This document shows, one piece after another, positions 1 through 64,000 of a stretch of 64,000 nucleotides of DNA. The stretch is from NCBI GenBank assembly GCA_965238175.1, contig CBDEGZ010000003.1, positions 160,001 to 224,000 of the forward strand, written 5' to 3'. Source of the stretch: Gammaproteobacteria bacterium. Lineage in GTDB: Bacteria > Pseudomonadota > Gammaproteobacteria > CAJXQU01. The first letter of the stretch is position 1, and every line of letters starts with the position of its first letter. The notes below the pieces were generated by a model. It made no database searches, was not told the origin of the DNA, and was given only the letters and a program-made list of their open reading frames with translations. A program made the position numbers and the translations under genes.

Positions 1-217
1 TTTCATCTGGTGATTGTGCAGAAAGTGAATAGGTGCCTGGTAAATCAATCAGGCTGGCAGGAACATTTTCTAATTGAAACTGGCCAACATGTTTTTCTAC
101 TGTCACACCAGGATAATTACCAATTTTTTGATTTAAGCCAGTTAACTGATTGAATAAAGTACTTTTGCCCGCATTAGGATTTCCAACCAGAGCGATAACC
201 AATCCATTCCTCTCCAT
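1..217 (-). CDS. feoB: Ferrous iron transporter FeoB, N-terminal GTPase part (runs off window; not in ORF track)
   Basis: Hand translation from ATG at 217: [42 protein letters not shown]...DLPG (G1/G2/G3 motifs); start overlaps feoA stop (TGATG). Confidence 0.93.
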
Positions 218-447
218 CAACCCAGCTCCACAACAACCATTTTTGCTTCAGCTTTTCTCAAGGAAAGACAATAACCCATGACATGGATCTCAATTGGATC
301 ACCCCCTGGTGCAATACGAATAATTTCCAACTCGCTGCCTTCGAGTACACCTAATTGCATTAATCTTTGCATCACAGGACCTTCTGAATTAAACCCTGTT
401 ACTAATGCCTTTTTGTCGACTCCCAATTGGTCAAGCGTTATTTTCAT
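217..447 (-). CDS. feoA: Ferrous iron transport protein FeoA
   Basis: [31 protein letters not shown] FeoA pattern; likely start MKITLDQL at 447; directly upstream of feoB. Confidence 0.92.
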
Positions 448-530
448 TTCTTTGGTGCGTCCTGAATTACTACAATTATGGTTTGTGTAACAGAGATTAT
501 GTAAGAGTGCATTATGCAACAATCATACGT

Positions 531-551
531 TGATGTGAATCATTCTCGTTT
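531..551. promoter_or_regulatory. Putative Fur box upstream of feoAB
   Basis: TGATGTGAATCATTCTCGTTT resembles the Fur consensus; lies upstream of an iron-uptake operon. Confidence 0.55.
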
Positions 552-694
552 CCATTTCCGATTTCGTTTCTGTGTCATCTTAAACAAACGTCAATTTTCT
601 GTCAGAAATATAGACAAACGTATCTAAACGTCGCAATATCAGTCACCGTATATTGAAAAAATATAAACACTCACTGAAAACTAAGGATGGAATC

Positions 695-1066
695 ATGAGT
701 AAAAAAATAACAAATTTTGATTTCGATGAATGGATGCAGCTTGCAAAAGAAGATCCTGAATCTTTTGAACTAAAACGCACAGAGGCAATTCAAGATGTCA
801 TCTCTGGCGCGCGCGGCCATACCAAAAACCGTTTAGAGGGCTTGCAATGGCAACTTGATCAAATGTGTCAAACCTCAAAATCTCCTATGGCAACTTGTTT
901 GAATATCTCAAAATTGATGTGGGAAAATGTAAATGGTGAAGATGGTTTAGTCGATGTACTTAATCAACTATCTGGTAAAGCACCAGTTAAACAAAAATCG
1001 ACGAATCGGGCAGAGGTGGTAGAGTTGAAACCTAAATCTTCTGATCCATCAGAAGAAACTGGTTAA
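695..1066 (+). CDS. DUF3135-like protein
   Basis: FDFDEWMQLAKEDPESFE...RLEGLQWQLD pattern; start MSKK at 695 after AAGGA. Confidence 0.7.
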   Translation: MSKKITNFDFDEWMQLAKEDPESFELKRTEAIQDVISGARGHTKNRLEGLQWQLDQMCQTSKSPMATCLNISKLMWENVNGEDGLVDVLNQLSGKAPVKQKSTNRAEVVELKPKSSDPSEETG

Positions 1067-1071
1067 TTCGC

Positions 1072-1101
1072 TTGCATCTTTACCATTGGAAACGCTAGAA
1101 T
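1072..1101 (+). promoter_or_regulatory. Putative sigma70 promoter of rpmE
   Basis: TTGCAT-18 nt-TAGAAT followed by GC-rich discriminator TGCGCGC. Confidence 0.5.
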
Positions 1102-1172
1102 TGCGCGCTTTCCTTTTAATGGTTGGTTAATATCAATGATATTGGATCACCCCTTAGACAGTGTACTGAATT

Positions 1173-1376
1173 ATGAAACCAGAAATACACCCACGCTACG
1201 AAGAAATATCCGTCACATGCAGCTGCGGTAGTGTGTTTAAAACACGCTCTACATTGAAAGACCCAGAATTACATATTGACGTATGTTCAGAATGCCATCC
1301 TTTCTACACAGGCAAACAGAAAATTGTTGATACGGCTGGCCGTGTTGATAAATTCCGCAAAAAATACGGAATGTGA
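1173..1376 (+). CDS. rpmE: 50S ribosomal protein L31 (zinc-binding type)
   Basis: [32 protein letters not shown]. Confidence 0.98.
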
Positions 1377-1421
1377 TATTCTGTGTAAGCATTCTCTCAG
1401 GCGTGCACCATACCAAAACAT

Positions 1422-1454
1422 AAAAAAAGGCTCTTTTAATTAAGAGCCTTTTTT
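1422..1454. terminator. Bidirectional intrinsic terminator
   Basis: AAAAAAAGGCTCTT-ttaatt-AAGAGCCTTTTTT between convergent genes. Confidence 0.85.
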
Positions 1455-1477
1455 ATTACCTGCAAATTTTCCAGTCA

Positions 1478-2482
1478 CTATTCCTTATAACTATAAGCTA
1501 CCACTTTATTATTATTCATCATCGGAATTAGTACTAAGCCACTCTCACTAATATATTCATGATCGGCTGACCCTTGATCAAGATCCACTAACATTTCGGC
1601 CTGTCCTTTTTGATCGACTAATAATAATTTTCCATTCAACCAATCTGTCACCAGAAAATTACCACTTGGTATTTGTTCCACTCCATCAAGGTTACCAATA
1701 GAAGCTGATGAGCCCATTGGTGATCCAAGCTCAGAAATCTCTCTATCACTAAGTCCAACTGAAAGTAGACGACCTGGAACACTGGTAGAAAACCCTTCGC
1801 CGTCGATAAATCCCCATGTACCAATAATTAGCTTGTCATCTGCAACCGTCAAACCATTAGGTGTATCCAAATTTTCGCTGGTTAACCAAAGATTCATAAA
1901 TCCGTCTTTGATCCTGTGAATACTGTTTGTCATCATGTCTGAGACATAAATATTACCATCTTGATCAGCGGCAACATCATTAAAGAAAACGGCTGATGAA
2001 ACCGGGTAAGTTGAAACAAGCGTTGCTGTCTCCAGATCAATTTGTACCACTCTATTAACATCAGCAACAAAAAGCTGATCGCCCGCAATCGCCATTCCCG
2101 TTGGTGACCATAACGGTTTACTGAACCATTCTAATTCGAGGATCTCACCTTCTAACGACATTTTAGAAATGAAGCCTTTTTCTTCTTTTTCCATTGGGCC
2201 GCTGTTGAGATTAGATACGTATAAAACATTGCGTTTTTGATCATGAATAACAGACTCTGGGGTTTTTAGTTCATTGTCTGAACTTTCCCAAAGCTTGCTA
2301 ATACTCCCATTATCTTTCTCTGTTTGTTCTGTATTAGTTTGCATTGTCGGATCGGATACTGCTTCAACTGGAGACTGCTCAGATGTAGTCTGATCAATAC
2401 CGGCCTTTTCCGATTCTGCTTGTTCTGAACATCCAACTAAAAATAAGCTGCTCAAAATGATTAGCACCATGAATGTTTTCAT
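1478..2482 (-). CDS. Lipoprotein, SMP-30/gluconolactonase-like beta-propeller
   Basis: Lipobox LVGC; TPES, PTGM, FNDV, PNGL, LDGV propeller motifs. Confidence 0.75.
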   Translation of the reverse strand: MKTFMVLIILSSLFLVGCSEQAESEKAGIDQTTSEQSPVEAVSDPTMQTNTEQTEKDNGSISKLWESSDNELKTPESVIHDQKRNVLYVSNLNSGPMEKEEKGFISKMSLEGEILELEWFSKPLWSPTGMAIAGDQLFVADVNRVVQIDLETATLVSTYPVSSAVFFNDVAADQDGNIYVSDMMTNSIHRIKDGFMNLWLTSENLDTPNGLTVADDKLIIGTWGFIDGEGFSTSVPGRLLSVGLSDREISELGSPMGSSASIGNLDGVEQIPSGNFLVTDWLNGKLLLVDQKGQAEMLVDLDQGSADHEYISESGLVLIPMMNNNKVVAYSYKE

Positions 2483-2558
2483 GTTTTATTCCCCTTTATA
2501 TAAATTATTTAATGAAACTATAAAAAATCCGTTCTTTTTTTAAAGAATGATTTTTTAC

Positions 2559-2930
2559 TCAAAGCTCCAGATCTGACCAAACAGCAAATTCATTGCCATT
2601 AGGATCTTTAAAATGAAAACGTCGACCTCCGGGAAATAAAAATATGGCTTGTGTTATAGATCCTTTTGCACTTTCAACTTTGGATTGAGTCTGCTCCAGG
2701 TTATCACTATAAAAAACAATTAGTGAGCTGCCTTTCTGGGAAGAGGCGGATAGATCAGATCTAAAAAATCCTCCATCTACCCCTGCATTTGAAAATGCCA
2801 TGTAGTCAGGACCATAATCGGTAAATGACCAACCAAAAACAGTGCTGAAAAATTGCTTAGTCGCTTCAAAATCACTTGCATGAAGTTCAATATAATTAAT
2901 TTTTTCGTGCTTATTTTCTGGATCAGACAT
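2559..2930 (-). CDS. VOC/glyoxalase family protein
   Basis: [37 protein letters not shown]. Confidence 0.88.
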
Positions 2931-3738
2931 CGAATAATTTTCTCAGTTTTTGACCAGGGTCTGCCGCTCTCATAAAGGCTTCTCCAACCAGAAACGTAAA
3001 CACTTCATGCCGCCGCATCATTGCAATGTCTTCCGGCGTATGGATCCCACTCTCTGTCACAATCGTCCTGTCATGCAATATATCTGGCAATAGATCTATT
3101 GTTGTTTGCAAACTGGTTTCAAATGTTCGCAAATTTCGATTATTAATTCCGATCAACGGTGTCCTTATCATTAACCCACGTTCAAGCTCTTCTCTGTCAT
3201 GCACCTCGACCAACACATCCAACCCCAGTTCAGCAGCTAGCCAAGCCAAATCCTGCATCTGCTTATCTTCGAGACAAGCAACGATCAGCAAGATGCAATC
3301 TGCCCCCATCGCTCGGGCTTCATAAACCTGATAAGGATCAATCATAAAATCTTTACGCAATACTGGAAGATTACAAGCAGCTCGAGCATCGATTAAATAT
3401 TGATCGTTTCCTTGAAAATATTTTTCGTCAGTCAAAACGGATAGACAGGTCGCACCGGCTTTCTCATATGAAAGGGCTATTTCAACGGGATCAAAATTTT
3501 CCCGGATCACGCCTTTACTCGGCGATGCTTTTTTCACTTCAGCAATCACGGCCAGTTTTCCTTCACTGATACGCTGCTTTATTGCTGTCGTAAATCCGCG
3601 AGTAGGAACTGTGTCTTTAACTTTCGATTTTATCTCGTCTAGTGAGATTCGACTTCTTCTAGCAACAATCTCTTCGGCTTTATCGAGAATAATTTTTTTC
3701 AGAATGTCAGGGGTATTGTCCAGATTCAAGGTTGTCAT
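2923..3738 (-). CDS. trpC: Indole-3-glycerol phosphate synthase
   Basis: [34 protein letters not shown]. Confidence 0.97.
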
Positions 3739-3753
3739 TACAGAGAGTCTTTA

Positions 3754-4782
3754 TCAGAATTGATTGGTTTTTTTGATCAGAGCATTTAGTTTTTGATCCG
3801 CTGCTCCACTGGCAATAGTTTCTCTCGCTTTTTCAATGCCTGTTTTCAGATCAACAGCAAGCCCCGCAACATAAATAGCCGAACCCGCATTGAGTAAAAC
3901 GATATCTAAAGCAGAGCTTTGCTCATTAGCAAGTACTGACTTCATCATCGCCAGACTAGGCTCAACATCCGTCACCGCAATCGCTGAACTACTCGCACGA
4001 GTTAAACCAAATTGTTCTGGCTCAATTGTATATTCACTAATCTCGCCGTCCTGAAGTTCAGCTACTTTGGTCGGTGCGCAAATACTGATCTCGTCCATCC
4101 CATCTTCAGAGTGAACCACCATGACATGATTACTACCGAGTTTTTGTAATACTTTTGCTAATGATAATACCCAATGATTGCTAAAAACACCGAGCACCTG
4201 ATTCGGTGCTGAAGCTGGATTTGTTAGTGGGCCTAGAAGATTGAAAACTGTACGAACACCGAGTTCTTTGCGCGGCCCAATTGCATGTTTCATTGCAGAA
4301 TGATGCATTGGCGCAAACATAAAACCAACACCAATCTCCTCAACACACTCTTTAACTTGCTCTGGTGTTAGATCTAATCTTACCCCGGCGGCTTCCAACA
4401 CATCAGCACTACCAGATTTACTTGAAACCGCTCGGTTACCATGTTTCGCGACGTGACAGCCTGCTGCCGAAGCAACAAACATACTGGTTGTCGAAATATT
4501 AAAACTATTAGAGGCATCGCCGCCGGTTCCAACGATATCAACGGTATTAGGCAGACTAGAAAGCTCAACACCTGACGCAAGTTCACGCATCACTTCTGCG
4601 GCAGCGGCAATTTCTATAACAGACTCGCCTTTCATTCGTAACCCAACTAAAAACGCGCCGATCTGTGCTTGAGTTGCTTCACCCTGCATGATGGTACGCA
4701 TAATTGATCGCATTGAATCTGGATCAAGATCTTGTTTGTTGATAAGTGCATCTACAGCGGCGGGAAGATCTAAAATTGCCAT
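3754..4782 (-). CDS. trpD: Anthranilate phosphoribosyltransferase
   Basis: DIVGTGGD, NISTT, KHGNRAVSSKSGSADVLE. Confidence 0.97.
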   Translation of the reverse strand: MAILDLPAAVDALINKQDLDPDSMRSIMRTIMQGEATQAQIGAFLVGLRMKGESVIEIAAAAEVMRELASGVELSSLPNTVDIVGTGGDASNSFNISTTSMFVASAAGCHVAKHGNRAVSSKSGSADVLEAAGVRLDLTPEQVKECVEEIGVGFMFAPMHHSAMKHAIGPRKELGVRTVFNLLGPLTNPASAPNQVLGVFSNHWVLSLAKVLQKLGSNHVMVVHSEDGMDEISICAPTKVAELQDGEISEYTIEPEQFGLTRASSSAIAVTDVEPSLAMMKSVLANEQSSALDIVLLNAGSAIYVAGLAVDLKTGIEKARETIASGAADQKLNALIKKTNQF

Positions 4783-4784
4783 GA

Positions 4785-5363
4785 CTACATCTCCAAAAAA
4801 ATTTTCAATATATCGTGACCATGCTGCGTCAAAATTGATTCTGGGTGAAATTGCACGCCGGAGATTGCATATTCTCTATGACGAAGGCCCATGATCTCAT
4901 CTAACTTTCCATCTGCAGTTTCTGTCCATGCAGTTACTTCTAAACAATCCGGCAATGTTTCCTTACTCACAACTAGAGAATGATATCGCGTTGCAGTAAA
5001 AGGATTATCCAGACCATGAAAAATATCTTCATCACTATGCAAAATCGGTGATGTTTTGCCATGCATAATCTCTCTCGCATGGATCACATCACCACCGAAT
5101 GCCTGACCAATACTTTGATGGCCAAGACAAACTCCAAGGATCGGCAACTTACCCTTGAAGCGTTTGATCGTATCGATAGAAATTCCTGCTTCATTGGGCG
5201 TACATGGACCGGGTGATATTACAATGCGATCCGGTGCCATATTTTCAATTTCGCCAACCGTGATTTGATCATTTCTAAACACGCGTACATCAGCACCTAA
5301 CTCACCCAGATATTGCACGATGTTATAAGTAAAAGAATCGTAATTATCAATCATTAATAACAT
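4785..5363 (-). CDS. trpG: Anthranilate synthase component II
   Basis: [30 protein letters not shown]; trp operon context. Confidence 0.96.
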
Positions 5364-5375
5364 TAATGTTCACCC

Positions 5376-6857
5376 TTATAAGCCATTTTCTGCCATTGCT
5401 ACCGCCCGAAAAACAGCGCGTGCTTTATTCATTGTTTCATTCCACTCCATTCTTGGAACAGAGTCGGCAACAACCCCAGCACCTGCTTGAATGTGTAAGG
5501 TACCATCTTTGATCACCGCCGTTCGAATTGCGATTGCGGTATCCATATTCCCCTGCCAGGAGAGATAACCGACCGCACCACCGTAGACACCGCGTTTTAA
5601 TGGTTCCAATTCATCAATAATTTCCATGGCTCTGATCTTGGGCGCACCACTTAACGTTCCGGCTGGAAAAGTCGCACGAAGAACATCTAACGCACTCTGC
5701 CCTTCGCTAATTTGTCCTATAACATTCGAGACAATATGCATAACATGCGAATAACGTTCGACGATCATTTTATCCGTTAGTTTTACGGATCCAATCTCAG
5801 CGACTCGACCGACATCGTTTCGTCCCAAATCAATCAACATTAAATGTTCAGCTAATTCTTTGGGATCTTCCAGTAATTCCTTTTCTAGTTTTTGATCGGC
5901 TTCGGTATTTTCTCCACGAGGTCTGGTTCCTGCAATCGGTCTTACCGTGACTTCGCCATCTTCTACTCGCACCAAAATTTCCGGCGATGAGCCAACGATA
6001 TGAAAATCATCCAGATCCAGAAAATACAAATAAGGTGATGGGTTCAAACAACGTAATGATCGATATAAATCCATTGGTGAAGCTTGGAAAGGAATCGACA
6101 ATCTCTGCGAAATAACCACTTGCATGGCATCGCCTTCAACAATGTACTCCTTGATTTTATCAACAGCCGCTTCAAATTTTTCTTGGGTAAAGCCAGAAAT
6201 AAAATCTTCTTCGTTGACTGTTCTCGACTCCGCAGGCGCAACTTTTTTAACATCGCCCTGTTCTAATTTTTGTACTAATTGCTCGAGTCTGGCCAAACCA
6301 TTTTCATAGGCATTACTGTCCGCCGGATTAGCATGAACAACGATCAATAATTTACCGCTGAGATTATCAAAGACTAGAACTTCATCGGACACCATCAATA
6401 AAATATCCGGGTTTCCCAAAGGATCAGGATTTGGACATTCAGACAAACGCGGTTCAATATAACGAATTGTATCGTAACCAAAATAACCGACTAATCCACC
6501 CGTAAAACGCGGTAAGCCTTCGACTTCCGGCACTACAAATTCTTTGCGGAAATTTTCGATCCAATCTAAAGGATCTTCAACCTCAAACTCTTCGATCAGT
6601 TCTCCAAGCTTCATTACCTGAATATTTTTGTCAGAAACACGCGCAACAATTTCTGCAGGCAAACCAATAATTGAATAACGTCCCCATTGTTCACCTCCCT
6701 GAACAGACTCAAACAGGTATGAATATGGACCGCTGGCAAGCTTTATATAAGCTGAAAGCGGAGTATCCAGATCAGCAAGAACTTCTCGCACTAGTGGAAT
6801 GCGATTGTAACCTTCAGCAACATAGCCTTTGAAATCTTCATTTTGCATCATGCTCAA
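5376..6857 (-). CDS. trpE: Anthranilate synthase component I
   Basis: [50 protein letters not shown]. Confidence 0.97.
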
Positions 6858-7523
6858 CTATGGAAATAGTTCGATCATTTCTGACAATGAATCGACCAAA
6901 AAGTCAGGGTTCGAATCTGCGATATTATTACCGTGATTATAACCGTACGTCACACAAAGGATGGGAACATTTGCAGCGCGTGCAGCGTGCAGATCATTGA
7001 CCGAATCACCCACCATTAATGTTTTTTCAGTTGTAGTTCCAAGTGTTTCCATAGCATGCAATATTTGATCAGGATCAGGTTTCTTTTTAAGCAAAGTATC
7101 ACCACTGATCACAATTGAAAAATCGTCGAGCATGCCAAGCGATTCCAAAACCGGCTCAGTAAACCGACCACGCTTATTCGTTACACACCCCAATTTGCAA
7201 CCATGCGCAAGCATATGGTCCATCCCTTCACGAACGCCAGGGTAATAGCTACTACGCTTGCTGGTATTTTGCATATAGAAATCGGAAAACAGATCAAACA
7301 TTTTCTGGAATAAAGCCTCATCCGGCTCGCCATCCATATCATCAGTAAGTGCCGCTTTAACGAGTTTTTCTGCACCTTTTCCGACCCAGGATCGGATTTT
7401 ATCTTCACCTTGCATTGGCAGATCTAATTCTTGTAAAGCTCGATCAACACTATAGGCAAGATCAGGAACGCTATCGATAAGCGTGCCGTCCAGATCAAAT
7501 AAAACTAATTCAGGCGTTTGCAT
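6858..7523 (-). CDS. gph: Phosphoglycolate phosphatase
   Basis: HAD motifs FDLDGTLIDS, KKPDP, MVGDS; conserved rpe-gph-trpE order. Confidence 0.93.
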   Translation of the reverse strand: MQTPELVLFDLDGTLIDSVPDLAYSVDRALQELDLPMQGEDKIRSWVGKGAEKLVKAALTDDMDGEPDEALFQKMFDLFSDFYMQNTSKRSSYYPGVREGMDHMLAHGCKLGCVTNKRGRFTEPVLESLGMLDDFSIVISGDTLLKKKPDPDQILHAMETLGTTTEKTLMVGDSVNDLHAARAANVPILCVTYGYNHGNNIADSNPDFLVDSLSEMIELFP

Positions 7524-7532
7524 CGTTTTCCC

Positions 7533-7573
7533 CTGAGGCCTGTTGATCTTTCATAAATATCAACAGCCCCTAG
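7533..7573. repeat. Short inverted repeat overlapping the rpe stop codon
   Basis: GGCCTGTTGAT...ATCAACAGCCCCTAG. Confidence 0.5.
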
Positions 7574-8247
7574 CAGCAGCTCAACTTTTCTAATTCTGAC
7601 CTCATTGTATCAATGGTCTTTTTATAATCATCACTACCGAAAATCGCTGAACCGGCGACAAAGGTATCTGCACCTGCTCGAGCAATTTCGCCAATATTAT
7701 CAACCTTAACACCGCCATCAATTTCCAAACGAATATCTCTACCGCTTGCGTTTATTAATGTACGTGCTTCATGTAGTTTATCCAGTGCAGAGGGAATAAA
7801 AGCCTGCCCTCCAAAGCCAGGATTAACTGACATCAAAAGAATCATGTCGACTTTATCGATTACATATTTAAGACAGTCGAGTGGTGTTGCAGGATTAAAA
7901 ACCAACCCCGCTTTACAACCAGAATCTTTAATCAATTGCAGAGAGCGATCTATATGATCACTGCCTTCTGGATGAAACGTAATATAACTTGCGCCAGCTT
8001 CGGCAAACTCATTGATCATATGATCAACCGGACGCACCATCAGATGAACATCAATCGGTGCGGTAATTCCAAAATCACGTAATGCCTGACAAATGACCGG
8101 ACCAAAAGTCAGATTCGGTACAAAATGGTTGTCCATAACATCGAAATGGACAAAGTCTGCACCAGCATCCAAAACGTCACGTACTTCTTCTCCCAAACAA
8201 GCAAAATCTGCTGACAAAATTGACGGTGCTATGACGAAATCTGACAC
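7570..8247 (-). CDS. rpe: Ribulose-phosphate 3-epimerase
   Basis: [40 protein letters not shown]. Confidence 0.97.
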
Positions 8248-8350
8248 GTGTTGTTATCTCGATAAATTCTGGACAAAAATAATGGCGCAACTTTACCTGA
8301 TCGGCAAGGTAATTGCAGCAAAATTACCTCTCTCTATCGCGTTTAAAAAT

Positions 8351-9364
8351 ATGATGTTCAAACACTATTTCCTGATCGGTCTGTTTTTTCTCCTGTCTGC
8401 ACAATTTACTGAGGCAAAGAAAGAAGAAGAAAAACTTGCGGAAACCACCGAGGAAATGCTTGAGCCAGCAGTAGAGAAACCGGATTTAGAAGAAGAGATT
8501 AGTACTCAAATCGAAAAGGCCCTGACGACAGGCGAAGCTGTTTGGCTGGGAGAAGAAGGTGCAAATTTTTTGAGTCTGTATAAATCGAATTCTTTTAAAA
8601 AGACACATGGTGGGATCTTATTTTTACACGATATAGGAGCCAATTCCGATTGGCCAAATTTGATCAAGCCTCTACGGTTGGCTTTTCCCAAAAAAGGGTG
8701 GGATACGCTATCCATACAACTACCTATGGTAAATGTCGATGCTGAAAAAACCGAATATCTAGGTCAGTTTGATGAAGCTGTCTCCAGAGTCAATGCAGGG
8801 GTTGAATTCCTGAAACAAAAAGGACTAACTAGCATCGTAATACTCGGTCATGGAATGGGTTCGATAGTCGCCATTTATGATCTGAATAAAAATCCACAAG
8901 AATCTGTTAAGGCACTAATAGCAGTGAGTCTTTCAGGTTCGGACACGATAAAACCACCATTAAAAATAGAATCACAGCCAATAGAAAATATGGCCGATCC
9001 CGCTACTATGGAAAAGCCCGACAAAAAGAAAAAAGACGAGATGAAGGAAAAAGCAGCAGAACCTACTATGGCAGAAATAGATCCAGCGGCGGAAATTCCT
9101 GAACGCGATCTATTCGCAGAAATGGCTAAAATCAGGATCCCATTCCTGGATATTTATGCACAGCAAGATCATCAAGATGTCGTAAGGGAAGCCGAAAAAC
9201 GTTCAGAAACCATAGAAGGTAATAACCAGGATTATTTCCAATGGGAAATTGAAGGCGCAGATCATTATTACCGTGGTCTTGAGGAACAGCTTCTCAAACG
9301 GCTTCGTGGCTGGTTAAAAAAACAAGTTGTCGAAAAAAAGCCTTCGATCTCTCCTAACGCATAG
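8351..9364 (+). CDS. Exported alpha/beta-hydrolase-fold protein (DUF3530-like)
   Basis: Signal peptide from ATG 8351; GGILFLHDIG..DWP..LR..GWDTLS, GHGMG, GADHYY; divergent from rpe. Confidence 0.7.
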   Translation: MMFKHYFLIGLFFLLSAQFTEAKKEEEKLAETTEEMLEPAVEKPDLEEEISTQIEKALTTGEAVWLGEEGANFLSLYKSNSFKKTHGGILFLHDIGANSDWPNLIKPLRLAFPKKGWDTLSIQLPMVNVDAEKTEYLGQFDEAVSRVNAGVEFLKQKGLTSIVILGHGMGSIVAIYDLNKNPQESVKALIAVSLSGSDTIKPPLKIESQPIENMADPATMEKPDKKKKDEMKEKAAEPTMAEIDPAAEIPERDLFAEMAKIRIPFLDIYAQQDHQDVVREAEKRSETIEGNNQDYFQWEIEGADHYYRGLEEQLLKRLRGWLKKQVVEKKPSISPNA

Positions 9365-9643
9365 GTTCTGACAAAATACTAAGGGATCCATATATTTTTT
9401 TGAATGGCGTTTATTATGAAACGTTTGAGCCAACATGGGTTTTCTCAGTTTGAATAGAACATCCACATCACATCTTTTACCAAAAAAGCACACTGCCTTG
9501 GGTAGTTATGCTGAAGTTTCTATGAATAACAAACCCGAATAGAAATCCAGCAAGCATGCTAGCAAAATTCGTTATTGAGATCGAAACAGAAAACTTTAAA
9601 AATAAAAATACCGGATATAGCAAATCGTTTTAGATAGCTAAAA

Positions 9644-11005
9644 TTATTCAAAGTGATGGGAGACATAATCTTTCTTTGTTGGCGAGACTATACAGTAAGC
9701 TAGTAAGATCACTGAGGATAGGGTTAAAGTGTAGCCATAACGAAAATCACAGGCAATCGAAATAATGAAATAACTTAACAAAAAAAGTATGGCAGTAATG
9801 CCTAGACTAGCTAGTACATATTGTTGTCTCTTGACCAGAATTATACTGCACGCAATACAGATCAAGCCATAGAACCAAAGGTAAAATAACGGGCTGTTCG
9901 CAAATATCTTACCAAAAAGATAGAGATAACCCGCATAAGGGTAGACCCTATTGTGAAGTCCTAATACTTCCGATAACTCAGTATCAATGGCTTCATGATG
10001 AAAAGTATTTATGCCCGAAAATAAAGGAAAACATAAACGCATGTCTCCAAAACCAAGGAGTGCTGAGAAATGTTCTACTCGGTGTGAAAGATAACTCAGA
10101 GGGTTTGCAAGGATACTTTTACCGAGTATTGAGAGGCCATCTTTTAGTGTTAACGACCAAAAGTGTCCTGAAGGTCCTAAAAGGGTATCTTGACGTGTTG
10201 GATCGTATTGTTTTTTAAACTGTTGTAATTCTTCTACTAGTTGTTTTGAGGTCTCTTTAGGGAGTTCTCCGTCATGTACCATAATACCGACGAGGTTATA
10301 ACGTATGATCACTCTCAAGCCAATATTAGTGCTGGTTGATTGCACGGGAGAAGACTGTTCTAAACTGTTAGAAATACTATGACTTAATAATATAGGTATA
10401 GCCAGAAAAATGATGAATATGATCGGTTTGAAAGCCTTGCGTGATGGCTGAAGAATAGTTAACCAAATAGTTGCAGGAATTAAGAAAAGTATACCTTGTT
10501 GTCTGCTGCCGACAATAATAGTCATTAATAAAAAGCAAAGTATCAATCGGCCAATATTGACAGGTCGGCCCGTCCACTGGAGATAATGGATAAATAAGAA
10601 AAGAAATACCACAGAATTTGCGAGTAAAACATCTTTCCACACGATCCCCGTGTATATGGCTATAACAGGATTTAATAACACATACATAGCTAAAATCAGG
10701 CGAACATAACTTGTTCTAAAATCAGCACTCAGAACTAACCAGATTGATGCTGAGAGTAGTGCCTGCATACTTAAAACAAATAATGCTGAGGCATTTCCAA
10801 GTCTGTCAAAAAAACCCAGTAACACCGACATAAAGGGAGGATGCCATGAAATGGAATGACCATATCGACCTTCGTATAGTTGTACTAAAGAATCAACACT
10901 AAGTTGGCCAGGAAGACCAATAGTTAAAGCAATACATGCTTGAAGGAATATGAAACAGAAAATAGCCGCTTTTCTGGTAAAGAGGAAAGAAAAAAGTGTC
11001 TGCAT
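9644..11005 (-). CDS. Polytopic membrane protein, probable GT-C-fold glycosyltransferase (paralog 1)
   Basis: Many hydrophobic segments; early loop SVDS..Q, HPP, WKD, C-terminal DFRY. Confidence 0.55.
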   Translation of the reverse strand: MQTLFSFLFTRKAAIFCFIFLQACIALTIGLPGQLSVDSLVQLYEGRYGHSISWHPPFMSVLLGFFDRLGNASALFVLSMQALLSASIWLVLSADFRTSYVRLILAMYVLLNPVIAIYTGIVWKDVLLANSVVFLFLFIHYLQWTGRPVNIGRLILCFLLMTIIVGSRQQGILFLIPATIWLTILQPSRKAFKPIIFIIFLAIPILLSHSISNSLEQSSPVQSTSTNIGLRVIIRYNLVGIMVHDGELPKETSKQLVEELQQFKKQYDPTRQDTLLGPSGHFWSLTLKDGLSILGKSILANPLSYLSHRVEHFSALLGFGDMRLCFPLFSGINTFHHEAIDTELSEVLGLHNRVYPYAGYLYLFGKIFANSPLFYLWFYGLICIACSIILVKRQQYVLASLGITAILFLLSYFIISIACDFRYGYTLTLSSVILLAYCIVSPTKKDYVSHHFE

Positions 11006-11128
11006 TTTTTGATTTAAATAGCTGAAATTTCAGAGGGTGCTAAAATTTATTATTTTTAGTGATTGGGCATCACCATAAAGAATCATCCTAACACAGAAAA
11101 AAAGTGTGCTCGAGTTAACTTTAAACTA

Positions 11129-11426
11129 TATACCCGTACTACTTGGAACCGCAGATTTCAGCAAGTCCAAGGGTCTACACAGCAAGGCAGCGTACGCCGA
11201 GAATAGTGGTTCCATTTTCAAGTACGCTAACGCCGTTGGGTAGATGCTTGGACTCGCCCTCGATGCTTGTTCCGGACAACATTCTACCTCGTCCGGGTGG
11301 CTCTATCGTTCTCGCTGGACGTCGTTGTGTGTCTGGAAAAGGGAACCACCCTTTCCGGCGAAACACGCTTTGCCAGCGAGAACGATAGAGCCACTGAAAC
11401 CTGCAGTTTCAAGTAACACGGGTATA
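11129..11426. mobile_element. ERIC-like miniature inverted-repeat element (MITE), 298 bp
   Basis: Terminal IRs TATACCCGTACTACTTGGAACCGCAGATTTCAG / CTGAAACCTGCAGTTTCAAGTAACACGGGTATA with TA ends; nested hairpins incl. a perfect 22-bp IR; GC-rich within AT-rich flanks. Confidence 0.8.
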
Positions 11427-11451
11427 AACTATTACACTTTCTTAAAGATTG

Positions 11452-12834
11452 TTAGCTCAATATCTTAAACCTAGCAGGGTTAAAAATCACCTTCGGAGAT
11501 AGAATGCAATAGGCAAGTAGAGTAACTGAAGTGAGCGTAAGTGTGTAGCCATAACGAAAATCACAAGCAATCCCAATAATGAGATAACTTGCCAAAAAAG
11601 CAAGTGATGTAAAACCAAATGTTGCGAGTATATATTCATTCCTTTTGATCAAAATGATACTGACAATGATACAAATTAAACTGTAGAACCAAAGAGAAAA
11701 TAATGGAGTGTTAGCGTACGATTGACCAAATGATTTAATGTCTTGAGAATATGAATAATCCCCAGGTGTTATACCAAGTATTGTAGCAAGTTCAGCATTA
11801 ATGACTCGATGATAAAATTGGTTCACGCCAGAAAATACAGGCAAACAGAGCCTCGTGTCATTGAAACCTAATAGAGTGGAAAAATGATCACCTCGATGGG
11901 AAAAATATGCGATAGGATTTTCGACAATCGTCGAGTACCATAATTTAACCTTGTTCATAAAAGGCATTAGTAAATATTGAGAAGTCCATACGGGTAAAGT
12001 ATCAACGCGATAAGGGCTGTAAAGAGGAATTTCTGCTTCAAGCTCATTAATTAAAAGTGGTGATGTACCTTTAGCAAGATTACCCTGATGAGCAAGAATA
12101 CCCACGAGATCATAATGAATGGCAATTTGTACACCAACGTATTCTGTTGGTCTATCATCCACCTGTTTTGAAACCTCCAGTGTCTTCGAAATTAAAAAGT
12201 TTAGCACCAAGGGGATGATTATAAAGATGGCAAGCCTACAAAATTTAGATGCAATACGTGAGGAAGAAATCACACTTAACCAGACTGCTGCCGGGATAAG
12301 GAAAAGAATGCCCTGTTGACGACTACCTACAGTCACTGTCATTAAGCCTAGAGAAATGACAATATGGAAAAGATTTACGTTGATGTTTTTGAGGTGGAGA
12401 TGATTTATATATAAATACATAAGTAAAACAGAATGGGCTAATAACACATCTTTCCAGACGATCCCTGTATACAGAGCGATTATAGGATTTGTAAGTACCA
12501 GCATGGCGAGACATAGGCGGAAAGGTTGAATTTTTGTCTGGGAAGAAAGAACTAGCCAGATAGAGATTGAGAAGAATGCTTGCATAATAAGGACAAAACT
12601 AATCGGTGCATTCCCCAATTTATCAAGCCATCCCAATAAAGCGGACATAAAAGGAGGGTTAAAGGAAATGGATTGCCCGAACCTTCCTTCATACAACTGG
12701 ATAAGAGAGTCGACGCTAAGTTGACCTGGTAGGCCATAGGATAGTGCGAACCAAGCTTGGATAATTAAAAACAAGATGATAGCGATATTTTTATTAAAAA
12801 TGATCGATCTATTCAAAAGTTTTTCCATGATCAA
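11452..12834 (-). CDS. Polytopic membrane protein, probable GT-C-fold glycosyltransferase (paralog 2)
   Basis: Shares GLPGQLSVDSL, YTGIVWKDVLLA, GSRQQGILFLIPA, IACDFRYGYTLTL with 9644..11005. Confidence 0.55.
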   Translation of the reverse strand: MIMEKLLNRSIIFNKNIAIILFLIIQAWFALSYGLPGQLSVDSLIQLYEGRFGQSISFNPPFMSALLGWLDKLGNAPISFVLIMQAFFSISIWLVLSSQTKIQPFRLCLAMLVLTNPIIALYTGIVWKDVLLAHSVLLMYLYINHLHLKNINVNLFHIVISLGLMTVTVGSRQQGILFLIPAAVWLSVISSSRIASKFCRLAIFIIIPLVLNFLISKTLEVSKQVDDRPTEYVGVQIAIHYDLVGILAHQGNLAKGTSPLLINELEAEIPLYSPYRVDTLPVWTSQYLLMPFMNKVKLWYSTIVENPIAYFSHRGDHFSTLLGFNDTRLCLPVFSGVNQFYHRVINAELATILGITPGDYSYSQDIKSFGQSYANTPLFSLWFYSLICIIVSIILIKRNEYILATFGFTSLAFLASYLIIGIACDFRYGYTLTLTSVTLLAYCILSPKVIFNPARFKILS

Positions 12835-12859
12835 GTTATATTGAGATTTGTATGGCTAA

Positions 12860-14140
12860 CTATGTTGTTTTAGCTCGACGGTTCAACCACCATAAAAGCA
12901 TAATACTGAGCACTATATATTCGACAAAGGAAATAGTTCGAGTTGTCGAGCTCGCGTGATAAGAAAATAATTCGAGATATTGAAAATCATTACTAAGAAT
13001 TGTAAGAATCGGAAAAGGAACAGGAGTTCCATTAGGAAAATCAGGAATAATCCAGAATATTCTCTCCGATAGTGATTGTGTAACAAACAAAACGAACAGT
13101 CCCATAGAATTTTGTTTGTTGAATAACCCATTATCTAAAATAATCTTCCCTATTAATAAATATACAATGGGACAACTCCAAAAAAGAAGTCTTTCAGTAT
13201 CAGTACCACCAGCCCACCCTAACACTGAAATTCCGAATAAAAATATCAACATGAACTGGTTTCTGATCAAAAACTGTAAAACAGTTCGCCAGTAATAAAT
13301 CGGAATAATAATGATAGGTCCAAAAGCTACAAACCATGCGAGCAGGTAGGAAATAAATGTTTTCAATTGCACCCAATTAAGTGCAGACATAAAGAATGAA
13401 TATGTATTATTTTGGGTGACGGACAACTTAATCATCGTAAAGCTAACAATGCCTAAGAAAAGTGGAATAAAAAAGCTTAGAGGAATATTTTTTATAAAAT
13501 GTTTTACAAATAAACTTATTTGTAAAGAATGCTTTCCAAGCATAGAAGTAAAAGGATTTTTAGAGAAAAGAAATGCAACGGCAATGATGAGAGATACTTC
13601 TCGAAATAAAACGCCAATAAACACAATAATTCCTAGAAGAACTATCCGTAATAGGGTCGTATTTTCCTGAACTTTTCGGATCCCTATTAGCCCAGCCAGC
13701 AAAGCGACAAACAGCCAAGGATCCGTATAAACAGGATAGTAATAGACAAACCGGGTCGGCCCATGCCACATAAACAGAAAAAGTGCACTAAGCAAAATTC
13801 GGGTTTTTAAATTATCAAGATACAGTCTTAACCAGAATATAAATAATATTGTTGCAAGTAGGTTTCCAATAACATTAATGATTTTAAAACCTGAAATTAA
13901 ATTCTCTTCAGAAACAAGTGAGGCTAAAAAAGGTGTTCCGATCCGATAAACGTAAGGACCTTCAGCATCAGGTATTTTGTGATTGGAGAATTGTTCGGCA
14001 ACTTTAGTGTAAATGACACCATCAAAGCCCTGACCACTATTTACTGTTATGGGAGGTTGAAATTTTTGGCTTAGGAAATTAACAAGAACAAATAAAAATA
14101 AGACAATAAGGATCTCAATTTTACAATCATTTTTTTTCAT
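12860..14140 (-). CDS. Polytopic membrane protein, possible GT-C-like transferase
   Basis: Multi-TM; GFDGVIY..PYVYRIGTPFLA first loop, YPVYTDP, LFRE. Confidence 0.45.
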   Translation of the reverse strand: MKKNDCKIEILIVLFLFVLVNFLSQKFQPPITVNSGQGFDGVIYTKVAEQFSNHKIPDAEGPYVYRIGTPFLASLVSEENLISGFKIINVIGNLLATILFIFWLRLYLDNLKTRILLSALFLFMWHGPTRFVYYYPVYTDPWLFVALLAGLIGIRKVQENTTLLRIVLLGIIVFIGVLFREVSLIIAVAFLFSKNPFTSMLGKHSLQISLFVKHFIKNIPLSFFIPLFLGIVSFTMIKLSVTQNNTYSFFMSALNWVQLKTFISYLLAWFVAFGPIIIIPIYYWRTVLQFLIRNQFMLIFLFGISVLGWAGGTDTERLLFWSCPIVYLLIGKIILDNGLFNKQNSMGLFVLFVTQSLSERIFWIIPDFPNGTPVPFPILTILSNDFQYLELFSYHASSTTRTISFVEYIVLSIMLLWWLNRRAKTT

Positions 14141-14222
14141 AACACGATTAGCTTCATCCCGAATTTATAGAGTATTAGATGCAAAACTATAAAGTAAGAT
14201 AAAACAATTTAGCTGCCTCATA

Positions 14223-15149
14223 TCAAGGCATGCTTCCATCCGTCTCAGCCCCTTCTTTTTCCACTGGCATGAGATCTTCTTTGCTAACACCAAGTGCTAA
14301 TGCGGTAGTACTCGCCACGTACATTGATGAGTAGGTTCCGATAACGACACCGATTATTAATGCAAGCGCGAAAGGTTTGATGACTTCTCCACCGAAAAGG
14401 TACAAAGCGATCAAAACAAGTAAGGTTGTTAAGGAGGTGATCACCGTTCTTGTCAGTGTTTGATTCAGAGAAATATTCATTATCTCTTCAGTATCCTTTT
14501 TACGCACTTTAAGGAAGTTTTCACGGATGCGATCAAAAACAACAATCGTATCGTTGAGTGAATAGCCGATGACCGCGAGTATTGCTGCAAGTACCGATTG
14601 TTCAAATTTGATCTGAATCAGAGCAAAGAAGCCGAGGACGATGATGACATCATGGAACAGTGCAGCAACAGAACCAACTGCAAAACGTTTTTCAAAACGT
14701 AAAGATACATAGATCAAAATACAAAACAACGCGAGTAACATTGCAATACCACCGTCATTGGTGAGCTCTTCACCAAACTGTGGTCCAACAAATTCAACGC
14801 GGCGTAGGTCTGCTCCTACCAATATCTCAACAACTTTATCGCTGACTTTATCGTTACTTAACCCTTCGGTTGGAGCAATTCGAATCAGCACATTTTTATT
14901 ATTTCCAAAATGTTGTACGACAGCTTGGCCAATTTGTGAATCTTCAAGTGACGTTCGGATTTCATCAAGATTCACATCATTCTCATAACCCAGTTCGATC
15001 AAAGTCCCGCCGGTAAAATCGATACCGAAATTAAGACCACGTATAGCAAGTGCAGCAATCGAAGTAATGAGTAATACGACGGAAAAGATCATGGCCAGCT
15101 TACGCTTGCTCATGAAATCAAAGTTAGGAATTTTATTGAAAATTTTCAT
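14223..15149 (-). CDS. secF: Protein translocase subunit SecF
   Basis: GIDFTGG, EFVGP, GYSLNDTIVVFDRIRE. Confidence 0.97.
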   Translation of the reverse strand: MKIFNKIPNFDFMSKRKLAMIFSVVLLITSIAALAIRGLNFGIDFTGGTLIELGYENDVNLDEIRTSLEDSQIGQAVVQHFGNNKNVLIRIAPTEGLSNDKVSDKVVEILVGADLRRVEFVGPQFGEELTNDGGIAMLLALFCILIYVSLRFEKRFAVGSVAALFHDVIIVLGFFALIQIKFEQSVLAAILAVIGYSLNDTIVVFDRIRENFLKVRKKDTEEIMNISLNQTLTRTVITSLTTLLVLIALYLFGGEVIKPFALALIIGVVIGTYSSMYVASTTALALGVSKEDLMPVEKEGAETDGSMP

Positions 15150-15167
15150 AATATTTTTATCCTTATG

Positions 15168-17024
15168 CTAGATAGCAAGTTTTACGTCTTTTTTGCCACC
15201 ATAGATAAAATTGACCAATGCTCGCGAACCAATAATTGCGGTGAACATAGAGGTGAGAATTCCCAGCGCCAGTGTCACGGCAAAGCCTTTAATCGGCCCA
15301 GTTCCAAAACCATAGAGGACCGTGGCGGCGATTAAGGTTGTAATGTTCGCATCAATAATAGTTGAGAATGCTTTAGCATAACCTGCCTGAATACTTGTTT
15401 GTGGCGTACTACCGTTACGTAACTCTTCTCGAATACGTTCAAAGATCAGCACGTTAGCATCCACCGCCATACCAACGGTAAGTACAATCCCTGCAATACC
15501 AGGTAAAGTCAGTGTGGCTTGTAATAACGAAAGTAATGCAACAATTAAAACTAAGTTAACCGCTAGCGCTACATTTGCGACCATACCGAAAACTTTGTAG
15601 TAAAGCGCCATAAAGATCAAAACTAAAATAAAACCGATTTTCACTGACATAAAGCCTTTATCAATATTATCTTTACCCAGGCTCGGACCAATGGTGCGTT
15701 CCTCAATGATTTCGATTGGTGCGACTAGAGCACCTGCACGAAGAAGTAATGACAGATCACGTGCTTCTTCTGAACTGTCTAATCCAGTAATTTGGAAACG
15801 TTTACCGAGCTCACCTTGGATGGTTGCAACATTGATAATTTCTTCAATTCTTCGGCTACGCTTTTTCAGCTCACCATTTTCTTCATAAGTTTCTATTTTA
15901 CTTTCGATGAAAACAACGGCTTGCAAATGGCCAATTTCATCTCGTGTAGCTCGGCTGAACAGCGTCACACATCTACCATCTAAGGTAAGGAATACAGCCG
16001 GTGAGCCAGATTGTTGTTCAAGACCGGAAGAAGCATTGACGATACAGTCACCCTTTAACATAACTTTTTTGTCTAACAAGAAGTCACGGCCATCACGCGC
16101 TTTATATAGCTTAGATCTAATCGGCACTTTTCCGCGTAAAGCTTCTTCGACATTGCCTTCTTCATCGACCATGCGAAATTCGAGTGTTGCCGTCGCACTA
16201 AGAATCTCTTTGGCTTTGGATGGATCTTGTACACCGGGTAGTTGAATAATAATTCGTTCTAAACCCTGCTGTTGGATAACAGGCTCTGCAACTCCAAGCT
16301 CATTTACCCGGTTTCTTAATGTCGTAATATTTTGTTGTAAGGCATATCTCTTTGTTTCTCTGAGAGAATTTTCCGACTGAACCATATCGATCAAAAACAA
16401 GCCGTCTTTCTCAGAAATAACTCTTTCTAGATCGGGAAACTCATCTCGGATCAAATCATTTGCCGCAGTTTGAATGGCTTCATCTTTGCAACGGATCAAA
16501 ATGCCGCCTTTTGGTTTACGGCTGATGGTTTTGTAACGGATTTCGTTCTCACGCAGTTTGGTACGTAACTCAGTAACAAAACTTTCTTCTTTATCTTTGG
16601 TGACAGTAGCCATATCGACTTCCATCAAGATATGAACACCACCGCGCAGATCCAGACCAAGGTTCATTGGTTCGGCGCCGAGATTTTTAAGCCACTCAGG
16701 CGTTGCCGGTGCAAGGTTCAAAGCTGTCGTATACTTGCCTCCCAACTTCGCCTGGATTATCTCCTGTGCTCTGGATTGCGTTTCCGTGTCATTAAATCGA
16801 AGCATCATGCCACGTGCATTTTCTTCCAGCGATTTTGACTCAACGCCAGCTGCAGTTAAGGCTTCGCTGACAGAATCAATGGTGCTTTGCGTAAGATCTG
16901 CGTTTCGTCCCGGTGTCACTTGTATTGAAGGATCGGTGCCATACAAATTTGGTAAGGCATAAAGTGTACCGACGATCAAAACTATGACGATCAGAAGGTA
17001 TTTCCATATTGGATACTGGTTCAT
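15168..17024 (-). CDS. secD: Protein translocase subunit SecD
   Basis: LGLDLRGG, RVNELGVAEP, GMAVDANVLIFERIREE. Confidence 0.97.
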   Translation of the reverse strand: MNQYPIWKYLLIVIVLIVGTLYALPNLYGTDPSIQVTPGRNADLTQSTIDSVSEALTAAGVESKSLEENARGMMLRFNDTETQSRAQEIIQAKLGGKYTTALNLAPATPEWLKNLGAEPMNLGLDLRGGVHILMEVDMATVTKDKEESFVTELRTKLRENEIRYKTISRKPKGGILIRCKDEAIQTAANDLIRDEFPDLERVISEKDGLFLIDMVQSENSLRETKRYALQQNITTLRNRVNELGVAEPVIQQQGLERIIIQLPGVQDPSKAKEILSATATLEFRMVDEEGNVEEALRGKVPIRSKLYKARDGRDFLLDKKVMLKGDCIVNASSGLEQQSGSPAVFLTLDGRCVTLFSRATRDEIGHLQAVVFIESKIETYEENGELKKRSRRIEEIINVATIQGELGKRFQITGLDSSEEARDLSLLLRAGALVAPIEIIEERTIGPSLGKDNIDKGFMSVKIGFILVLIFMALYYKVFGMVANVALAVNLVLIVALLSLLQATLTLPGIAGIVLTVGMAVDANVLIFERIREELRNGSTPQTSIQAGYAKAFSTIIDANITTLIAATVLYGFGTGPIKGFAVTLALGILTSMFTAIIGSRALVNFIYGGKKDVKLAI

Positions 17025-17044
17025 TCTTGTTTCTTCCAGAAGTT

Positions 17045-17380
17045 TTAAAGAGTTTTGATAGTTCCTTTCGGCATAACTGCGGTGATCGCAGTACGCTGAA
17101 GTTTAACCTCGGTGCCTGATGAAATTTCGAGGGTAATAAAGTCTTCACCCAGTTTTGTGATTTTGCCAAGCAGACCGCCATTAGTAATGACTTCATCACT
17201 TTTTTCCAGACTTCCAACCAGGTTTTTATGTTCTTTCGCACGTTTCATTTGTGGACGGATCAACATGAAATAAAAGATCACAAACAACAAAATCAAAGGT
17301 AAAAATTCAGCGATGCCGGGTGTTGCAGCAACGCCGCCTCCGGTTGCTCCAGCCATTGTATTTGAAATAAAGAAATCCAT
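17045..17380 (-). CDS. yajC: Preprotein translocase subunit YajC
   Basis: FYFMLIRPQMKRAKEH, DEVITNGGLLGKI. Confidence 0.96.
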   Translation of the reverse strand: MDFFISNTMAGATGGGVAATPGIAEFLPLILLFVIFYFMLIRPQMKRAKEHKNLVGSLEKSDEVITNGGLLGKITKLGEDFITLEISSGTEVKLQRTAITAVMPKGTIKTL

Positions 17381-17490
17381 AATTTGATCCTCTCTTTGTT
17401 ATTTTTCTATTTAATTAGACTTAATTGATCGCGACATTATGACACAGGCAAACGTTCTGTACTCTGTCTAGTTAGCTGTATACGATAATA

Positions 17491-18612
<1,122 letters not shown>

Positions 18613-18617
18613 CTAAA

Positions 18618-19631
18618 TTAATAGATAAACATGGCATCGCCATAACTAAAAAAACGGTATTTCTGTTCCACTGCATGTTGATATGCATTGATCATTTTTT
18701 CTTGTCCGGCAAATGCACAAACCAGCATCAGCAATGTGGATTCGGGTAAATGAAAGTTGGTGATCATCGCATCAATGCTTTTAAATTCATAACCGGGATA
18801 GATGAAAATTGAAGTTTCACCCGAATATGATTCGATCGAACCATTAAGACTGGCTGACTCCAACGCTCTCACCGTTGTCGTTCCGAGCGCAACGACACGA
18901 CCACCCTGTTCTTGCGTTTTGTTGATTTGATCACATGTTGCTTTAGAAACCTCTATGCGCTCCGAATGCATTTTATGATCATTAATGTCATCAACGCGCA
19001 TTGGTTGGAAAGTCCCTGCACCAACATGCAAAGTCACTTGCGCAAATTGAACGCCCTTTTTTTCTAACTGATTCAGTAAGTTTTGATCAAAATGCAAACC
19101 GGCGGTGGGTGCCGCAACTGCCCCGGCTCGTTTAGCAAAAACGGTTTGATATCGTTCATCATCAAATGCTGAATCTTCTCTATTAATATAGGGAGGTAAT
19201 GGAATATGGCCAATCGCCTCCATAACTTGATCAATTTCAGACTCAAATTTCAATTCAAAAAAACCGTCTTTGCGACCAGTGACAACAGCCGAAAAATTCT
19301 GATCAAATTTGAGCGAAGTTCCGGGCTTGGGCGCTTTGCTGGATTTCATTTGTGCCAGCGCATTATGCTCATCAACGGCTCTTTCGATCAAAATCTCAAC
19401 CTTACCACCGGTTTGTTTTTGCCCAAACAAACGTGCGCGGATCACACGGGTGTCGTTCATTACTAACAGGTCGCCGGGTTGAAGCAGATCAACAATCGAT
19501 GAGAAATTTTGATCTTGAATTTCGCCATTATTTCGATCAAGCACTAACAAACGGCTTGCAGTGCGCTCAGCCGAGGGTTGTTGCGCGATCAAATCGTCCG
19601 GCAGATCAAAAGTAAAATCGGTTCGTTTCAT
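18618..19631 (-). CDS. queA: S-adenosylmethionine:tRNA ribosyltransferase-isomerase
   Basis: [42 protein letters not shown]. Confidence 0.98.
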
Positions 19632-19729
19632 GGTGCGCGGATCATAGCAGAGAAAAACACAAGAAATGGATCGCGAAAAAGAAATTGTAAGCGTATTCTA
19701 AAACCTCAACTTGTTACGTTTATTGCTCA

Positions 19730-20560
19730 ATGACAAATACAAAACAATCCGATTATGAACGCATAAGCAAAGCGATCGAATACATCTCAGCTCATGTAAA
19801 ACAACAACCTTCGCTTGATCAAATTGCGGAGCACATTCATCTTAGCCCTCAACATTTTCAGCGCTTGTTTAAACGTTGGGCCGGCGTTTCACCTAAACGA
19901 TTATTGCAAGTCCTAACTGTAGAGCATGCAAAAAAATGTCTTGAAAATTCAACACTTATGGAAACAAGCCATGATTTAGGCCTGAGTAGCACAGCGCGTT
20001 TGCACGATCATTTTGTAAGTTTGGAAGCAATGACGCCGGGTGAATTTAAATCGCAAGGTCAAGGTTTACAGATCAAATATGGGATCCATAAATCCCCTTT
20101 TGGTGAGGTTTTTATCGCGACAACACAACGTGGGATCTGTCATCTTATTTTTTTTGATCAAAAACAAAGACAAGCAGATATTGATCAGGCATTAATAGAA
20201 ATCAAACAGAAGTTTATTTTTTCGGATTTAGAACAAGATCAAAAATCAACCCAAGAATTTGTCGAAAAGATCTTTTCTCTACAACAGGAAAATTTGCCAT
20301 TGATCGTGGTGGGTACAAACTTTCAGATCAATGTCTGGAAAGCCTTATTAAAAATCCCATCGGGACAATTGAGTACTTATGGCGCAATTGCAAAACAGCT
20401 CGAAAACCCTAAAGCCTCAAGAGCGGTTGGAAGTGCCGTCGGTGCAAATCCGATCAGTTATATCATTCCATGTCATCGCGTTATTGCCTCAACAGGAATC
20501 ATCGGTAACTATCGATGGGGAAAAACAAGAAAAAAAGCCATGCTTCTTTGGGAATCTTGA
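19730..20560 (+). CDS. AraC-HTH / methylated-DNA--protein-cysteine methyltransferase (Ada-like)
   Basis: N-terminal HLSPQHFQRLFKRWAGVSP HTH; C-terminal RAVGSA..NP..IPCHRV. Confidence 0.92.
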   Translation: MTNTKQSDYERISKAIEYISAHVKQQPSLDQIAEHIHLSPQHFQRLFKRWAGVSPKRLLQVLTVEHAKKCLENSTLMETSHDLGLSSTARLHDHFVSLEAMTPGEFKSQGQGLQIKYGIHKSPFGEVFIATTQRGICHLIFFDQKQRQADIDQALIEIKQKFIFSDLEQDQKSTQEFVEKIFSLQQENLPLIVVGTNFQINVWKALLKIPSGQLSTYGAIAKQLENPKASRAVGSAVGANPISYIIPCHRVIASTGIIGNYRWGKTRKKAMLLWES

Positions 20561-20574
20561 TCGATAATAGCTAC

Positions 20575-21039
20575 ATGGAGCAGTTCAAACTTTATCTATC
20601 AACTATTCTTTTGAACATAATGATCTCAGCATGTTCAGAGCCACTAGATCCTTATGAAGCTTTTGCGGTTGGTGAATACGAGGCTGCAAAACAGCAATTA
20701 CTGCCACTTGCCGCAGAAAACGATCTAAAAGCCATGACCTACCTGGCAGCTGTTTATCAAATAGAACGTAATTACACAAAAGCCGTAGAACTCTATACGA
20801 AAGCGGCATTAAAAGATTATGTCCCTGCACAATATAATCTGGGAGTGATGGCATACCAGGGAAAAGGTATGGAACCGGATAATCTCAAAGCTTACGGTTG
20901 GTTGGATCATGCAAGGGAGCAAGGTCACCCAAAAGCGAGTGACTTCATCAATGGGTTTCTTCGGTTTGAAATGACGCCAAACGCCGCAATGCAAGCAAAA
21001 GAAGATGTTAAAAAACTGATCAGAGCTGAGGCTGAATAG
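20575..21039 (+). CDS. Sel1-repeat lipoprotein
   Basis: Likely start 20575 with ISAC lipobox; AQYNLGVMAYQGKGM..AYGW Sel1 repeats. Confidence 0.75.
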   Translation: MEQFKLYLSTILLNIMISACSEPLDPYEAFAVGEYEAAKQQLLPLAAENDLKAMTYLAAVYQIERNYTKAVELYTKAALKDYVPAQYNLGVMAYQGKGMEPDNLKAYGWLDHAREQGHPKASDFINGFLRFEMTPNAAMQAKEDVKKLIRAEAE

Positions 21040-21045
21040 CACTCT

Positions 21046-21073
21046 AAAAAAACAGTATAAATAAACTGTTTTT
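21046..21073. terminator. Bidirectional terminator
   Basis: AAAAAAACAGT-ataaataa-ACTGTTTTT between convergent genes. Confidence 0.6.
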
Positions 21074-24000
21074 ACAGATTATCCTCCAACAACATAATTT
21101 CCGTTTTGCTTAGATCAAATAAATCATAAACCAACGAATTGATTTGTTGTTCTGCTTGGGCAATCTGCACACTGAGTTGTTCGATTTTCTCTGTCTCGAC
21201 ATTTAACCAGCTTTCCCAGTCATTACGATCTTGCAAAGGAATATCCTGTTTAAACTGCTTTTTGATCTCACGACGAAATAAAGCAAAATCCAGCGCCCAC
21301 CATTCGATCAGTTTTTTAGATAATTTGGCTTCACGATCAGAAGGACACAAGTCTGGAATGCGTTGACGCACCGCTTTCTGGATCGCATAGCGTTGTTCTG
21401 CAAAGTGTTGACAGGATTCTGCTAGCTCCGCGAGTGTTTGTTTTTGTTGATCTGTAGCTGTTGGGATAGGAAAAGGTTCAATGAACTGATTTTTCATCCT
21501 TAAATACCCACCACGTAAAATTGTAGTGACCGACGAAAAGTGAAACCAAGCCAGGCTAGAATTTAGTATCGCTAGTAATTCAAGTTCGGCATTAGGTAAG
21601 AAGAAAGTTGTGGCTTCTTGATATATACCTGACTTGTCGTAACAAAAAGGATTAGTCGAACAAATTTCGATATAGCTAATTTTTGGTTCTTCAAACATAT
21701 GATAGTAATCACAGGATCGTAGTTCCCACCAAAATTCACCTTTATCACTACGCCTTTTTCCTTTGGCTGAAAATGGAATTAACCAGTTACATATTGCTGG
21801 ATATAGTTGGAGTAGTTCAGAGAAGGCTTTATCCTCGTCAATATTTCCAAATTTAGAAGTCGTCCATCCTTTTGGAAAGAGAATTAAAAAGTTTCCCTGG
21901 TTATCAAAATGCCACTTTCTAATTTCATTTCCTTTGATTAAAGGTTTGACTATCTCAGTAGAGTTTGGATCTTCCCGCACTAGCTGATCACGTGTTTTGC
22001 GATCAATCACAAATGCTTCATTCAACCCAGTTTTGACGCCGTATTTGGGTGATCCATATACTTCTTTTAGCGTCGGTTTTCCTTGCGTAATTTTTGATCG
22101 CAGCTCGGCAAGTTGATGTTCTTCGAGTCGCCAGCTTTGTTGTTGCAATTGCTGTTGTTGCATGACGCGTTGAGATTGTTGGAAGTGACTGTGCAAATCT
22201 TCCGGCAGTTGATTTTGCAGGGACAAAAATGAAATGTTGCTGTTGGGATTTGCCGTTTGATTGCGCGCAATAATAATCGCCGGATAAGTTGTGACCCCTT
22301 CAAACAATTGCAAATCATTAAAATTGATCAGTACTTCCAATGTGGTTTGTTGGCTCAGAAAAGTGCGTAAATTTTTACCACTGCTGGTTTTAAAAAACGT
22401 GCTGGATGAAATGTAACCGAGCAAACCGTCGGGCTTTAACACACGCATACCCAGCTCAAAAAAGTAGCAATACAGATCAGCCACGCCATGATAAACCGTG
22501 TAGTTTTGTTCTAGCCAGGGTTTGATTTCACTAATCCGTTCCTGGCGGACATAAGGTGGGTTTCCGAGCACAACATCAAAACCACCTGTTGCAAATACCG
22601 CAGGAAATTGTTGTTGCCAGTTAAAGGCGTGATGATCAATTTGCCGATCGTTGATCAGAGAATTGCCGTGTTTGAGGTTGTCATCCAGACTGGTTAACGG
22701 TTTGCCCTTGTGCGCAGTTTTCAGCCAGAGTGAGAGTTTGGTAATTTCTATTGATTCTTCATTTAGATCAACACCGTATAAATTGTTGTTGAGGATTTCT
22801 TTATCCAGATCGAAGAGATCCCGGCTGCCGGTAATATCGGCCAGCTTGTCATTTACGCGGGTGTATTCAGCGTATAAATAATCAAATGCGGCAACTAAAA
22901 AAGCACCAGATCCGCAGGCAGGATCAAGTATGCGAATTTGCATTAAGGTATCACGCCAGCTTATCCAGAATTGTTGTTCGGATGATTTATTTTTCCAGCG
23001 TATTTTTTGATCACTTTCTTCAAAAGATTGTTTTTTTGTGTATTGGATCAACAACTGATCAAACGCATTTTTTAAGTAGCTGCCGAGGGTCTTTTCAACA
23101 ATAAACTGGGTGATGTTATCGGGTGTGTAAACGACGCCATGTTGCTTGCGCTTACCTTTAACGGCGGTTTGTTTTTCGATAAGTTGCGTAGGCGTAGTAC
23201 CAGCTTCGATCGTTTCGTGAATGGTTTCCAGATCACTGATCGATTGTTCAAAAATATGCCCGAGTACAGTGACGCCAACTTCGGATTCAAAGTCGTATTC
23301 ACCAAGCGCTTTGAATTTTTCACAAAGATCATCACTAATTACAAGTTGATCTATGGCTGGATCAGGTGAAAATAAACCGCCGTTATACGCGGGTATGTCG
23401 AGCGTTTTGTTACCCTGATTAATTGCCTGAAATAAACCTTTGAAATTTTCCCAAATTGGTTTTTGATTATAGGGATCATTATGTTGATAAGCCTTTTGCA
23501 AAGTTTGTTCTGGCAATAAGCCACGATCTTCCGCGAAAGCGATAAACAAAATACGATCGAGCAGAGTTTGTGCATGGCCGACTAATGTGAGTGACGAAGT
23601 GTTCGGATTGTCGTGTTGTAAGGAGTCGATCAAATGGAAACGTAAGTTGCGGTAATCTTCATAAAGACGACTGGTAATGTCTTTTTCGGCTTTTTCGCTG
23701 GCTTCTAGTAAAGAACGTGTTTCAGTTCTAAGTAAATTTTTTGCAGAGAGTAGCAGCATGAATCGAGCATATTCATGGGGATCTAATAGATCAGTAAATT
23801 GCCAGGTTTCGTAATCCTGGCGACCATAACCGACTGCATATAACCGAACCTCGACATAATTACTTAGTAAAACCCATTTTGCGCCCGGTGCGTCCATTGC
23901 ATATTCCCATGCTTGTTGAACCGGACTTTTATGACGGCCTGACATGATTGCGTCGAGATCTTTGGTGTTAGCACCTTTGAGTTCAAATGGCGCGATGATT

Positions 24001-24287
24001 TGTGCTTCTGTTTCGCTAAAACGGCCAAGTGCAACATCAACATTTCCACGACCAATTTTTTGCTCTCGCTGCAGATCCCATTGATCGGATTCACCAAAAC
24101 CCTGATAACCGAGAACCCCGATCAGAATCTCATGAATAAAATGACCATGGAGGGCAACTTCGTTTTGCGAATAGATCGAACGTGATTCGATGCTGTCCAC
24201 CCATTTTTGCAAAATAGTTTTGTGGGCATCAGGAATATGCAGTTCTGAGATCGAACGAGATAAAATTTTGGATTGAAAAAGTGGCAT
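21072..24287 (-). CDS. Type IIG (Eco57I-like) fused restriction endonuclease / N6-adenine methyltransferase
   Basis: N-terminal VD...ELK nuclease motif; YNGGLF, GHIFEQ, GVVYTP, DPACGSGAFL, GNPPY; TaqI-C-like target recognition region. Confidence 0.9.
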   Translation of the reverse strand: MPLFQSKILSRSISELHIPDAHKTILQKWVDSIESRSIYSQNEVALHGHFIHEILIGVLGYQGFGESDQWDLQREQKIGRGNVDVALGRFSETEAQIIAPFELKGANTKDLDAIMSGRHKSPVQQAWEYAMDAPGAKWVLLSNYVEVRLYAVGYGRQDYETWQFTDLLDPHEYARFMLLLSAKNLLRTETRSLLEASEKAEKDITSRLYEDYRNLRFHLIDSLQHDNPNTSSLTLVGHAQTLLDRILFIAFAEDRGLLPEQTLQKAYQHNDPYNQKPIWENFKGLFQAINQGNKTLDIPAYNGGLFSPDPAIDQLVISDDLCEKFKALGEYDFESEVGVTVLGHIFEQSISDLETIHETIEAGTTPTQLIEKQTAVKGKRKQHGVVYTPDNITQFIVEKTLGSYLKNAFDQLLIQYTKKQSFEESDQKIRWKNKSSEQQFWISWRDTLMQIRILDPACGSGAFLVAAFDYLYAEYTRVNDKLADITGSRDLFDLDKEILNNNLYGVDLNEESIEITKLSLWLKTAHKGKPLTSLDDNLKHGNSLINDRQIDHHAFNWQQQFPAVFATGGFDVVLGNPPYVRQERISEIKPWLEQNYTVYHGVADLYCYFFELGMRVLKPDGLLGYISSSTFFKTSSGKNLRTFLSQQTTLEVLINFNDLQLFEGVTTYPAIIIARNQTANPNSNISFLSLQNQLPEDLHSHFQQSQRVMQQQQLQQQSWRLEEHQLAELRSKITQGKPTLKEVYGSPKYGVKTGLNEAFVIDRKTRDQLVREDPNSTEIVKPLIKGNEIRKWHFDNQGNFLILFPKGWTTSKFGNIDEDKAFSELLQLYPAICNWLIPFSAKGKRRSDKGEFWWELRSCDYYHMFEEPKISYIEICSTNPFCYDKSGIYQEATTFFLPNAELELLAILNSSLAWFHFSSVTTILRGGYLRMKNQFIEPFPIPTATDQQKQTLAELAESCQHFAEQRYAIQKAVRQRIPDLCPSDREAKLSKKLIEWWALDFALFRREIKKQFKQDIPLQDRNDWESWLNVETEKIEQLSVQIAQAEQQINSLVYDLFDLSKTEIMLLEDNL

Positions 24288-24354
24288 GTACTTTCCTTTT
24301 CTCAGGATTGTGGCGCGGTTCTTTTTTTATCGCAAGTTTTACATTAAATATTGA

Positions 24355-26007
24355 TTAATCTTTGATATGAGTGAATCGCACAGGTACAATCACGCCTCGT
24401 GCCGGGGTGGCGGAATTGGTAGACGCGCCGGATTCAAAATCCGGTTTCTTCGGAAGTGCGAGTTCGATTCTCGCCCTCGGCACCATTTGATTATTGTTGG
24501 TTGAGATATCCCTTAAGAGTTTGAATGGTAAGGAGATTTCTGGTGTTCTAGCGCCATGATTTCGCTCATAAGCTAATCCTTGCGTAAATACGAGTTTTAG
24601 CACGGCTCTTTTATCTTCAAACCTCTCAGAGAGCCATATCTTATGCGGGTTTTCAAGAAATCGCAGCGCGGTTCTAGAAATGCTCTCAAAGGGTCTGATG
24701 GGCTGGCTCACACCCTCTATTTTTTCGTTGAGCAGCGCTTTTTCATGTTCTAGAGTATGCATCTTTGTTTCAAGGTTCTTGGTCACGGCGGCGCTGCTGG
24801 ACTCAATCATTAAATCTAGAGCCTTGTTAATTTTCTCATCTGTTTGCTCGCGCTGGGCTTTTAGCTCTTGCCTGCGTTGTTTTTGATGCTTTGCCCGGTA
24901 ATCCCATATGGCGCTGAACATGGCTGTTGCTGCCTTCATGACCGGCTTGGCAGGGGTTAGAGATTGAAGCAACTCTTCAAACGCGCCCTCCACATCGGCC
25001 CGGCGGAGTGATTTACCGTAGCTCTCGCAGCCCTTTTGTTGGCACAGGTAATAAGGATGGTGTTTGGTTTTGCCTTTACTAAAACACGAGGTGTAAGGCT
25101 TGCCGCAATCACCGCACAGGATAAAGCCGCGCAAAGGGAATTCCTGATTGAGGTCTTTACGCGCAGGCACATAAGCCCGGCCTTTCATACGGCCCTGTAT
25201 GCGCTCGAAAGTTTCCAAGTCTATAAGAGGTTCATGATGAGCCCGTACCATCGATATTCCCCAGCGCTCATGGGTGATATATCCGGCGTAGAGCACGCGG
25301 GTTAGCAAGTCAGGCACACGTTTATTGGCAATGCGTCCATGGGCATTTTTAGGAATGGTCTCATGCTTTTCTAAAAACTTGCGCACTTCTGCTTGGGTCT
25401 GAAACCTCCCCCGTGCATAGCCTTCAAGGGCTTCTTGAACGATAGAGGCGTTTGGCTCATCACGAACCAGCAATTTGCCATGACCTTTGGTCTTTTTGTA
25501 GCGGTAGCCTAGCGGGGCTTGAAAGACAAAATAGCCTTGCTCCAAACGTGCCTGCATTTTTTGAATGGTTTGGCGCCCGGTTTGCGCACGCTCCAGCTCA
25601 CCTTGGGCAGCATGGATAATCTCAACGAACTTGCCTTCAGGCGTATCTTCAAACTTAAAGTTTAAGCACTCTATTGTGGCATGATACTTCGTCATCTCAG
25701 CGCGCAGCTTAAGATGGAACATTGTGTCACGGGCAAAGCGCTTTAAATCATCAAAAATCACCACATAATCTGTATTTCTGCGGCGGCGTAAATAATCCAA
25801 TAGCGCCACCATACCTTTGCGTTTCATAAAATCACCGCCGCCAGAAACGTCATCAGTGAAGACCTTCTCAACGCTATAGCCCTGAGAGTTCGCATATTTG
25901 CGGCAGCGATGTTCTTGGCTTTCTAGCCCTGAGCCTTCAACGCGCTGCTTGATGGAGCTAATGCGGCAATAGATGATAGCTTTTGGTGGTTGAGATGTTT
26001 GCTTCAT
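24355..26007 (-). CDS. Large serine recombinase (resolvase + recombinase + zinc ribbon + coiled coil); last 43 aa read antisense through tRNA-Leu
   Basis: YCRISS catalytic motif, DDLKRFAR, APLGY, HEPLID.ETF, CGDC..YYLC zinc ribbon. Confidence 0.93.
   Translation of the reverse strand: MKQTSQPPKAIIYCRISSIKQRVEGSGLESQEHRCRKYANSQGYSVEKVFTDDVSGGGDFMKRKGMVALLDYLRRRRNTDYVVIFDDLKRFARDTMFHLKLRAEMTKYHATIECLNFKFEDTPEGKFVEIIHAAQGELERAQTGRQTIQKMQARLEQGYFVFQAPLGYRYKKTKGHGKLLVRDEPNASIVQEALEGYARGRFQTQAEVRKFLEKHETIPKNAHGRIANKRVPDLLTRVLYAGYITHERWGISMVRAHHEPLIDLETFERIQGRMKGRAYVPARKDLNQEFPLRGFILCGDCGKPYTSCFSKGKTKHHPYYLCQQKGCESYGKSLRRADVEGAFEELLQSLTPAKPVMKAATAMFSAIWDYRAKHQKQRRQELKAQREQTDEKINKALDLMIESSSAAVTKNLETKMHTLEHEKALLNEKIEGVSQPIRPFESISRTALRFLENPHKIWLSERFEDKRAVLKLVFTQGLAYERNHGARTPEISLPFKLLRDISTNNNQMVPRARIELALPKKPDFESGASTNSATPARGVIVPVRFTHIKD
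24362..24390 (+). promoter_or_regulatory. Putative sigma70 promoter of tRNA-Leu
   Basis: TTGATA-17 nt-TACAAT, 10 nt upstream of the tRNA. Confidence 0.65.
24401..24485 (+). tRNA. tRNA-Leu (anticodon CAA)
   Basis: GCCGGGGTGGCGGAATTGGTAGACGCG-CCGGATTCAAAATCCGG-long variable arm-GCGAGTTCGATTCTCGC-CCTCGGCACCA; 85 nt, CCA encoded. Confidence 0.97.
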
Positions 26008-26292
26008 TTACTCCTCCTTTGCAGGCGTCGACATTACGCGGCGATGAACAAGTTTAAGATTATGGTTCTTTTTTAAAGAATTGTCAGAATCAGGGGAAGC
26101 TTTTTCAAAGATATCGGGCAAAAACATCTGGACACTATCCAGCCCCCAGCCAATATCAACAAATGTATGCATGATGTGCCACAGAGCTGTGAGGAGCTGC
26201 TCAGCCTCCTCATCGGTAATCTCAACACCGTCTAAATGATGGAGATATTCATCGGGATTAAAGTCTAGCTTCGGTGGTGGTTGGCTGGCCAT
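26008..26292 (-). CDS. Small protein coupled to the recombinase gene
   Basis: RBS AAGGAG; stop codon abuts the recombinase ATG; core EQLLTALWHIMHTFVDIGWG. Confidence 0.7.
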   Translation of the reverse strand: MASQPPPKLDFNPDEYLHHLDGVEITDEEAEQLLTALWHIMHTFVDIGWGLDSVQMFLPDIFEKASPDSDNSLKKNHNLKLVHRRVMSTPAKEE

Positions 26293-26692
26293 GGGCGTTG
26301 CTCCTTATTGGTAAAGAGTAAAGATAGGCTTACTTTTTACCATTGAGAGCAGTGAGAAATGGGAAACATGTTAATCAGGGAAGAGGGCTTTAACCAGTCT
26401 CAGGCGGTGTAATACAGGCACATTTTTGTATTCCAAATCCATTCAATGCTTGGATATAAACCCAATCACACTCCGTGCAAGCTGTGCGGTGTTATACACC
26501 GCGCTTGGCAAGGGGGTCGCTGCGCACCCCCGTTGCATCCCCCTAGCAGATGGCGTTACTCGCACCATTCAATGTAATCGCATTAGGTTTATAGCTAAGC
26601 TTCCCATGCGATTTTCATTGACATAATTGATTATGGTCTGCTATCAATATCACCCTGAAAGTTAATGGATTAACAATAAGAAAGCGCAAGAT

Positions 26693-28105
26693 TTGTCTAC
26701 TACGAAAGATGTATACGAAGAGTACATTATTGAGTGTTTAAAAGAGGCGGGCCTCACGGATGAGCAAGCTCATTCTGTTTGTCCAACTCTACTGAATGGG
26801 CTTGATTTTCTTGGTGGAACGCGTTCTTTTGACTCTCAGTTATTCGCATATAAAGAGAAGGTCGAGCGAAGCTCTTCGTTGTTAGACCTTAAGAAAAGTC
26901 AGTTCGTTGCAGCGGCACTAAAACAACCTCAACTCTTTTATCAATCGCCGGAAACCATCAACGCGAATGTTGAGGGTAGTGTCAGATTGCTAAAACTTGA
27001 GAAAAAGCAGTTTTTATCCGCGGCACTGAAACAGCCTCAGCTATTTTATCAACGTCCAGAAACCATCAATGAGAATGTTGAAAGGAGTGCTTCATTGTTG
27101 GAGCTTAAAAAGAGCCAGTTCATTGTGGCTGGATTGAAACGGCCCCAGCTTTTTGCTCAATCACCGGAGACAATCAATAGAAACATTGAAGGGAGCGCTG
27201 CATTATTGAAGCTTGAGAAAAGCCAGTTCGTCGCAGCAGCACTAAAAAACCCTTCACTCTTTTATCGATCACCGGAGGCCATCAATAGAAATGTTGAGGC
27301 CAGTGCTCTATTGTTAGAACTTAAAAAAAACCAATTCGTTGCCGCAGCGTTAAAGCAGCCCCAACTCTTTGCTCAATCGCCAGAGACTATCAATGGAAAT
27401 ATTGAGGGTAGTGCTTCACTGCTGGGGCTTGAGAAAAGCCAATTCGTTGCCGCAGCGCTAAAACAGCCTTCACTCTTTCCCCGATCACCAAAGACAATCA
27501 AGAGCAATATTGAAGAGAGCGCTGTGTTATTGGGCCTTGAGAAGGATCAGTTTATAGCGGCGGCTTTAAAGCAGCCTCAGCTTTTTGGCCAATCACCGGA
27601 GACGGTCAACAGCAATGTCGAGAGAAGCGCATCTTTGTTGAAACTTGAAAAAAAACAGTTTGCAGTAGCTGCACTAAAACGGCCCCCTCTTTTTGTTCAA
27701 TCACCAGAGACGATTGCCAGACATGCACGGCTTATGGAGATATTTGCACAAAAAGGCCTTGCGCCTAATTCTGTGCAGAAATTTTATCTTAAAACCCCAC
27801 TTATGCTTACCCTTGCGGATAATAATTTTCACTTGCGTTTGGTATATGCACTTCATTCAAAAATGGGGAATATTGAAAACTTCACATTATTGCGCACACC
27901 AAGAAAAACAATTGAGCGTGATTTTGTGAGGGCTTTGGGGCACAATCCTGATGTCAAAACCATCACAGATATAAAGCCTCGCAGAGAGCAGGTTCAAAGT
28001 AAGGCAGCTCAAAACCTTCGTACTTTGATTGCAAATATACAAAATGGGTTGTTAAAGGGGTATAAGTACGAGCCTACAGAAGAGGTAAGCGAACTTGCTT
28101 TGTAG
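26693..28105 (+). CDS. Tandem-repeat protein with eight 36-aa mTERF-like repeats
   Basis: Repeats at aa 57-344, consensus VExSAxLLxLxKxQFVAAALKQPQLFxQSPETINxN; TTG start; TTGACA upstream at 26618. Confidence 0.8.
   Translation: MSTTKDVYEEYIIECLKEAGLTDEQAHSVCPTLLNGLDFLGGTRSFDSQLFAYKEKVERSSSLLDLKKSQFVAAALKQPQLFYQSPETINANVEGSVRLLKLEKKQFLSAALKQPQLFYQRPETINENVERSASLLELKKSQFIVAGLKRPQLFAQSPETINRNIEGSAALLKLEKSQFVAAALKNPSLFYRSPEAINRNVEASALLLELKKNQFVAAALKQPQLFAQSPETINGNIEGSASLLGLEKSQFVAAALKQPSLFPRSPKTIKSNIEESAVLLGLEKDQFIAAALKQPQLFGQSPETVNSNVERSASLLKLEKKQFAVAALKRPPLFVQSPETIARHARLMEIFAQKGLAPNSVQKFYLKTPLMLTLADNNFHLRLVYALHSKMGNIENFTLLRTPRKTIERDFVRALGHNPDVKTITDIKPRREQVQSKAAQNLRTLIANIQNGLLKGYKYEPTEEVSELAL
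26861..27724 (+). repeat. 8 x 108-bp coding tandem repeat
   Basis: In-frame 36-codon units with synonymous divergence. Confidence 0.93.
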
Positions 28106-28128
28106 TTCTCAAGGGGGAACGCAGCAAC

Positions 28129-28224
28129 TTACTCCAAACTAGGAAAGTTATCTTCAAGATAGTCACTCCACTCCTCCAACGTATCACACAAGGTGTTCGA
28201 GGTTTCACTATCAGGGTGCACCAT
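28129..28224 (-). other. Displaced 3' end of the serine recombinase gene (MVHPDSETSNTLCDTLEEWSDYLEDNFPSLE*)
   Basis: Starts inside the right direct repeat with the same ATG GTG C as recombinase codons 508-510; open for 31 codons to TAA. Confidence 0.75.
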
Positions 28225-28260
28225 TTCAACGTCCACTACCTTCCAGTAACACCTACACAG

Positions 28261-29346
28261 TTACTCTTCTTGCTTGTGTATTAGATCTACTAATGACCTG
28301 TTGATATAAAAATTTGTGCGTCCTACTTTGTGTTTGTCGACAAAATTATGTTCGTATAATTCATTCAAATATTTGCTGGCTGTGATGCGCTTAACATCTA
28401 ATTGATCCATAACAAATTGTACTTTTGTGTAAGGATGAAAAAACAGGTTGTTGAGTAGTTCTTGGCTATAAATTTTTGGTAGTTCTTTACGCATTCTCTG
28501 CTTGGTCACCATAATTAGTTCACGGATCTGATTTACAAACTCTATGGTTTCTCTTGCAGTAATTGCGACACCATCAACAATATAGGCTAGCCAGTCTTGC
28601 CAGTTATTTTGATCGCGAACCAATTGTAACAATCGATAATAATCATCTTTGCTACGGACAATATATCGGCTAAGGTACAAGATAGGTAAGTCTAGCAAAC
28701 CACTTCTTACTAAATACAAAATGTTGAGTATTCTACCTGCTCTTCCATTTCCATCGTAAAATGGATGGATACTTTCAAATTGATGATGAATAATTGCCAT
28801 TTTTATTAATGGATCGAGATCTGAAAGTTGATCGTCGTTAATGTATTCGACAAGGTTGGTGAGCAGATCTGTTATTTCATCTGGGTGCTGTGGAGGAGTA
28901 TGGACAACTTCTCCTGTCCTACTATTACCGATTACAATACCTGGTATTTTTCTAATACCCGGCTTGTTAGGTTCAATGATGGCTTGAATACGTAATATAT
29001 CTTCGAAGCGGATTAGATCTGTGTCTCTTGTATTTCTATAACTTTCCCATAAAGAAGCACGATAGTTCTCCACTTCTTTTGCAGCTTGATTGATTTCTTT
29101 TCCTTGAATAACACCAGCCTGAAAGAGTTGGTCATGAGTGGTAAAGATGTTTTCAATTGCGGAGCTGTCTTTCGCTTCTTGCATTGTTAGTGTAGAAATC
29201 AGTATGCCTTCATTAGGTATGGTTTTAGCCACACCTTTCAATTCAGCAAGGTAACGATGAGCTTGAGCGACTTTTTTTAGAAGCTCTATTGATTCCCATG
29301 AAGCTTCTTCAGGAAAAGGTAACTTCGTAAGAGAGGAAGATTCCAT
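28261..29346 (-). CDS. Fic-domain AMPylase with N-terminal inhibitory motif and probable C-terminal winged helix
   Basis: HPFYDGNGRAGR catalytic motif; SSAIEN inhibitory (S/T)xxxE(G/N) motif. Confidence 0.92.
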   Translation of the reverse strand: MESSSLTKLPFPEEASWESIELLKKVAQAHRYLAELKGVAKTIPNEGILISTLTMQEAKDSSAIENIFTTHDQLFQAGVIQGKEINQAAKEVENYRASLWESYRNTRDTDLIRFEDILRIQAIIEPNKPGIRKIPGIVIGNSRTGEVVHTPPQHPDEITDLLTNLVEYINDDQLSDLDPLIKMAIIHHQFESIHPFYDGNGRAGRILNILYLVRSGLLDLPILYLSRYIVRSKDDYYRLLQLVRDQNNWQDWLAYIVDGVAITARETIEFVNQIRELIMVTKQRMRKELPKIYSQELLNNLFFHPYTKVQFVMDQLDVKRITASKYLNELYEHNFVDKHKVGRTNFYINRSLVDLIHKQEE

Positions 29347-29599
29347 ATGTATAGAAAACTGGGTTTAATTGATATATGGATCAGTATATGTATATATTTT
29401 CCGATTATCTATACATATCAAGATAAACATATATAGAAAACAGCATAATCTATACATTAAAGAAAACTATTTACTTAAAGGATAGATGTGTGAATAAAGT
29501 GAGTAACTTCGATCACCTGGGGGTATTTATAGGGGTATATGAATAAATGTGAAAACAACTAATTCAATATTATCAATTAGTTACTGTTAGTTAGCGGTG

Positions 29600-29617
29600 C
29601 TCGCCCTCGCACCATTT
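29600..29617 (+). repeat. att scar: copy of tRNA-Leu 3' end
   Basis: CTCGCCCTCG-CACCATTT vs tRNA CTCGCCCTCGGCACCATTT (one-base gap). Confidence 0.8.
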
Positions 29618-29745
29618 CAACGTCCAACACTGTCCAATAACATCCTCGAAAACATAAAATATCAATAATTTACCTTGATTCTTTGTCCTGAGTCGTCTTG
29701 TCTTTTATCTGACTTGGGCTGACGAAGAAATGTTAGCCTAACATA

Positions 29746-30371
29746 CGTTGTCGGTTCGGATCGTTTTAATTCGGAAAGGAAATTTATCCACCACGTAATT
29801 AATGAAATCAATCGAATTAGCTTGCGTGTGTTTCTCATAGATTTTAAGTGCTCTTATACGCGTACAATCATCAACCGCTGTGTATTTTGGAAACGTTTAA
29901 GACGTTTTCCGTGTTTATCTTTGAAAAAGAGAAACTTAACATCCACTTGAACATGATGTCCCGGCACTTTTTTTCGTAACGTTTAAACTTACTGTGTGAA
30001 CGTTTCTTGATGTTTTCAGGGAGCCGATTTAGTTTATTTCGGCACAAGAAACACCCATTGCGAGATATTTTAATGTCATGGTAACGCTGTAGATGCCATA
30101 CAATCATATCTGGGCCAAAATGGTACGTGGTTCTCAAGTAAATAATTTTTTCTTCGATTTCTTTAGGCAATCGTAGTTTATGATTTTCAGGACAAGGTTT
30201 ATTGTTAACTAAAGCAGCTTCCCCATGCTCTTCATATGCTCGCTTCCACGTATAAAATGTTTCCCGACAAATACCAAAGTAACGACAGGTCTTTGCGATA
30301 TTGCCAATTTCTTTAGCGTGATTTAATACCTTTAGTTTTCTTGTAATATCGTGTTGTGCCTTTTGATTCAT
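29746..30371 (-). pseudogene. IS481-family transposase, frameshifted and truncated
   Basis: N-terminal CRYFGICRETFYTW HTH; continues in other frames as HVQVDVKF and TAVDDCTRIR..PFRIKTIRTDN, then stops. Confidence 0.85.
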
Positions 30372-30421
30372 ATGCTCGACTCCTAAAATAAGCTGATGAC
30401 AGTATAATCTGTCTGCCTAAG

Positions 30422-30448
30422 GCGAGATTTTTATACTCGCCCTTGGCA
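30422..30448 (+). repeat. Degenerate copy of tRNA-Leu T-arm/acceptor strand (old att scar)
   Basis: GCGAG-atttttata-CTCGCCCTTGGCA vs tRNA GCGAG-ttcgatt-CTCGCCCTCGGCA. Confidence 0.55.
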
Positions 30449-30588
30449 ATATTTTTTGTTGTCAGTGATTTGCTACGTTAGCAAAACTACCTAATCTTTT
30501 GTATTTCTCTTCTTAGCTAGCTAGTTATAATTAAAGGTCGCATCTAGTTTGACTGAACGTATGTTAGAAAAGTAATTCAAGTTAACTT

Positions 30589-31314
30589 ATGAATAGTAAA
30601 CCTTTAAAATTAATTGTTTTTCAACATATCGATGTTGAACATCCCGGTATTTTTTGTGATTTCTTGAAAGAAGATGGAATTACATGGGACACCGTCGAAC
30701 TTGATGTTGGTGATCAAATACCCGAATTGGAACAATACGATGCTTTAATCGTAATGGGTGGTCCTATGGATGTCTGGGAAGAAGATAAGCATCCGTGGTT
30801 AATTGATGAAAAAGCCGCTATACGACGTGCAGTTATTGATCTAAAACTACCTTACCTTGGCTTTTGCCTTGGCCATCAACTACTGGCTTCTGCACTCGGT
30901 GGTAAAGTTGGGCCAATGACAAAACCTGAAGTTGGAATACTAGAAATTGAATTGACAACCGATGGCGAAAAAACACCCCTCTTTGCTGGCGTAAATCAAA
31001 AAATTAAATGTCTTCAATGGCATGGGGCAGAAGTATCCGTACCACCCGCAAACAGTAAAACTCTTGCTCGATCAAAAGACTGTGCTATCCAAGCATTACA
31101 AATTGGGGATACTGCATTTAGCATGCAATGCCACGTAGAACTCACGTCAACAACGGTTTCAGATTGGGGTGCGATACCAGAATATGAAAAATCGCTTGAA
31201 CAAACATTAGGGACTGGTGCTTTATCAAAGCTTGATAGCGAAGCGAGTATGCATATGACAGAATTCAATGAGACTGCCAGAACGCTGTATAATAATTTTC
31301 GATTACTCTTGTAA
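30589..31314 (+). CDS. Class I glutamine amidotransferase-like protein
   Basis: MGGPM, GFCLGHQL, QWHG, QCHVE triad. Confidence 0.88.
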   Translation: MNSKPLKLIVFQHIDVEHPGIFCDFLKEDGITWDTVELDVGDQIPELEQYDALIVMGGPMDVWEEDKHPWLIDEKAAIRRAVIDLKLPYLGFCLGHQLLASALGGKVGPMTKPEVGILEIELTTDGEKTPLFAGVNQKIKCLQWHGAEVSVPPANSKTLARSKDCAIQALQIGDTAFSMQCHVELTSTTVSDWGAIPEYEKSLEQTLGTGALSKLDSEASMHMTEFNETARTLYNNFRLLL

Positions 31315-31324
31315 AGGAGCACCT

Positions 31325-31480
31325 ATGAAGCCAGCAACCGCAACGTTTATTATGTTTATTGTTATTGTGCTGTGTGGGTATGTAGTAAGCCATGCTCAGG
31401 GGACGATGAAAATGGCCGCTTTTATGGTTGGTATCGCAGCCACGGGTATCTGTTTCTACCTCTATTGGCGTGAACGATGA
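31325..31480 (+). CDS. Small two-TM membrane protein (51 aa)
   Basis: RBS AAAGGAG then MKPATATF; two hydrophobic helices; stop overlaps the next start. Confidence 0.55.
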   Translation: MKPATATFIMFIVIVLCGYVVSHAQGTMKMAAFMVGIAATGICFYLYWRER

Positions 31481-32118
31481 ACATGTCTACTGAAGAATGG
31501 CTGGTATTCATTACTGCTTGTAGCCTGTTAAATATTGCTCCTGGCCCTGACACTATATACATTACCAGTCGAACTATTGCTCAAGGGAAAATGAGTGGTT
31601 TTATATCCGCTCTTGGTGTTTGTAGTGGTGCTATGCTTCATGCTCTGGCAGCTGGAATTGGCTTGTCACTGATACTAACAACTTCTGTACTCGCCTTTAA
31701 TATGATCAAATGGCTAGGTGCGATCTACTTTATCTATCTAGGTTATAAAGCCATCTGCGGTAATCACCTTTCTTCAAACATGTCCCGACCGTCAGAAGTT
31801 GTTATGACTTTGGATTATAAAAAGATCTACCTTCAAGGTGTTTTGGTAGATCTACTTAATCCTAAAACCGCCCTATTCTTTTTAGCCTTTATCCCGCAAT
31901 TCATTGATACTCAGCGTGGCCCTCAATTGGCACAGTTCCTGACCCTTGGCCTTGTTGTCATAATCAATGCTTTGATTATTGAATATACCCTGATTATATT
32001 TGCAGAAAAACTGTCACTCGCTTTACGACGAAACCACAAAATAGCTCGCCGACTGGAAACGGGTATGGGCATAGTTATGGTCGCATTGGGACTACGTCTC
32101 GCACGCCAAGAATTATAA
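31477..32118 (+). CDS. LysE/RhtB family exporter
   Basis: APGPD, KWLGAIYFIYLG, LLNPKTALFFLAFIPQFI. Confidence 0.92.
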   Translation: MNMSTEEWLVFITACSLLNIAPGPDTIYITSRTIAQGKMSGFISALGVCSGAMLHALAAGIGLSLILTTSVLAFNMIKWLGAIYFIYLGYKAICGNHLSSNMSRPSEVVMTLDYKKIYLQGVLVDLLNPKTALFFLAFIPQFIDTQRGPQLAQFLTLGLVVIINALIIEYTLIIFAEKLSLALRRNHKIARRLETGMGIVMVALGLRLARQEL

Positions 32119-32158
32119 GAAAATTATTTAAAACAGATCAAAAAAAATTTTAACTTCC

Positions 32159-32773
32159 TTACAAACTTTCTTCAACTCGATATCCATATTCTATCGCTGC
32201 ATGTGTAATCACTTCAAAGAAGCTCTGTCCAAAAGAGCGAGCAATATAAATATCAAATTGATCATTGCTTAAGCAATGGATTATTGCATTCATATGAAAC
32301 AGGCTTGTTGTGCGAACATCATCTGGATTGAAATATCCCTCGTCTAAATCCAACATTGTCCCTTTGCGTAAGACATTTCTAGCTTCTGGACCTTCTATTC
32401 GTAATACACAACGACTATGGCTTTGATCTGTAATTGCAGCAACGTCTTCACTCACAACATTACGAATTACGGCTTCAAGATCAGAAGTTTCCTTCTCAAC
32501 GATCAGCCAGCGATCAGGTCCTAACCATAGTGAAGATGTCGTTTTTGATTGGCTTGATTTACATGCTGTTCGATCAAGTTTCAAACTAATACTTCCTTCA
32601 AGTGCAGCCGTTAAAACATCAACTTGATCTTCCCAGGCAGCAATTTGTACCATAGATAAATCAGTCCGAGCAGTGATTGTTACACCCGGTTGATTATTTC
32701 TGATTTCACCAAAATCCCCAGTTTCATAACTTTCAGTTAAAACTGCTCTACGTTTTGTTATTGTTTCAACCAT
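32159..32773 (-). CDS. soxG: Sarcosine oxidase / N-methylglutamate dehydrogenase gamma subunit
   Basis: LWLGPDRWLI, DQSHSR, ARSFG; operon position. Confidence 0.85.
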   Translation of the reverse strand: MVETITKRRAVLTESYETGDFGEIRNNQPGVTITARTDLSMVQIAAWEDQVDVLTAALEGSISLKLDRTACKSSQSKTTSSLWLGPDRWLIVEKETSDLEAVIRNVVSEDVAAITDQSHSRCVLRIEGPEARNVLRKGTMLDLDEGYFNPDDVRTTSLFHMNAIIHCLSNDQFDIYIARSFGQSFFEVITHAAIEYGYRVEESL

Positions 32774-35762
32774 GGAGTCGCTCTCCTTTAGGATCGACGA
32801 AGATGGGTGATACCACCTTCATTGGTACCGTAATATTCTGTAATGGAAAACTCATTTGCACAGTCTTGTTTTTCCAGGCATCTAACCCGCCTTTGATCAA
32901 GCCAAGTCCTATTGGGTGATTATGCTCTACACAAAACCCAGTGGAAGTGATATGTCCTAACATCTCAACGGGAATTTCCGCATTCGCATCCAATACAACT
33001 TGTGATCCCGGTTTTAAAGCGCTAACCCCATCTACAGGCACGAAACCGACAAACTTCTTGCGATCCTCAACTGTTAACTGTTCTCTATAAGCAAGTGGTT
33101 TTCCGACAAATTCTTTTTTCTTCGACATCATCATTCCTAAACCTAAATCATTGGCCGTGGTACGTCCGTCAATTTCTGGTCCAGCAACATGACCTTTTTC
33201 AATACGCATATTCCCTAACGTTTCAGTACCGTATGGAACAATATTAAAGTCCTGTCCTGCCTCATAGATCTGCTCCCAGACATAGCGGCCATAGTCACAA
33301 GGAACATTTAATTCGAAAGCTAATTCACCTGAAAAAGAGATACGGAATAAGCGACATTTTGGAATACCAGCAGCAACACATTCAGACGCACCCATAAACG
33401 GAAATGCTTCATTGGAAATATCCAGATCAACTATCTTTTCAAGTACTTTTCGTGCGTTCGGCCCAGCGACGGCCATCGCTGCCCACTGTTCAGTTACACT
33501 AGTTACTTTAACGCGCAAATCCGGCCAAACAGCTTGTAAATAAAACTCTAAGTTTGACATCACCTTAACTGCATTAGCTGTTGTGGTGGTCATTACGAAA
33601 TGGTTTTCACTAAGTCGTGAGGTAGTTCCATCATCGTAGACCATGCCATCTTCACGTAGCATCATGCCGTAACGTGCTTTGCCTATTGCAAGTTTTTTCC
33701 AGTGATTGATATACATTCGCTCAAGTAACTCAGCAGAATCTGGACCTTGTATATCGATTTTACCTAGCGTGGTTACATCACAAATACCGACAGATCCTCG
33801 AGCACATTTAGTTTCACGAATAAAAGCATCACGAACGGTCTCTTTACCCTGAGGGTAATGTCGAGGTCGACGCCAGATTCCGGCATCTATCCACTCACAG
33901 CCATGTTCTTCATGCCAGGAATCCATTGCAGTACGACGGATCGGCATAAAATGTTCACTGATCTCTGCACCACCGAGCGCGCCCAAAGAGACTGGTGTAT
34001 ATGGAGGTCGAAAAGTAGTATGGCCAGTTTCAGGTATAGAACACCCTTTAGCATCGGCCATAATCGCCATACCGGAGACGTTGGATGTTTTACCCTGATC
34101 TGTTCCCATACCGAGCGTGGTATATCGCTTTAAATGTTCGACAGAAATATAGCCTTCTCGGTGAGCAAGTTTAATATCGCTTACTGCAACATCATCTTGA
34201 TGATCAACAAACTTCTTAGGATGACCAGACTGCGGATCAGGTGATTCCCATACAGGTTGATAAGTCGCCTCAGATACATCATTCGTAGTTGGTGTTGCTG
34301 GAACCTCTACAGCAAACCCAGCAGCAGTTGCCGCTTCAGCACCTGCAGTGAATCCTTCTTTCAAACAATCTTTAAGCGCAAAATTTCCTTGTGCAGCACC
34401 GGCAGATCTTTCAGCTTGCTTTGATTGTCCCGGGACGAACATATTCCGTTTATCATCCCAAGTAGTTTTACCACCCGACTGGCTAAATAAATGTAGAGCA
34501 GGTGCCCAACCATTCGACATCGCGACTACATCACACTCAATTGTCAAATTGTTCTGCGAATTGATGTCCATGACTTCAACGCTCTTCACACCATCCGCAT
34601 TTCCCTTCGCATCTACTACGACATGTCCCTGGATAATACGCATCCCATGTTCTTGAACAGCTGCAGCGTAAGCTGATTTTTCCTGTCGAGAATCTACAAT
34701 TGCTTCTACTCGGACACCAGCGGTTGCTAAGTCAATAGCAGTACGATATGCATCATCGCAACTGGTGTAGATCACAGCTTTTTCACCCGGTGCTACGCCA
34801 TACTCATTTACATAGGCACGTACAGCGCCAGCCAGCATAATATTTGGTCGATCATTATTTCCGAACACCATCGGCTGTTCATGCGATCCTGTTGCAAAGA
34901 CAACTTGTTCTGCCTGAATATTCCACATTCGCTGACGCGGTTTATGCTCAGTTGGTATTGGAAGGTGATCACAAACTCTCTCTACGCAACCAACCATATT
35001 ATGATCGTAATAACCGAAGGCAGTTGTTCTGGTGAGAATTTGAACATTCTCCATTGCTTCAAGTTGATCAATCGTTTGATTGATCCATTCAATGGCTGGT
35101 TTTCCATCAACCTGGTATGTCTCACGGCGTAATTGACCACCCAAATCTGGGCGCTCATCGACCAATATAACACGTGCGCCACTGGCCGCAGCAGATTTTG
35201 CAGCGGCCAATCCGGTTGGACCAGCACCAATGATCAAAACTTCGCAATGACGACTCATATGATCATACTGATCAGGATCGGCTAATTTAGACGCGGTTCC
35301 CATGCCAGCAGATTTTCGAATGATATCTTCAAACCACATCCACAATTTCGTATTACGGAATGGACCCATAAACGTTTTGTAGTAGAAACCAGCTGGCAAG
35401 AAATTCTTTATATAGTCATTCACCTGTTGGGGATCGCTGCGAAGACTTCTCCCACGGTTTTGACTCTCGGCAACCAGTCCATCAAACAACTCTACGACTG
35501 TGGCCCTGGTGTTCGGTTCTTGTCTGTTACCTTCACGCAAATGCACCATTGCATTTGGTTCTTCTGAACCTGCGGAAAATATACCCCGAGGCCGATGATA
35601 TTTAAAACTACGACCAACAAGTTTCACATCATTCGCGAGCAGTGCAGAAGCCAGCGTATCGCCTTGATAGCCGGTATATTCTTTACCATCAAAATAAAAT
35701 TGAAGCGGCTTATCACGATCAATAAAACCGCCTTTACCTAATCTATTTGTTTGAGATGTCAT
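32766..35762 (-). CDS. soxA: Sarcosine oxidase / N-methylglutamate dehydrogenase alpha subunit
   Basis: GDTLASALLAN, RSFKYHRPRG, KRYTTLGMGTDQGK, GcvT-like C-terminus. Confidence 0.92.
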   Translation of the reverse strand: MTSQTNRLGKGGFIDRDKPLQFYFDGKEYTGYQGDTLASALLANDVKLVGRSFKYHRPRGIFSAGSEEPNAMVHLREGNRQEPNTRATVVELFDGLVAESQNRGRSLRSDPQQVNDYIKNFLPAGFYYKTFMGPFRNTKLWMWFEDIIRKSAGMGTASKLADPDQYDHMSRHCEVLIIGAGPTGLAAAKSAAASGARVILVDERPDLGGQLRRETYQVDGKPAIEWINQTIDQLEAMENVQILTRTTAFGYYDHNMVGCVERVCDHLPIPTEHKPRQRMWNIQAEQVVFATGSHEQPMVFGNNDRPNIMLAGAVRAYVNEYGVAPGEKAVIYTSCDDAYRTAIDLATAGVRVEAIVDSRQEKSAYAAAVQEHGMRIIQGHVVVDAKGNADGVKSVEVMDINSQNNLTIECDVVAMSNGWAPALHLFSQSGGKTTWDDKRNMFVPGQSKQAERSAGAAQGNFALKDCLKEGFTAGAEAATAAGFAVEVPATPTTNDVSEATYQPVWESPDPQSGHPKKFVDHQDDVAVSDIKLAHREGYISVEHLKRYTTLGMGTDQGKTSNVSGMAIMADAKGCSIPETGHTTFRPPYTPVSLGALGGAEISEHFMPIRRTAMDSWHEEHGCEWIDAGIWRRPRHYPQGKETVRDAFIRETKCARGSVGICDVTTLGKIDIQGPDSAELLERMYINHWKKLAIGKARYGMMLREDGMVYDDGTTSRLSENHFVMTTTTANAVKVMSNLEFYLQAVWPDLRVKVTSVTEQWAAMAVAGPNARKVLEKIVDLDISNEAFPFMGASECVAAGIPKCRLFRISFSGELAFELNVPCDYGRYVWEQIYEAGQDFNIVPYGTETLGNMRIEKGHVAGPEIDGRTTANDLGLGMMMSKKKEFVGKPLAYREQLTVEDRKKFVGFVPVDGVSALKPGSQVVLDANAEIPVEMLGHITSTGFCVEHNHPIGLGLIKGGLDAWKNKTVQMSFPLQNITVPMKVVSPIFVDPKGERLHG

Positions 35763-36040
35763 TGCTGCTCTCCTTCCAACATCGCGTCTGCCGGGCCAGT
35801 GGCCAGTACCTCATGAGTCAACGTGTCTCGTCTGACTTTTACCCACTGACGACAACCGTTTACGTGATGCCAATATTCCAGATGTGGCCCAATCGGGTTG
35901 TCTCGTTGATAAACATAATCAACCCATTCAGCTTGACTAGTACTTGGTGAATCGTCTGGACGTTTGTTTATTGCATCTCCACCATAGGTAAACTCATTCA
36001 TGTTTCGTTCACCACACCAGGGACAATTAATTCGAATCAT
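35759..36040 (-). CDS. soxD: Sarcosine oxidase delta subunit
   Basis: CPWCGER..EF.YGG, EYWHHVNGCRQW..RDT. Confidence 0.92.
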   Translation of the reverse strand: MIRINCPWCGERNMNEFTYGGDAINKRPDDSPSTSQAEWVDYVYQRDNPIGPHLEYWHHVNGCRQWVKVRRDTLTHEVLATGPADAMLEGEQQ

Positions 36041-36055
36041 TACAGTTCTCCATTC

Positions 36056-37315
36056 CTAGTGTAATTCTGGCGCTGGACCCACGCCTTTTTCATCAATAAG
36101 ATACCCACGTTCAAATCGGTTGAGCGTGAATCCTTCATTTAATTTATGTGGTTGATCTTGTGCAATAGTATGCGCAAAACACCAGCCAGCAGCAGGTACA
36201 GCTTTAAACCCGCCATAACACCAACCAGCATTGAGATATAAACCTTCAGTTGAGGTTTTGCTAATGATCGGGCTACCGTCCATCGACATATCCATCACCC
36301 CTGCCCAGTGACGCAACAAGCGTATGCGGCCTATCGAAGGCATTAGCGCCATGCCTGACTGCAATACATGATTAACCATCGGTAGATTCCCTCTTTGAGC
36401 ATAAGAGTTATACCCATCCAGGTCCCCACCAAAGACTAGACCACCTTTATCTGATTGACTGACATAAAAATGTCCAGCCCCGAAAGTACAGACTGTATCG
36501 ATAAAGGGCTTTAATGGCTCCGAGACCATCGCTTGTAGCTTATGACTTTCTATAGGTAATCTGTGAATACCAGCAAGATCACAAACTGGGCCAGAGTTAC
36601 CGGCAACCGAAATACCGATTTTTTTAGCCTTAATCGATCCACGAGTCGTTTGTACACCTTGCACCTTGCCGTCCTGGATATCGAAGCCAGTAACTTCACA
36701 GTTCTGTAATAGATCAACACCGAGCTGATCTGCTGCTCTGGCATATCCCCATGCAACGGCATCATGCCTTGCAGTACCGGCACGTGGTTGTTGTAACCCC
36801 CCATAGACGGGAAAACGAGCCTTATCCGAATAATCCAACATAGGAAGTTGTTCTTTGACTTCTTCACGGCTTAGTAGCTCAGCATCAATGCCATTTAACC
36901 GCATTGCATTGCCACGTCTTGCAAAAGCATCCATCTGTGCGTTTGAATGACCAACATTGATAATCCCACGTTGCGAAAACATGACGTTATAATTAATTTC
37001 CTGAGCTAATGCTTCCCATAACTTCATGCTATGTTCATAGAAATGCGCATTATCTTCTAACATGTAGTTGGAACGTACTATCGTTGTATTGCGCCCGATA
37101 TTACCCCCGCCCAGATAACCTTTTTCACAGACCGCAATATTTGTCATCCCATGCATTTTTGCAAGGTAGTAAGCTGTTGCTAACCCATGTCCACCACCAC
37201 CTATAATGACTGCGTCATATTCTTTTTTCGGTTCTGGATCACGCCAAGCACGCTCCCAGTGTTTTTGTCCAGTCAGCCCACCTTTAAGGACTTCTAAAAC
37301 CGAGTACCGGCTCAT
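36056..37315 (-). CDS. soxB: Sarcosine oxidase / N-methylglutamate dehydrogenase beta subunit
   Basis: GGGGHGLATAYYLA, GRNTTIVRSNY, ARHDAVAWGYA; start MSRYS at 37315 after GGAGG. Confidence 0.92.
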   Translation of the reverse strand: MSRYSVLEVLKGGLTGQKHWERAWRDPEPKKEYDAVIIGGGGHGLATAYYLAKMHGMTNIAVCEKGYLGGGNIGRNTTIVRSNYMLEDNAHFYEHSMKLWEALAQEINYNVMFSQRGIINVGHSNAQMDAFARRGNAMRLNGIDAELLSREEVKEQLPMLDYSDKARFPVYGGLQQPRAGTARHDAVAWGYARAADQLGVDLLQNCEVTGFDIQDGKVQGVQTTRGSIKAKKIGISVAGNSGPVCDLAGIHRLPIESHKLQAMVSEPLKPFIDTVCTFGAGHFYVSQSDKGGLVFGGDLDGYNSYAQRGNLPMVNHVLQSGMALMPSIGRIRLLRHWAGVMDMSMDGSPIISKTSTEGLYLNAGWCYGGFKAVPAAGWCFAHTIAQDQPHKLNEGFTLNRFERGYLIDEKGVGPAPELH

Positions 37316-37507
37316 GACATTAATGCCTCCACAGACACAAGGCTGATATATATGTATCAACCCTTTATTGAAATTAATAGTGTGAACATTTGTTGACCAG
37401 ATTTCTGGCACAATTACATTCTCACTCAATAATAAGCGTAATGAATTAATTCGATCGAGGAAATACCCTTTCGGTAATACACCTTAAGGAGCGTATTTCT
37501 GATCCAG

Positions 37508-37540
37508 AAAAAAGCCGACTTATAAATAAGCCGGCTTTCT
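37508..37540 (-). terminator. Intrinsic terminator after the mgs operon
   Basis: AAAAAAGCCGACTTAT-aa-ATAAGCCGGCTTT; T-run on the minus strand. Confidence 0.75.
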
Positions 37541-37567
37541 ACCACTTCTTAAAAACTCAGAAATTAA

Positions 37568-37960
37568 CTAACTGAATTTTTCATAGGCCTTTCTTAAATC
37601 AACCATTGGATGGTTAGGTGCCATTTGAAATTTAACCAACAGTTCACGGGCAATCATGTCCCGATCCTGCTGATTGTCTGGTAGTTCAATATCTTCTGGT
37701 ACTGTTACCCAACCATTGATATTTCGATCAAAAACTGCGGCACGGTTTTCTTCATAACCCATGTGCACATCTTCCAACCAATTAAGATCTTTCCAACCCA
37801 TTATCTCAATATATTTTTTCAAAAATGGTGTACAAAGATCCATATCAGGGACAAGGTTTACATCGTAACGATAACCAATGTGCTGACCGATCGTTTTCTC
37901 TCGCTCACTATCAAGACCATCAGAGTCCATGAATTGATCAATATTTTTATCTTCAGACAT
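37568..37960 (-). CDS. Hypothetical protein in the mgs operon
   Basis: Good RBS (AAGGAG), co-oriented, protein-like composition. Confidence 0.75.
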   Translation of the reverse strand: MSEDKNIDQFMDSDGLDSEREKTIGQHIGYRYDVNLVPDMDLCTPFLKKYIEIMGWKDLNWLEDVHMGYEENRAAVFDRNINGWVTVPEDIELPDNQQDRDMIARELLVKFQMAPNHPMVDLRKAYEKFS

Positions 37961-37970
37961 AATTAACTCC

Positions 37971-39323
37971 TTAGAATCGTGTCATGTCGGGACGACCGAC
38001 TGTATGTTGAGATCCCGCCATAGGTACTTGAGCACAAGCTGAAGCTTCCATGGTTAATGCTGCCAGATCCTCTGGTTCCAATGAATGCACATTCGTTTTA
38101 CCGCAAGCACGGGCAAACAATTGCGCTTCAATCGTCAGCGTATGCAGGAAGTTATAGACTCGGACAGCTGCTTCATCAGGATCTAGACGCTTACGCAGCT
38201 CTGGATCTTGTGTCGCAACACCCACTGGACAACGGCCAGTATGACAGTGATAACAATGGCCTGCTTCAACGCCCATTTCATTTTCGAAATCAGCTTCAGG
38301 GATATCTTTATTGCAGTTCAAGGCCATTAATGCTGAATGACCAATTGCCACCGCATCAGCACCTAAAGCAATCGCTTTTGCAAGATCAGCACCGTTACGA
38401 ATACCACCAGCGTAAACCAGTGAAATCTTACCTGACATACCCACATCATCAAGTGCTTGACGCGCTTGTCTGATAGCTGCAATACCTGGCACACCTGTTT
38501 CTTCCGTTGCAAGGTGAGGGCCTGCACCAGTACCACCTTCCATGCCATCTATGTAGATAGAATCAGGTCCTGTTTTAGCTGCCATACGCACATCATCATA
38601 AACACGTGCTGCGCCTAGTTTCAGCTGGATCGGAATTTGCCAATCCGTCGCTTCACGGATTTCCTGAATTTTTAAAGCCAGATCATCTGGCCCCAACCAA
38701 TCAGGATGCCTTGCTGGAGATCGTTGATCAATACCAGCAGGTAATGAACGCATCTCAGCAACTTGATCCGTTACTTTCTGACCCATTAAATGTCCACCGA
38801 GGCCTACTTTACAACCTTGACCGATGAAGAATTCTACTGCGTCAGCTAACCGTAAATGGTTCGGGTTAAAACCATAACGCGATTGGATACATTGGTAGAA
38901 CCATTTTCCTGAATAACGTCTTTCATCAGGGATCATGCCGCCTTCACCAGAACACGTTGCTGTTCCAGCCATAGTTGCACCACGAGCTAAAGCAGTTTTA
39001 GCTTCGTAACTTAACGCACCGAAACTCATACCTGTAATATAAACAGGAATATCAAGTTCTAATGGTCGTTTACACTCTGGACCAATCACTGTTTTGGTTA
39101 GACATTTTTCACGATATCCTTCAATAACAAATCGCGTTAATGTCCCCGGCATAAATGTCAAGTCATCCCACGTTGGGATCTTTTTGAATAACGAGAATCC
39201 ACGCATCCGATATCGACCAAGTTCTGACTTGATATGGATATCATCAATAACATGCGGTGGAAAAATAAAGCTGTCACCTAAGTAATAGGGATCTCTCTTT
39301 GGCTTATTTGAATTTTCACTCAT
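37971..39323 (-). CDS. FMN-binding glutamate synthase-domain protein (N-methylglutamate synthase MgsC/GlxD-like)
   Basis: GMSFGALS, GEGGM, GQGCKVGLGGHL, CYHCHTGRCPVGVATQDP. Confidence 0.85.
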   Translation of the reverse strand: MSENSNKPKRDPYYLGDSFIFPPHVIDDIHIKSELGRYRMRGFSLFKKIPTWDDLTFMPGTLTRFVIEGYREKCLTKTVIGPECKRPLELDIPVYITGMSFGALSYEAKTALARGATMAGTATCSGEGGMIPDERRYSGKWFYQCIQSRYGFNPNHLRLADAVEFFIGQGCKVGLGGHLMGQKVTDQVAEMRSLPAGIDQRSPARHPDWLGPDDLALKIQEIREATDWQIPIQLKLGAARVYDDVRMAAKTGPDSIYIDGMEGGTGAGPHLATEETGVPGIAAIRQARQALDDVGMSGKISLVYAGGIRNGADLAKAIALGADAVAIGHSALMALNCNKDIPEADFENEMGVEAGHCYHCHTGRCPVGVATQDPELRKRLDPDEAAVRVYNFLHTLTIEAQLFARACGKTNVHSLEPEDLAALTMEASACAQVPMAGSQHTVGRPDMTRF

Positions 39324-39344
39324 TGATATTTCCTCTATCTGTGC

Positions 39345-40184
39345 CTAGAGCACGAGTTTTTTCTCTGAAGGTTCAAGATTATCGTAGTTCCATAGTTGTT
39401 TGCCGGATACGATCTTGACCATGTTTTCAACGCCATTCTTTGGCTCGATACCATACAGTGCAAACTTAGATTTCAACCAGTTCACATCTCTGTCAGTCAT
39501 GTCTTCTTCAACTGCATCGACACCAAGATCTGCGATCTTGCCACCAACATAAATAGTACCGTCATACATGGAGTCACCAAGATTTTTACCAGCGTCACCA
39601 CAAATAACCATGCGGCCACGTTGCATCATGAACCCACTGAAAGCACCGGTTCGGCCACCGACAATAATGGTCCCACCTTTTTGATCGATACCTGTACGTG
39701 CACCAACATCTCCGCGGCAGACCAAATCACCGCCACGAATCGCAGCGCCGAAAGTACCACCTGCGTTTTTCTCGATTAATACCGTACCGGCCATCATGTT
39801 TTCAGCGCATGACCAACCAACTCGGCCATCAATATGTACGTTTGGACCGTCAATCAAACCAACACCAAAGTATCCAACACTACCTTTGATATTTAAGTTC
39901 AAACGATTGAGAATACCGACACCAACACCATGCTTACCCATTGGATTGTGCAAAGTGATTGTTCCAACACCCTCTTTCATCAAATCACGGATCTTGACGT
40001 TTATCTCTGTTACGGACATATTCGTCGCATCAAACTCTGACGCTTTGTCGAAATCAACTTCGTATCCATATGGATAGGTGAAGTTTTCTTCAGCAGTGGC
40101 AGAAAAAAACGTCTGCTGCGTTCGACCCGCCAACGTTTCACCATGCATTCCCATTTCATGGGATTTTTGATCTAGATTTCCCAT
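39345..40184 (-). CDS. GXGXG-domain protein (MgsB/GlxC-like)
   Basis: Beta-helix GxxG repeats: AENMMAG, GARTGIDQKGG, GFMMQRG, GDSMYDG. Confidence 0.85.
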   Translation of the reverse strand: MGNLDQKSHEMGMHGETLAGRTQQTFFSATAEENFTYPYGYEVDFDKASEFDATNMSVTEINVKIRDLMKEGVGTITLHNPMGKHGVGVGILNRLNLNIKGSVGYFGVGLIDGPNVHIDGRVGWSCAENMMAGTVLIEKNAGGTFGAAIRGGDLVCRGDVGARTGIDQKGGTIIVGGRTGAFSGFMMQRGRMVICGDAGKNLGDSMYDGTIYVGGKIADLGVDAVEEDMTDRDVNWLKSKFALYGIEPKNGVENMVKIVSGKQLWNYDNLEPSEKKLVL

Positions 40185-41110
40185 ACTCGCACCTCTCCTT
40201 CATATGGATCAAAAGTATCAATTTCATGAGGGAAAATACTTCTGATCGCTATTTCTTCAGAACCCAAACCAACAAATTCGTCACTCTCATAAACCACCAT
40301 CGGTTTAGCCGCCATGACGTCTTTTGCCATACCTAATTTGTCACCTGTAGCAACTAAATAAGTAAACACGCCATCTAGATATTCAACTGAATTATTCATC
40401 GACTCTTCTAGACTTTCACCACGATCCATTCGATCTGCGAGATACACCGCAATTAGTTCTGAATCACAGTTAGACATAAAACGATGACCACGGCGTTCAA
40501 GATCCCGACGATTTGTCCAGTAGTTAGTCAATTGACCATTATGTACAACAGACACATCGCTAAATGGGTAAGCCCAATATGGGTGAGCAGACCGTATATC
40601 AACATCCGATTCTGTCGCCATACGAGTATGTCCAATCGCATGCGTGCCGTTAAAATTATCTAATCCATATTGATCAGAAACAGTTGTTGCATCGCCGAGA
40701 TCTTTTATAAGTTCTAGCGCTTTTCCTATCGACAATATTTCTACGCCATCTAGATCTTCAACATAATCGGCAAGCTTTTTCATATCGCCATCGTATTCAA
40801 TCGTATATCGATGCGCATAGATAGTTGGTGAATCTTCCCCAACGATTTTCACGCCTAACTCATTCAAACGCTCATCAACAGATTGCTTCCGTTGTTTAAT
40901 TTCTTCATGTATATCAAATCCATTCTCCACTGCAGCTTGTTCAGCAACAATGAAGCGTATGGTGTAATGGTTCTCTTTAGCAGAGCTTCCGTAAAGAGCA
41001 AAACCTGTTGAATCAGGCCCTCTATGTTTCAATGCTTGAAGCATAGAGGTCATTTCCTGCCCAATGTTCGAGTCCTGCTTCTTCCAGATTAATCCGGCTA
41101 TTCCGCACAT
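40172..41110 (-). CDS. Class II glutamine amidotransferase (MgsA/GlxB-like)
   Basis: N-terminal MCGIAG, HRGPDSTG, GHTRMATES, HNGQLTNY, DSE. Confidence 0.87.
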   Translation of the reverse strand: MCGIAGLIWKKQDSNIGQEMTSMLQALKHRGPDSTGFALYGSSAKENHYTIRFIVAEQAAVENGFDIHEEIKQRKQSVDERLNELGVKIVGEDSPTIYAHRYTIEYDGDMKKLADYVEDLDGVEILSIGKALELIKDLGDATTVSDQYGLDNFNGTHAIGHTRMATESDVDIRSAHPYWAYPFSDVSVVHNGQLTNYWTNRRDLERRGHRFMSNCDSELIAVYLADRMDRGESLEESMNNSVEYLDGVFTYLVATGDKLGMAKDVMAAKPMVVYESDEFVGLGSEEIAIRSIFPHEIDTFDPYEGEVRVWEI

Positions 41111-41391
41111 TTCGTATAGTCTCCTATAAACAACCCCACAGTAAGCTGCAGGGAATTGCTAATAAATTACCTTCGGATCTAACAAACCCTTGGGCAACAT
41201 TTCTTTTCTCACGTGGCAAGCCATTGAGAATTGTTCCTTTAGAGATTAGGAATTAATCAATAATATGTATCCAGATCCTGACCGACCACGTTATGACTAA
41301 ACTTCTCCAATTATCACTTCCCAGAATGCTTTTTAAACATCTGTATTACTGTACCAGCACGATGGATATGTGCCGGTTTAGATACGAACAA

Positions 41392-42876
41392 TTACGGTAA
41401 AACGTCTAAATATGTTTCGAGATCCCAATCGGTCACTGCCGAGTTGAACCGCTCCCATTCGTCACGTTTGTAATGTTCATATACTCTGTACATATCACCT
41501 GGCATAGCTGACTTAACAACCTCATCATTACTGAGTTCTAATAACGCATCGCCCAATGACATTGGTAATTTCTTAACTTTCTTACCAGCATCAATCGCTT
41601 CATAAATATTGCGCTCTTCCGCTTCACCTGGTTCCAAATCTCTATCGATACCATCCCCCATAGCCTGCAATAAAGCAGAACCCATCAGGTAAGGGTTAAC
41701 CATAGAATCAACTGAACGATATTCGAAGCGACCTGGCGCTGATACACGTAGTGCACAAGTTCGATTCTGATAACCCCAATCAGCGAAGATAGGCGCCCAA
41801 AAACCAGTATCCCAAAGACGCCTATAGGAGTTGACTGTAGGTGAACCAATAGCGGTCAATGCACCGAGATGTTCAATCACACCACCGATTGATTGCAGGC
41901 CGATTGGTCCAGGCATTTTTTCATCGATCGAAGGATCTGGCATAAATGTATTTTCACCACCTTCAATGTATGTAAACGAACCTTCCATTCCTGGCAGAGA
42001 ATCAAAACCCAACATGTTGACTTTGTCTTCACCACCACGCCACAGTGACATGTTATGATGACAACCAGAGGCAGACACGCCCATAAAAGGCTTGGACATA
42101 AAGCAAGCGATCAAATTATCTTCACGTGCTACCTGAGCACAAATCTGACGATAGGTAGACAGACGATCGGCATTACGCAGTACGTCATCATATTGTGTAT
42201 TTAGCTCCAACTGACCGGGTGCATCTTCGTGGTCACCCTGAATAATATCGAGCCCCATCTGTTGAGAATATTCAATAACTTTCATAAAAGTTGGGCGCAG
42301 CTCTTCAAACTGATCTATGTGATAGCAGTTTGGCTTGGTGACACCACCATTTGGTTTGCCGTCTTCACCGCGCTTCAACCACATCATTTCTGGCTCAGTA
42401 CCGCAACGCATATTCAGGCCATGCTTCTCCTGGAATGCATTATGGATGCGGCGCAGGTTGCCACGACAATCAGAAGTCAGCGCACCACCTGGATTTTCGC
42501 GTTCTTCGCGGTTTCGGAATAACGTGCAGTACACACGACCAATACGTTTATCCCATGGCAACTGACAGAATGTTTCTGGATCGGGAATACCAACCAGTTC
42601 AGATGATTCCGCTCCGTAACCAATATAATCACCATGACGGTCAACAAATAGGTTTGCCGTTGATCCATAAACAAGTTGAAAGCCTTTTTCTGCTAGACGT
42701 TCCCAGTGTGCTGACGGGATACCTTTACCCATAACTCGGCCTGTTACTGAGATGAACTGGTAATAGATATAGTCGACACCAGTTTCTTTAATTTTTTCCG
42801 CCACCTGCTTGACCAGGTCAGCGCGCCCCTTTGCTTCCACATGTTGTTCTAGATCTGTGCTGTCATTTTTAGCCAT
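41392..42876 (-). CDS. Glutamine synthetase-like ligase (gamma-glutamylmethylamide synthetase GmaS/GlnT-like)
   Basis: GTEPE, HEDAPGQLE, SGCHHNMS, NRT..R, EYRSVD..NPYL; sits upstream of mgsABC-like genes. Confidence 0.75.
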   Translation of the reverse strand: MAKNDSTDLEQHVEAKGRADLVKQVAEKIKETGVDYIYYQFISVTGRVMGKGIPSAHWERLAEKGFQLVYGSTANLFVDRHGDYIGYGAESSELVGIPDPETFCQLPWDKRIGRVYCTLFRNREERENPGGALTSDCRGNLRRIHNAFQEKHGLNMRCGTEPEMMWLKRGEDGKPNGGVTKPNCYHIDQFEELRPTFMKVIEYSQQMGLDIIQGDHEDAPGQLELNTQYDDVLRNADRLSTYRQICAQVAREDNLIACFMSKPFMGVSASGCHHNMSLWRGGEDKVNMLGFDSLPGMEGSFTYIEGGENTFMPDPSIDEKMPGPIGLQSIGGVIEHLGALTAIGSPTVNSYRRLWDTGFWAPIFADWGYQNRTCALRVSAPGRFEYRSVDSMVNPYLMGSALLQAMGDGIDRDLEPGEAEERNIYEAIDAGKKVKKLPMSLGDALLELSNDEVVKSAMPGDMYRVYEHYKRDEWERFNSAVTDWDLETYLDVLP

Positions 42877-43008
42877 GCTTCTTCTCCTCTATGATTATTA
42901 TTGATCTGAGAATCATTCAGTTATTTCTAATGTGTATTTCTATTATGAAACACTTTCTATTTTTTATAATTTTTAGAATTTCATTCAGCACATTACCCTT
43001 TAATAAAA

Positions 43009-44352
43009 CTAACTCCAGGGGAATGGGCTGCTTGAAACGGGGTGTAACTTACCTTCCGCGTATCTTGAAAATCTGAAAGGCTCTAACAAACGCGTTTTTT
43101 CACCTGCAATTTCATTTGCCACCAACTTTCCAACACCCAACATTTTGTATCCATGATTTGAATCTGCAATGAAATAGCAGTTTTCACGAAACACATCGAA
43201 AACTGGAAAACTATCTGGTGTGAAAGCACCAATACCACCCGAAGCTTCTTTCTTATATTTTGCGATAGTTCCTTCGAAACGTTTTTGACAATGAGCCAGC
43301 GCTGAAACCCACATGTGGGCAAATTCATCACCCATTACATAATCGGGCGATTCTGGACCATAAGGATCGACCTGAACCAGATCTGGATCAGTGTCGATTG
43401 GATCAGGAGCCGCACCACCCTGAATGCCACCAAAATTAAAGTCAGGTTTGTAATAAATTCCCCACATCTCATTGCTGATAAGCGAACCATCAACTGTTGA
43501 GTAAAGTGGCGCATCACTATCTACATGTATAACCGGAGGCATCTTGCCGTCGTTGGTTTGTAAAAAACTAGGATCAACACCTAGCGTACCTTCTTGTAAA
43601 GACCAATAGATCCACATGTTGATATCATCATGTACGATGCCATCCGCACCTTTGATAGAAATAGTCTTAGGCAGCTCTAACATATCCCAGAAAACTTTTG
43701 CCCATGGCCCTGCCCCGACGACAATATAATCACAAGCAATTGTCCCTTGATCGGTTTCGACTCCGGTAATGGCACTACTTCCCCCATCACTCTTAAACTC
43801 TTTGACAGTAATACCTGACAGAATTTGTACACCTTCAGCTTCAGCTTTGGCAGCAAGTCCATACATGGCTTTACTGTTGTTTGCATAGCCACCTCTTTTC
43901 TCATGCAACACTGAAGTAATGCCCTGCGCTTGCCAGTCATGAAATATATTTTTCATGTAGTCAGCACTGTCTTTTTCACCTTCAATAAAGGTAGATTCGT
44001 AACCGATATCTTTTTGTTGAGCCGCTATCGTTGCAACATCAGCATGCATACTTTCTGGACTGATCTGCATGTAACCGACAGGGTGGTAACTATAGGCTTC
44101 TGGATCTGATTCCCAGACATCGACACTATGCGCCATCAATTCACGCATTGCGGGCTGGAAGTAATTATTCCGAACTACACCACAAGCAATGCCTGAAGCG
44201 CCTGCTGCTATTCCAGACTTATCAATTATAAGAATATCTTTACCACCTCCTTTACCGCTTGCTTTTAGTTCCAAAGCAAGGTGATAGGCAGTACTCAACC
44301 CATGGATACCTGCACCGACGATCAAATATTTAACATGCACTGGCATTGTCAT
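43009..44352 (-). CDS. FAD-dependent oxidoreductase (DAO/SoxB-like)
   Basis: GAGIHGLSTAYHLA, GASGIACGVVRNNY, FTPDSFP, SNHGYKM. Confidence 0.85.
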   Translation of the reverse strand: MTMPVHVKYLIVGAGIHGLSTAYHLALELKASGKGGGKDILIIDKSGIAAGASGIACGVVRNNYFQPAMRELMAHSVDVWESDPEAYSYHPVGYMQISPESMHADVATIAAQQKDIGYESTFIEGEKDSADYMKNIFHDWQAQGITSVLHEKRGGYANNSKAMYGLAAKAEAEGVQILSGITVKEFKSDGGSSAITGVETDQGTIACDYIVVGAGPWAKVFWDMLELPKTISIKGADGIVHDDINMWIYWSLQEGTLGVDPSFLQTNDGKMPPVIHVDSDAPLYSTVDGSLISNEMWGIYYKPDFNFGGIQGGAAPDPIDTDPDLVQVDPYGPESPDYVMGDEFAHMWVSALAHCQKRFEGTIAKYKKEASGGIGAFTPDSFPVFDVFRENCYFIADSNHGYKMLGVGKLVANEIAGEKTRLLEPFRFSRYAEGKLHPVSSSPFPWS

Positions 44353-44622
44353 GCTCTAAAATCCTCTATCTTGAATCTGTAAATATTTAGTAAACTGAGA
44401 CACTTAAATGACCCAGCACCTTTTGTGTTAGTCAGGGGAAACCTGTTGTTACCGGGTAGCTAACATGTCGAGAAGTATCTGCCTCCATAATCGCAGAAAC
44501 AATTCCTCATAGTGAATACCAAATTATGGGTAGATTTGAAGATTGGCTAGAGATTAACTAGAACAACTCAATCTTCCTACTATCGAGCAAAAATATATGA
44601 TGAAGTAAATCTAGAATAGCTT

Positions 44623-45060
44623 TTATATACTCTCCATACTTTCTGGATGTTGTTCGAGATCGTCTACGATCTGATAATAGTCTCCAGCGACTGAGACATA
44701 AACATGCTTCACAGTGCTTAACCCCGTTGGCTTATCCAAACTTCCAGCAGAAATACATAAGTAGTCTTTATCGTATGGATCCCAAAATAAACTTGACCCA
44801 CATGCATAACAAAAACCTCTTCTTGCATTACTGGAGGATTCATACCAACTGAGCCCACGGTCTTCGATCATGGTGATCTGTTCTCGTTTTGCGGCTGTGT
44901 AAGCAGCGTAATGACCATGAGATTTACGACATTGTTCACAATGACAATTCACAACCTCACGTAGTTGTCCCGTAATTTCATACTTGATCGATCCACACAA
45001 ACAACTACCAGAATAATGATTTACTTTTTTAGGATCCGTTATGCTTTTAGAATCAGTCAT
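44623..45060 (-). CDS. GFA family (formaldehyde-activating, CENP-V-like) protein
   Basis: GSCLCG, CHCEQCRK, RGFCYACGSSLFW. Confidence 0.9.
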   Translation of the reverse strand: MTDSKSITDPKKVNHYSGSCLCGSIKYEITGQLREVVNCHCEQCRKSHGHYAAYTAAKREQITMIEDRGLSWYESSSNARRGFCYACGSSLFWDPYDKDYLCISAGSLDKPTGLSTVKHVYVSVAGDYYQIVDDLEQHPESMESI

Positions 45061-46031
45061 TGTTTTTGTTTCATTTTTTTAGATAATAATGCTGTTATTC
45101 TCGGCAATATTTTGTATAAATCACCAACAAGCGCATAATCTGCGACACGCATTATGGGTGCATTTTGATCAGAATTGATTGCCATAATTCGCTGACAATT
45201 TTTTAACCCTGTCATATGTTGCTTGGCGCCGGAAATCCCACAGGCAATATAAAGTGAAGGTGATACACAACTCGCACTTTGACCGATCAATAATTCTCTT
45301 GGTGCGACATCACTTTCTACTGCACCGAGAGACACACCGATGGAGGCGCCTAGTTGTTCAGCCAACGCTTCAAGCAATTTCATATCCTGACTTTCTTTAA
45401 ATCCTCGCCCTGCTGAAACAATAATCTCTGCATCATTGAGACAAGGATATTTGGAAGTACCTGCTATAATATGATCGAGTTTGATCTGTGCTTCATAGCC
45501 TTTAATCTTGATCGGGACAATTTCTATTTCATCACAATTATCCATTTCACTATGACTGATTTTTTCGGATCCAACCAATGCTCTTGATTCAACAAGAATA
45601 AATCTTGGTATTGGCCCGATCATTTCAACATCCACCAGACACTCACTGGCATATATAGTTTTTGTTGCAATAAGCGACTCTTCTGTTAATTCAAAACCAA
45701 TAACCCCAGTAGCCAAAGCCGAATTAAATAGTGCAGATAATCGAGGAAAAACATCCTTTACTATTGTTGCTGAACCCGTAAAGATATAGTCATAATTTTC
45801 AGTTTTAATAAAATCAGACAATATCCTCGCATAGATCTCTGGATCTTTAATTTCAGATAATAAGGTCTGGATCAAGTTGACACGTCTTACACCATGTTTC
45901 TTTAATTTTTTTATATGCGCTTTTTCAACGTTGCCACTACTTAAAATTTCCAGATGATATTGCGATACATGACTTAATATTTCAAAGCTCAGCTCGTCTA
46001 TTGTTTCTGCAAAAATTAATACCTTGATCAT
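45057..46031 (-). CDS. etfA: Electron transfer flavoprotein alpha subunit (divergent)
   Basis: IVSAGRG, LYIACGISGAKQH, AINSD..APIM..ADY..VGDL. Confidence 0.85.
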   Translation of the reverse strand: MIKVLIFAETIDELSFEILSHVSQYHLEILSSGNVEKAHIKKLKKHGVRRVNLIQTLLSEIKDPEIYARILSDFIKTENYDYIFTGSATIVKDVFPRLSALFNSALATGVIGFELTEESLIATKTIYASECLVDVEMIGPIPRFILVESRALVGSEKISHSEMDNCDEIEIVPIKIKGYEAQIKLDHIIAGTSKYPCLNDAEIIVSAGRGFKESQDMKLLEALAEQLGASIGVSLGAVESDVAPRELLIGQSASCVSPSLYIACGISGAKQHMTGLKNCQRIMAINSDQNAPIMRVADYALVGDLYKILPRITALLSKKMKQKQ

Positions 46032-46040
46032 TCGTTACTC

Positions 46041-46832
46041 TTAATCTTGAAAACTCCGAACTTCTTTAAGTAGTACATCGACAACTTCATTTAATAAAAC
46101 GTCTTCTTCATCGTTGGCAAATTTGAATACCTTTCCTGCTTTTCTAATGGGCATCGGTCTGAAATTTTTATAGCGAAGACGCTGATCATTTTTTTTAACA
46201 CCCACCTCTTTAAGGCTCATCTCAACGATCACTTCTTTCTCAGCCCTTTTAATATGTGGTAGGGGTGCATAACGAGGTTCAACGATGCCATATGAACATG
46301 CGAGTAATATTGGTTCTGAAGTCTTGTAAACTTCAATATTTCCTCCATCACCTTGTCTATTGATTTTCGCAGCTTGATCATCCATTGAAATTTCAATGAC
46401 GCGCGTAATTGCAGGCAAATCTATCATCTGTGCTAATAACTGAGGGACTTGTTGATTCTGATTATCGTATGAGATATTGCCACACAAGATTAGGTCAGGA
46501 TCTTCACACTGGCTTTTTATAACACTTGCCAGGGCCTTGGCAATTCGGAAAGGATCAAGCACTTCATTTGAGGTAACGAGAATGGCTTTATTCACACCCA
46601 TCGCTAATGCCGAAATCAGCGCTTCCTGCTTCTCTTTACTTCCCACTCTTATCGCTGTCACTGTACTACCGGGAACTTTCTCACAAATTTGCAGAGCCTG
46701 TTCAACAACACATTCATCTTCTGGACTTAGTGTCCAATAAATATCTTGCTCTTCAATAGACTGACCATTCTCAGTAGGGATAATTTGACAGTGAGATTCT
46801 GGAACTTGCTTTATACAAACAATAATATTCAT
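46041..46832 (-). CDS. etfB: Electron transfer flavoprotein beta subunit
   Basis: MNIIVCIKQVP, ALAMG, DLILCG..S.D, EPRY. Confidence 0.88.
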   Translation of the reverse strand: MNIIVCIKQVPESHCQIIPTENGQSIEEQDIYWTLSPEDECVVEQALQICEKVPGSTVTAIRVGSKEKQEALISALAMGVNKAILVTSNEVLDPFRIAKALASVIKSQCEDPDLILCGNISYDNQNQQVPQLLAQMIDLPAITRVIEISMDDQAAKINRQGDGGNIEVYKTSEPILLACSYGIVEPRYAPLPHIKRAEKEVIVEMSLKEVGVKKNDQRLRYKNFRPMPIRKAGKVFKFANDEEDVLLNEVVDVLLKEVRSFQD

Positions 46833-47020
46833 ACGGTAACGTTCACTCAATAACGTCAACCTCTAACTAAATTTTGATTACTAAACATTAACTAGATCGA
46901 AAAAAATGTAAATATTACTTATCGGATACTCATAAGGGGTTACACCACGAGGTATATATTTTGAAATAATCACTCGTGGTATCGTGCGCGCACTATAAAC
47001 CTACTATATGTGACTAATAC

Positions 47021-47929
47021 ATGACTGCAACAATACTTGATGGGAAAATTGTTAGTAAAGAAATACTTGCTGATGTTGCAAACTCCGTTGAATCTTTAAA
47101 AGCTGAAGGGTGGACGTCACGATTAATTTCAATAAAGATTGGAGACGATCCTGCGGTTGAGCTTTATATACGTAATCAACGAAAGAAAGCTGAACAAGTA
47201 GGCATTGAGTTTATCGAGAAATCATTTCCAGCGAATATTAGTTTAGATGAAATGAAAACCTCAATTTATTTGTTGAATGCTGATCCACGTGTAACAGGTA
47301 TAATTCTGCAGCGCCCGGTTCCAGATCATTTACATATAAAAGAATTACAGAATGCTATTCATCCATTAAAAGATGTCGAAGGAATGCATCCAAATTCGAT
47401 CGGTAATATTGTTTATAAAGATCTCGAAATTGGCCCCTGTACTGCAATGGCATCGGTAGAATTATTGAAAAAAACCGGATTAAAATTAGAAGGCTTAGAA
47501 GTCACTGTTATTGGCCATTCTGAAATAGTAGGAAAACCAATCGCCTTCTTATTAATGGCAGAGGGAGCAACTGTAACGGTATGTCATCACATGACAAGAG
47601 ACGTACTCATACATTCTAAACGTGCAGATGCGGTCTTTGTCGCTGTCGGAAAACCTTCATTAGTAACCGCGGAGCTTCTAAAACCAGGAGCAGCACTGAT
47701 AGATATCGGTATCAACCGGATCAAAGATGCAGAGGGTAAATCAGTGACCGTAGGTGACAGTGATTATGAATCGTGTAGTCAAGTTGCTGGTTGGATTACA
47801 CCCGTTCCTGGAGGGGTCGGGCCTGTAACAGTTTCGATACTTATGCGTAATACGCTTGCTGCCACAAGACGCCTAAAGTCACACTACGAAACTCAATTTT
47901 CATTATCTTCAACTGAGAATATTGCATAG
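47021..47929 (+). CDS. folD: Methylenetetrahydrofolate dehydrogenase/cyclohydrolase
   Basis: KDVEG, SEIVGKP, IDIGINR, ITPVPGGVGPVT. Confidence 0.93.
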   Translation: MTATILDGKIVSKEILADVANSVESLKAEGWTSRLISIKIGDDPAVELYIRNQRKKAEQVGIEFIEKSFPANISLDEMKTSIYLLNADPRVTGIILQRPVPDHLHIKELQNAIHPLKDVEGMHPNSIGNIVYKDLEIGPCTAMASVELLKKTGLKLEGLEVTVIGHSEIVGKPIAFLLMAEGATVTVCHHMTRDVLIHSKRADAVFVAVGKPSLVTAELLKPGAALIDIGINRIKDAEGKSVTVGDSDYESCSQVAGWITPVPGGVGPVTVSILMRNTLAATRRLKSHYETQFSLSSTENIA

Positions 47930-47937
47930 TTCGCCTG

Positions 47938-48723
47938 TTACCTTTGACCTTTAGTTTTACGACGGAGACGATTTTCTTTATGAGCCATAATTTCTCGCAC
48001 CAATTTTTTATCTTCTGAAGACAACTTTAATATTCCTCTGTAAATCATAAAAAACCTGAGGCGTTGAGTCTGTGATAAAAATAAAGGAGCTTTTTTATCT
48101 AGGTTTGCTAAGTCTTTAATTTGACGGTATTGCAGCAGTGGCCAAGTTAAGCGTTTACCTGAAGGACAATCTATTAGAAAAATTCTTGGTTCATTATTTT
48201 GATCGTCCTGGACTAAAATATTTCTCCAATGCAAATCGTTATGACAAAACCGTTTTTTATGTAACTTTAAAGTTATTTCGACTATTTGAGAAAAAACTGT
48301 ATTACGCCAGTAAACATTCTTTAATTTTTCAGGTGTGTTTTGTAGAATTGATAAGAGATCTTTTGATTTTTCAACTCCTTCTGTAATTAATACCCCTTTC
48401 ATTGTTCTAAAAAAAATACTTTTTTCGCCTATAGCAACAACTTTTGCTGAAGGAATATTTTGTTGGTTGAACCATTGTTGGTTTCGAACTTCGACACGAA
48501 AACGTGAAAGCCCTAACCAACTCCGGATATTGGTTGATCGAAAATATCGCTTGATGTAAAAAGTTTCTCCTTCGATATCGTAAGCAAATATTTCGCTTTG
48601 GTTACTCCTGGAAATTATGTTGCCCGGCAATTTAAATACATCCTCTAAAGAGGCAAAGTGGGAGGTTATCTTTATTTGATCCCAGGGTGAAAAAACGATC
48701 CATTTTTTGAAGATAGGAAACAT
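47938..48723 (-). CDS. Lipopolysaccharide kinase (Kdo/WaaP/InaA family)
   Basis: YIKRY, HNDLHWRNIL, LIDCP, KDLANL; likely start MFPIF at 48723. Confidence 0.85.
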   Translation of the reverse strand: MFPIFKKWIVFSPWDQIKITSHFASLEDVFKLPGNIISRSNQSEIFAYDIEGETFYIKRYFRSTNIRSWLGLSRFRVEVRNQQWFNQQNIPSAKVVAIGEKSIFFRTMKGVLITEGVEKSKDLLSILQNTPEKLKNVYWRNTVFSQIVEITLKLHKKRFCHNDLHWRNILVQDDQNNEPRIFLIDCPSGKRLTWPLLQYRQIKDLANLDKKAPLFLSQTQRLRFFMIYRGILKLSSEDKKLVREIMAHKENRLRRKTKGQR

Positions 48724-48727
48724 AATT

Positions 48728-49858
48728 TCAGTTTGAATTTTCCAAAATGATTTTTTCAATAACTTCCAGAACTCTTTCCGGCATACTATATAAGTCCGCC
48801 TCCGCAGCATATAATAAACAATTCTTAGACCACTCTGTTAAATGCTCAGTTTGTAGCATTTGCATTAATTTTTGATTCAGATCATTTTGATCAAAAGGTG
48901 AAGGAACAACTAAGCCTGATTTGGATTTTTCTACATGTTTTTTATATCCGCACACTTCTGTTATAAGAACTGGTAGTCCGGCTACAACGGCTTCGAGGAT
49001 AACTGTACCAGTGTTTTCTTTCCTTGCTGGATGAACTAACAAATCGGCACCGAGTAAAAATCGAGGTATGTCCGTTCGGCCACCCAAAAAGTGTATGTTG
49101 TTTTCTATTGAGTTTTGTTTTAATAATTTTTTATAAGGTCGAGAACTTCCTTCACCAACAATAAATAAATGAGTTTTACAGAGCAGATCATTTGGAAGTG
49201 ATGCTAGCGCACTAATCGCCCGATCTACACCTTTTGTTTTAAAACCTGTACCGATCAGTAATAACAAAAATTCATCGTTTTCTATTTCAAATTCTTTGCG
49301 CATGTTTTGACGTATTTCAAACCAGTTCTCGGGTCGTTTTCTACTTTTGCCAATTCCTGGCGGAAGGTCTATTAAGCGATGATCTGGTGTGTTGTAATTT
49401 TTTTTAAATAGATCTCGTTGAATATCTGAAATCATCAAAGTGATAGTTTTACTTTCAGGACCAAATACGGCTCTTTCACATTCAGTATAAAACTTGACTC
49501 GCTTTGAAAATTGTTGGAAAAAATATCCTTTTTGATTTTTTATCCGATCAAGATAACAAGGATCTGCAGCATAATAAAGATCGAGCTCTGGAATTTTATT
49601 AAAACCTATCACTAAATCATAAGTATTATTTTTTAGGTGAGATATTTGATCAATAAACGAGTTAACTTTACTGTGATTCGTAAAACCATTTGTAGAAATT
49701 ATGTGAACGTTAAAACCATCGGGTATTTCACCATGCCACTCCATTACATATACATCGATCGTATAATTCTTATCCTTACAAAGAGACATAATGCTCAAAA
49801 AATCACGAGCCAACCCACCAAAAGGAAAATACTTGTATAAACAAACAGCTAGTTTCAT
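48728..49858 (-). CDS. waaG: LPS core glucosyltransferase I (GT4)
   Basis: LYKYFPFGGLARDF, GFNK, YYAADPCY, GFKTKGVDR, HPARKENTGTVILEA. Confidence 0.92.
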   Translation of the reverse strand: MKLAVCLYKYFPFGGLARDFLSIMSLCKDKNYTIDVYVMEWHGEIPDGFNVHIISTNGFTNHSKVNSFIDQISHLKNNTYDLVIGFNKIPELDLYYAADPCYLDRIKNQKGYFFQQFSKRVKFYTECERAVFGPESKTITLMISDIQRDLFKKNYNTPDHRLIDLPPGIGKSRKRPENWFEIRQNMRKEFEIENDEFLLLLIGTGFKTKGVDRAISALASLPNDLLCKTHLFIVGEGSSRPYKKLLKQNSIENNIHFLGGRTDIPRFLLGADLLVHPARKENTGTVILEAVVAGLPVLITEVCGYKKHVEKSKSGLVVPSPFDQNDLNQKLMQMLQTEHLTEWSKNCLLYAAEADLYSMPERVLEVIEKIILENSN

Positions 49859-49867
49859 TTTTTAACT

Positions 49868-50860
49868 TTAATCTGTCGGTTGATTGTTTTCGAGAACAGT
49901 TAAAATTTTATTGAAAACGATTTGAATATCATAATAATCTGTTACTCTCTTTTTGCCAGAGGTTCCCATTTCTGCACACATACTTTTATCCGCAGCTAAT
50001 AAACAAATTTTTTCAACCCATTGCTTAGGTGAAGTAACTAGATAGCCAGATTCATTATCAATCACTGCTTCACTATTTACGCCAACATCTGAAGAAACCA
50101 CGGGCAATCCTGCTGCCATATATTGCAAAATTTTTAATGCGCATTTCCCACGTGTCCAATTATTATCAGGCATAGGCGCCAAGCCAATATGAGATGAAAC
50201 CAGTTCAAGAGCTTCAGATTGTTCACTCCATGGAATATTCAGGGCGGGTATGTTTGTATCTGTCAGTTCAAAATCCGCGATGATTTTTAAACGAAGACGA
50301 GGATCATTTTTTACGGCTTGTTCCAACGCAGGAAGAATATCAAGTAAATACTTTGACGTGGAGCGACTCCCTATCCAAACAAGATCTATATGCTTATCAG
50401 ATTTTTTAACCGACAAGTTATATTTAGCTACATCCAGACTAGTAGGAATATTAGTAACAGCTTGATTAAATTTGAGTGATTGTTTTGTAAGGGATAGATT
50501 ACCAGCAAATATATGGTCACTAAATTTTGTCATATGTTTGAAATACTTCATGCGAGTCTTTGAATTAGATCCGTCACTTTTACAAAAAATAGCATCATCT
50601 AGATCAAAAATTAATTTTTTTGAAGTTAAGCGTAAAAGTATCACCAGTAAAAAAGGAAATGTCTTTCTAATAACAACAACGATATCAGCCTGTTTTATTA
50701 ATTTAAATGTATTGAAGTAAGCACGTATGCCACCTGAAAAAATAGCATGTTGAGGTTTATAATCCTGTTCTTGTAAGAGGGGAAAATATTGAGATGCACG
50801 ATAGCGGGTAGATGGTGAGTCTAGACTCTTTGATATAAATACTATAATTTGTGAATTCAC
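49868..50860 (-). CDS. Glycosyltransferase family 4
   Basis: STRYR, FDLDDAIF, WIGS, GKCALKILQYMAAGLPVV.S.VG.N. Confidence 0.88.
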   Translation of the reverse strand: MNSQIIVFISKSLDSPSTRYRASQYFPLLQEQDYKPQHAIFSGGIRAYFNTFKLIKQADIVVVIRKTFPFLLVILLRLTSKKLIFDLDDAIFCKSDGSNSKTRMKYFKHMTKFSDHIFAGNLSLTKQSLKFNQAVTNIPTSLDVAKYNLSVKKSDKHIDLVWIGSRSTSKYLLDILPALEQAVKNDPRLRLKIIADFELTDTNIPALNIPWSEQSEALELVSSHIGLAPMPDNNWTRGKCALKILQYMAAGLPVVSSDVGVNSEAVIDNESGYLVTSPKQWVEKICLLAADKSMCAEMGTSGKKRVTDYYDIQIVFNKILTVLENNQPTD

Positions 50861-50874
50861 GAATATTTTTTAGC

Positions 50875-51624
50875 TCAATTGTTAGTAATGAATTTTTTCC
50901 TAAAGGATCTTTTTAATCTAGATAAAAGATCATCCGAAGGCCATTGAGTATGCGCTATCAATTGATGGCGACGTCTTGGTAGTTGTTCAACCAAATAGCC
51001 TGCTGACTCAATCTTCTTGCTAAAAGAAATCTCTGCTGCAATTGCTGTTTGATAGTCATTTGTAACCTGGTAGCCATTAACTTTTACTAATAAACTCCGT
51101 TTGACAAATTGTACGACCGTGGTTACATGGGCGGCATTCTCCCCAGGCTCGATTCCCCATGAGCATAAAACTTCATGGTAGTAAGTGGCATTTTTTTTCT
51201 TTTTGTTTGATACATTTCCTGTGGAATCATTCATTAAGTATCTCCAAGGTTTTGCCCAACTCTTATGATAGTTCTCACCAAGAAGCCCAATTGAATCGCT
51301 ACTTTTATAGTATTCAATATACTTTTTTAGCCAATTTTTTTTTCGCATGTAACATTCATCTTGCAAGAAAAGATAATAATCATACTTTGGTAATTTTCGC
51401 CAAGCATAGTCCCAGGCACCAATATTAAAGCCAATATTTTCTCTGATTAAAATATGATTAAACTTCACAGACAATTGCTTAGGCAATTTAAAATTCATTC
51501 CGTTGACACATAAACAAAGATCATATGCAATACCTGCTGGGTATTTTTCCATTGTTTCTAACAATCGCTCTAAATAATCTAATGGGTGTTTATCCCAAGT
51601 GGATATGATAACAGCTATGGCCAT
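50875..51624 (-). CDS. Putative glycosyltransferase-like protein
   Basis: RENIGFNIGAW, YYLFLQDE; LPS locus context. Confidence 0.55.
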   Translation of the reverse strand: MAIAVIISTWDKHPLDYLERLLETMEKYPAGIAYDLCLCVNGMNFKLPKQLSVKFNHILIRENIGFNIGAWDYAWRKLPKYDYYLFLQDECYMRKKNWLKKYIEYYKSSDSIGLLGENYHKSWAKPWRYLMNDSTGNVSNKKKKNATYYHEVLCSWGIEPGENAAHVTTVVQFVKRSLLVKVNGYQVTNDYQTAIAAEISFSKKIESAGYLVEQLPRRRHQLIAHTQWPSDDLLSRLKRSFRKKFITNN

Positions 51625-51645
51625 CTGTAAACTAAAGCTTTTTTA

Positions 51646-53517
51646 TTAATTTTTTGTCGTGTCATTAATTTTAGATCTCGACCAAATTCTATTTTCATAA
51701 ATAAGTTTATGCTGTTCGCTAATATTATTTTTTAGTTCAATATGTCCAGGCTCAGAGCTTTCTCTAATATCAGTCATACGACCATGACTTGTGATGTAGT
51801 AATTTTTACCAATATTAATAAGGCCTATAGTATGGTTGCGTTCGAATATAGAACTACCTACAAATGGGTTCTTGGTGTTAGGGAAGCCTAAAAAGTGAAT
51901 AATAGAAGGGGTAAAATCTATTGAAGTGGCATTCATTGCATCAAAATCCTTTACATTAACCCCACGTGGATCGTGAATAATTAGTGGGATTTTATCAGCA
52001 AAAAAGAACTGGTAGTCTTGTATTTTTCTTTTTATGATAGCATCAATATATGAAGCTTCGTGATAACGAGCGTGATCTGTAGTAAAAATAAGAACAGTAT
52101 TCTTATATATGTCCAGCTTCCTAAATTTTTCCCAAAACTTGCCGAATTGCACATCGAGGTCATAGATAGTATTTAGGGCATTGTTGTTCCCATCATCATA
52201 TTTAACACCATTATTTTTTGTATCAAACCAAGCATGTGTCTCCATTGGATATGTAACTAGAAGTTGTGGTTTTTGGGAATGGCTCCAGTTTTTGATTTTG
52301 TTATATATCGCTTCAAATAAAAGATCATTGCGTAAGACTGTACTTCCGAGATTAGGATCTGCCTTTTTTTCTGAGAGTAGTTCAGAAGAGATAGTATCTG
52401 CTGTCATCACTCTATCAAATCCCAGTTGTTGTAACATATCATTTAAATAATCATTTTTCTTTAAATGAGGATCCAGAAAAACAGATTCGTAATGAAGTTC
52501 ATTCAAATAATCTGGGAGACAATAAAAGTCTGCTTGAAACTTTTTATTTCGCCAGTGACTATGGGGGACTGACGCAGGGTACAAAGAACATAATTGTCCA
52601 TGTAGACCTCTAAACGTGGCAGCTGTGTGGTTAAAATAGTTGTGTATTACTAATGAATTTTTGTCTTCAGCAAAATCTGTTATATGTGGCGTTAAGTGTT
52701 CAAAAGTTTGATCGTAATAATTAATTGTTCTTGCAGAAAACCCCTCTACGAATATCACAATTATATGAGGCTTTGGTGTTACTTTTGTGTTTAAAAAAGG
52801 ATCTGAGGTATATATAAAATCTTTTATCAATGGATATTCAACTTCTGGCTTTATTTTCACTTTAAGATTTTCAAGTTCACCATGCGAAGGCACCCCTACT
52901 ATAAGAGAGTATTCCATTGGCGTAAGTTGAGGATAAAATAAACCTAGCATAGACCTAACAGGCGAGTAATGTGAAATCATTAAGAACTCGATATTAGATA
53001 TATTTTGTTCATCTGTGGTAAGAATTTTCTTAGCATATACACGAATTGAAGTGTCAATCATTAGTGTGATGCATAGTGCAAACAGAATATAACGTGCGTT
53101 TGATTTTAATTCTCCCTTTCTTTTTTTATAGAAGAACCAAATCAGGAAAGTAGTAAGAAAAATAAGAGCGCTAAGTAAAATTAATACATTTCCTAGTGTT
53201 GTCACCATACCAATATTATCAGTATTTTCTATGGCAATCTTTGGTAGAAAGGAGAAAGTATTTTCAAGAGATAAATATTGGATTGATATGATGAGGATAT
53301 AGCCTGTGTAGAAACAAATAGCTATAAAATTCCATTTCCTTTTTTCTTGACTAGATAGAAAAAGAAATATCATTGCAGCAATCAGACCCTCTAACACATA
53401 CGTGAAAAGAAAGTAAATGTAAGGAGACGTTACGTTATCTATTCTAGCTATGATCAAATTAATAATAGTAAGCTGAGGAATTAAAAATCCAACAACAAAG
53501 CAAAAGTATTTGACCAT
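51646..53517 (-). CDS. LTA synthase / sulfatase-family membrane protein
   Basis: N-terminal TM segments; IFVEGFS, HTAATFRG, ETH, TTDH; the ORF-track start lies inside IS3, so 53517 (or 53565) is used. Confidence 0.8.
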   Translation of the reverse strand: MVKYFCFVVGFLIPQLTIINLIIARIDNVTSPYIYFLFTYVLEGLIAAMIFLFLSSQEKRKWNFIAICFYTGYILIISIQYLSLENTFSFLPKIAIENTDNIGMVTTLGNVLILLSALIFLTTFLIWFFYKKRKGELKSNARYILFALCITLMIDTSIRVYAKKILTTDEQNISNIEFLMISHYSPVRSMLGLFYPQLTPMEYSLIVGVPSHGELENLKVKIKPEVEYPLIKDFIYTSDPFLNTKVTPKPHIIVIFVEGFSARTINYYDQTFEHLTPHITDFAEDKNSLVIHNYFNHTAATFRGLHGQLCSLYPASVPHSHWRNKKFQADFYCLPDYLNELHYESVFLDPHLKKNDYLNDMLQQLGFDRVMTADTISSELLSEKKADPNLGSTVLRNDLLFEAIYNKIKNWSHSQKPQLLVTYPMETHAWFDTKNNGVKYDDGNNNALNTIYDLDVQFGKFWEKFRKLDIYKNTVLIFTTDHARYHEASYIDAIIKRKIQDYQFFFADKIPLIIHDPRGVNVKDFDAMNATSIDFTPSIIHFLGFPNTKNPFVGSSIFERNHTIGLINIGKNYYITSHGRMTDIRESSEPGHIELKNNISEQHKLIYENRIWSRSKINDTTKN

Positions 53518-53630
53518 AATATTTTTAATTATTTTATAAAACGTTTTACAAGTTCGTAAGGACATAGTGAACCTGCTACATTTTAACGGATACATTAAAT
53601 AGGCGACAATATGCCTTTAGGAGTATCCAA

Positions 53631-53942
53631 ATGACCAGCAACAGAAAACCATACAAAACCTATACCCGAGAATTCAAACTAGAAGCGTTACGCTTGATGG
53701 AGCAATCAGATAAACCGTCATCTGAGATTGCCGCTGAACTTGGTATACGGCGTAATCAGCTCTATAAATGGAAAGAACAACTGACCGACAAAGGTGATAC
53801 TGCATTCCCAGAACAACGTGGAAGGCCTAAGAAAGAAGCACAAAGTGAACTCACCACCTTACGCCAAGATAATGCACGGCTGAAGGAGGAAGTTGAGATA
53901 TTAAAAAAGGCCGCGGTGTACTTTGCAGGCGAACTCAAGTGA
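53631..53942 (+). CDS. IS3 transposase OrfA
   Basis: YTREFKLEAL..IAAELGI..LYKW HTH; A6G slippery site at 53903-53909. Confidence 0.92.
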   Translation: MTSNRKPYKTYTREFKLEALRLMEQSDKPSSEIAAELGIRRNQLYKWKEQLTDKGDTAFPEQRGRPKKEAQSELTTLRQDNARLKEEVEILKKAAVYFAGELK

Positions 53943-54799
53943 AGTACGCCTTTATTAAAATACAACGTCGCCATCACTCTGTGTCGTTATTATGTCGCAC
54001 CCTGACTGTCTCAGTCAGTGGTTATTATGATTGGTTAGACAGGCCTCAAAGTAAGACACACTCAACGAATCAACGGTTACTGACGAAAATAAGATGTTTT
54101 CATCAAGCTAGTTTTAAGCGTTATGGTTCACCTCGGATACATCGAGACCTACTCGATTCAGGTGAAAAAGTAAGTCGACCGCGTGTTGCACGTTTGATGA
54201 AGACTGCTGGCATTCAATCGAAGATGGCCAAACGGTTTGTGATTACAACCAATTCAAAAAATACCACAGCACCTGCACCCGATAGGCTCAAACGTGAATT
54301 TCGTGTCAATGAAACAAATAAAGCCTGGGTAGCTGACACGACCTTTATTCGTACTCGGCAAGGTTGGTTATATTTGGCTACCATGATGGACTTGTATTCA
54401 CGGCAAATTATTGGCTGGGCGATGTCTGAGCGTAATGACACCAAGCTAGTCACTGATGCGTTAACGATGTCGCTGTCACGCAGAGACAAGGCAAAAGATG
54501 TGATTGTCCATTCCGACCAAGGCAGCACTTATGCCTCGGGTGATTATCGAAAGCTCATTAAAGATAATGGCTTCCTTTGTAGTATGAGCCGAAAAGGTGA
54601 ATGCCATGATAATGCGGTCGCTGAAAGTTTCTTCGGCAGCCTCAAAACAGAGTTGGTTGATGATGAGGATTATCGAACACGTAGCGATGCCAAACAAAGC
54701 CTATTTCACTATATTGAAGTGTTTTATAATCGAAGACGGAGGCATTCTTATTTAGGCTATGTTAGCCCTGTAGAATTTGAGCGGGCAAATGCCCCTTAG
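53939..54799 (+). CDS. IS3 transposase OrfB (DDE)
   Basis: YGSPRI, WVADTT, HSDQGS, DNAVAESFF.SLK.E. Confidence 0.94.
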   Translation: MKYAFIKIQRRHHSVSLLCRTLTVSVSGYYDWLDRPQSKTHSTNQRLLTKIRCFHQASFKRYGSPRIHRDLLDSGEKVSRPRVARLMKTAGIQSKMAKRFVITTNSKNTTAPAPDRLKREFRVNETNKAWVADTTFIRTRQGWLYLATMMDLYSRQIIGWAMSERNDTKLVTDALTMSLSRRDKAKDVIVHSDQGSTYASGDYRKLIKDNGFLCSMSRKGECHDNAVAESFFGSLKTELVDDEDYRTRSDAKQSLFHYIEVFYNRRRRHSYLGYVSPVEFERANAP

Positions 54800-54957
54800 T
54801 TATTTGCTCCGTTAAAGTGTTGCAACCTCATAGTTAGTTATTATGAATTCATAATATTCACTTTTAAATTGAATTCATAATCAACAAGAAAATCTAATAA
54901 CAGCTAAACATATTGGAGCTATTTTATTTCGCATAATTAAGATAAAACCAGTTTCTC

Positions 54958-56409
54958 TTAAAAAAGTAACGTCTCAAAAATATCTTTTACTTCTTGGTCT
55001 TGCCAATTTCGTATAAACCGTTCTTTATCTTTTAAAAAAGCGGGTTCGAATGATTTCTTAGTTGTATGTTCTGTCATGGCATCAAGATCGATTAGGCTTA
55101 TAATACCTGTTTTGTCTAGTAATAAGTTTTGTGCTTTTAAATCACCATGACTAATGCGATCATTTTGCAGCAACCAAAAAATAGCCTTGATCTGTTCTAA
55201 TTCGTTTGCAGTTGGTTTGCGATGTTCGTAGACACTAAGGAGTTCTTCAGATTCTATGTATTCTGAAATGAAATACGCAATTCCACGAAACCAACCAATA
55301 CGTTTTTCTATGAAGCCATATGGCCTGGGAGTTTTTAAGCCTATAAATTCCAATAAATTTGCATTTTCCCATGAGTGTGATGCACGTGTTGGGCGCCAGA
55401 ATCGTTTTAAAAAATGCGAAAAACTTTTTATATTATATCGCTTGATCAAAACCGGTTTTTTTTGAATATTTACTTTAACAACAGTGGCTGAATTTCCTGC
55501 TTTAAGAATTGATCCAGTTTCTATTAGTCGATCAATATTTTTAATAAAATCATTATCAAGCTTAGCTATAAAATCAGATCGAAATGCATATTCATATGAA
55601 AACGTTTTTTCATATTTTGTCATGCTGCAGGTTCTAAAGCATTTGCTTAAATAGTTTTGTTTTCTTTTTTTCCAGGCAGAGGAGAGTAATTGATCGAATT
55701 TTTTTATTTCTGCTTCGATAGTTTGTTCTTGGTTGACATTATCTACTGACCAGTTGCGTACTTGGTAATAAATCTCTAAAGCACCTACTAAGTTTGTTTG
55801 ATCTAATTGGTAGAACTGAGCAAATAATTTAGTCAGATTTTTTAAACTTGTTTCTTTATCTAAGCTATTTTGGTCATTTGAGATTTTGATCGAACCAACA
55901 TCTATCAAGTGGATTTCTTCATCGACTAGTAAAATATTATCAAGATGAATGTCATCTTGATAAATACCATGTTGATGTAGTTCGGCCATGCTGTTTAACA
56001 AACTTGTAATGCGGCTATTAGTCTTATTGGGATTGTTCAGGTTGAAACTATTAGCAGCTTTTATATATTCGTAAACAACAGCGAAGCAGCCATTAATATT
56101 TTGACTTTTTTCTATTAAAGCAGGTGTTTTTACATTGGTCTTGGTTACGGCTTCTGATCCTTTTACTTCATTATCATATTCACGATGACCTTTGTGTTTA
56201 GCTGAAAAGAGTTTGAGGACTACCTGCTGGTCATCAACATGGGCCAATAAAACCAAACGTTTTTTCGGCAATATTCTTAAAATTTTTGTACAAACATATT
56301 TGGTCGATGCGTGCTCATGTACACTTATCAGATCAAAAGGCAATGTTAGATTCTTTTCTCCTTGAAGAAAAGAATCGATTTGTGGGCAAGAAGTAATAGA
56401 AGAAGACAT
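54958..56409 (-). CDS. Tandem-domain LPS kinase-like protein
   Basis: Two kinase-like halves: QDDIHLDNIL..LIDVG and HGDLKAQNLL..LIDLD. Confidence 0.8.
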   Translation of the reverse strand: MSSSITSCPQIDSFLQGEKNLTLPFDLISVHEHASTKYVCTKILRILPKKRLVLLAHVDDQQVVLKLFSAKHKGHREYDNEVKGSEAVTKTNVKTPALIEKSQNINGCFAVVYEYIKAANSFNLNNPNKTNSRITSLLNSMAELHQHGIYQDDIHLDNILLVDEEIHLIDVGSIKISNDQNSLDKETSLKNLTKLFAQFYQLDQTNLVGALEIYYQVRNWSVDNVNQEQTIEAEIKKFDQLLSSAWKKRKQNYLSKCFRTCSMTKYEKTFSYEYAFRSDFIAKLDNDFIKNIDRLIETGSILKAGNSATVVKVNIQKKPVLIKRYNIKSFSHFLKRFWRPTRASHSWENANLLEFIGLKTPRPYGFIEKRIGWFRGIAYFISEYIESEELLSVYEHRKPTANELEQIKAIFWLLQNDRISHGDLKAQNLLLDKTGIISLIDLDAMTEHTTKKSFEPAFLKDKERFIRNWQDQEVKDIFETLLF

Positions 56410-57197
56410 TATTGGCTGTGTAATTTTTCAGCACGTTGCTGGACTTTCAACCACAAGTCTTTTTGATCGCTAAGGAGAGTTCGTAAGTTTACATCTGTAT
56501 AGGTTCTCATAAAACGGAAAAGATCGCGTTTTGTAAGTGGAATTTCCATGGCTGAAAAATACAAGCTGCCAAGATCTTTTATAAGCCATCTTTCAGGTGT
56601 TTTTTTACGAATTTCAGCACGATGAAGATCAATTAGAAAAAGACGTGTTTTTTCATCAATCGTATTATGATCTGAAAATGATTTATCTAATAAAAAATGG
56701 CATAAATAAAAGTCGCGATGATTCAATCCATTTTCATGCATCTTCTTTGCGATAGATGCGAGTTTATTGATCAAAACATTTTTAGATAAAAAGGTTGGTG
56801 GCCTTTTTTGCCATTGAGCTCCTAAATGCTCCAGGCTCATTGTGTCAGTTAAATCGTCGGTCACCAAAAAAGATAATTTTTTTGCTGGATTAATACCTTG
56901 CTCACCAAAAGCAGCTATCATCATCGTATCTATTTGTTGCTGTTGTAAAAATTTAATTGCTTGCCATTCATTTTTTGCACTTGTCACTGGCACTCGTAAC
57001 TGAATTAAATTTTTTATGATTTCTCTCCAGCCAACACCCTCGTGTAGTTTTAAGAAATAACTTCCCCCATTAAGATCAAAACGTAGTGTCCTGCGTCCTT
57101 CTTTATGGCGATAAATATCGCCTTGAAGTTTTTGTACGATGGAAAACACATCTTTGTGTGACCACAGTTTTTTTAAATCTTCTCGCAAGTAATACAT
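56409..57197 (-). CDS. waaP: LPS core heptose(I) kinase
   Basis: EGRRTLRF, GVGWREIIKNL, NHRDFYLCHFL, IDLHRA, KDLGSLYFS. Confidence 0.93.
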   Translation of the reverse strand: MYYLREDLKKLWSHKDVFSIVQKLQGDIYRHKEGRRTLRFDLNGGSYFLKLHEGVGWREIIKNLIQLRVPVTSAKNEWQAIKFLQQQQIDTMMIAAFGEQGINPAKKLSFLVTDDLTDTMSLEHLGAQWQKRPPTFLSKNVLINKLASIAKKMHENGLNHRDFYLCHFLLDKSFSDHNTIDEKTRLFLIDLHRAEIRKKTPERWLIKDLGSLYFSAMEIPLTKRDLFRFMRTYTDVNLRTLLSDQKDLWLKVQQRAEKLHSQ

Positions 57198-57319
57198 TTC
57201 AGTCCAAAAGATAAGCGACTGCCACAGAGTTCAATTGCATCAAAGACTTGCGTAGTAATGTCTGCGACGAAATAGATTCGATTGAGTTTATCATTTCTTC
57301 GATTTCTTATATCTGACCA

Positions 57320-57472
57320 TTAATTACTATTTTGAGCTTTGATAACGGCAACTTTCTTTTCCCATTTTTCCAGCGCTCGTTGATAATAATCCATGATACA
57401 GGGATCGCAATGGCGACCGCAGCATTCGTAATCCTCTGGTTTTTTTGGTTTTGGTGGTAATTCTTCTGCCAT
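57320..57472 (-). CDS. Small cysteine-cluster protein (oxidoreductase-like N-terminal domain), 50 aa, not in ORF track
   Basis: Hand translation MAEELPPKPKKPEDYECCGRHCDPCIMDYYQRALEKWEKK...; PPxPxxP..CCG..C.PC..D.Y motif. Confidence 0.75.
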   Translation of the reverse strand: MAEELPPKPKKPEDYECCGRHCDPCIMDYYQRALEKWEKKVAVIKAQNSN

Positions 57473-57529
57473 ACCCCGATCTTACCGTTTCTATTAATCA
57501 TCAGGCAATTCCGCTATGCTGCGTGCACT

Positions 57530-58822
57530 ATGACGGACACACACCTATCAGATCGTCGATTTTCTGAATTTGGACTTCACGAAAAACTACAGCAAGGTTT
57601 GGATGAAATCGGATTTGAATTTTCTACGCCAATACAGGCACTCGCACTTCCTCTAGCGCTAGAAGGAAAAGATGTTGCCGGTCAAGCGCAAACTGGCACC
57701 GGCAAAACTGCGGCATTCTTATTAGCAACGATGAATGTGCTTCTTACCGAAAAAGCTTCACCTAATCGAAAATTGAATCAACCACGAGCGCTCATCATTG
57801 CGCCAACGCGTGAGTTAGCCATCCAGATCCATAAGGATGCGGTCACTTTAGGCAAGCATACGGATTTAGAACTGGGTTTAGTCTATGGCGGCGTTGACTA
57901 CGAGAAACAGCGTAAGTCAGTAAAAGAAGGTGTGGATATTTTGATCGGAACACCTGGACGGATCATCGATTATTTTAAGCAGCATGTGTTTGATCTACGC
58001 GCTCTTCAAGTTGCAGTATTAGATGAAGCAGATCGAATGTTCGATCTGGGTTTTATAAAAGATATCCGGTTTTTATTCCGCCGCATGCCTAAACCTGAAA
58101 AACGCCTTAGCATGATGTTTTCAGCGACCTTGTCATTTCGGGTAAAAGAACTCGCCTACGAGCACATGAATAACCCACAATCAGTCGAAGTGAAAACTGA
58201 AAATGTGACTGCAGATAGTGTTAAACAAAGCTTGTATCATGTTCAAAATGAAGAAAAAATCCCATTATTGATCGGTCTTTTAAATCAAATTGATTCACCA
58301 CGCGCGATCATTTTTGTTAATACAAAACGTGTTGCTGAGAATGTCACAGGTTGGTTGATGGGCAATAACTATAAAGTGGGTTTGATTTCCGGTGATGTCC
58401 CACAGAAAAAGCGTGAACGTCTAATCAGAGAAATTGAGTCTGGCGAGATCCGCTTGTTGGTGGCGACGGATGTTGCAGCGCGGGGATTACACATTCCTGA
58501 CATCACACATGTCTTTAATTATGACCTTCCACAGAATGAAGAAGATTATGTTCATCGTATTGGGCGTACCGCACGTGCTGGCGCTGCGGGTATAGCGATT
58601 AGTTTTGGTTGTGAAGAATTCGTTTTTTCACTTATGGAGATTGAGGCCTATATCGGTCATAAAATTCCAATAGATGCGATCAGTAATGAATTATTAGCCT
58701 CCCCGAAACCACCGATTAAACTTAAAAAAAACCCACCTAATCGAAATAATACTAAGAAAAATACTAATAACAAATCAAGAAACAACCCTCGTAACAATCA
58801 ACAACGTCAAAAAAAGGTCTAA
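57530..58822 (+). CDS. rhlB: ATP-dependent RNA helicase RhlB
   Basis: GQAQTGTGKT, PTRELAIQI, DEADRMFDLGFIKDIR, HRIGRTAR. Confidence 0.93.
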   Translation: MTDTHLSDRRFSEFGLHEKLQQGLDEIGFEFSTPIQALALPLALEGKDVAGQAQTGTGKTAAFLLATMNVLLTEKASPNRKLNQPRALIIAPTRELAIQIHKDAVTLGKHTDLELGLVYGGVDYEKQRKSVKEGVDILIGTPGRIIDYFKQHVFDLRALQVAVLDEADRMFDLGFIKDIRFLFRRMPKPEKRLSMMFSATLSFRVKELAYEHMNNPQSVEVKTENVTADSVKQSLYHVQNEEKIPLLIGLLNQIDSPRAIIFVNTKRVAENVTGWLMGNNYKVGLISGDVPQKKRERLIREIESGEIRLLVATDVAARGLHIPDITHVFNYDLPQNEEDYVHRIGRTARAGAAGIAISFGCEEFVFSLMEIEAYIGHKIPIDAISNELLASPKPPIKLKKNPPNRNNTKKNTNNKSRNNPRNNQQRQKKV

Positions 58823-58824
58823 TG

Positions 58825-59895
58825 CTAGCTGTCAGCTTTTTCCGATAGACAAATTCGATTTCTTCCGGTTTCTTTTGCTTTGTATAAAGCCTGATCTGCT
58901 CTCTCAATCAAATCTTCGAGGTTTTCGTTATCTTTTAATTCAGCTGCGCCAAGACTGGTTGTGATATTAATACTGTTGCCATTAAAACTGATCGATGATT
59001 CTTCAATTGCTTTACGAATCCGCTCGCCAACAGCAGAAGCTGCAGTAATGTCTGATTGTGGTAACACGATCAAAAACTCCTCGCCGCCAGTTCTTCCGAT
59101 CACATCGTTACCACGAATAACGTTATTCATGCGTGTGGCAACTTTTTTTAGCACCTCATCACCCATAGCATGACCATAAGTATCATTTACATGTTTAAAG
59201 AAATCGATATCTGCCACGATCAACGAAAATTTATAGCCATTTTGTGCAGAATCTGCAAAAGCATTTTGAGCTTGCCCTATGATGGATTCGCGACTGCTAA
59301 TACCCGTCAACATATCAAAATTTACTTTTGTAGATAGAGCCTCTTTTTCACTGCGTAAATTTAATAACGAGTTTTCCAGCGATTCTAAATTGATTGAAAA
59401 ATAAGTGTCGGTTGCCAGTGAAATGTCAAGACTAACTATCTTCAAAGTGAAATTGGACAGGTCAAATTTTTGTTTATGATCCAGATTCTCAGTAAGGTCT
59501 ATTCTTTTTAAAATCAAACCTTGTAAGTATAGATAAGAACATTGATAAAGTGAAAGCGGCAATTCGATTAAAGCGTGACGCAGGCCAATTTGGAGGCGCT
59601 GTTCAAAATACGTCACCGAAGCATAATCCACTCCGAGCGTCTTAATATAGTGTCGTTGTGTATTTTTAAGCCGATTAATATCGTGTTGCTTGAGAAATGC
59701 AAGGGTCTGTTTTTCGCCAAGCATGTAAACGTAAAAATCATCTATTAGTTGGTCGATATTAGGGAGTAAAATTTGTTCATGCAATTGTTTAGCAAATATA
59801 CAGTCAGGGGGATCGAGGCGCATCAACTGCAACCTAGTGCGACGGCCCGTAGAATTAAAACCGTATTTTGTACAAAGTGACTTCATCTGACTCAA
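58825..59895 (-). CDS. Globin-coupled diguanylate cyclase
   Basis: Protoglobin-like N-terminus (IDDFY..RLQIGLRH); DIDFFKHVNDTYGH, RGND I-site, GGEEF. Confidence 0.85.
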   Translation of the reverse strand: MSQMKSLCTKYGFNSTGRRTRLQLMRLDPPDCIFAKQLHEQILLPNIDQLIDDFYVYMLGEKQTLAFLKQHDINRLKNTQRHYIKTLGVDYASVTYFEQRLQIGLRHALIELPLSLYQCSYLYLQGLILKRIDLTENLDHKQKFDLSNFTLKIVSLDISLATDTYFSINLESLENSLLNLRSEKEALSTKVNFDMLTGISSRESIIGQAQNAFADSAQNGYKFSLIVADIDFFKHVNDTYGHAMGDEVLKKVATRMNNVIRGNDVIGRTGGEEFLIVLPQSDITAASAVGERIRKAIEESSISFNGNSINITTSLGAAELKDNENLEDLIERADQALYKAKETGRNRICLSEKADS

Positions 59896-59942
59896 GCAAA
59901 AATGACCAAATAACCATAAAATATGTAAGGTTAAGGCTTATT

Positions 59943-60617
59943 CTATATTAGTTTTAATCTAGATGTAATCCAACGACCGATTTCCTCAATTTCTTCAAGT
60001 GATACAGAGTGTTGCATCGGATATTCATGCCAGTTGATAGGATAACCTGCTTGTTTTAGTTGATCAGATGAATCTTGGCCTTGTTGTAATGGAATGATTG
60101 GGTCCATTGTCCCGTGAGCCATAAAAATGGGCGTATTCGAATTAGCTGAGTTTGCCTCTGTGGCTAATCGATCTGGCAAAGCAAGATAAGTAGATAATGC
60201 CAGTAAACCACCAAGAGGTTTTGTATATCGTAGTCCGGTATGAAGAATAATAACGCCGCCTTGAGAGAAACCGGCTAATAGGATTTTATCTGATGAAATT
60301 CCTTGTTCGATCTCATGATCGATTAAGGCTTCAAGGATCTTCTGTGATGACTCAATACCTTCGACATCTTCCTTTTTGCGTAAATTTACTTCTAGAATAT
60401 CGTACCAGGCACGCATCACCATACCGCCGTTTATTGTCACGGCTTGCATTGGTGCGTGAGGGAAAATAAAACGTATGCCGTGATTTTGAGGTAATTGTAA
60501 AGCTGGGATCACAGATTCAAAATCATGTCCATCAGCACCCAAACCATGCAACCAGATAACACTGGCTGTATGCTGACCTTTGGGCTCTAAAATAACAGAA
60601 GATTCATTATCGATCAT
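59943..60617 (-). CDS. Carboxylesterase/phospholipase
   Basis: WLHGLGADGHDF, AWYDI, GFSQGG, HGTMD, HSV. Confidence 0.92.
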   Translation of the reverse strand: MIDNESSVILEPKGQHTASVIWLHGLGADGHDFESVIPALQLPQNHGIRFIFPHAPMQAVTINGGMVMRAWYDILEVNLRKKEDVEGIESSQKILEALIDHEIEQGISSDKILLAGFSQGGVIILHTGLRYTKPLGGLLALSTYLALPDRLATEANSANSNTPIFMAHGTMDPIIPLQQGQDSSDQLKQAGYPINWHEYPMQHSVSLEEIEEIGRWITSRLKLI

Positions 60618-60749
60618 GTAAGGGAACTCTATATGTAATGATAGGTTAAGGATAAAGATCAAAGCGTAAAGGTCAATGGAAATGATCAATTATGGTATCC
60701 TTCGACATGAAATTCATAACCATAAATTCATCTTAATATTTTAAATACC

Positions 60750-60893
60750 ATGATAAATATAAAAAACATCATATTTGGATTATTGATCAGCGTATCTTTG
60801 TTGCTTGCAGGTTGTGGTCAAAAAGGTGATCTCTATCTTCCAGATCAGGAAAAGGCGAGTCTGGAAAAGCTCGAAATTCGTCTAATTGCCTAA
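60750..60893 (+). CDS. lptM: Small lipoprotein LptM/YifL-like (47 aa, not in ORF track)
   Basis: MINIKN...LLLAGCGQKGDLYLP; immediately upstream of lysA. Confidence 0.85.
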   Translation: MINIKNIIFGLLISVSLLLAGCGQKGDLYLPDQEKASLEKLEIRLIA

Positions 60894-60917
60894 TAAAACC
60901 AAATAAATAATCTCAAC

Positions 60918-62177
60918 ATGAATAGTTTCAATTATAACAACGGCGAGTTGTTTGCCGAAAATGTCGCATTAAGCACGATAGCTGAAACACTCGGAACACC
61001 TTGCTATGTCTATTCTCGCAAGGAGATCGAAGACAACTGGCAGGGATATGATCAAGCATTGTCCGGACATGATCATCTGATTTGTTATGCGGTAAAGGCC
61101 AATTCGAATCTTGCCGTAATCAATCTACTCGCTCGTTTGGGTTCTGGTTTTGACATTGTTTCTGTTGGTGAGCTTGAACGTGTTATCCGTGCAGGCGGTG
61201 ATCCTGCAAAAGTCGTTTTTGCCGGAGTAGCAAAGCGCACGGATGAAATGCGTCGAGCACTTGAGGTTGGGATCCGTTGCTTTAATGTTGAGTCAGAACA
61301 AGAATTGGAACGACTCAACCAGGTAGCTGCCGAAATGGATCTGAAAGCACCGGTTTCTATCCGTGTGAACCCAGACGTTGATGCCAAAACACATCCTTAT
61401 ATTTCTACTGGACTTAAAGAAAATAAATTTGGCATAGCAATGGATCAAGCGCTAGCAGTCTACCAACGGGCAGCTCAAATGCAGAACATCAACATAATTG
61501 GTGCTGGTTGTCATATTGGTTCGCAGCTAACAGGAATGACGCCCTTTGTAGATGCTTTGCAGCGCCTGTTGAATTTGGTTGATCAGCTTGAAGCTGAAGG
61601 CATTGAACTCAAACAAATTGATATTGGTGGCGGACTTGGAATTTGTTATCAGGATGAAACACCACCAACTGCACAGGAATATGCCGATGCGATTTTGCCG
61701 CTACTTAGCGACCAAAAACAAACCCTATTAATCGAACCGGGGCGTTCTATTGTCGGAAATGCAGGTGTTTTATTGACAAAAGTTGAGTTCCTGAAATCGA
61801 ATGATGTTAAATCATTTGCAATTGTAGATGCAGCAATGAACGATTTGATGCGACCTTCTCTTTATGGAGCCTGGCAAGATATTCAACCGGTTTCGATCAA
61901 AAATGGAAAGGATCAAAAACCGGTTAAAAAATACGATATAGTTGGCCCAGTTTGTGAAACGGGTGATTTTCTAGGCCGAGATCGAGAATTGAGTCTGAGG
62001 ACAGATGATCTTTTAGTCATCAAATCCGCTGGTGCATATGGGTTCACAATGAGTTCTACCTATAATTCGCGTCCGCGTGTTGCAGAAGTGATGGTAGATG
62101 CCGATCAAACATATTTGATCAGACAACGAGAAACCATTGAGGAGCTCATGAATGGAGAAACTCAGTTACCCGATTAG
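60918..62177 (+). CDS. lysA: Diaminopimelate decarboxylase
   Basis: YAVKANSN, HPYISTGLKENKFG, HIGSQ, EPGR, GPVCETGD. Confidence 0.97.
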   Translation: MNSFNYNNGELFAENVALSTIAETLGTPCYVYSRKEIEDNWQGYDQALSGHDHLICYAVKANSNLAVINLLARLGSGFDIVSVGELERVIRAGGDPAKVVFAGVAKRTDEMRRALEVGIRCFNVESEQELERLNQVAAEMDLKAPVSIRVNPDVDAKTHPYISTGLKENKFGIAMDQALAVYQRAAQMQNINIIGAGCHIGSQLTGMTPFVDALQRLLNLVDQLEAEGIELKQIDIGGGLGICYQDETPPTAQEYADAILPLLSDQKQTLLIEPGRSIVGNAGVLLTKVEFLKSNDVKSFAIVDAAMNDLMRPSLYGAWQDIQPVSIKNGKDQKPVKKYDIVGPVCETGDFLGRDRELSLRTDDLLVIKSAGAYGFTMSSTYNSRPRVAEVMVDADQTYLIRQRETIEELMNGETQLPD

Positions 62178-62275
62178 ATAGCTTGTAGGCAGCGGCGTAT
62201 TATCTTGCTGATTTTTAAGCGGTATGGGACACTGTCTTGAGAAGCGCTCAATCCTTGTAGTACATAGCCTATGCA

Positions 62276-62323
62276 AGCACTACATTGGTGCGGAGCAAGC
62301 CTTAAGTGCACCATATTAGCGCA
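62276..62323 (+). promoter_or_regulatory. NtrC binding sites
   Basis: AGCACTACATTGGTGCG and TGCACCATATTAGCGCA match TGCAC-N7-GTGCA. Confidence 0.8.
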
Positions 62324-62375
62324 CCTTATTTGGTCGAGCAATGCTATCTTATTGAAATAAAAAGAAAAACACTAA

Positions 62376-62390
62376 TGGCATATGATTTGC
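62376..62390 (+). promoter_or_regulatory. sigma54 -24/-12 promoter of glnA
   Basis: TGGCATATGATTTGC with correct GG/GC spacing. Confidence 0.85.
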
Positions 62391-62477
62391 TCTATTAGAT
62401 TGTTGTAAAGCTTTAGATCTTACAAAAAATTAAAATATCTATTGGTAAATAAAACACAATTAGCCGGAGGAGTGGCA

Positions 62478-63893
62478 ATGTCTGCACAAATTAAAAAAGT
62501 ACTTCAAATGATCAAGGACGAAGAGGTCAAATTCGTCGATTTCCGTTTCACAGACACTATTGGTAAAGAGCAACATGTGACCATGCCAGCTCATTCTATT
62601 GATGAAGATGATTTTGAAGAAGGTAAAATGTTCGATGGCTCTTCCATCGCAGGTTGGAAAGGAATAAACGAATCTGACATGATTCTTATGCCTGATCCTG
62701 ACACAGCTGTTCTTGATCCCTTCTTCGATGACACTACGCTGATTTTAGTATGTGATGTTATTGAACCTTCTACGGGTGAAGGTTATGAACGTGACCCACG
62801 TTCTGTTGCAAAACGCGCAGAAGCTTATCTTAAATCGTCTGGCATTGGTGATACTGCATTCTTCGGCCCTGAACCAGAGTTCTTTATTTTTGATGACGTT
62901 AAATGGAATGTCGGTATTAGTGGATGTTCAGTCAAAATTGATTCTGATGAAGCATGCTGGAACTCTGATAAAGTTTTTGAAGATGGTAATATTGGTCATC
63001 GACCTGGTGTTAAAGGCGGCTATTTCCCAGTTCCTCCAGTTGATTCATTGCAAGACATACGTTCAACAATGTGCTTGATCATGGAAGAAATGGGACTAGA
63101 AACAGAAGTACATCACCATGAAGTAGCAACGGCAGGCCAATGTGAAATTGGCACTGTTTTCAATACGTTAGTTAAACGAGCTGATCAAAACCAGATCTTG
63201 AAATATGTTGTTCACAATGTGGCTCACGGTTATGGGAAAACAGCGACGTTTATGCCTAAACCTATCGTTGGTGACAACGGTAGCGGAATGCATGTTCACC
63301 AATCTATCGCTAAGAAAGGTGAAAATCTTTTTGCTGGTAATGAATATGGTGGTTTGTCAAAAATGGCGCTTTATTACATCGGTGGAACTATTAAACACGC
63401 CCGTGCAATTAATGCCTTTGCAAATGCTTCGACTAATAGCTACAAACGCTTAGTGCCTGGTTTTGAAGCACCTGTTATGTTGGCTTATTCGGCTCGTAAC
63501 CGATCAGCTTCTATCCGTATTCCTTACGTTTCAAGCCCTAAAGGTCGCCGAATCGAAGTTCGTTTCCCTGATCCAACGGGTAACCCATATCTGACATTCA
63601 CCGCATTGATGATGGCAGGTCTTGATGGGATCAAAAATAAAATTGATCCAGGCGAAGCGATGGATAAGGATTTATACGATCTTCCCGCTGAAGAAGCGGC
63701 AGAAATCCCAACAGTTTGTTCTTCATTAAATCAAGCATTGGAAGCATTGGATGCTGATCGTGACTTCTTGAAAGAAGGTGGTGTTTTCACCGACGATACT
63801 ATTGATGCATATATTGAACTTAAAATGGAAGAAGTCACAGCAATGCGCATGACAACTCACCCAATTGAGTTTGATATGTATTACAGTTGTTAA
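62478..63893 (+). CDS. glnA: Glutamine synthetase type I
   Basis: [42 protein letters not shown] adenylylation site; start at 62478 after GGAGGAG. Confidence 0.98.
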
Positions 63894-63958
63894 GAAAAAC
63901 CATTCACAATAATCTGGTCTGGTTATTGCTTAATCATCTATGAGGCGATCTGAGCCTG

Positions 63959-63990
63959 AGTGGATATTGGTCATTTGATCAATATCCACT
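63959..63990. terminator. Hairpin downstream of glnA
   Basis: AGTGGATATTG...CAATATCCACT inverted repeat. Confidence 0.55.
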
Positions 63991-64000
63991 GAATCAGCCT

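Follow-up and report, generated by a model that had tools for sequence, protein, structure and literature searches.

The question raised by this locus is what becomes of a recombinase whose gene runs across the attachment site at which the enzyme itself would act. The window, a 64,000-nt stretch of DNA from whose first letter all coordinates are counted, contains, at the end of a tRNA-Leu(CAA) gene, an element of 3738 bp (24489-28226), which appears from its sequence to be a minimal representative of a very large proteobacterial family of integrative elements. The features of this element and its surroundings were as follows.

24355..26007, minus strand: large serine recombinase, integrated-state form, 550 aa, with Resolvase, Recombinase and Zn_ribbon_recom domains
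24362-24390: promoter-like site, further evidence for the tRNA-Leu(CAA) gene
24401..24485, plus strand: tRNA-Leu(CAA), the intact target gene, whose last 6 bases belong to the 9-base repeat (ARAGORN; Rfam RF00005, 60.4 bits)
24462..24467, plus strand: T-loop box of the tRNA (B arm), bases 19-24 from the tRNA 3' end
24480..24488, no strand: attL copy of the 9-base repeat
26008..26292, minus strand: gene for a conserved 94-aa acidic partner, directly upstream of the recombinase gene
26293..26692, no strand: intergenic stretch between divergent genes, with inverted repeats I3 and I4
26693..28105, plus strand: cargo gene, 470 aa, with 36-residue repeats (108-bp DNA repeats, family D1), mTERF-like (Pfam mTERF, E 2.6e-8)
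28129..28224, minus strand: displaced tail (M-V, then 29 acidic residues and a stop codon), in frame with recombinase codon 507 only in the circle
28195..28200, minus strand: P-arm box resembling the T-loop box, bases 24-29 counted from the antisense CCA
28218..28226, no strand: attR copy of the 9-base repeat
28227..28256, plus strand: B' arm, the sequence found directly after the tRNA in an element-free congener (21/30 identity to G004)
29599..29647, plus strand: further copy of the tRNA 3' end, lacking one base, with B', bounding a 1.4-kb Fic-gene module outside the recombinase element

The recombinase ORF reads antisense through the whole of tRNA-Leu to give a protein of 550 aa, as the first-pass annotation had claimed, in agreement with the tRNA calls of ARAGORN and Rfam and with translation of the minus strand. 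Residues 1-509 are encoded by the element, and after M508-V509 the last 41 residues run antisense through the entire tRNA-Leu(CAA) and into its upstream flank. At the other end of the element, the minus strand read from 28224 gives M-V plus 29 residues and then a stop. The annotation had also correctly placed the two core copies at 24480-24488 and 28218-28226, the second of which begins this in-frame 29-aa acidic tail, and both of its figures, 3738 bp for the element and 538 aa for the protein of the circle, were accurate. Net charge, counted by hand for the window protein only, was -9 for the circle tail as opposed to +3 for the integrated tail.

The domains of a large serine recombinase were evident in the protein. 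Pfam Resolvase matched residues 10-158 (E 5.5e-24), corresponding to the N-terminal catalytic domain, and Pfam Recombinase and Zn_ribbon_recom were also matched, the zinc ribbon having the invariant cysteines C298, C301, C322 and C327. The window recombinase matches the invariant columns of the family (Y13, C14, R15, S17 and the four Cys); R15 and S17 were invariant across 99 aligned sequences, and S17 is the putative nucleophile serine. In the AlphaFold2 model of a homologue, P0110, the long helices of a coiled coil were noted at 351-399 and 403-430 (pLDDT >85), the folded domains stopped near residue 499, and a linker (pLDDT <50) was followed by a helix at 513-537, for which pLDDT was only 50-70 and which was not packed against the protein body. 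Judged from this model, the attachment site would sit in the last codons of the recombinase gene, that is, in the linker after the last folded domain. Every folded domain survives integration (Pfam; P0110 model), and the tail could therefore be dispensable. The gene is not split in the manner of SSV-type integrases, only the stretch beyond the last folded domain being exchanged. No close relative of the recombinase was found in the plasmid collection, where the best full-length match was 24.7% identical, and identities in the phage collection were at most 27%. Short remnants were noted in Tritonibacter and Phaeobacter records of the plasmid collection.

Recombinase genes that end inside tRNA genes were common among homologues. 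All six recombinase copies in this genome read into a tRNA antisense, and in a signature search at least 100 of the best 120 database homologues had T-arm antisense peptides at their ends. At 66 of 80 genome loci, with ten amino-acid identities represented, and at 45 of 80 metagenome loci, a tRNA gene on the opposite strand overlaps the recombinase ORF. These sequences suggest that the large serine recombinase of this very large and apparently hitherto undescribed family of tRNA-targeting elements acts at the extreme 3' end of tRNA genes. Most database entries for the family are chimeras, the last 7 to 130 residues of which are translated from antisense tRNA and should not be taken for protein sequence of the element.

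The boundaries of the element were not assigned from the 9-base repeat alone. A third copy of the 9-mer is present in the window at 29609-29617, at least three copies per window were obtained in 3 of 100 shuffles, and the repeat by itself is therefore near chance level; in a repeat search of the window, the 24480/28218 pair was not among the 20 largest repeat families. The pair was taken as real because of its position, the empty site of a congener, the paralogues and the conserved tail. Removal in silico of 24489-28226 restores the tRNA-downstream sequence known from the element-free congener G004. Thus, 28227-28256 was identical at 21 of 30 positions to the G004 flank right after tRNA-Leu(CAA) and at 22 of 30 positions to the flank of the second copy (29618-29647), the corresponding values for the P' flank (24489-24518) being 4/30 and 8/30. 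No recombinase was found at five congener loci of tRNA-Leu(CAA), each searched with about 1.5 kb of flank. From these alignments, the crossover in the window must fall within the 9-base repeat at 24480-24488 and, in the family, within the few bases of the tRNA 3' end that are common to all attL/attR pairs. Neither a circle junction nor an empty site was seen in reads from the four runs checked; the element was present in two data sets, both contigs from metagenome runs of one sample (about 5x and 4x), and in no RNA run, coverage that speaks neither for nor against excision. Nothing in metagenome_contigs matched a 23-base piece of the window P arm exactly. The window element could be a stranded derivative.

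Conservation of the displaced tail was evident from an alignment of tails (A2), in which S9, N10, L12, L16, W19 and L23 were invariant. A genome search with this alignment (E 3.2e-15) gave 28129-28224 as the sole match within the window. Tails were homologous between elements that lie in different tRNA genes and have recombinases only about 45-55% identical. An in-frame tail was found at the far end of the window element, of paralogue B and of the elements at L021 and L014 (two each), L015, L022 and L057, while at the far end of L085 the core shared with its attL amounted to only 3 + 3 bases. The tail of paralogue A is joined to a recombinase remnant, and in four rare sequences of the unintegrated type (P0023, P0110, L046 and L157) the tail is contiguous with the recombinase. 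A tail HMM run on the 10-kb flanks of 80 genome loci matched in only two; beyond these flanks, the tail was present in all five of the chromosome-level genomes checked. The placement of the att site inside the recombinase gene by the first-pass annotation was thus borne out by the congener, the paralogues and the homologous tails. Absence of a conserved tail from the far ends of related elements, which the annotation had set as evidence against its own claim, was looked for, and homologous in-frame tails were found instead. The further proposal of the annotation, that the exchange of tails could control stability or directionality, is so far conjectural.

The arm that encodes the tail would, from its sequence, double as the attP P arm. 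Within it is a six-base copy of the T-loop box, displaced outward by 5 bp relative to its position in the tRNA. Among 67 tRNA genes under recombinase ORF ends, the box was at bases 19-24 in 51 and was matched with at most one mismatch in all 67, and in 12 of 13 P arms it occupied bases 24-29; L157 is without the box. According to excerpts of PMC3783163, attB has the binding motif of serine integrases 5 bp nearer the centre than attP does, and the same shift was found here in the one arm (P/B) that was read. A matching P' box, or the conserved four-residue motif upstream of the core taken as the box, was rejected by eye, the spacing being unfit for a symmetric site.

Codon usage in the tails separated the contribution of this box from that of the peptide. 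Each of the three invariant Leu columns is encoded by four different codons, 66 of 131 identical tail residue pairs are encoded by differing codons, and synonymous changes have left the Leu columns, the Trp and a Tyr/His-Leu pair intact. The helix motif is also kept in paralogue B, where 27 inserted residues set it apart from the DNA box. The codons of S9 and N10 are identical in five of six tails, namely those that have both residues, and the DNA box alone explains these two most conserved residues of the tail. Overall, the tail, which is about 30 residues long, conserved, acidic and predicted to be helical, seems to be under two constraints, one imposed by the DNA site and the other, at the protein level, on the Leu/Trp helix motif. 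A protein-level role of the tail is considered rather likely on this evidence. Prediction of a complex of recombinase residues 1-508, the 94-aa partner and the tail returned "no answer" (scores 0.41, 0.00 and 0.00) and was given no weight.

A gene for the 94-aa partner immediately precedes that for the recombinase in paralogues A, B and C and at most of the 80 genome loci (tblastn; alignment A4). Its product had no Pfam or NCBIfam match, and thus belongs to no known family and has no resolvase domain, and only unnamed clusters (0.81-0.82) were returned by the ESM Atlas. The adjoining intergenic stretch at 26293-26692, which had no Rfam match, presumably holds the promoters of both divergent genes. 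In paralogues A and B, the tail stop overlaps the ATG of a NikA/MobC-like gene, which is followed by the gene for a MobA/VirD2 relaxase, these relaxase and relaxosome components being recognized by Pfam; L046 has the same gene order, judged from translation alone. No relaxase or relaxosome ORF was found in the window element (24489-28226; ORF list, Pfam), to which the argument from a relaxosome operon is therefore inapplicable.

Conservation of the tail could also be a by-product. The ORF would then span attP because the P arm must mimic the tRNA and because ribosomes must reach the relaxosome start, the peptide itself being functionless and the two enzyme forms alike. The coincidence of the S-N codons with the six-base box, these codons being identical in all five tails (of six) that contain both residues, agrees with this explanation, as do the overlap of the tail stop with the start of NikA/MobC-like genes in paralogues A and B, the undocked tail of the structure model and the retention of all folded domains by integrated forms. 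However, it is at odds with conservation of the three Leu columns, the Trp and the Tyr/His-Leu pair despite synonymous changes, with survival of the paralogue B motif 27 residues from the box and with retention of the tail by the window element, in which no gene comes after it; moreover, an open frame suffices for translational coupling and a conserved peptide is not required. A functionless peptide is thus considered possible but doubtful.

Two further explanations concern the ends of the element. The tRNA-like repeat at 29599-29617, which corresponds to 19 bases of the tRNA 3' end with a single base lacking, is longer than the 9-base repeat and might mark the right end of a larger element (24489-29617) that includes the Fic gene, the copy at 28218 being incidental. 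This is very unlikely, since the conserved tail and the correctly spaced box are at 28195-28224 whereas the strand left of 29599 has neither, since the A2 tail search matches the window only at 28129-28224, and since the flank right of 28226 (21/30) is as near the tRNA-downstream sequence of the congener as that right of 29617 (22/30). From this evidence of tail, box and flank, the Fic module was taken to be a separate adjacent insertion with its own 17-base exact flanking repeat. Coincidence of the 9-base repeat combined with read-through of a dead recombinase gene into the tRNA can be given hardly any credence. Three copies of the 9-mer were also reached in 3 of 100 shuffles and no excision was seen in reads at about 4-5x, but this layout is shared by all six copies in the genome and by most of the family, far ends carry homologous tails in frame, and the ORF is intact, with three domains and residues that match the invariant columns of the family.

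The explanation preferred here is that the integrase gene spans its own attachment site, and that the acidic tail is therefore present only in the free circle. Integration would swap this conserved tail for whatever the antisense strand of the tRNA encodes, and excision or a tandem copy would restore the full recombinase gene. Because the tail stop of larger members overlaps the start of the NikA/MobC-relaxase genes, the circle would rebuild one operon of partner gene, integrase and relaxosome genes. The junction may thus act as a state sensor, such that full-length enzyme and read-through into transfer genes would be obtained only from the excised circle while the integrated copy would make a tail-swapped, still catalytic enzyme for excision, possibly with the 94-aa partner. 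The architecture and tail swap alone are very probable on sequence grounds, and the explanation as a whole, including the state-sensor role, is judged somewhat likely. That the tail controls the direction or activity of recombination is suggested only tentatively; by analogy, its most likely, if speculative, task would be to tune one or the other, as does the altered C-terminus of the Mx8 tyrosine integrase. It is also conceivable, at no great probability, that the integrases of thousands of elements rewrite themselves, recombination toggling the enzyme between two forms and this toggle, together with the 94-aa partner as directionality factor, setting integration versus excision. The full-length form with the acidic helix would then come from the circle only, co-expressed with relaxosome genes, and the tail-swapped form from the chromosome only, and tRNA genes would be recognized across the family by their universal T-loop box and their 3' end.

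An older statement, in excerpts of PMC4383910, that only tyrosine integrases target tRNA genes is contradicted by this family. [quoted passage not shown] Such recognition could explain how the family moved between at least ten tRNA identities and may interest those who search for integrases with landing sites in any genome. Serine integrases normally rely on a separate factor for their directionality; if the present explanation is true, a reaction that rewrites the end of the enzyme itself would be a built-in memory of the state of the element.

Known systems share single aspects of this arrangement. In integration-dependent immunity of mycobacteriophages, attP lies within the repressor gene, and integration removes a C-terminal tag and changes the fate of the protein; the gene that is cut there is that of a repressor and the integrase is a tyrosine recombinase, whereas here it is the integrase gene itself. 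For the phage large serine integrases A118/LI, phiC31, Bxb1 and SPbeta, attP is not known to lie inside int, and their targets are protein-coding or intergenic sites rather than tRNA genes. Excerpts of PMC3783163 indicate that these enzymes resemble the present family in their catalytic domain, recombinase domain, zinc ribbon and coiled coil and in a motif 5 bp nearer the centre in attB than in attP. Tn4451-like IMEs, as portrayed in parts of PMC5704250, are mobilizable and likewise have a single serine recombinase and very short flanking repeats. The same parts state that serine-recombinase IMEs of Firmicutes disrupt dispensable genes and assign tRNA 3' ends to tyrosine integrases; in contrast, the family here is proteobacterial and leaves the tRNA intact. 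In archaeal integrases of the "suicidal" SSV1 type, the recombination site is inside the integrase ORF and integration changes the gene (excerpts of PMC7253208 and PMC4383910), but these are tyrosine recombinases whose gene is split in two, while here only an appended tail is exchanged.

DsiB of Dehalococcoides, at ssrA, and the phage Mx8 tyrosine integrase come nearest to the present case. DsiB, in the passages of McMurdie et al. 2011 (PMC3146451) that describe it, is a large serine recombinase, the 3' end of whose gene always overlaps attL and runs antisense into the tmRNA, and the ssrA islands occur in tandem arrays; the authors considered that DsiB might be fully functional only on the circle. 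Compared by layout and description, both systems have a large serine recombinase that overlaps attL and a tRNA-like gene. They differ in that the overlapping part of DsiB, in those passages, is divergent and without a conserved tail, in that insertion there is in the T-loop of ssrA as opposed to the 3' end of ordinary tRNA genes, and in that the companion of DsiB is the small serine recombinase DsiA whereas the companion here is the 94-aa protein, which belongs to no known family. In Mx8, according to excerpts of PMC6070905 and PMC4383910, the 3' part of int contains attP, the gene acquires a different 3' end on integration (IntP to IntX) and the integrated enzyme stays active with altered properties. 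The window element, judged from its sequence, likewise has attP within the 3' end of int and would gain a new C-terminus on integration, so that the Mx8 integrase offers what is probably its best functional analogy. The Mx8 enzyme is a phage tyrosine recombinase, however, and the present one a serine recombinase of mobilizable or conjugative elements known from sequence only; thus, the window recombinase would work like the Mx8 type but is not a member of it.

The recombinase gene of the element and the tRNA gene beside it overlap on opposite strands:

24401-24485, plus strand: tRNA-Leu(CAA), called by ARAGORN (Rfam, 60.4 bits)
24355-26007, minus strand: ORF of 550 aa with Resolvase, Recombinase and zinc-ribbon domains

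These domains identify the ORF product as a large serine recombinase, the kinship of which with studied phage enzymes is distant only: identity in the phage collection did not exceed 27%, and comparisons with the solved integrase structures of TP901-1, A118 and SPbeta gave E values of 4e-8 to 3e-4. Past M508-V509, the recombinase frame continues for 41 more residues, antisense through the entire tRNA, and the minus strand read from 28224 downward encodes M-V followed by 29 residues and a stop. By hand count in the window's protein, the tail on the circle has 9 acidic and no basic residues and the integrated tail 7 basic and 4 acidic residues. The first-pass annotation had proposed that the recombinase gene is split by its own att site, and re-reading of the ORF, the 9-mer positions and the tail confirmed its coordinates, lengths and frames throughout. 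The observation itself thus holds, and the interpretation attached to it has partial support. No sign of movement of the window's copy, either as a circle junction or as an empty site, was seen in metagenome-run reads at a depth of approximately 4-5x.

The 9-base repeat by itself (24480-24488 and 28218-28226) is not beyond chance, as the window holds a third copy at 29609 and 3 of 100 shuffles also reached three; support for the element's boundaries comes from position and comparison. In the congener genome G004, the sequence immediately downstream of the same tRNA is identical at 21 of 30 positions to window 28227-28256, whereas the bases past attL (24489-24518) match the G004 sequence downstream of the tRNA at only 4 of 30. 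Deletion of 24489-28226 therefore rebuilds the arrangement of the congener. None of five congener loci, each with approximately 1.5 kb of flank, had a recombinase at this tRNA. A near-complete second tRNA 3' end plus downstream flank at 29599-29647 (22/30 to the congener) includes the third 9-mer copy. This repeat was rejected as a boundary of the recombinase element, since neither the tail nor the T-loop box described below is present on the strand to its left. Together with 28219-28235 it flanks a 1.4-kb module with a Fic-domain gene, which is a neighbouring insertion, separate from the recombinase element. A second neighbour lies on the other side of the tRNA:

28227-29617: Fic module of 1.4 kb, gene at 28261-29346 on the minus strand (Pfam Fic_N, Fic and SoFic-like_C)
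21072-24287: type IIG restriction-modification fusion of 1071 aa, just upstream of the tRNA (Eco57I, MmeI-type and TaqI_C domains)

An exact 17-base direct repeat (28219-28235 and 29609-29625), together with imperfect copies of approximately 30 more bases of the flank downstream of the tRNA, borders the Fic module, which has the look of either a small insertion of its own or what is left of an older island at this tRNA. A match to window 20644-21026 occurs within a few hundred bases of the tRNA in congeners G002 and G004, and thus the type IIG gene appears to have been inserted here too. Just past the second tRNA remnant, a 166-aa ORF (29871-30371) has a start that by eye resembles a transposase-type helix-turn-helix, and reads in runs X1 and X2 include a variant lacking 29833-29970. 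A second tRNA-Leu(CAA), called by ARAGORN at G000:C3:427355-427429, is, at only 75 bases, short for a leucine tRNA.

The overlap of recombinase and tRNA genes was found to extend across the family. The window's genome carries five further recombinase copies, three full-length (A, B and C; 46-54% identity) and two partial (D and E), and in all six copies tRNA antisense sequence continues the recombinase ORF. ARAGORN called the tRNA at five of these (Leu-CAA, Met, Leu-CAG, Lys and Arg-ACG) while the ORF of copy C ends in a tRNA-Arg-like remnant that was not called. Recombinase ORF ends elsewhere were sorted with signature patterns devised in this analysis. From 8000 scored candidates in the protein database, 3238 matched at E ≤0.001, and the signature search classed the ends of the best 120 of these 3238 homologues as T-arm antisense (100), tail (2) or other (18), 7 of the last group being also clearly tRNA-derived when judged by eye. 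In named genomes, mostly Alpha- and Gammaproteobacteria and including non-pathogenic environmental isolates of Cereibacter, Salipiger, Aquisalinus and Sedimentitalea, 66 of 80 loci had an ORF end overlapping an antisense tRNA gene (Arg, Thr, Leu, Ala, Met, Val, Ser, Tyr, Glu or Lys); two others had no C-terminal match and the remaining 12 included four tRNA-like ends without a called gene as well as the tail-carrying locus L046. The corresponding numbers for 80 metagenome loci were 45 with antisense tRNA overlap, 8 with tRNA-like ends, 5 with the C-terminus missing and 22 unclassified; one metagenome locus, L157, was tail-carrying by eye.

Conservation of the displaced tail at the far ends of related elements had been set beforehand as the refutation test of the proposed split, and the tail was found there, conserved and in frame, in paralogues A and B, in genome locus L021 and in each of five genomes searched farther. 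A search of the window's genome with the tail alignment gave exactly three matches (E 9e-19 to 1e-14), one to the tail in the window and one to each far end of A and B. The tail of B, approximately 30 kb upstream of its recombinase, shares an 8-base core in the same codon phase, and that of A, approximately 19 kb upstream, is fused to the degraded 3' end of a different recombinase, as expected where tandem copies meet. L021 has two tails, one 4.8 kb upstream that is joined via an 11-base core and one 5.6 kb upstream. Since tails were present within the 10-kb flanks of only 2 of the 80 genome loci, five chromosome-level genomes with a family member were searched farther, and all five had the tail motif on the recombinase's strand, 10.6 to 34 kb upstream, with its phase to the antisense CCA preserved. 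Shared cores comprised 13 and 9 bases in L014, at least 10 in L015 and 7 in both L022 and L057, and the far end of L085 had just 3 + 3 bases in common with its attL. Recombinase and tail occur in a single unbroken ORF in four cases (proteins P0023 and P0110 and loci L046 and L157). Residues S9, N10, L12, L16, W19 and L23 (window tail numbering) were invariant in an 8-row alignment.

Signatures of tandem insertion, namely the tail fusion with a recombinase 3' remnant in paralogue A and tail pairs 0.8-1.5 kb apart in L021 and L014, were also noted at the following sites:

G000:C3:975782-976080 (L101): tandem-signature site
L021, 4405-5305: tandem-signature site
L103: tandem-signature site

Family elements appear to accumulate in tandem at one tRNA and to decay afterwards.

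The S-N codons, the same in five of six tails (the five that have S-N), overlie a six-base box at window 28195-28200 that is identical in sequence to the tRNA T-loop box at 24462-24467. Measured from the antisense CCA, the box occupied bases 24-29 in 12 of 13 P arms (element side) with available DNA, L157 being the exception, and bases 19-24 in tRNA genes (exact in 51 of 67 and with at most one mismatch in all 67). For the Listeria integrase, the motif of the zinc-ribbon domain is described as offset by 5 bp between attP and attB half-sites (Rutherford et al., PMC3783163), and exactly the same shift was found here between the P and B arms. The box match and the 5-bp offset thus indicate that the tail-coding arm is a tRNA mimic, which the enzyme reads as a P arm. 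Crossover must fall in bases common to every attL/attR pair, i.e., the last acceptor-stem bases, the discriminator and CCA, and by the Listeria ruler would lie approximately 5-6 bases inside the 3' end.

Directly upstream of the recombinase, A, B, C and most of the 80 genome loci encode a small acidic protein (94 aa in the window, 26008-26292). No name for it was found in Pfam, NCBIfam or Atlas; its core of approximately 50 residues has a near-invariant Trp and a Val-Asp pair, which leaves the protein a candidate for a directionality factor or some other partner. In paralogues A and B, the tail stop shares bases with the ATG of a NikA/MobC-like gene, and a MobA/VirD2 relaxase gene comes next; the same gene order was read from the translation of L046. 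Partner gene, integrase and relaxosome genes are therefore lined up in one orientation on the circle, and in the chromosomal state the two halves of this string are at opposite ends of the element. The window's element is a stripped form with partner gene, integrase, tail, no relaxosome genes and one cargo gene (26693-28105) for a 470-aa mTERF-like repeat protein. The mTERF domain is best known from eukaryotes; the match of the cargo protein to it is weak, and its approximately eight 36-residue repeats correspond to 108-bp DNA repeats that are 68-71% identical. No close relatives were found in plasmid and phage collections, which fits elements that live integrated.

The main rival explanation holds that the ORF crosses attP as a mere by-product of the mimic arm and of translational coupling to the genes behind the tail. 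The box and the stop/start overlap in A and B are as such a by-product would have them, but the pattern of synonymous codons in the tails speaks against it: four codons occur in each of the three invariant Leu columns, codons differ in 66 of 131 pairs of identical residues, and the helix motif is still kept in paralogue B despite a 27-residue insert between box and motif. The window's tail, moreover, has been kept with no gene behind it, which also makes a by-product less probable. By these alignments the tail is under two layers of constraint, a DNA box and, downstream of the box, conservation at the protein level.

The unintegrated-type homologue P0110 was modelled with AlphaFold2 (100-row alignment; mean pLDDT 87.9), with all domains confident to approximately residue 499, then a linker (pLDDT <50) and a helix at 513-537 (pLDDT approximately 50-70). 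The att core thus falls within linker-coding DNA. By this model, integration takes away the appended helix and no folded domain, which fits an enzyme that is still required to excise the element.

The comparisons establish the architecture, the tail swap, the tRNA-mimic arm with its 5-bp shift and an operon that is whole only on the circle. Such a junction would report the state of the element, in that full-length enzyme and read-through into transfer genes would arise after excision only. The chromosome-encoded enzyme would be tail-swapped, from strongly acidic to mildly basic in the window's case, and its activity, direction or stability, or the way it responds to the 94-aa partner, may be different. 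The tRNA and recombinase genes are convergent; a promoter-like site precedes the tRNA, the strand of which has its first terminator-like site approximately 360 bases inside the recombinase gene. Given this layout, tRNA transcription could possibly damp integrase expression while the element is integrated.

We found no description of a family of tRNA-targeting serine integrases with a conserved swapped tail in a search of mostly open literature, main texts, although TIGER/Islander may list such islands. Serine-family integrases are presented in one account as not known to target tRNA genes, and the same account notes that some integrases (Mx8, SSV) reach across attP (PMC4383910). A review of IMEs likewise associates tRNA 3' ends with tyrosine integrases and gene-disrupting sites with serine integrases (PMC5704250). 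For the Mx8 integrase, a new 3' end is reviewed as altering behaviour without inactivating the enzyme (PMC6070905). The closest precedent is DsiB of Dehalococcoides, a large serine recombinase described as always overlapping attL and ssrA, on the circle form of which its authors merely speculated; the overlapping part of DsiB is, according to these authors, divergent, in contrast with the conserved tail of the present family (PMC3146451).

Follow-up and report, generated by a model that had tools for sequence, protein, structure and literature searches.

A tandem-repeat mTERF-family protein encoded in a small insertion at a gammaproteobacterial tRNA-Leu gene, probably a sequence-specific DNA binder

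The window, the whole 64,000-nucleotide stretch of DNA that was analysed, belongs to a three-contig genome from an uncultured gammaproteobacterial lineage (97.7% complete by marker genes), and carries metabolic genes including the trp operon, methylamine and sarcosine-oxidase-type genes, and glnA. The features around the gene under study are as follows.

21072..24287, reverse strand: type IIG (MmeI-like) restriction-modification enzyme (Pfam Eco57I, N6_Mtase and MmeI; PADLOC REase_MTase_IIG 5.6e-176)
24355..26007, reverse strand: large serine recombinase, 550 aa (Pfam Resolvase, Recombinase and Zn_ribbon_recom; PHROG integrase 7e-70)
24401..24485, forward strand: tRNA-Leu(CAA), the integration target (ARAGORN; Rfam tRNA 60.4 bits)
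24480..24488, forward strand: attL core GCACCATTT, 9 bp, made up of the tRNA CCA end plus TTT
26008..26292, reverse strand: 94-aa ORF abutting the recombinase start (tblastn homologues upstream of paralogous recombinases)
26293..26692, no strand: divergent intergenic region of 400 bp (two repeated motifs, candidate operators or promoters)
26559..26575, forward strand: internal att-like sequence CTCGCACCATTCAATGT (first 11 nt as in the tRNA-remnant att copy)
26693..28105, forward strand: gene of the mTERF-family (pTERF-like) repeat protein, 470 aa, TTG start (ORF and translation; Pfam PF02536)
26693..26878, forward strand: N-terminal helical cap, aa 1-62 (acidic, pI 4.6; helices 2-18, 23-40 and 53-63)
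26879..27742, forward strand: eight contiguous 36-aa mTERF motifs, aa 63-350 (register, DSSP, 108-nt period, per-position variability)
27743..28102, forward strand: degenerate mTERF motif(s) and subfamily-specific C-terminal cap, aa 351-470 (conserved ALGHxPDV and NLRxLIANIxNGLL)
28218..28226, forward strand: attR core GCACCATTT; next comes the ancestral flank downstream of the tRNA, CAACGTCC
28227..29617, no strand: older separate islet with a SoFic-type Fic gene at 28261-29346 on the reverse strand (Pfam Fic_N, Fic and SoFic-like_C; PADLOC SoFic 5.6e-111)

The location of the repeat gene, the large serine recombinase and the 94-aa ORF within an insertion of 3.7 kb that adjoins the CCA end of tRNA-Leu(CAA) was largely confirmed. 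The flank following attR is the sequence found directly after tRNA-Leu in the insert-free same-genus genome G004, and two further genomes (G002 and G006) also have the tRNA-Leu without an insert. The recombinase (PF00239, 5.5e-24; PF07508, 1.5e-6; zinc ribbon PF13408, 6.5e-9) is read in a frame that leaves the element across attL and continues antisense through the tRNA, with about 506 codons inside the element; its C-terminus in hypothetical excised forms was uninformative. The same genome encodes three paralogous recombinases, and immediately upstream of each of them tblastn located a homologue of the 94-aa ORF (40-50% identity). While devoid of Pfam, PADLOC or PHROG matches, this ORF appears to be a conserved partner of the recombinase family and is a candidate directionality or regulatory factor. 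The mTERF-like gene is missing from all three paralogous elements and would therefore be dispensable for recombination. No excision or empty-site joint spanning the element was detected in assembled metagenome contigs from two runs of one study, in which a contig break falls inside the tRNA and contig depths differ on its two sides.

A 400-bp intergenic region with an RNA fold z of -3.5 separates the repeat gene from the recombinase operon, the two being transcribed divergently. Two motifs recur there, CCATTCAATG at 26439 and 26565 (13 copies genome-wide against 7.8 expected) and GCGGTGTWATACA at 26404 and 26486, the latter being found nowhere else in the 3.35-Mb genome; these motifs might just as well serve the recombinase or the 94-aa protein. 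The region contains no Rfam family, the tRNA being the sole Rfam match in 24000-30000, and a scan for promoters and terminators gave no excess over shuffled expectation. The space that separates the repeat gene from the recombinase module contains an 11-mer, CTCGCACCATT (26559-26569), with the same sequence as the tRNA-remnant att copy at 29606-29616, and the longer sequence CTCGCACCATTCAATGT may mark where two tandem islets were once joined, or else be a protein-binding site. On account of this inner att-like 11-mer, the exact right boundary of the recombinase unit is ambiguous, and the repeat gene is possibly a separate tandem islet instead of recombinase cargo; the search for dyad symmetry and for left (P) arm conservation among the paralogues returned nothing convincing for either candidate boundary. 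An initial sequence-only reading of this DNA had called the repeat gene the sole cargo of a mobile element, of which the integrative insertion stands, with its 9-bp cores and an empty site in a relative, while “sole cargo” is left partly open by the internal 11-mer.

Beyond attR, the SoFic islet is bounded by 34-nt direct repeats (28218-28251 and 29609-29642) with a tRNA 3' remnant before the distal one, and G004 holds a 10.7-kb island at the same site. The type IIG enzyme lies on the opposite side of the tRNA from the insertion, in a stretch unmatched in G004, where about 200 bp separate the match to a TPR gene from the match to the tRNA.

The repeat protein, whose TTG start is backed by the N-termini of its homologues, falls into eight units in exact register when cut every 36 residues from residue 63, followed by a degenerate unit, GLAPNSVQKFYLKTPLMLTL, at aa 355-374. 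This anatomy is as the sequence-only reading described it, and the strings quoted there around the conserved proline (KQPQLFYQS, KQPQLFYQR, KRPQLFAQS, KNPSLFYRS, KQPQLFAQS, KQPSLFPRS, KQPQLFGQS, KRPPLFVQS) are all present verbatim. At the DNA level, Tandem Repeats Finder reported periods of 108 nt (score 383) and 216 nt (score 615), and a repeat search returned six copies spaced exactly 108 nt apart. Each of the eight units scores 68-80 bits against the repeat HMM. The units are 50-81% identical among themselves, with a mean pairwise identity between repeats of 67% for nucleotides and 66% for amino acids. Synonymous codons are mixed at invariant repeat residues, L2 and L14 being encoded by four codons each, which indicates that the repeats are old and that the scaffold is held by purifying selection. 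Recent duplication as the origin of the repeats is ruled out by this codon spread, and a chance ORF or an assembly artefact by the synonymous divergence between repeats together with the 735 relatives described below.

The protein is basic (pI 9.47), its repeat region has a net charge of +12, and the motifs ALGHxPDV and NLRxLIANIxNGLL of its C-terminal cap are conserved columns of the homologue alignment (A2). Neither a signal peptide nor a catalytic domain was found, as had been noted from the sequence: the N-terminus is acidic and helical, and mTERF is the sole Pfam family above its cut-off. Searches against NCBIfam gave one spurious sub-threshold match only, PADLOC none with any model, and PHROGs a single weak sub-threshold match (E 0.0023).

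The repeat protein is a genuine member of the mTERF family with a superhelical repeat fold. Pfam PF02536 (mTERF) matches it with 33.8 bits against a gathering cut-off of 23.1 (E 2.3e-8), and 41 of the 51 aligned relatives match the same model at E<=1e-3. A profile built from the relatives retrieved mTERF proteins only from the PDB, including MTERF1 (6.6e-7) and Tetrahymena mS93, and the phmmer alignment to MTERF1 extends up to aa 389. The AlphaFold2 model (pLDDT 92.4, pTM 0.85) has three helices of about 14, 10 and 4 residues per unit by DSSP, the short one being at P-x-L-F, and the prolines P17 and P24 are conserved in 92% and 88%, respectively, of 1205 repeat units. Comparison of the model with MTERF1, MTERF3 and MTERF4, a check that the sequence-only reading had proposed, gave DNA-bound MTERF1 as the top Foldseek matches, then MTERF3 and MTERF4, with a probability of 1.0 (E for MTERF1 and MTERF3 from 3.4e-5 to 4.6e-4). 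VIA-align superposed the model on MTERF1 with Z 18.5 (318/324 residues aligned, rmsd 6.4), on MTERF3 with Z 15.4 (rmsd 3.5 A, model residues 121-451) and on MTERF4 with Z 9.8, as against Z 7.8 or less for unrelated helical repeats, TALEs included. The C-terminal 121 residues folded separately with a pLDDT of 85.9 and had no structural match over Z 4.4, nor was a structural counterpart found for the last 50 or so residues.

Two other repeat families were considered and rejected. Membership among TAL effectors or TALE-like proteins is not borne out, there being no Pfam TAL-effector match at E<=1, three-helix units and structural matches that are too weak (Foldseek E>=0.014; VIA-align Z<=7.8, rmsd 12-16 A). 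PPR membership fails likewise, with zero PPR families among the Pfam matches at E<=1; no PPR structure stands among the best 50 matches listed by Foldseek or by VIA-align.

The search for relatives yielded 735 representatives at E<=1e-3, mostly from uncultured bacteria and archaea; going by record titles, many belong to Melainabacteria/Gastranaerophilales, Saccharibacteria, Micavibrio and Pacearchaeota. The collected relatives contain from 1 to 11 repeat units per protein, and both the repeat number across proteins and the variable columns within them differ, as the sequence-only reading had suggested should be examined. HMMs of the two caps match fewer members, the N-cap 49 and the C-cap 29 of 232 family proteins. 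The ESM Atlas gave scores of 0.87 or lower, to be taken as leads only, and several bacterial clusters there carry PF02536. Neither the six same-genus genomes (0/6) nor the 399 sampled same-class genomes (0/399) contain the repeat gene, which marks it as accessory and horizontally acquired. At 34 loci of the wider family, the gene stands alone amid unrelated genes and has no conserved gene partner; such lone relatives resemble free-standing DNA-binding regulators.

The closest relative, L072, shares 58% identity, matches Pfam mTERF with 69.2 bits and consists of ten near-identical repeats. It lies on a 142-kb contig next to the gene for a 183-aa resolvase/invertase (Pfam 1.2e-43), the 3' ends of the two genes overlapping by 6 nt. 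An inverted-repeat search found paired palindromic sites upstream of this resolvase and no obvious invertible segment around the repeat gene. L072 is the one real match among 11 stretches of metagenome contigs that fitted the C-cap pattern, the other ten being due to chance. Degenerate DNA patterns of this sort gave a better yield in locating related loci than alignment-based ones: a pattern from an eight-sequence alignment had 161 matches in genome contigs and one from the repeat alignment 247 in metagenome contigs and 180 in viral contigs, with none confirmed in any of these sets. Two DNA patterns had 0 matches each in IMG/VR, tblastn of phage records gave zero matches to the repeat protein, and plasmids gave a single weak match, in Paenibacillus (24% identity).

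Variation among the repeats is concentrated at a few positions. Across 1205 units from 232 proteins, within-protein entropy is highest at positions 21, 18, 29, 16 and 22, in agreement with the variability around the conserved proline first remarked on in the sequence-only reading. The pattern is very clean in L072, where non-synonymous differences between repeats peak at positions 11, 16, 18 and 21, positions 35 and 25 coming next (35 ties with 21), and synonymous differences fall mostly outside the non-synonymous hot positions. MTERF1 flips bases by means of R162, F243 and Y288. Its direct-readout residues are given as R162, R202 and R251 in the legend to Figure 1 of PMC4705650. On manual reading of the HMMER alignment, a weak pairwise one (E 0.004), these three correspond to motif positions 15, 18 and 26, F243 (the residue substituted in 5crk) also corresponds to position 18, and N30 of the repeat aligns with the N in ..KANIE.. 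of MTERF1. The base-contacting residues of MTERF1 thus appear to map beside the proline, where the bacterial family varies. Variation limited to a few sites beside an invariant proline is what a decipherable recognition code requires. Should such a code exist, zinc fingers and TALEs would be joined by the 36-aa units as a third natural scaffold for programmable DNA binding; otherwise the repeat gene would simply be another accessory DNA-binding regulator.

The explanation that we favour, and hold to be probable, is that the protein is a prokaryotic tandem-repeat mTERF solenoid which binds dsDNA sequence-specifically and acts as a roadblock or regulator. Its chain runs from an acidic N-cap through eight regular three-helix motifs of 36 aa and one or two degenerate ones to a C-cap specific to the subfamily, with invariant L1, L2, P17, L19, F20, P24, N30 and A35 building the solenoid. 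The superhelix would track the major groove of dsDNA, as in human MTERF1, and specificity would be set by positions 11, 16, 18, 21 and 22 near Pro17 and by 28 and 29 at the start of the next helix. Tight binding to a site of about 15-25 bp could then produce a repressor, or a roadblock to transcription or replication. The role preferred here is that of an element-borne regulator or roadblock, which might control the divergent recombinase operon or shield the element from tRNA read-through; this role is suggested by gene geometry only. Nucleic-acid binding itself, most likely of dsDNA and sequence-specific, is expected by analogy with the family.

Some mTERF proteins bind RNA, MTERF4 on rRNA being one example, and the ligand of the repeat protein might accordingly be a structured RNA (rRNA, a tRNA precursor or an intron) with a function in RNA maturation, as for MTERF4 and several plant mTERFs. 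Consistent with this, significant structural similarity (Z 9-15) extends to MTERF4 and the mTERF proteins of mitoribosomes, titles and abstracts describe an action on RNA for plant mTERF4 and mTERF9, and an enrichment in RNA-metabolism GO terms is reported for the predicted target genes of pTERF (PMC11417379). The best and longest structural matches are nevertheless to DNA-bound MTERF1, the prokaryotic members for which tests are described in the same source bind dsDNA with nM affinity (PMC11417379), and a role in ribosome biogenesis is unlikely for a gene that is accessory, was acquired horizontally and lies on a mobile insertion, so that RNA binding is regarded as very unlikely. Still harder to credit is a host-directed effector, an option raised in the sequence-only reading, in the form of a secreted protein that mimics host mTERFs and targets organelle DNA in a eukaryotic host. 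The family is best known from organelles and many relatives come from lineages that are often host- or prey-associated (by record titles), yet the repeat protein has neither a signal peptide nor a recognisable secretion signal, secretion-system genes are absent nearby, and the uncultured gammaproteobacterial host carries free-living metabolic genes in the window, those for methylamine utilisation among them.

A defence or exclusion function, by which the protein would bind invading phage or plasmid DNA and stop its replication or transcription as a single-gene immunity module in a tRNA-linked hotspot, is unlikely, though it has several observations on its side. The repeat gene sits between the type IIG enzyme and SoFic at a tRNA where islands pile up, it is accessory and horizontally acquired, two relatives adjoin restriction systems (L026 with DpnII; L067 with AlwI and two methylases), and an arms race would suit hypervariable reading positions. 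Against this, the protein matches no PADLOC model and lacks an effector domain, clear mobile-element or defence neighbours occur at only 5 of the 34 wider-family loci, the rest having housekeeping genes, and association with neighbours at one locus is weak evidence; the case for the defence role put forward in the sequence-only reading is built on neighbouring genes only. Less likely than defence is a factor coupled to the recombinase, where the subfamily would either repress the recombinase gene or, by marking or masking a DNA site, determine whether, where or in which orientation integration, excision or inversion takes place. A serine recombinase is adjacent in both subfamily loci with visible neighbours (the window, with gene ends 400 bp apart at 26292 and 26693, and L072) and at none of the 34 wider-family loci; the att-like 11-mer and the repeated motifs lie upstream of the repeat gene; and the natural site of MTERF1 is inside a tRNA-Leu gene (by PDB entry titles), as the element is at tRNA-Leu, perhaps by coincidence. 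There are, however, two loci only, one of which prompted the idea; apart from the Resolvase family, their recombinases have little in common (BLASTP E 0.023); the three paralogous elements carry a recombinase and the small ORF without the repeat gene; and repeat gene and recombinase gene are oriented divergently or convergently and not co-transcribed. As serine recombinases are common on mobile DNA, co-location may mean mere “mobile cargo”.

To return to the DNA-binding regulator or roadblock, its most ambitious extension would be that the capped subfamily is a natural reprogrammable DNA-reading module working with serine recombinases, which would read a long site through about four hypervariable residues per repeat and then gate, direct or insulate the site-specific recombination of the carrier element. 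We consider this a long shot; if true, the protein could, for instance, form a polar roadblock where the element meets the tRNA, or help to select sites or set directionality, and would be the natural counterpart to engineered TALE-recombinase fusions. The locus gives a first hint of one mTERF-like subfamily travelling with serine recombinases. It also adds a member in a near-complete gammaproteobacterial genome inside a delimited 3.7-kb insertion, and its role is therefore testable on a short list of candidate targets, namely the intergenic region next to it, the att sites, the tRNA gene and the defence genes nearby. Together, locus and family show variation mostly at a few proline-adjacent positions. 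Overall, what the sequence-only reading observed is confirmed, and how it interpreted this is partly supported.

Proteins of the mTERF family were long regarded as an organelle-specific eukaryotic invention. That view, repeated in the sequence-only reading, is outdated in the light of the 735 representatives found here and of a 2024 paper on prokaryotic tandem mTERF-like proteins (pTERF), whose sequence-specific binding of dsDNA was reported from SELEX, EMSA and BLI (PMC11417379). According to that paper, the family has 3-11 tandem units and about 46 members, mostly from Bacillota; pTERF1, which is without the conserved proline and hydrophobic pattern, binds ACTNNNAGTC with a Kd of 1.87 nM, and pTERF2 has a different motif; neither genomic context nor biological role is given there (PMC11417379). 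The repeat protein is thus a new member of a known prokaryotic mTERF-like type and not the first of its kind. It comes close to matching an already characterised bacterial family by way of pTERF (PMC11417379), a match that the sequence-only reading had named as counting against its proposal. Both are prokaryotic, consist of contiguous three-helix mTERF-like units (3-11 there, eight here) with Pfam mTERF, come almost only from metagenome-assembled genomes, and have repeat differences proposed to set DNA specificity. In contrast to the mostly Bacillota pTERF, the window gene belongs to a gammaproteobacterium, encodes its own N-cap and C-cap and lies in an integrative insertion, context not being given for pTERF and the two being compared by description only. 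The window protein has the conserved proline and hydrophobic pattern that pTERF1 is without, and the two may therefore be different branches.

Human MTERF1 (PDB 3MVA, 3N6S, 5CRK) shares with the repeat protein the Pfam family, the fold, the helix-helix-short helix-proline motif and a conserved Asn in the third-helix region. It differs in being organellar and nuclear-encoded and in having degenerate motifs of uneven length, with about 12% identity to the window protein, the units of which are exactly 36 aa; its base-flipping R162, F243 and Y288 appear to be without an evident counterpart here. For MTERF3 and MTERF4 (PDB 3M66, 4FP9), the fold match reaches the C-terminal part of the window protein, whereas MTERF4 binds rRNA with its partner NSUN4 and no such partner gene is present at the window locus. 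TAL effectors (AvrBs3 family) and the STAR proteins of the same 2024 paper as pTERF (PMC11417379) resemble the repeat protein in their near-identical helical repeats of 33-36 aa, DNA-wrapping superhelix and few hypervariable residues per repeat, a likeness clearest in L072, but TALE repeats have two helices rather than three and a 12/13 diresidue in place of about four spread positions (11, 16, 18 and 21). Finally, the ICE/IME-like paralogues in the same genome share the recombinase family (46-54% identity), the small upstream ORF and the integration point, at the 3' end of a tRNA into which the recombinase frame continues; they are larger and possess a type IV coupling protein, whereas the window copy is minimal, at 3.7 kb, and carries the mTERF-like gene instead.

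The open reading frame at 26693-28105 encodes an mTERF-like tandem-repeat protein, built of an N-cap, eight units and a C-cap, and is carried with a recombinase gene on an insertion at a tRNA gene.

Features of the insertion and its surroundings, with related elements of the source genome (G000, contig C3)
21072-24287: MmeI-like type IIG restriction-modification enzyme, 1071 aa (PADLOC 5.6e-176), on the opposite side from the insertion, just upstream of the tRNA
24355-26007, minus strand: large serine recombinase, 550 aa, with Resolvase, Recombinase and zinc-ribbon domains
24401-24485, plus strand: tRNA-Leu(CAA), the insertion target
24480-24488 and 28218-28226: two copies of the core GCACCATTT
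24489-28226: insertion (3,738-bp spacing) holding the recombinase, a 94-aa ORF, a 400-bp intergenic region and the repeat gene
26008-26292, minus strand: 94-aa ORF abutting the recombinase
26693-28105, plus strand: mTERF-like repeat gene, TTG start, 470 aa
28218-29642, repeats included: SoFic-type Fic islet, 1.4 kb (PADLOC 5.6e-111), Fic being its only gene, beyond the right junction
G000:C3:1693000-1705200 (L023), 983000-995100 (L024) and 1733500-1745600 (L025): full-length paralogous recombinase elements, each with a TraG/VirD4-type coupling protein

The array of 36-aa repeats proposed by the sequence-only reading is real. Eight units stand in exact register as 36-residue slices starting at residue 63, each scoring 68-80 bits with the repeat HMM, while Tandem Repeats Finder returned periods of 108 nt (score 383) and 216 nt (score 615) in the DNA and a repeat search found six copies spaced exactly 108 nt; the repeats are far beyond chance. 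The variable strings quoted in that reading are all found verbatim in the protein, and its degenerate extra unit is present as GLAPNSVQKFYLKTPLMLTL at residues 355-374. The units share only 67% DNA identity and use up to four synonymous codons for invariant residues; the array is accordingly old, with purifying selection acting on its scaffold. The TTG start is backed by the N-termini of homologs, and the protein has a pI of 9.47, with a net charge of +12 in the repeat region and an acidic N-cap.

The mTERF identity suggested earlier was also right. Pfam PF02536 (mTERF) matches the protein at 33.8 bits (cut-off 23.1, E 2.3e-8), no other Pfam family scoring above cut-off, and individually matches 41 of 51 relatives. 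The sole phmmer match among PDB sequences was human MTERF1 (E 0.004), and a profile built from the 51 relatives matched just two proteins, MTERF1 (6.6e-7) and a mitoribosomal mTERF protein of Tetrahymena. An AlphaFold2 model from the same alignment (pLDDT 92.4, pTM 0.85) predicts for each unit a helix of ~14 residues, one of ~10 residues and a short helix at P-x-L-F, which in the model is the mTERF motif. Foldseek ranked DNA-bound MTERF1 first, followed by MTERF3, MTERF4 and mitoribosomal mTERFs, all at probability 1.0, with TALEs lower. In VIA-align, where the tool warns that unrelated helical repeats can reach Z ~13, both mTERF comparisons exceeded that value: MTERF1 gave Z 18.5 at rmsd 6.4 over 318 of 324 residues (model residues 10-387), and MTERF3 gave Z 15.4 at rmsd 3.5 (model residues 121-451), whereas TALEs were a much weaker match (Z <=7.8, rmsd >12 A). 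When the last 121 residues were folded alone (pLDDT 85.9), the first 68 matched mTERF motifs alone, and those weakly, and the final beta-hairpin and helix had no fold match above Z 4.4.

Relatives were sought at several depths. A word-indexed search returned 180, the best at 44-59% identity, and an exhaustive search of representatives 735 at E<=1e-3, 138 of them at E<=1e-30. In the species-genome collection, 45 stretches matched a degenerate DNA pattern encoding AALKQPxLFxxxPE; 42 of them have an ORF matching the repeat HMM and 36 an ORF of at least three units. Across 232 collected proteins the repeat HMM counted 1-11 units each (mode 5-6), with a period of 36 aa in 678 spacings and 39 aa in 317. 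Among the matches listed, all relatives come from metagenome-assembled or uncultured genomes, in lineages including Melainabacteria/Gastranaerophilales, Alphaproteobacteria, Micavibrio, Saccharibacteria, Minisyncoccia, Pacearchaeota, Muribaculaceae, Clostridia and Planctomycetaceae. The source genome carries one copy of the gene, which was found in none of six same-genus genomes and none of 399 others sampled from the class; one of 400 genomes sampled from the phylum was positive, with a 593-aa form amid protease and flagellar genes. Elsewhere, mTERF-like genes occur as tandem pairs or 2-3 dispersed copies (loci L029, L034, L048; L028/L039/L041; L051/L057), among them adjacent genes with 12 and 16 repeat-HMM matches on a Prochloron scaffold (L034); these multi-copy sets in uncultured genomes are lineage-specific expansions.

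Variation within the units is confined to few positions. Over 1205 units the scaffold (L1, L2, P17, L19, F20, P24, T26, N30 and A35) is 80-100% conserved, and within-protein entropy is highest at positions 21, 18, 29, 16 and 22. The closest relative (locus L072), the one real match among 11 stretches in a pattern search of metagenome contigs, encodes a 588-aa protein with 58% identity to the window protein, the same N-cap and C-cap, and an array of ten near-identical units plus one terminal unit. Non-synonymous differences between its units concentrate at positions 11, 16, 18 and 21, followed by 35 and 25 (35 ties with 21), synonymous ones falling mostly elsewhere, and TALE arrays display the same pattern of position-confined differences. 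The Figure 1 legend of PMC4705650 names R162, R202, R251, R350 and R387 as the direct-readout residues of MTERF1. Read by hand from a weak HMMER alignment (E 0.004), with the residue offset taken from the F243A substitution between two PDB entries, R162 falls at unit position 15, R202 and F243 at 18 and R251 at 26; on this mapping the most variable positions of the family would flank or coincide with base-contacting positions.

The insertion is delimited at both ends. The second core copy is followed by CAACGTCC..., and a very similar sequence, TTTCAGCGTCTAAC..., lies directly 3' of tRNA-Leu in the same-genus genome G004, while two further compared genomes (G002 and G006) also carry this tRNA without an insert; the repeated core and uninterrupted flanks thus show 24489-28226 to have been inserted at the tRNA's CCA end. 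Only ~506 recombinase codons lie inside the element, the frame continuing antisense through the tRNA. The source genome holds three more full-length paralogs (46-54% identity) as well as two fragments. Of the former, two abut tRNA 3' (CCA) ends, as do both fragments; the tRNAs are Leu-CAG, Met, Lys and Arg (G000:C3 around 1705003, 994905, 714396 and 2527115), and none was detected in the vicinity of the third full-length paralog. A homolog of the 94-aa ORF (40-50% identity) stands directly upstream of each full-length paralog, whose frame likewise leaves the element antisense through the tRNA where one is present, so that integration alters the C-terminal tail of the enzyme. The three elements contain many ORFs without a Pfam match. 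With their type IV coupling proteins they appear to form an as yet uncharacterised family of integrative elements, conjugative or mobilisable, of which the window insertion is a minimal member.

None of these paralogous elements in the source genome carries an mTERF-like gene, and the repeat gene is therefore cargo rather than core machinery. The claim of mobile-element cargo is largely borne out for the delimited insertion. One reservation concerns which element the gene belongs to: the recombinase module is separated from the repeat gene by a region that includes CTCGCACCATT (26559-26569), an exact match to 11 nt within the tRNA-remnant att copy at 29606-29616 (chance expectation about 0.002 per 3.7 kb, by our own arithmetic), and the gene may accordingly form its own islet within a tandem array.

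The neighbourhood is itself accessory in character. The Fic islet is edged by 34-nt direct repeats (85% identical), a tRNA 3' remnant without one G preceding the distal copy, and the corresponding site in G004 holds a 10.7-kb island that ends in this remnant with the identical G missing (L013, about 546 and 11309). The type IIG enzyme has a 69% identical match in the compared genome G005 and none in G004. Together, the islet and the enzyme show this tRNA to be a hotspot at which accessory and defence genes gather. The assembly of metagenome run X1, which contains the window sequence, breaks inside the tRNA (24417-24480), the left contig having ~2x the mean depth of the right, element-bearing one; this difference may reflect strain heterogeneity at the hotspot, contig depths in themselves being unable to show it. 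A truncated transposase-like HTH ORF (29871-30371) lies within 29748-30435, which a second low-depth X1 contig matches piecewise with replaced segments, suggesting diverged insertion-sequence copies in the community. Further along, 32159-46859 encodes sarcosine-oxidase-type subunits, a glutamine-synthetase-like ligase, glutamate-synthase-like and amidotransferase-like proteins and an electron-transfer flavoprotein, with FolD nearby, a set typical of methylamine or N-methylglutamate use that suggests a methylotrophic host.

Within the 400-bp intergenic region, CCATTCAATG and GCGGTGTWATACA each occur twice, the latter nowhere else in the genome. For 26400-26620, the predicted RNA fold beats every one of 200 shuffles (z -3.5); the stretch contains the perfect palindrome GCGGTGT-TATA-CACCGC and matched no Rfam family. 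Operators, a small RNA and an oriT-like site are all conceivable here. A 14-nt word at 26395-26408 recurs in at least 20 copies at G000:C3:576061-577460, usually at 66-bp spacing but with two gaps of 132 bp, in what looks like a CRISPR array, the window match being at chance level.

Family, fold, charge and published experiments make it very probable that the window protein is a sequence-specific dsDNA binder of the major-groove-wrapping type. It would wrap the major groove, take its specificity from the residues adjoining Pro17 and, once bound, serve as a repressor or roadblock. RNA binding is improbable; mitoribosomal mTERFs are among its structural matches, below DNA-bound MTERF1. For the local role, the divergent gene arrangement and the repeated intergenic motifs lead us to favour, tentatively, a role in controlling the recombinase operon or in insulating against tRNA read-through.

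A defence or exclusion function, with which the hotspot neighbours are consistent, is rather unlikely. A scan of 150 of the 154 ORFs around wider-family genes at 34 loci (four L069 ORFs omitted; L058 contributed none) found mostly unrelated housekeeping genes, so that the protein has no conserved partner and is free-standing; clear mobile or defence marks occurred at five loci (L026 DpnII, L031 TrwC relaxase, L047 coupling protein, L060 IS200, L067 AlwI system). Somewhat less likely still is a function coupled to the recombinase. At L072 the repeat gene overlaps by 6 nt, 3' end to 3' end, a convergent 183-aa resolvase/invertase (Pfam Resolvase 1.2e-43), and a serine recombinase thus adjoins 2/2 loci with visible neighbours in the subfamily sharing the N-cap and C-cap, against 0/34 in the wider family, a count that includes the locus that prompted the idea. 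The two recombinases are only distantly related, and the subfamily may simply be riding on mobile DNA. Just upstream of the small recombinase, L072:301-443 holds palindromic 18-mers, CAAAAAGGAACCTTTTTG and CAATAAGGTTCCTTTTTG, 107 bp apart, as candidate recombinase binding sites. A host-directed effector, finally, is very improbable.

The view that mTERF proteins are confined to eukaryotes, on which the sequence-only reading drew, is outdated: "Systematic discovery of DNA-binding tandem repeat proteins" (PMC11417379), the one paper on such prokaryotic proteins returned by a full-text search, names a prokaryotic mTERF-like family, pTERF, of about 46 members with 3-11 tandem units, all from metagenome-assembled genomes and mostly Bacillota. 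Its pTERF1 binds ACTNNNAGTC with a Kd of 1.87 nM (SELEX, EMSA, reporter assay and BLI), pTERF2 has a different motif, and the paper reports neither gene context nor biological role. New in the present case are the delimited mobile context of an mTERF-like gene, its defence-hotspot neighbourhood, a map of variable positions across the whole family and a two-locus hint of serine-recombinase association. The window protein is not the first of its kind and is a new example of a recently described, still poorly understood one; the paper describes pTERF1 as being without the canonical pattern of proline and hydrophobic residues, which the window protein has, and the two may therefore belong to different branches.
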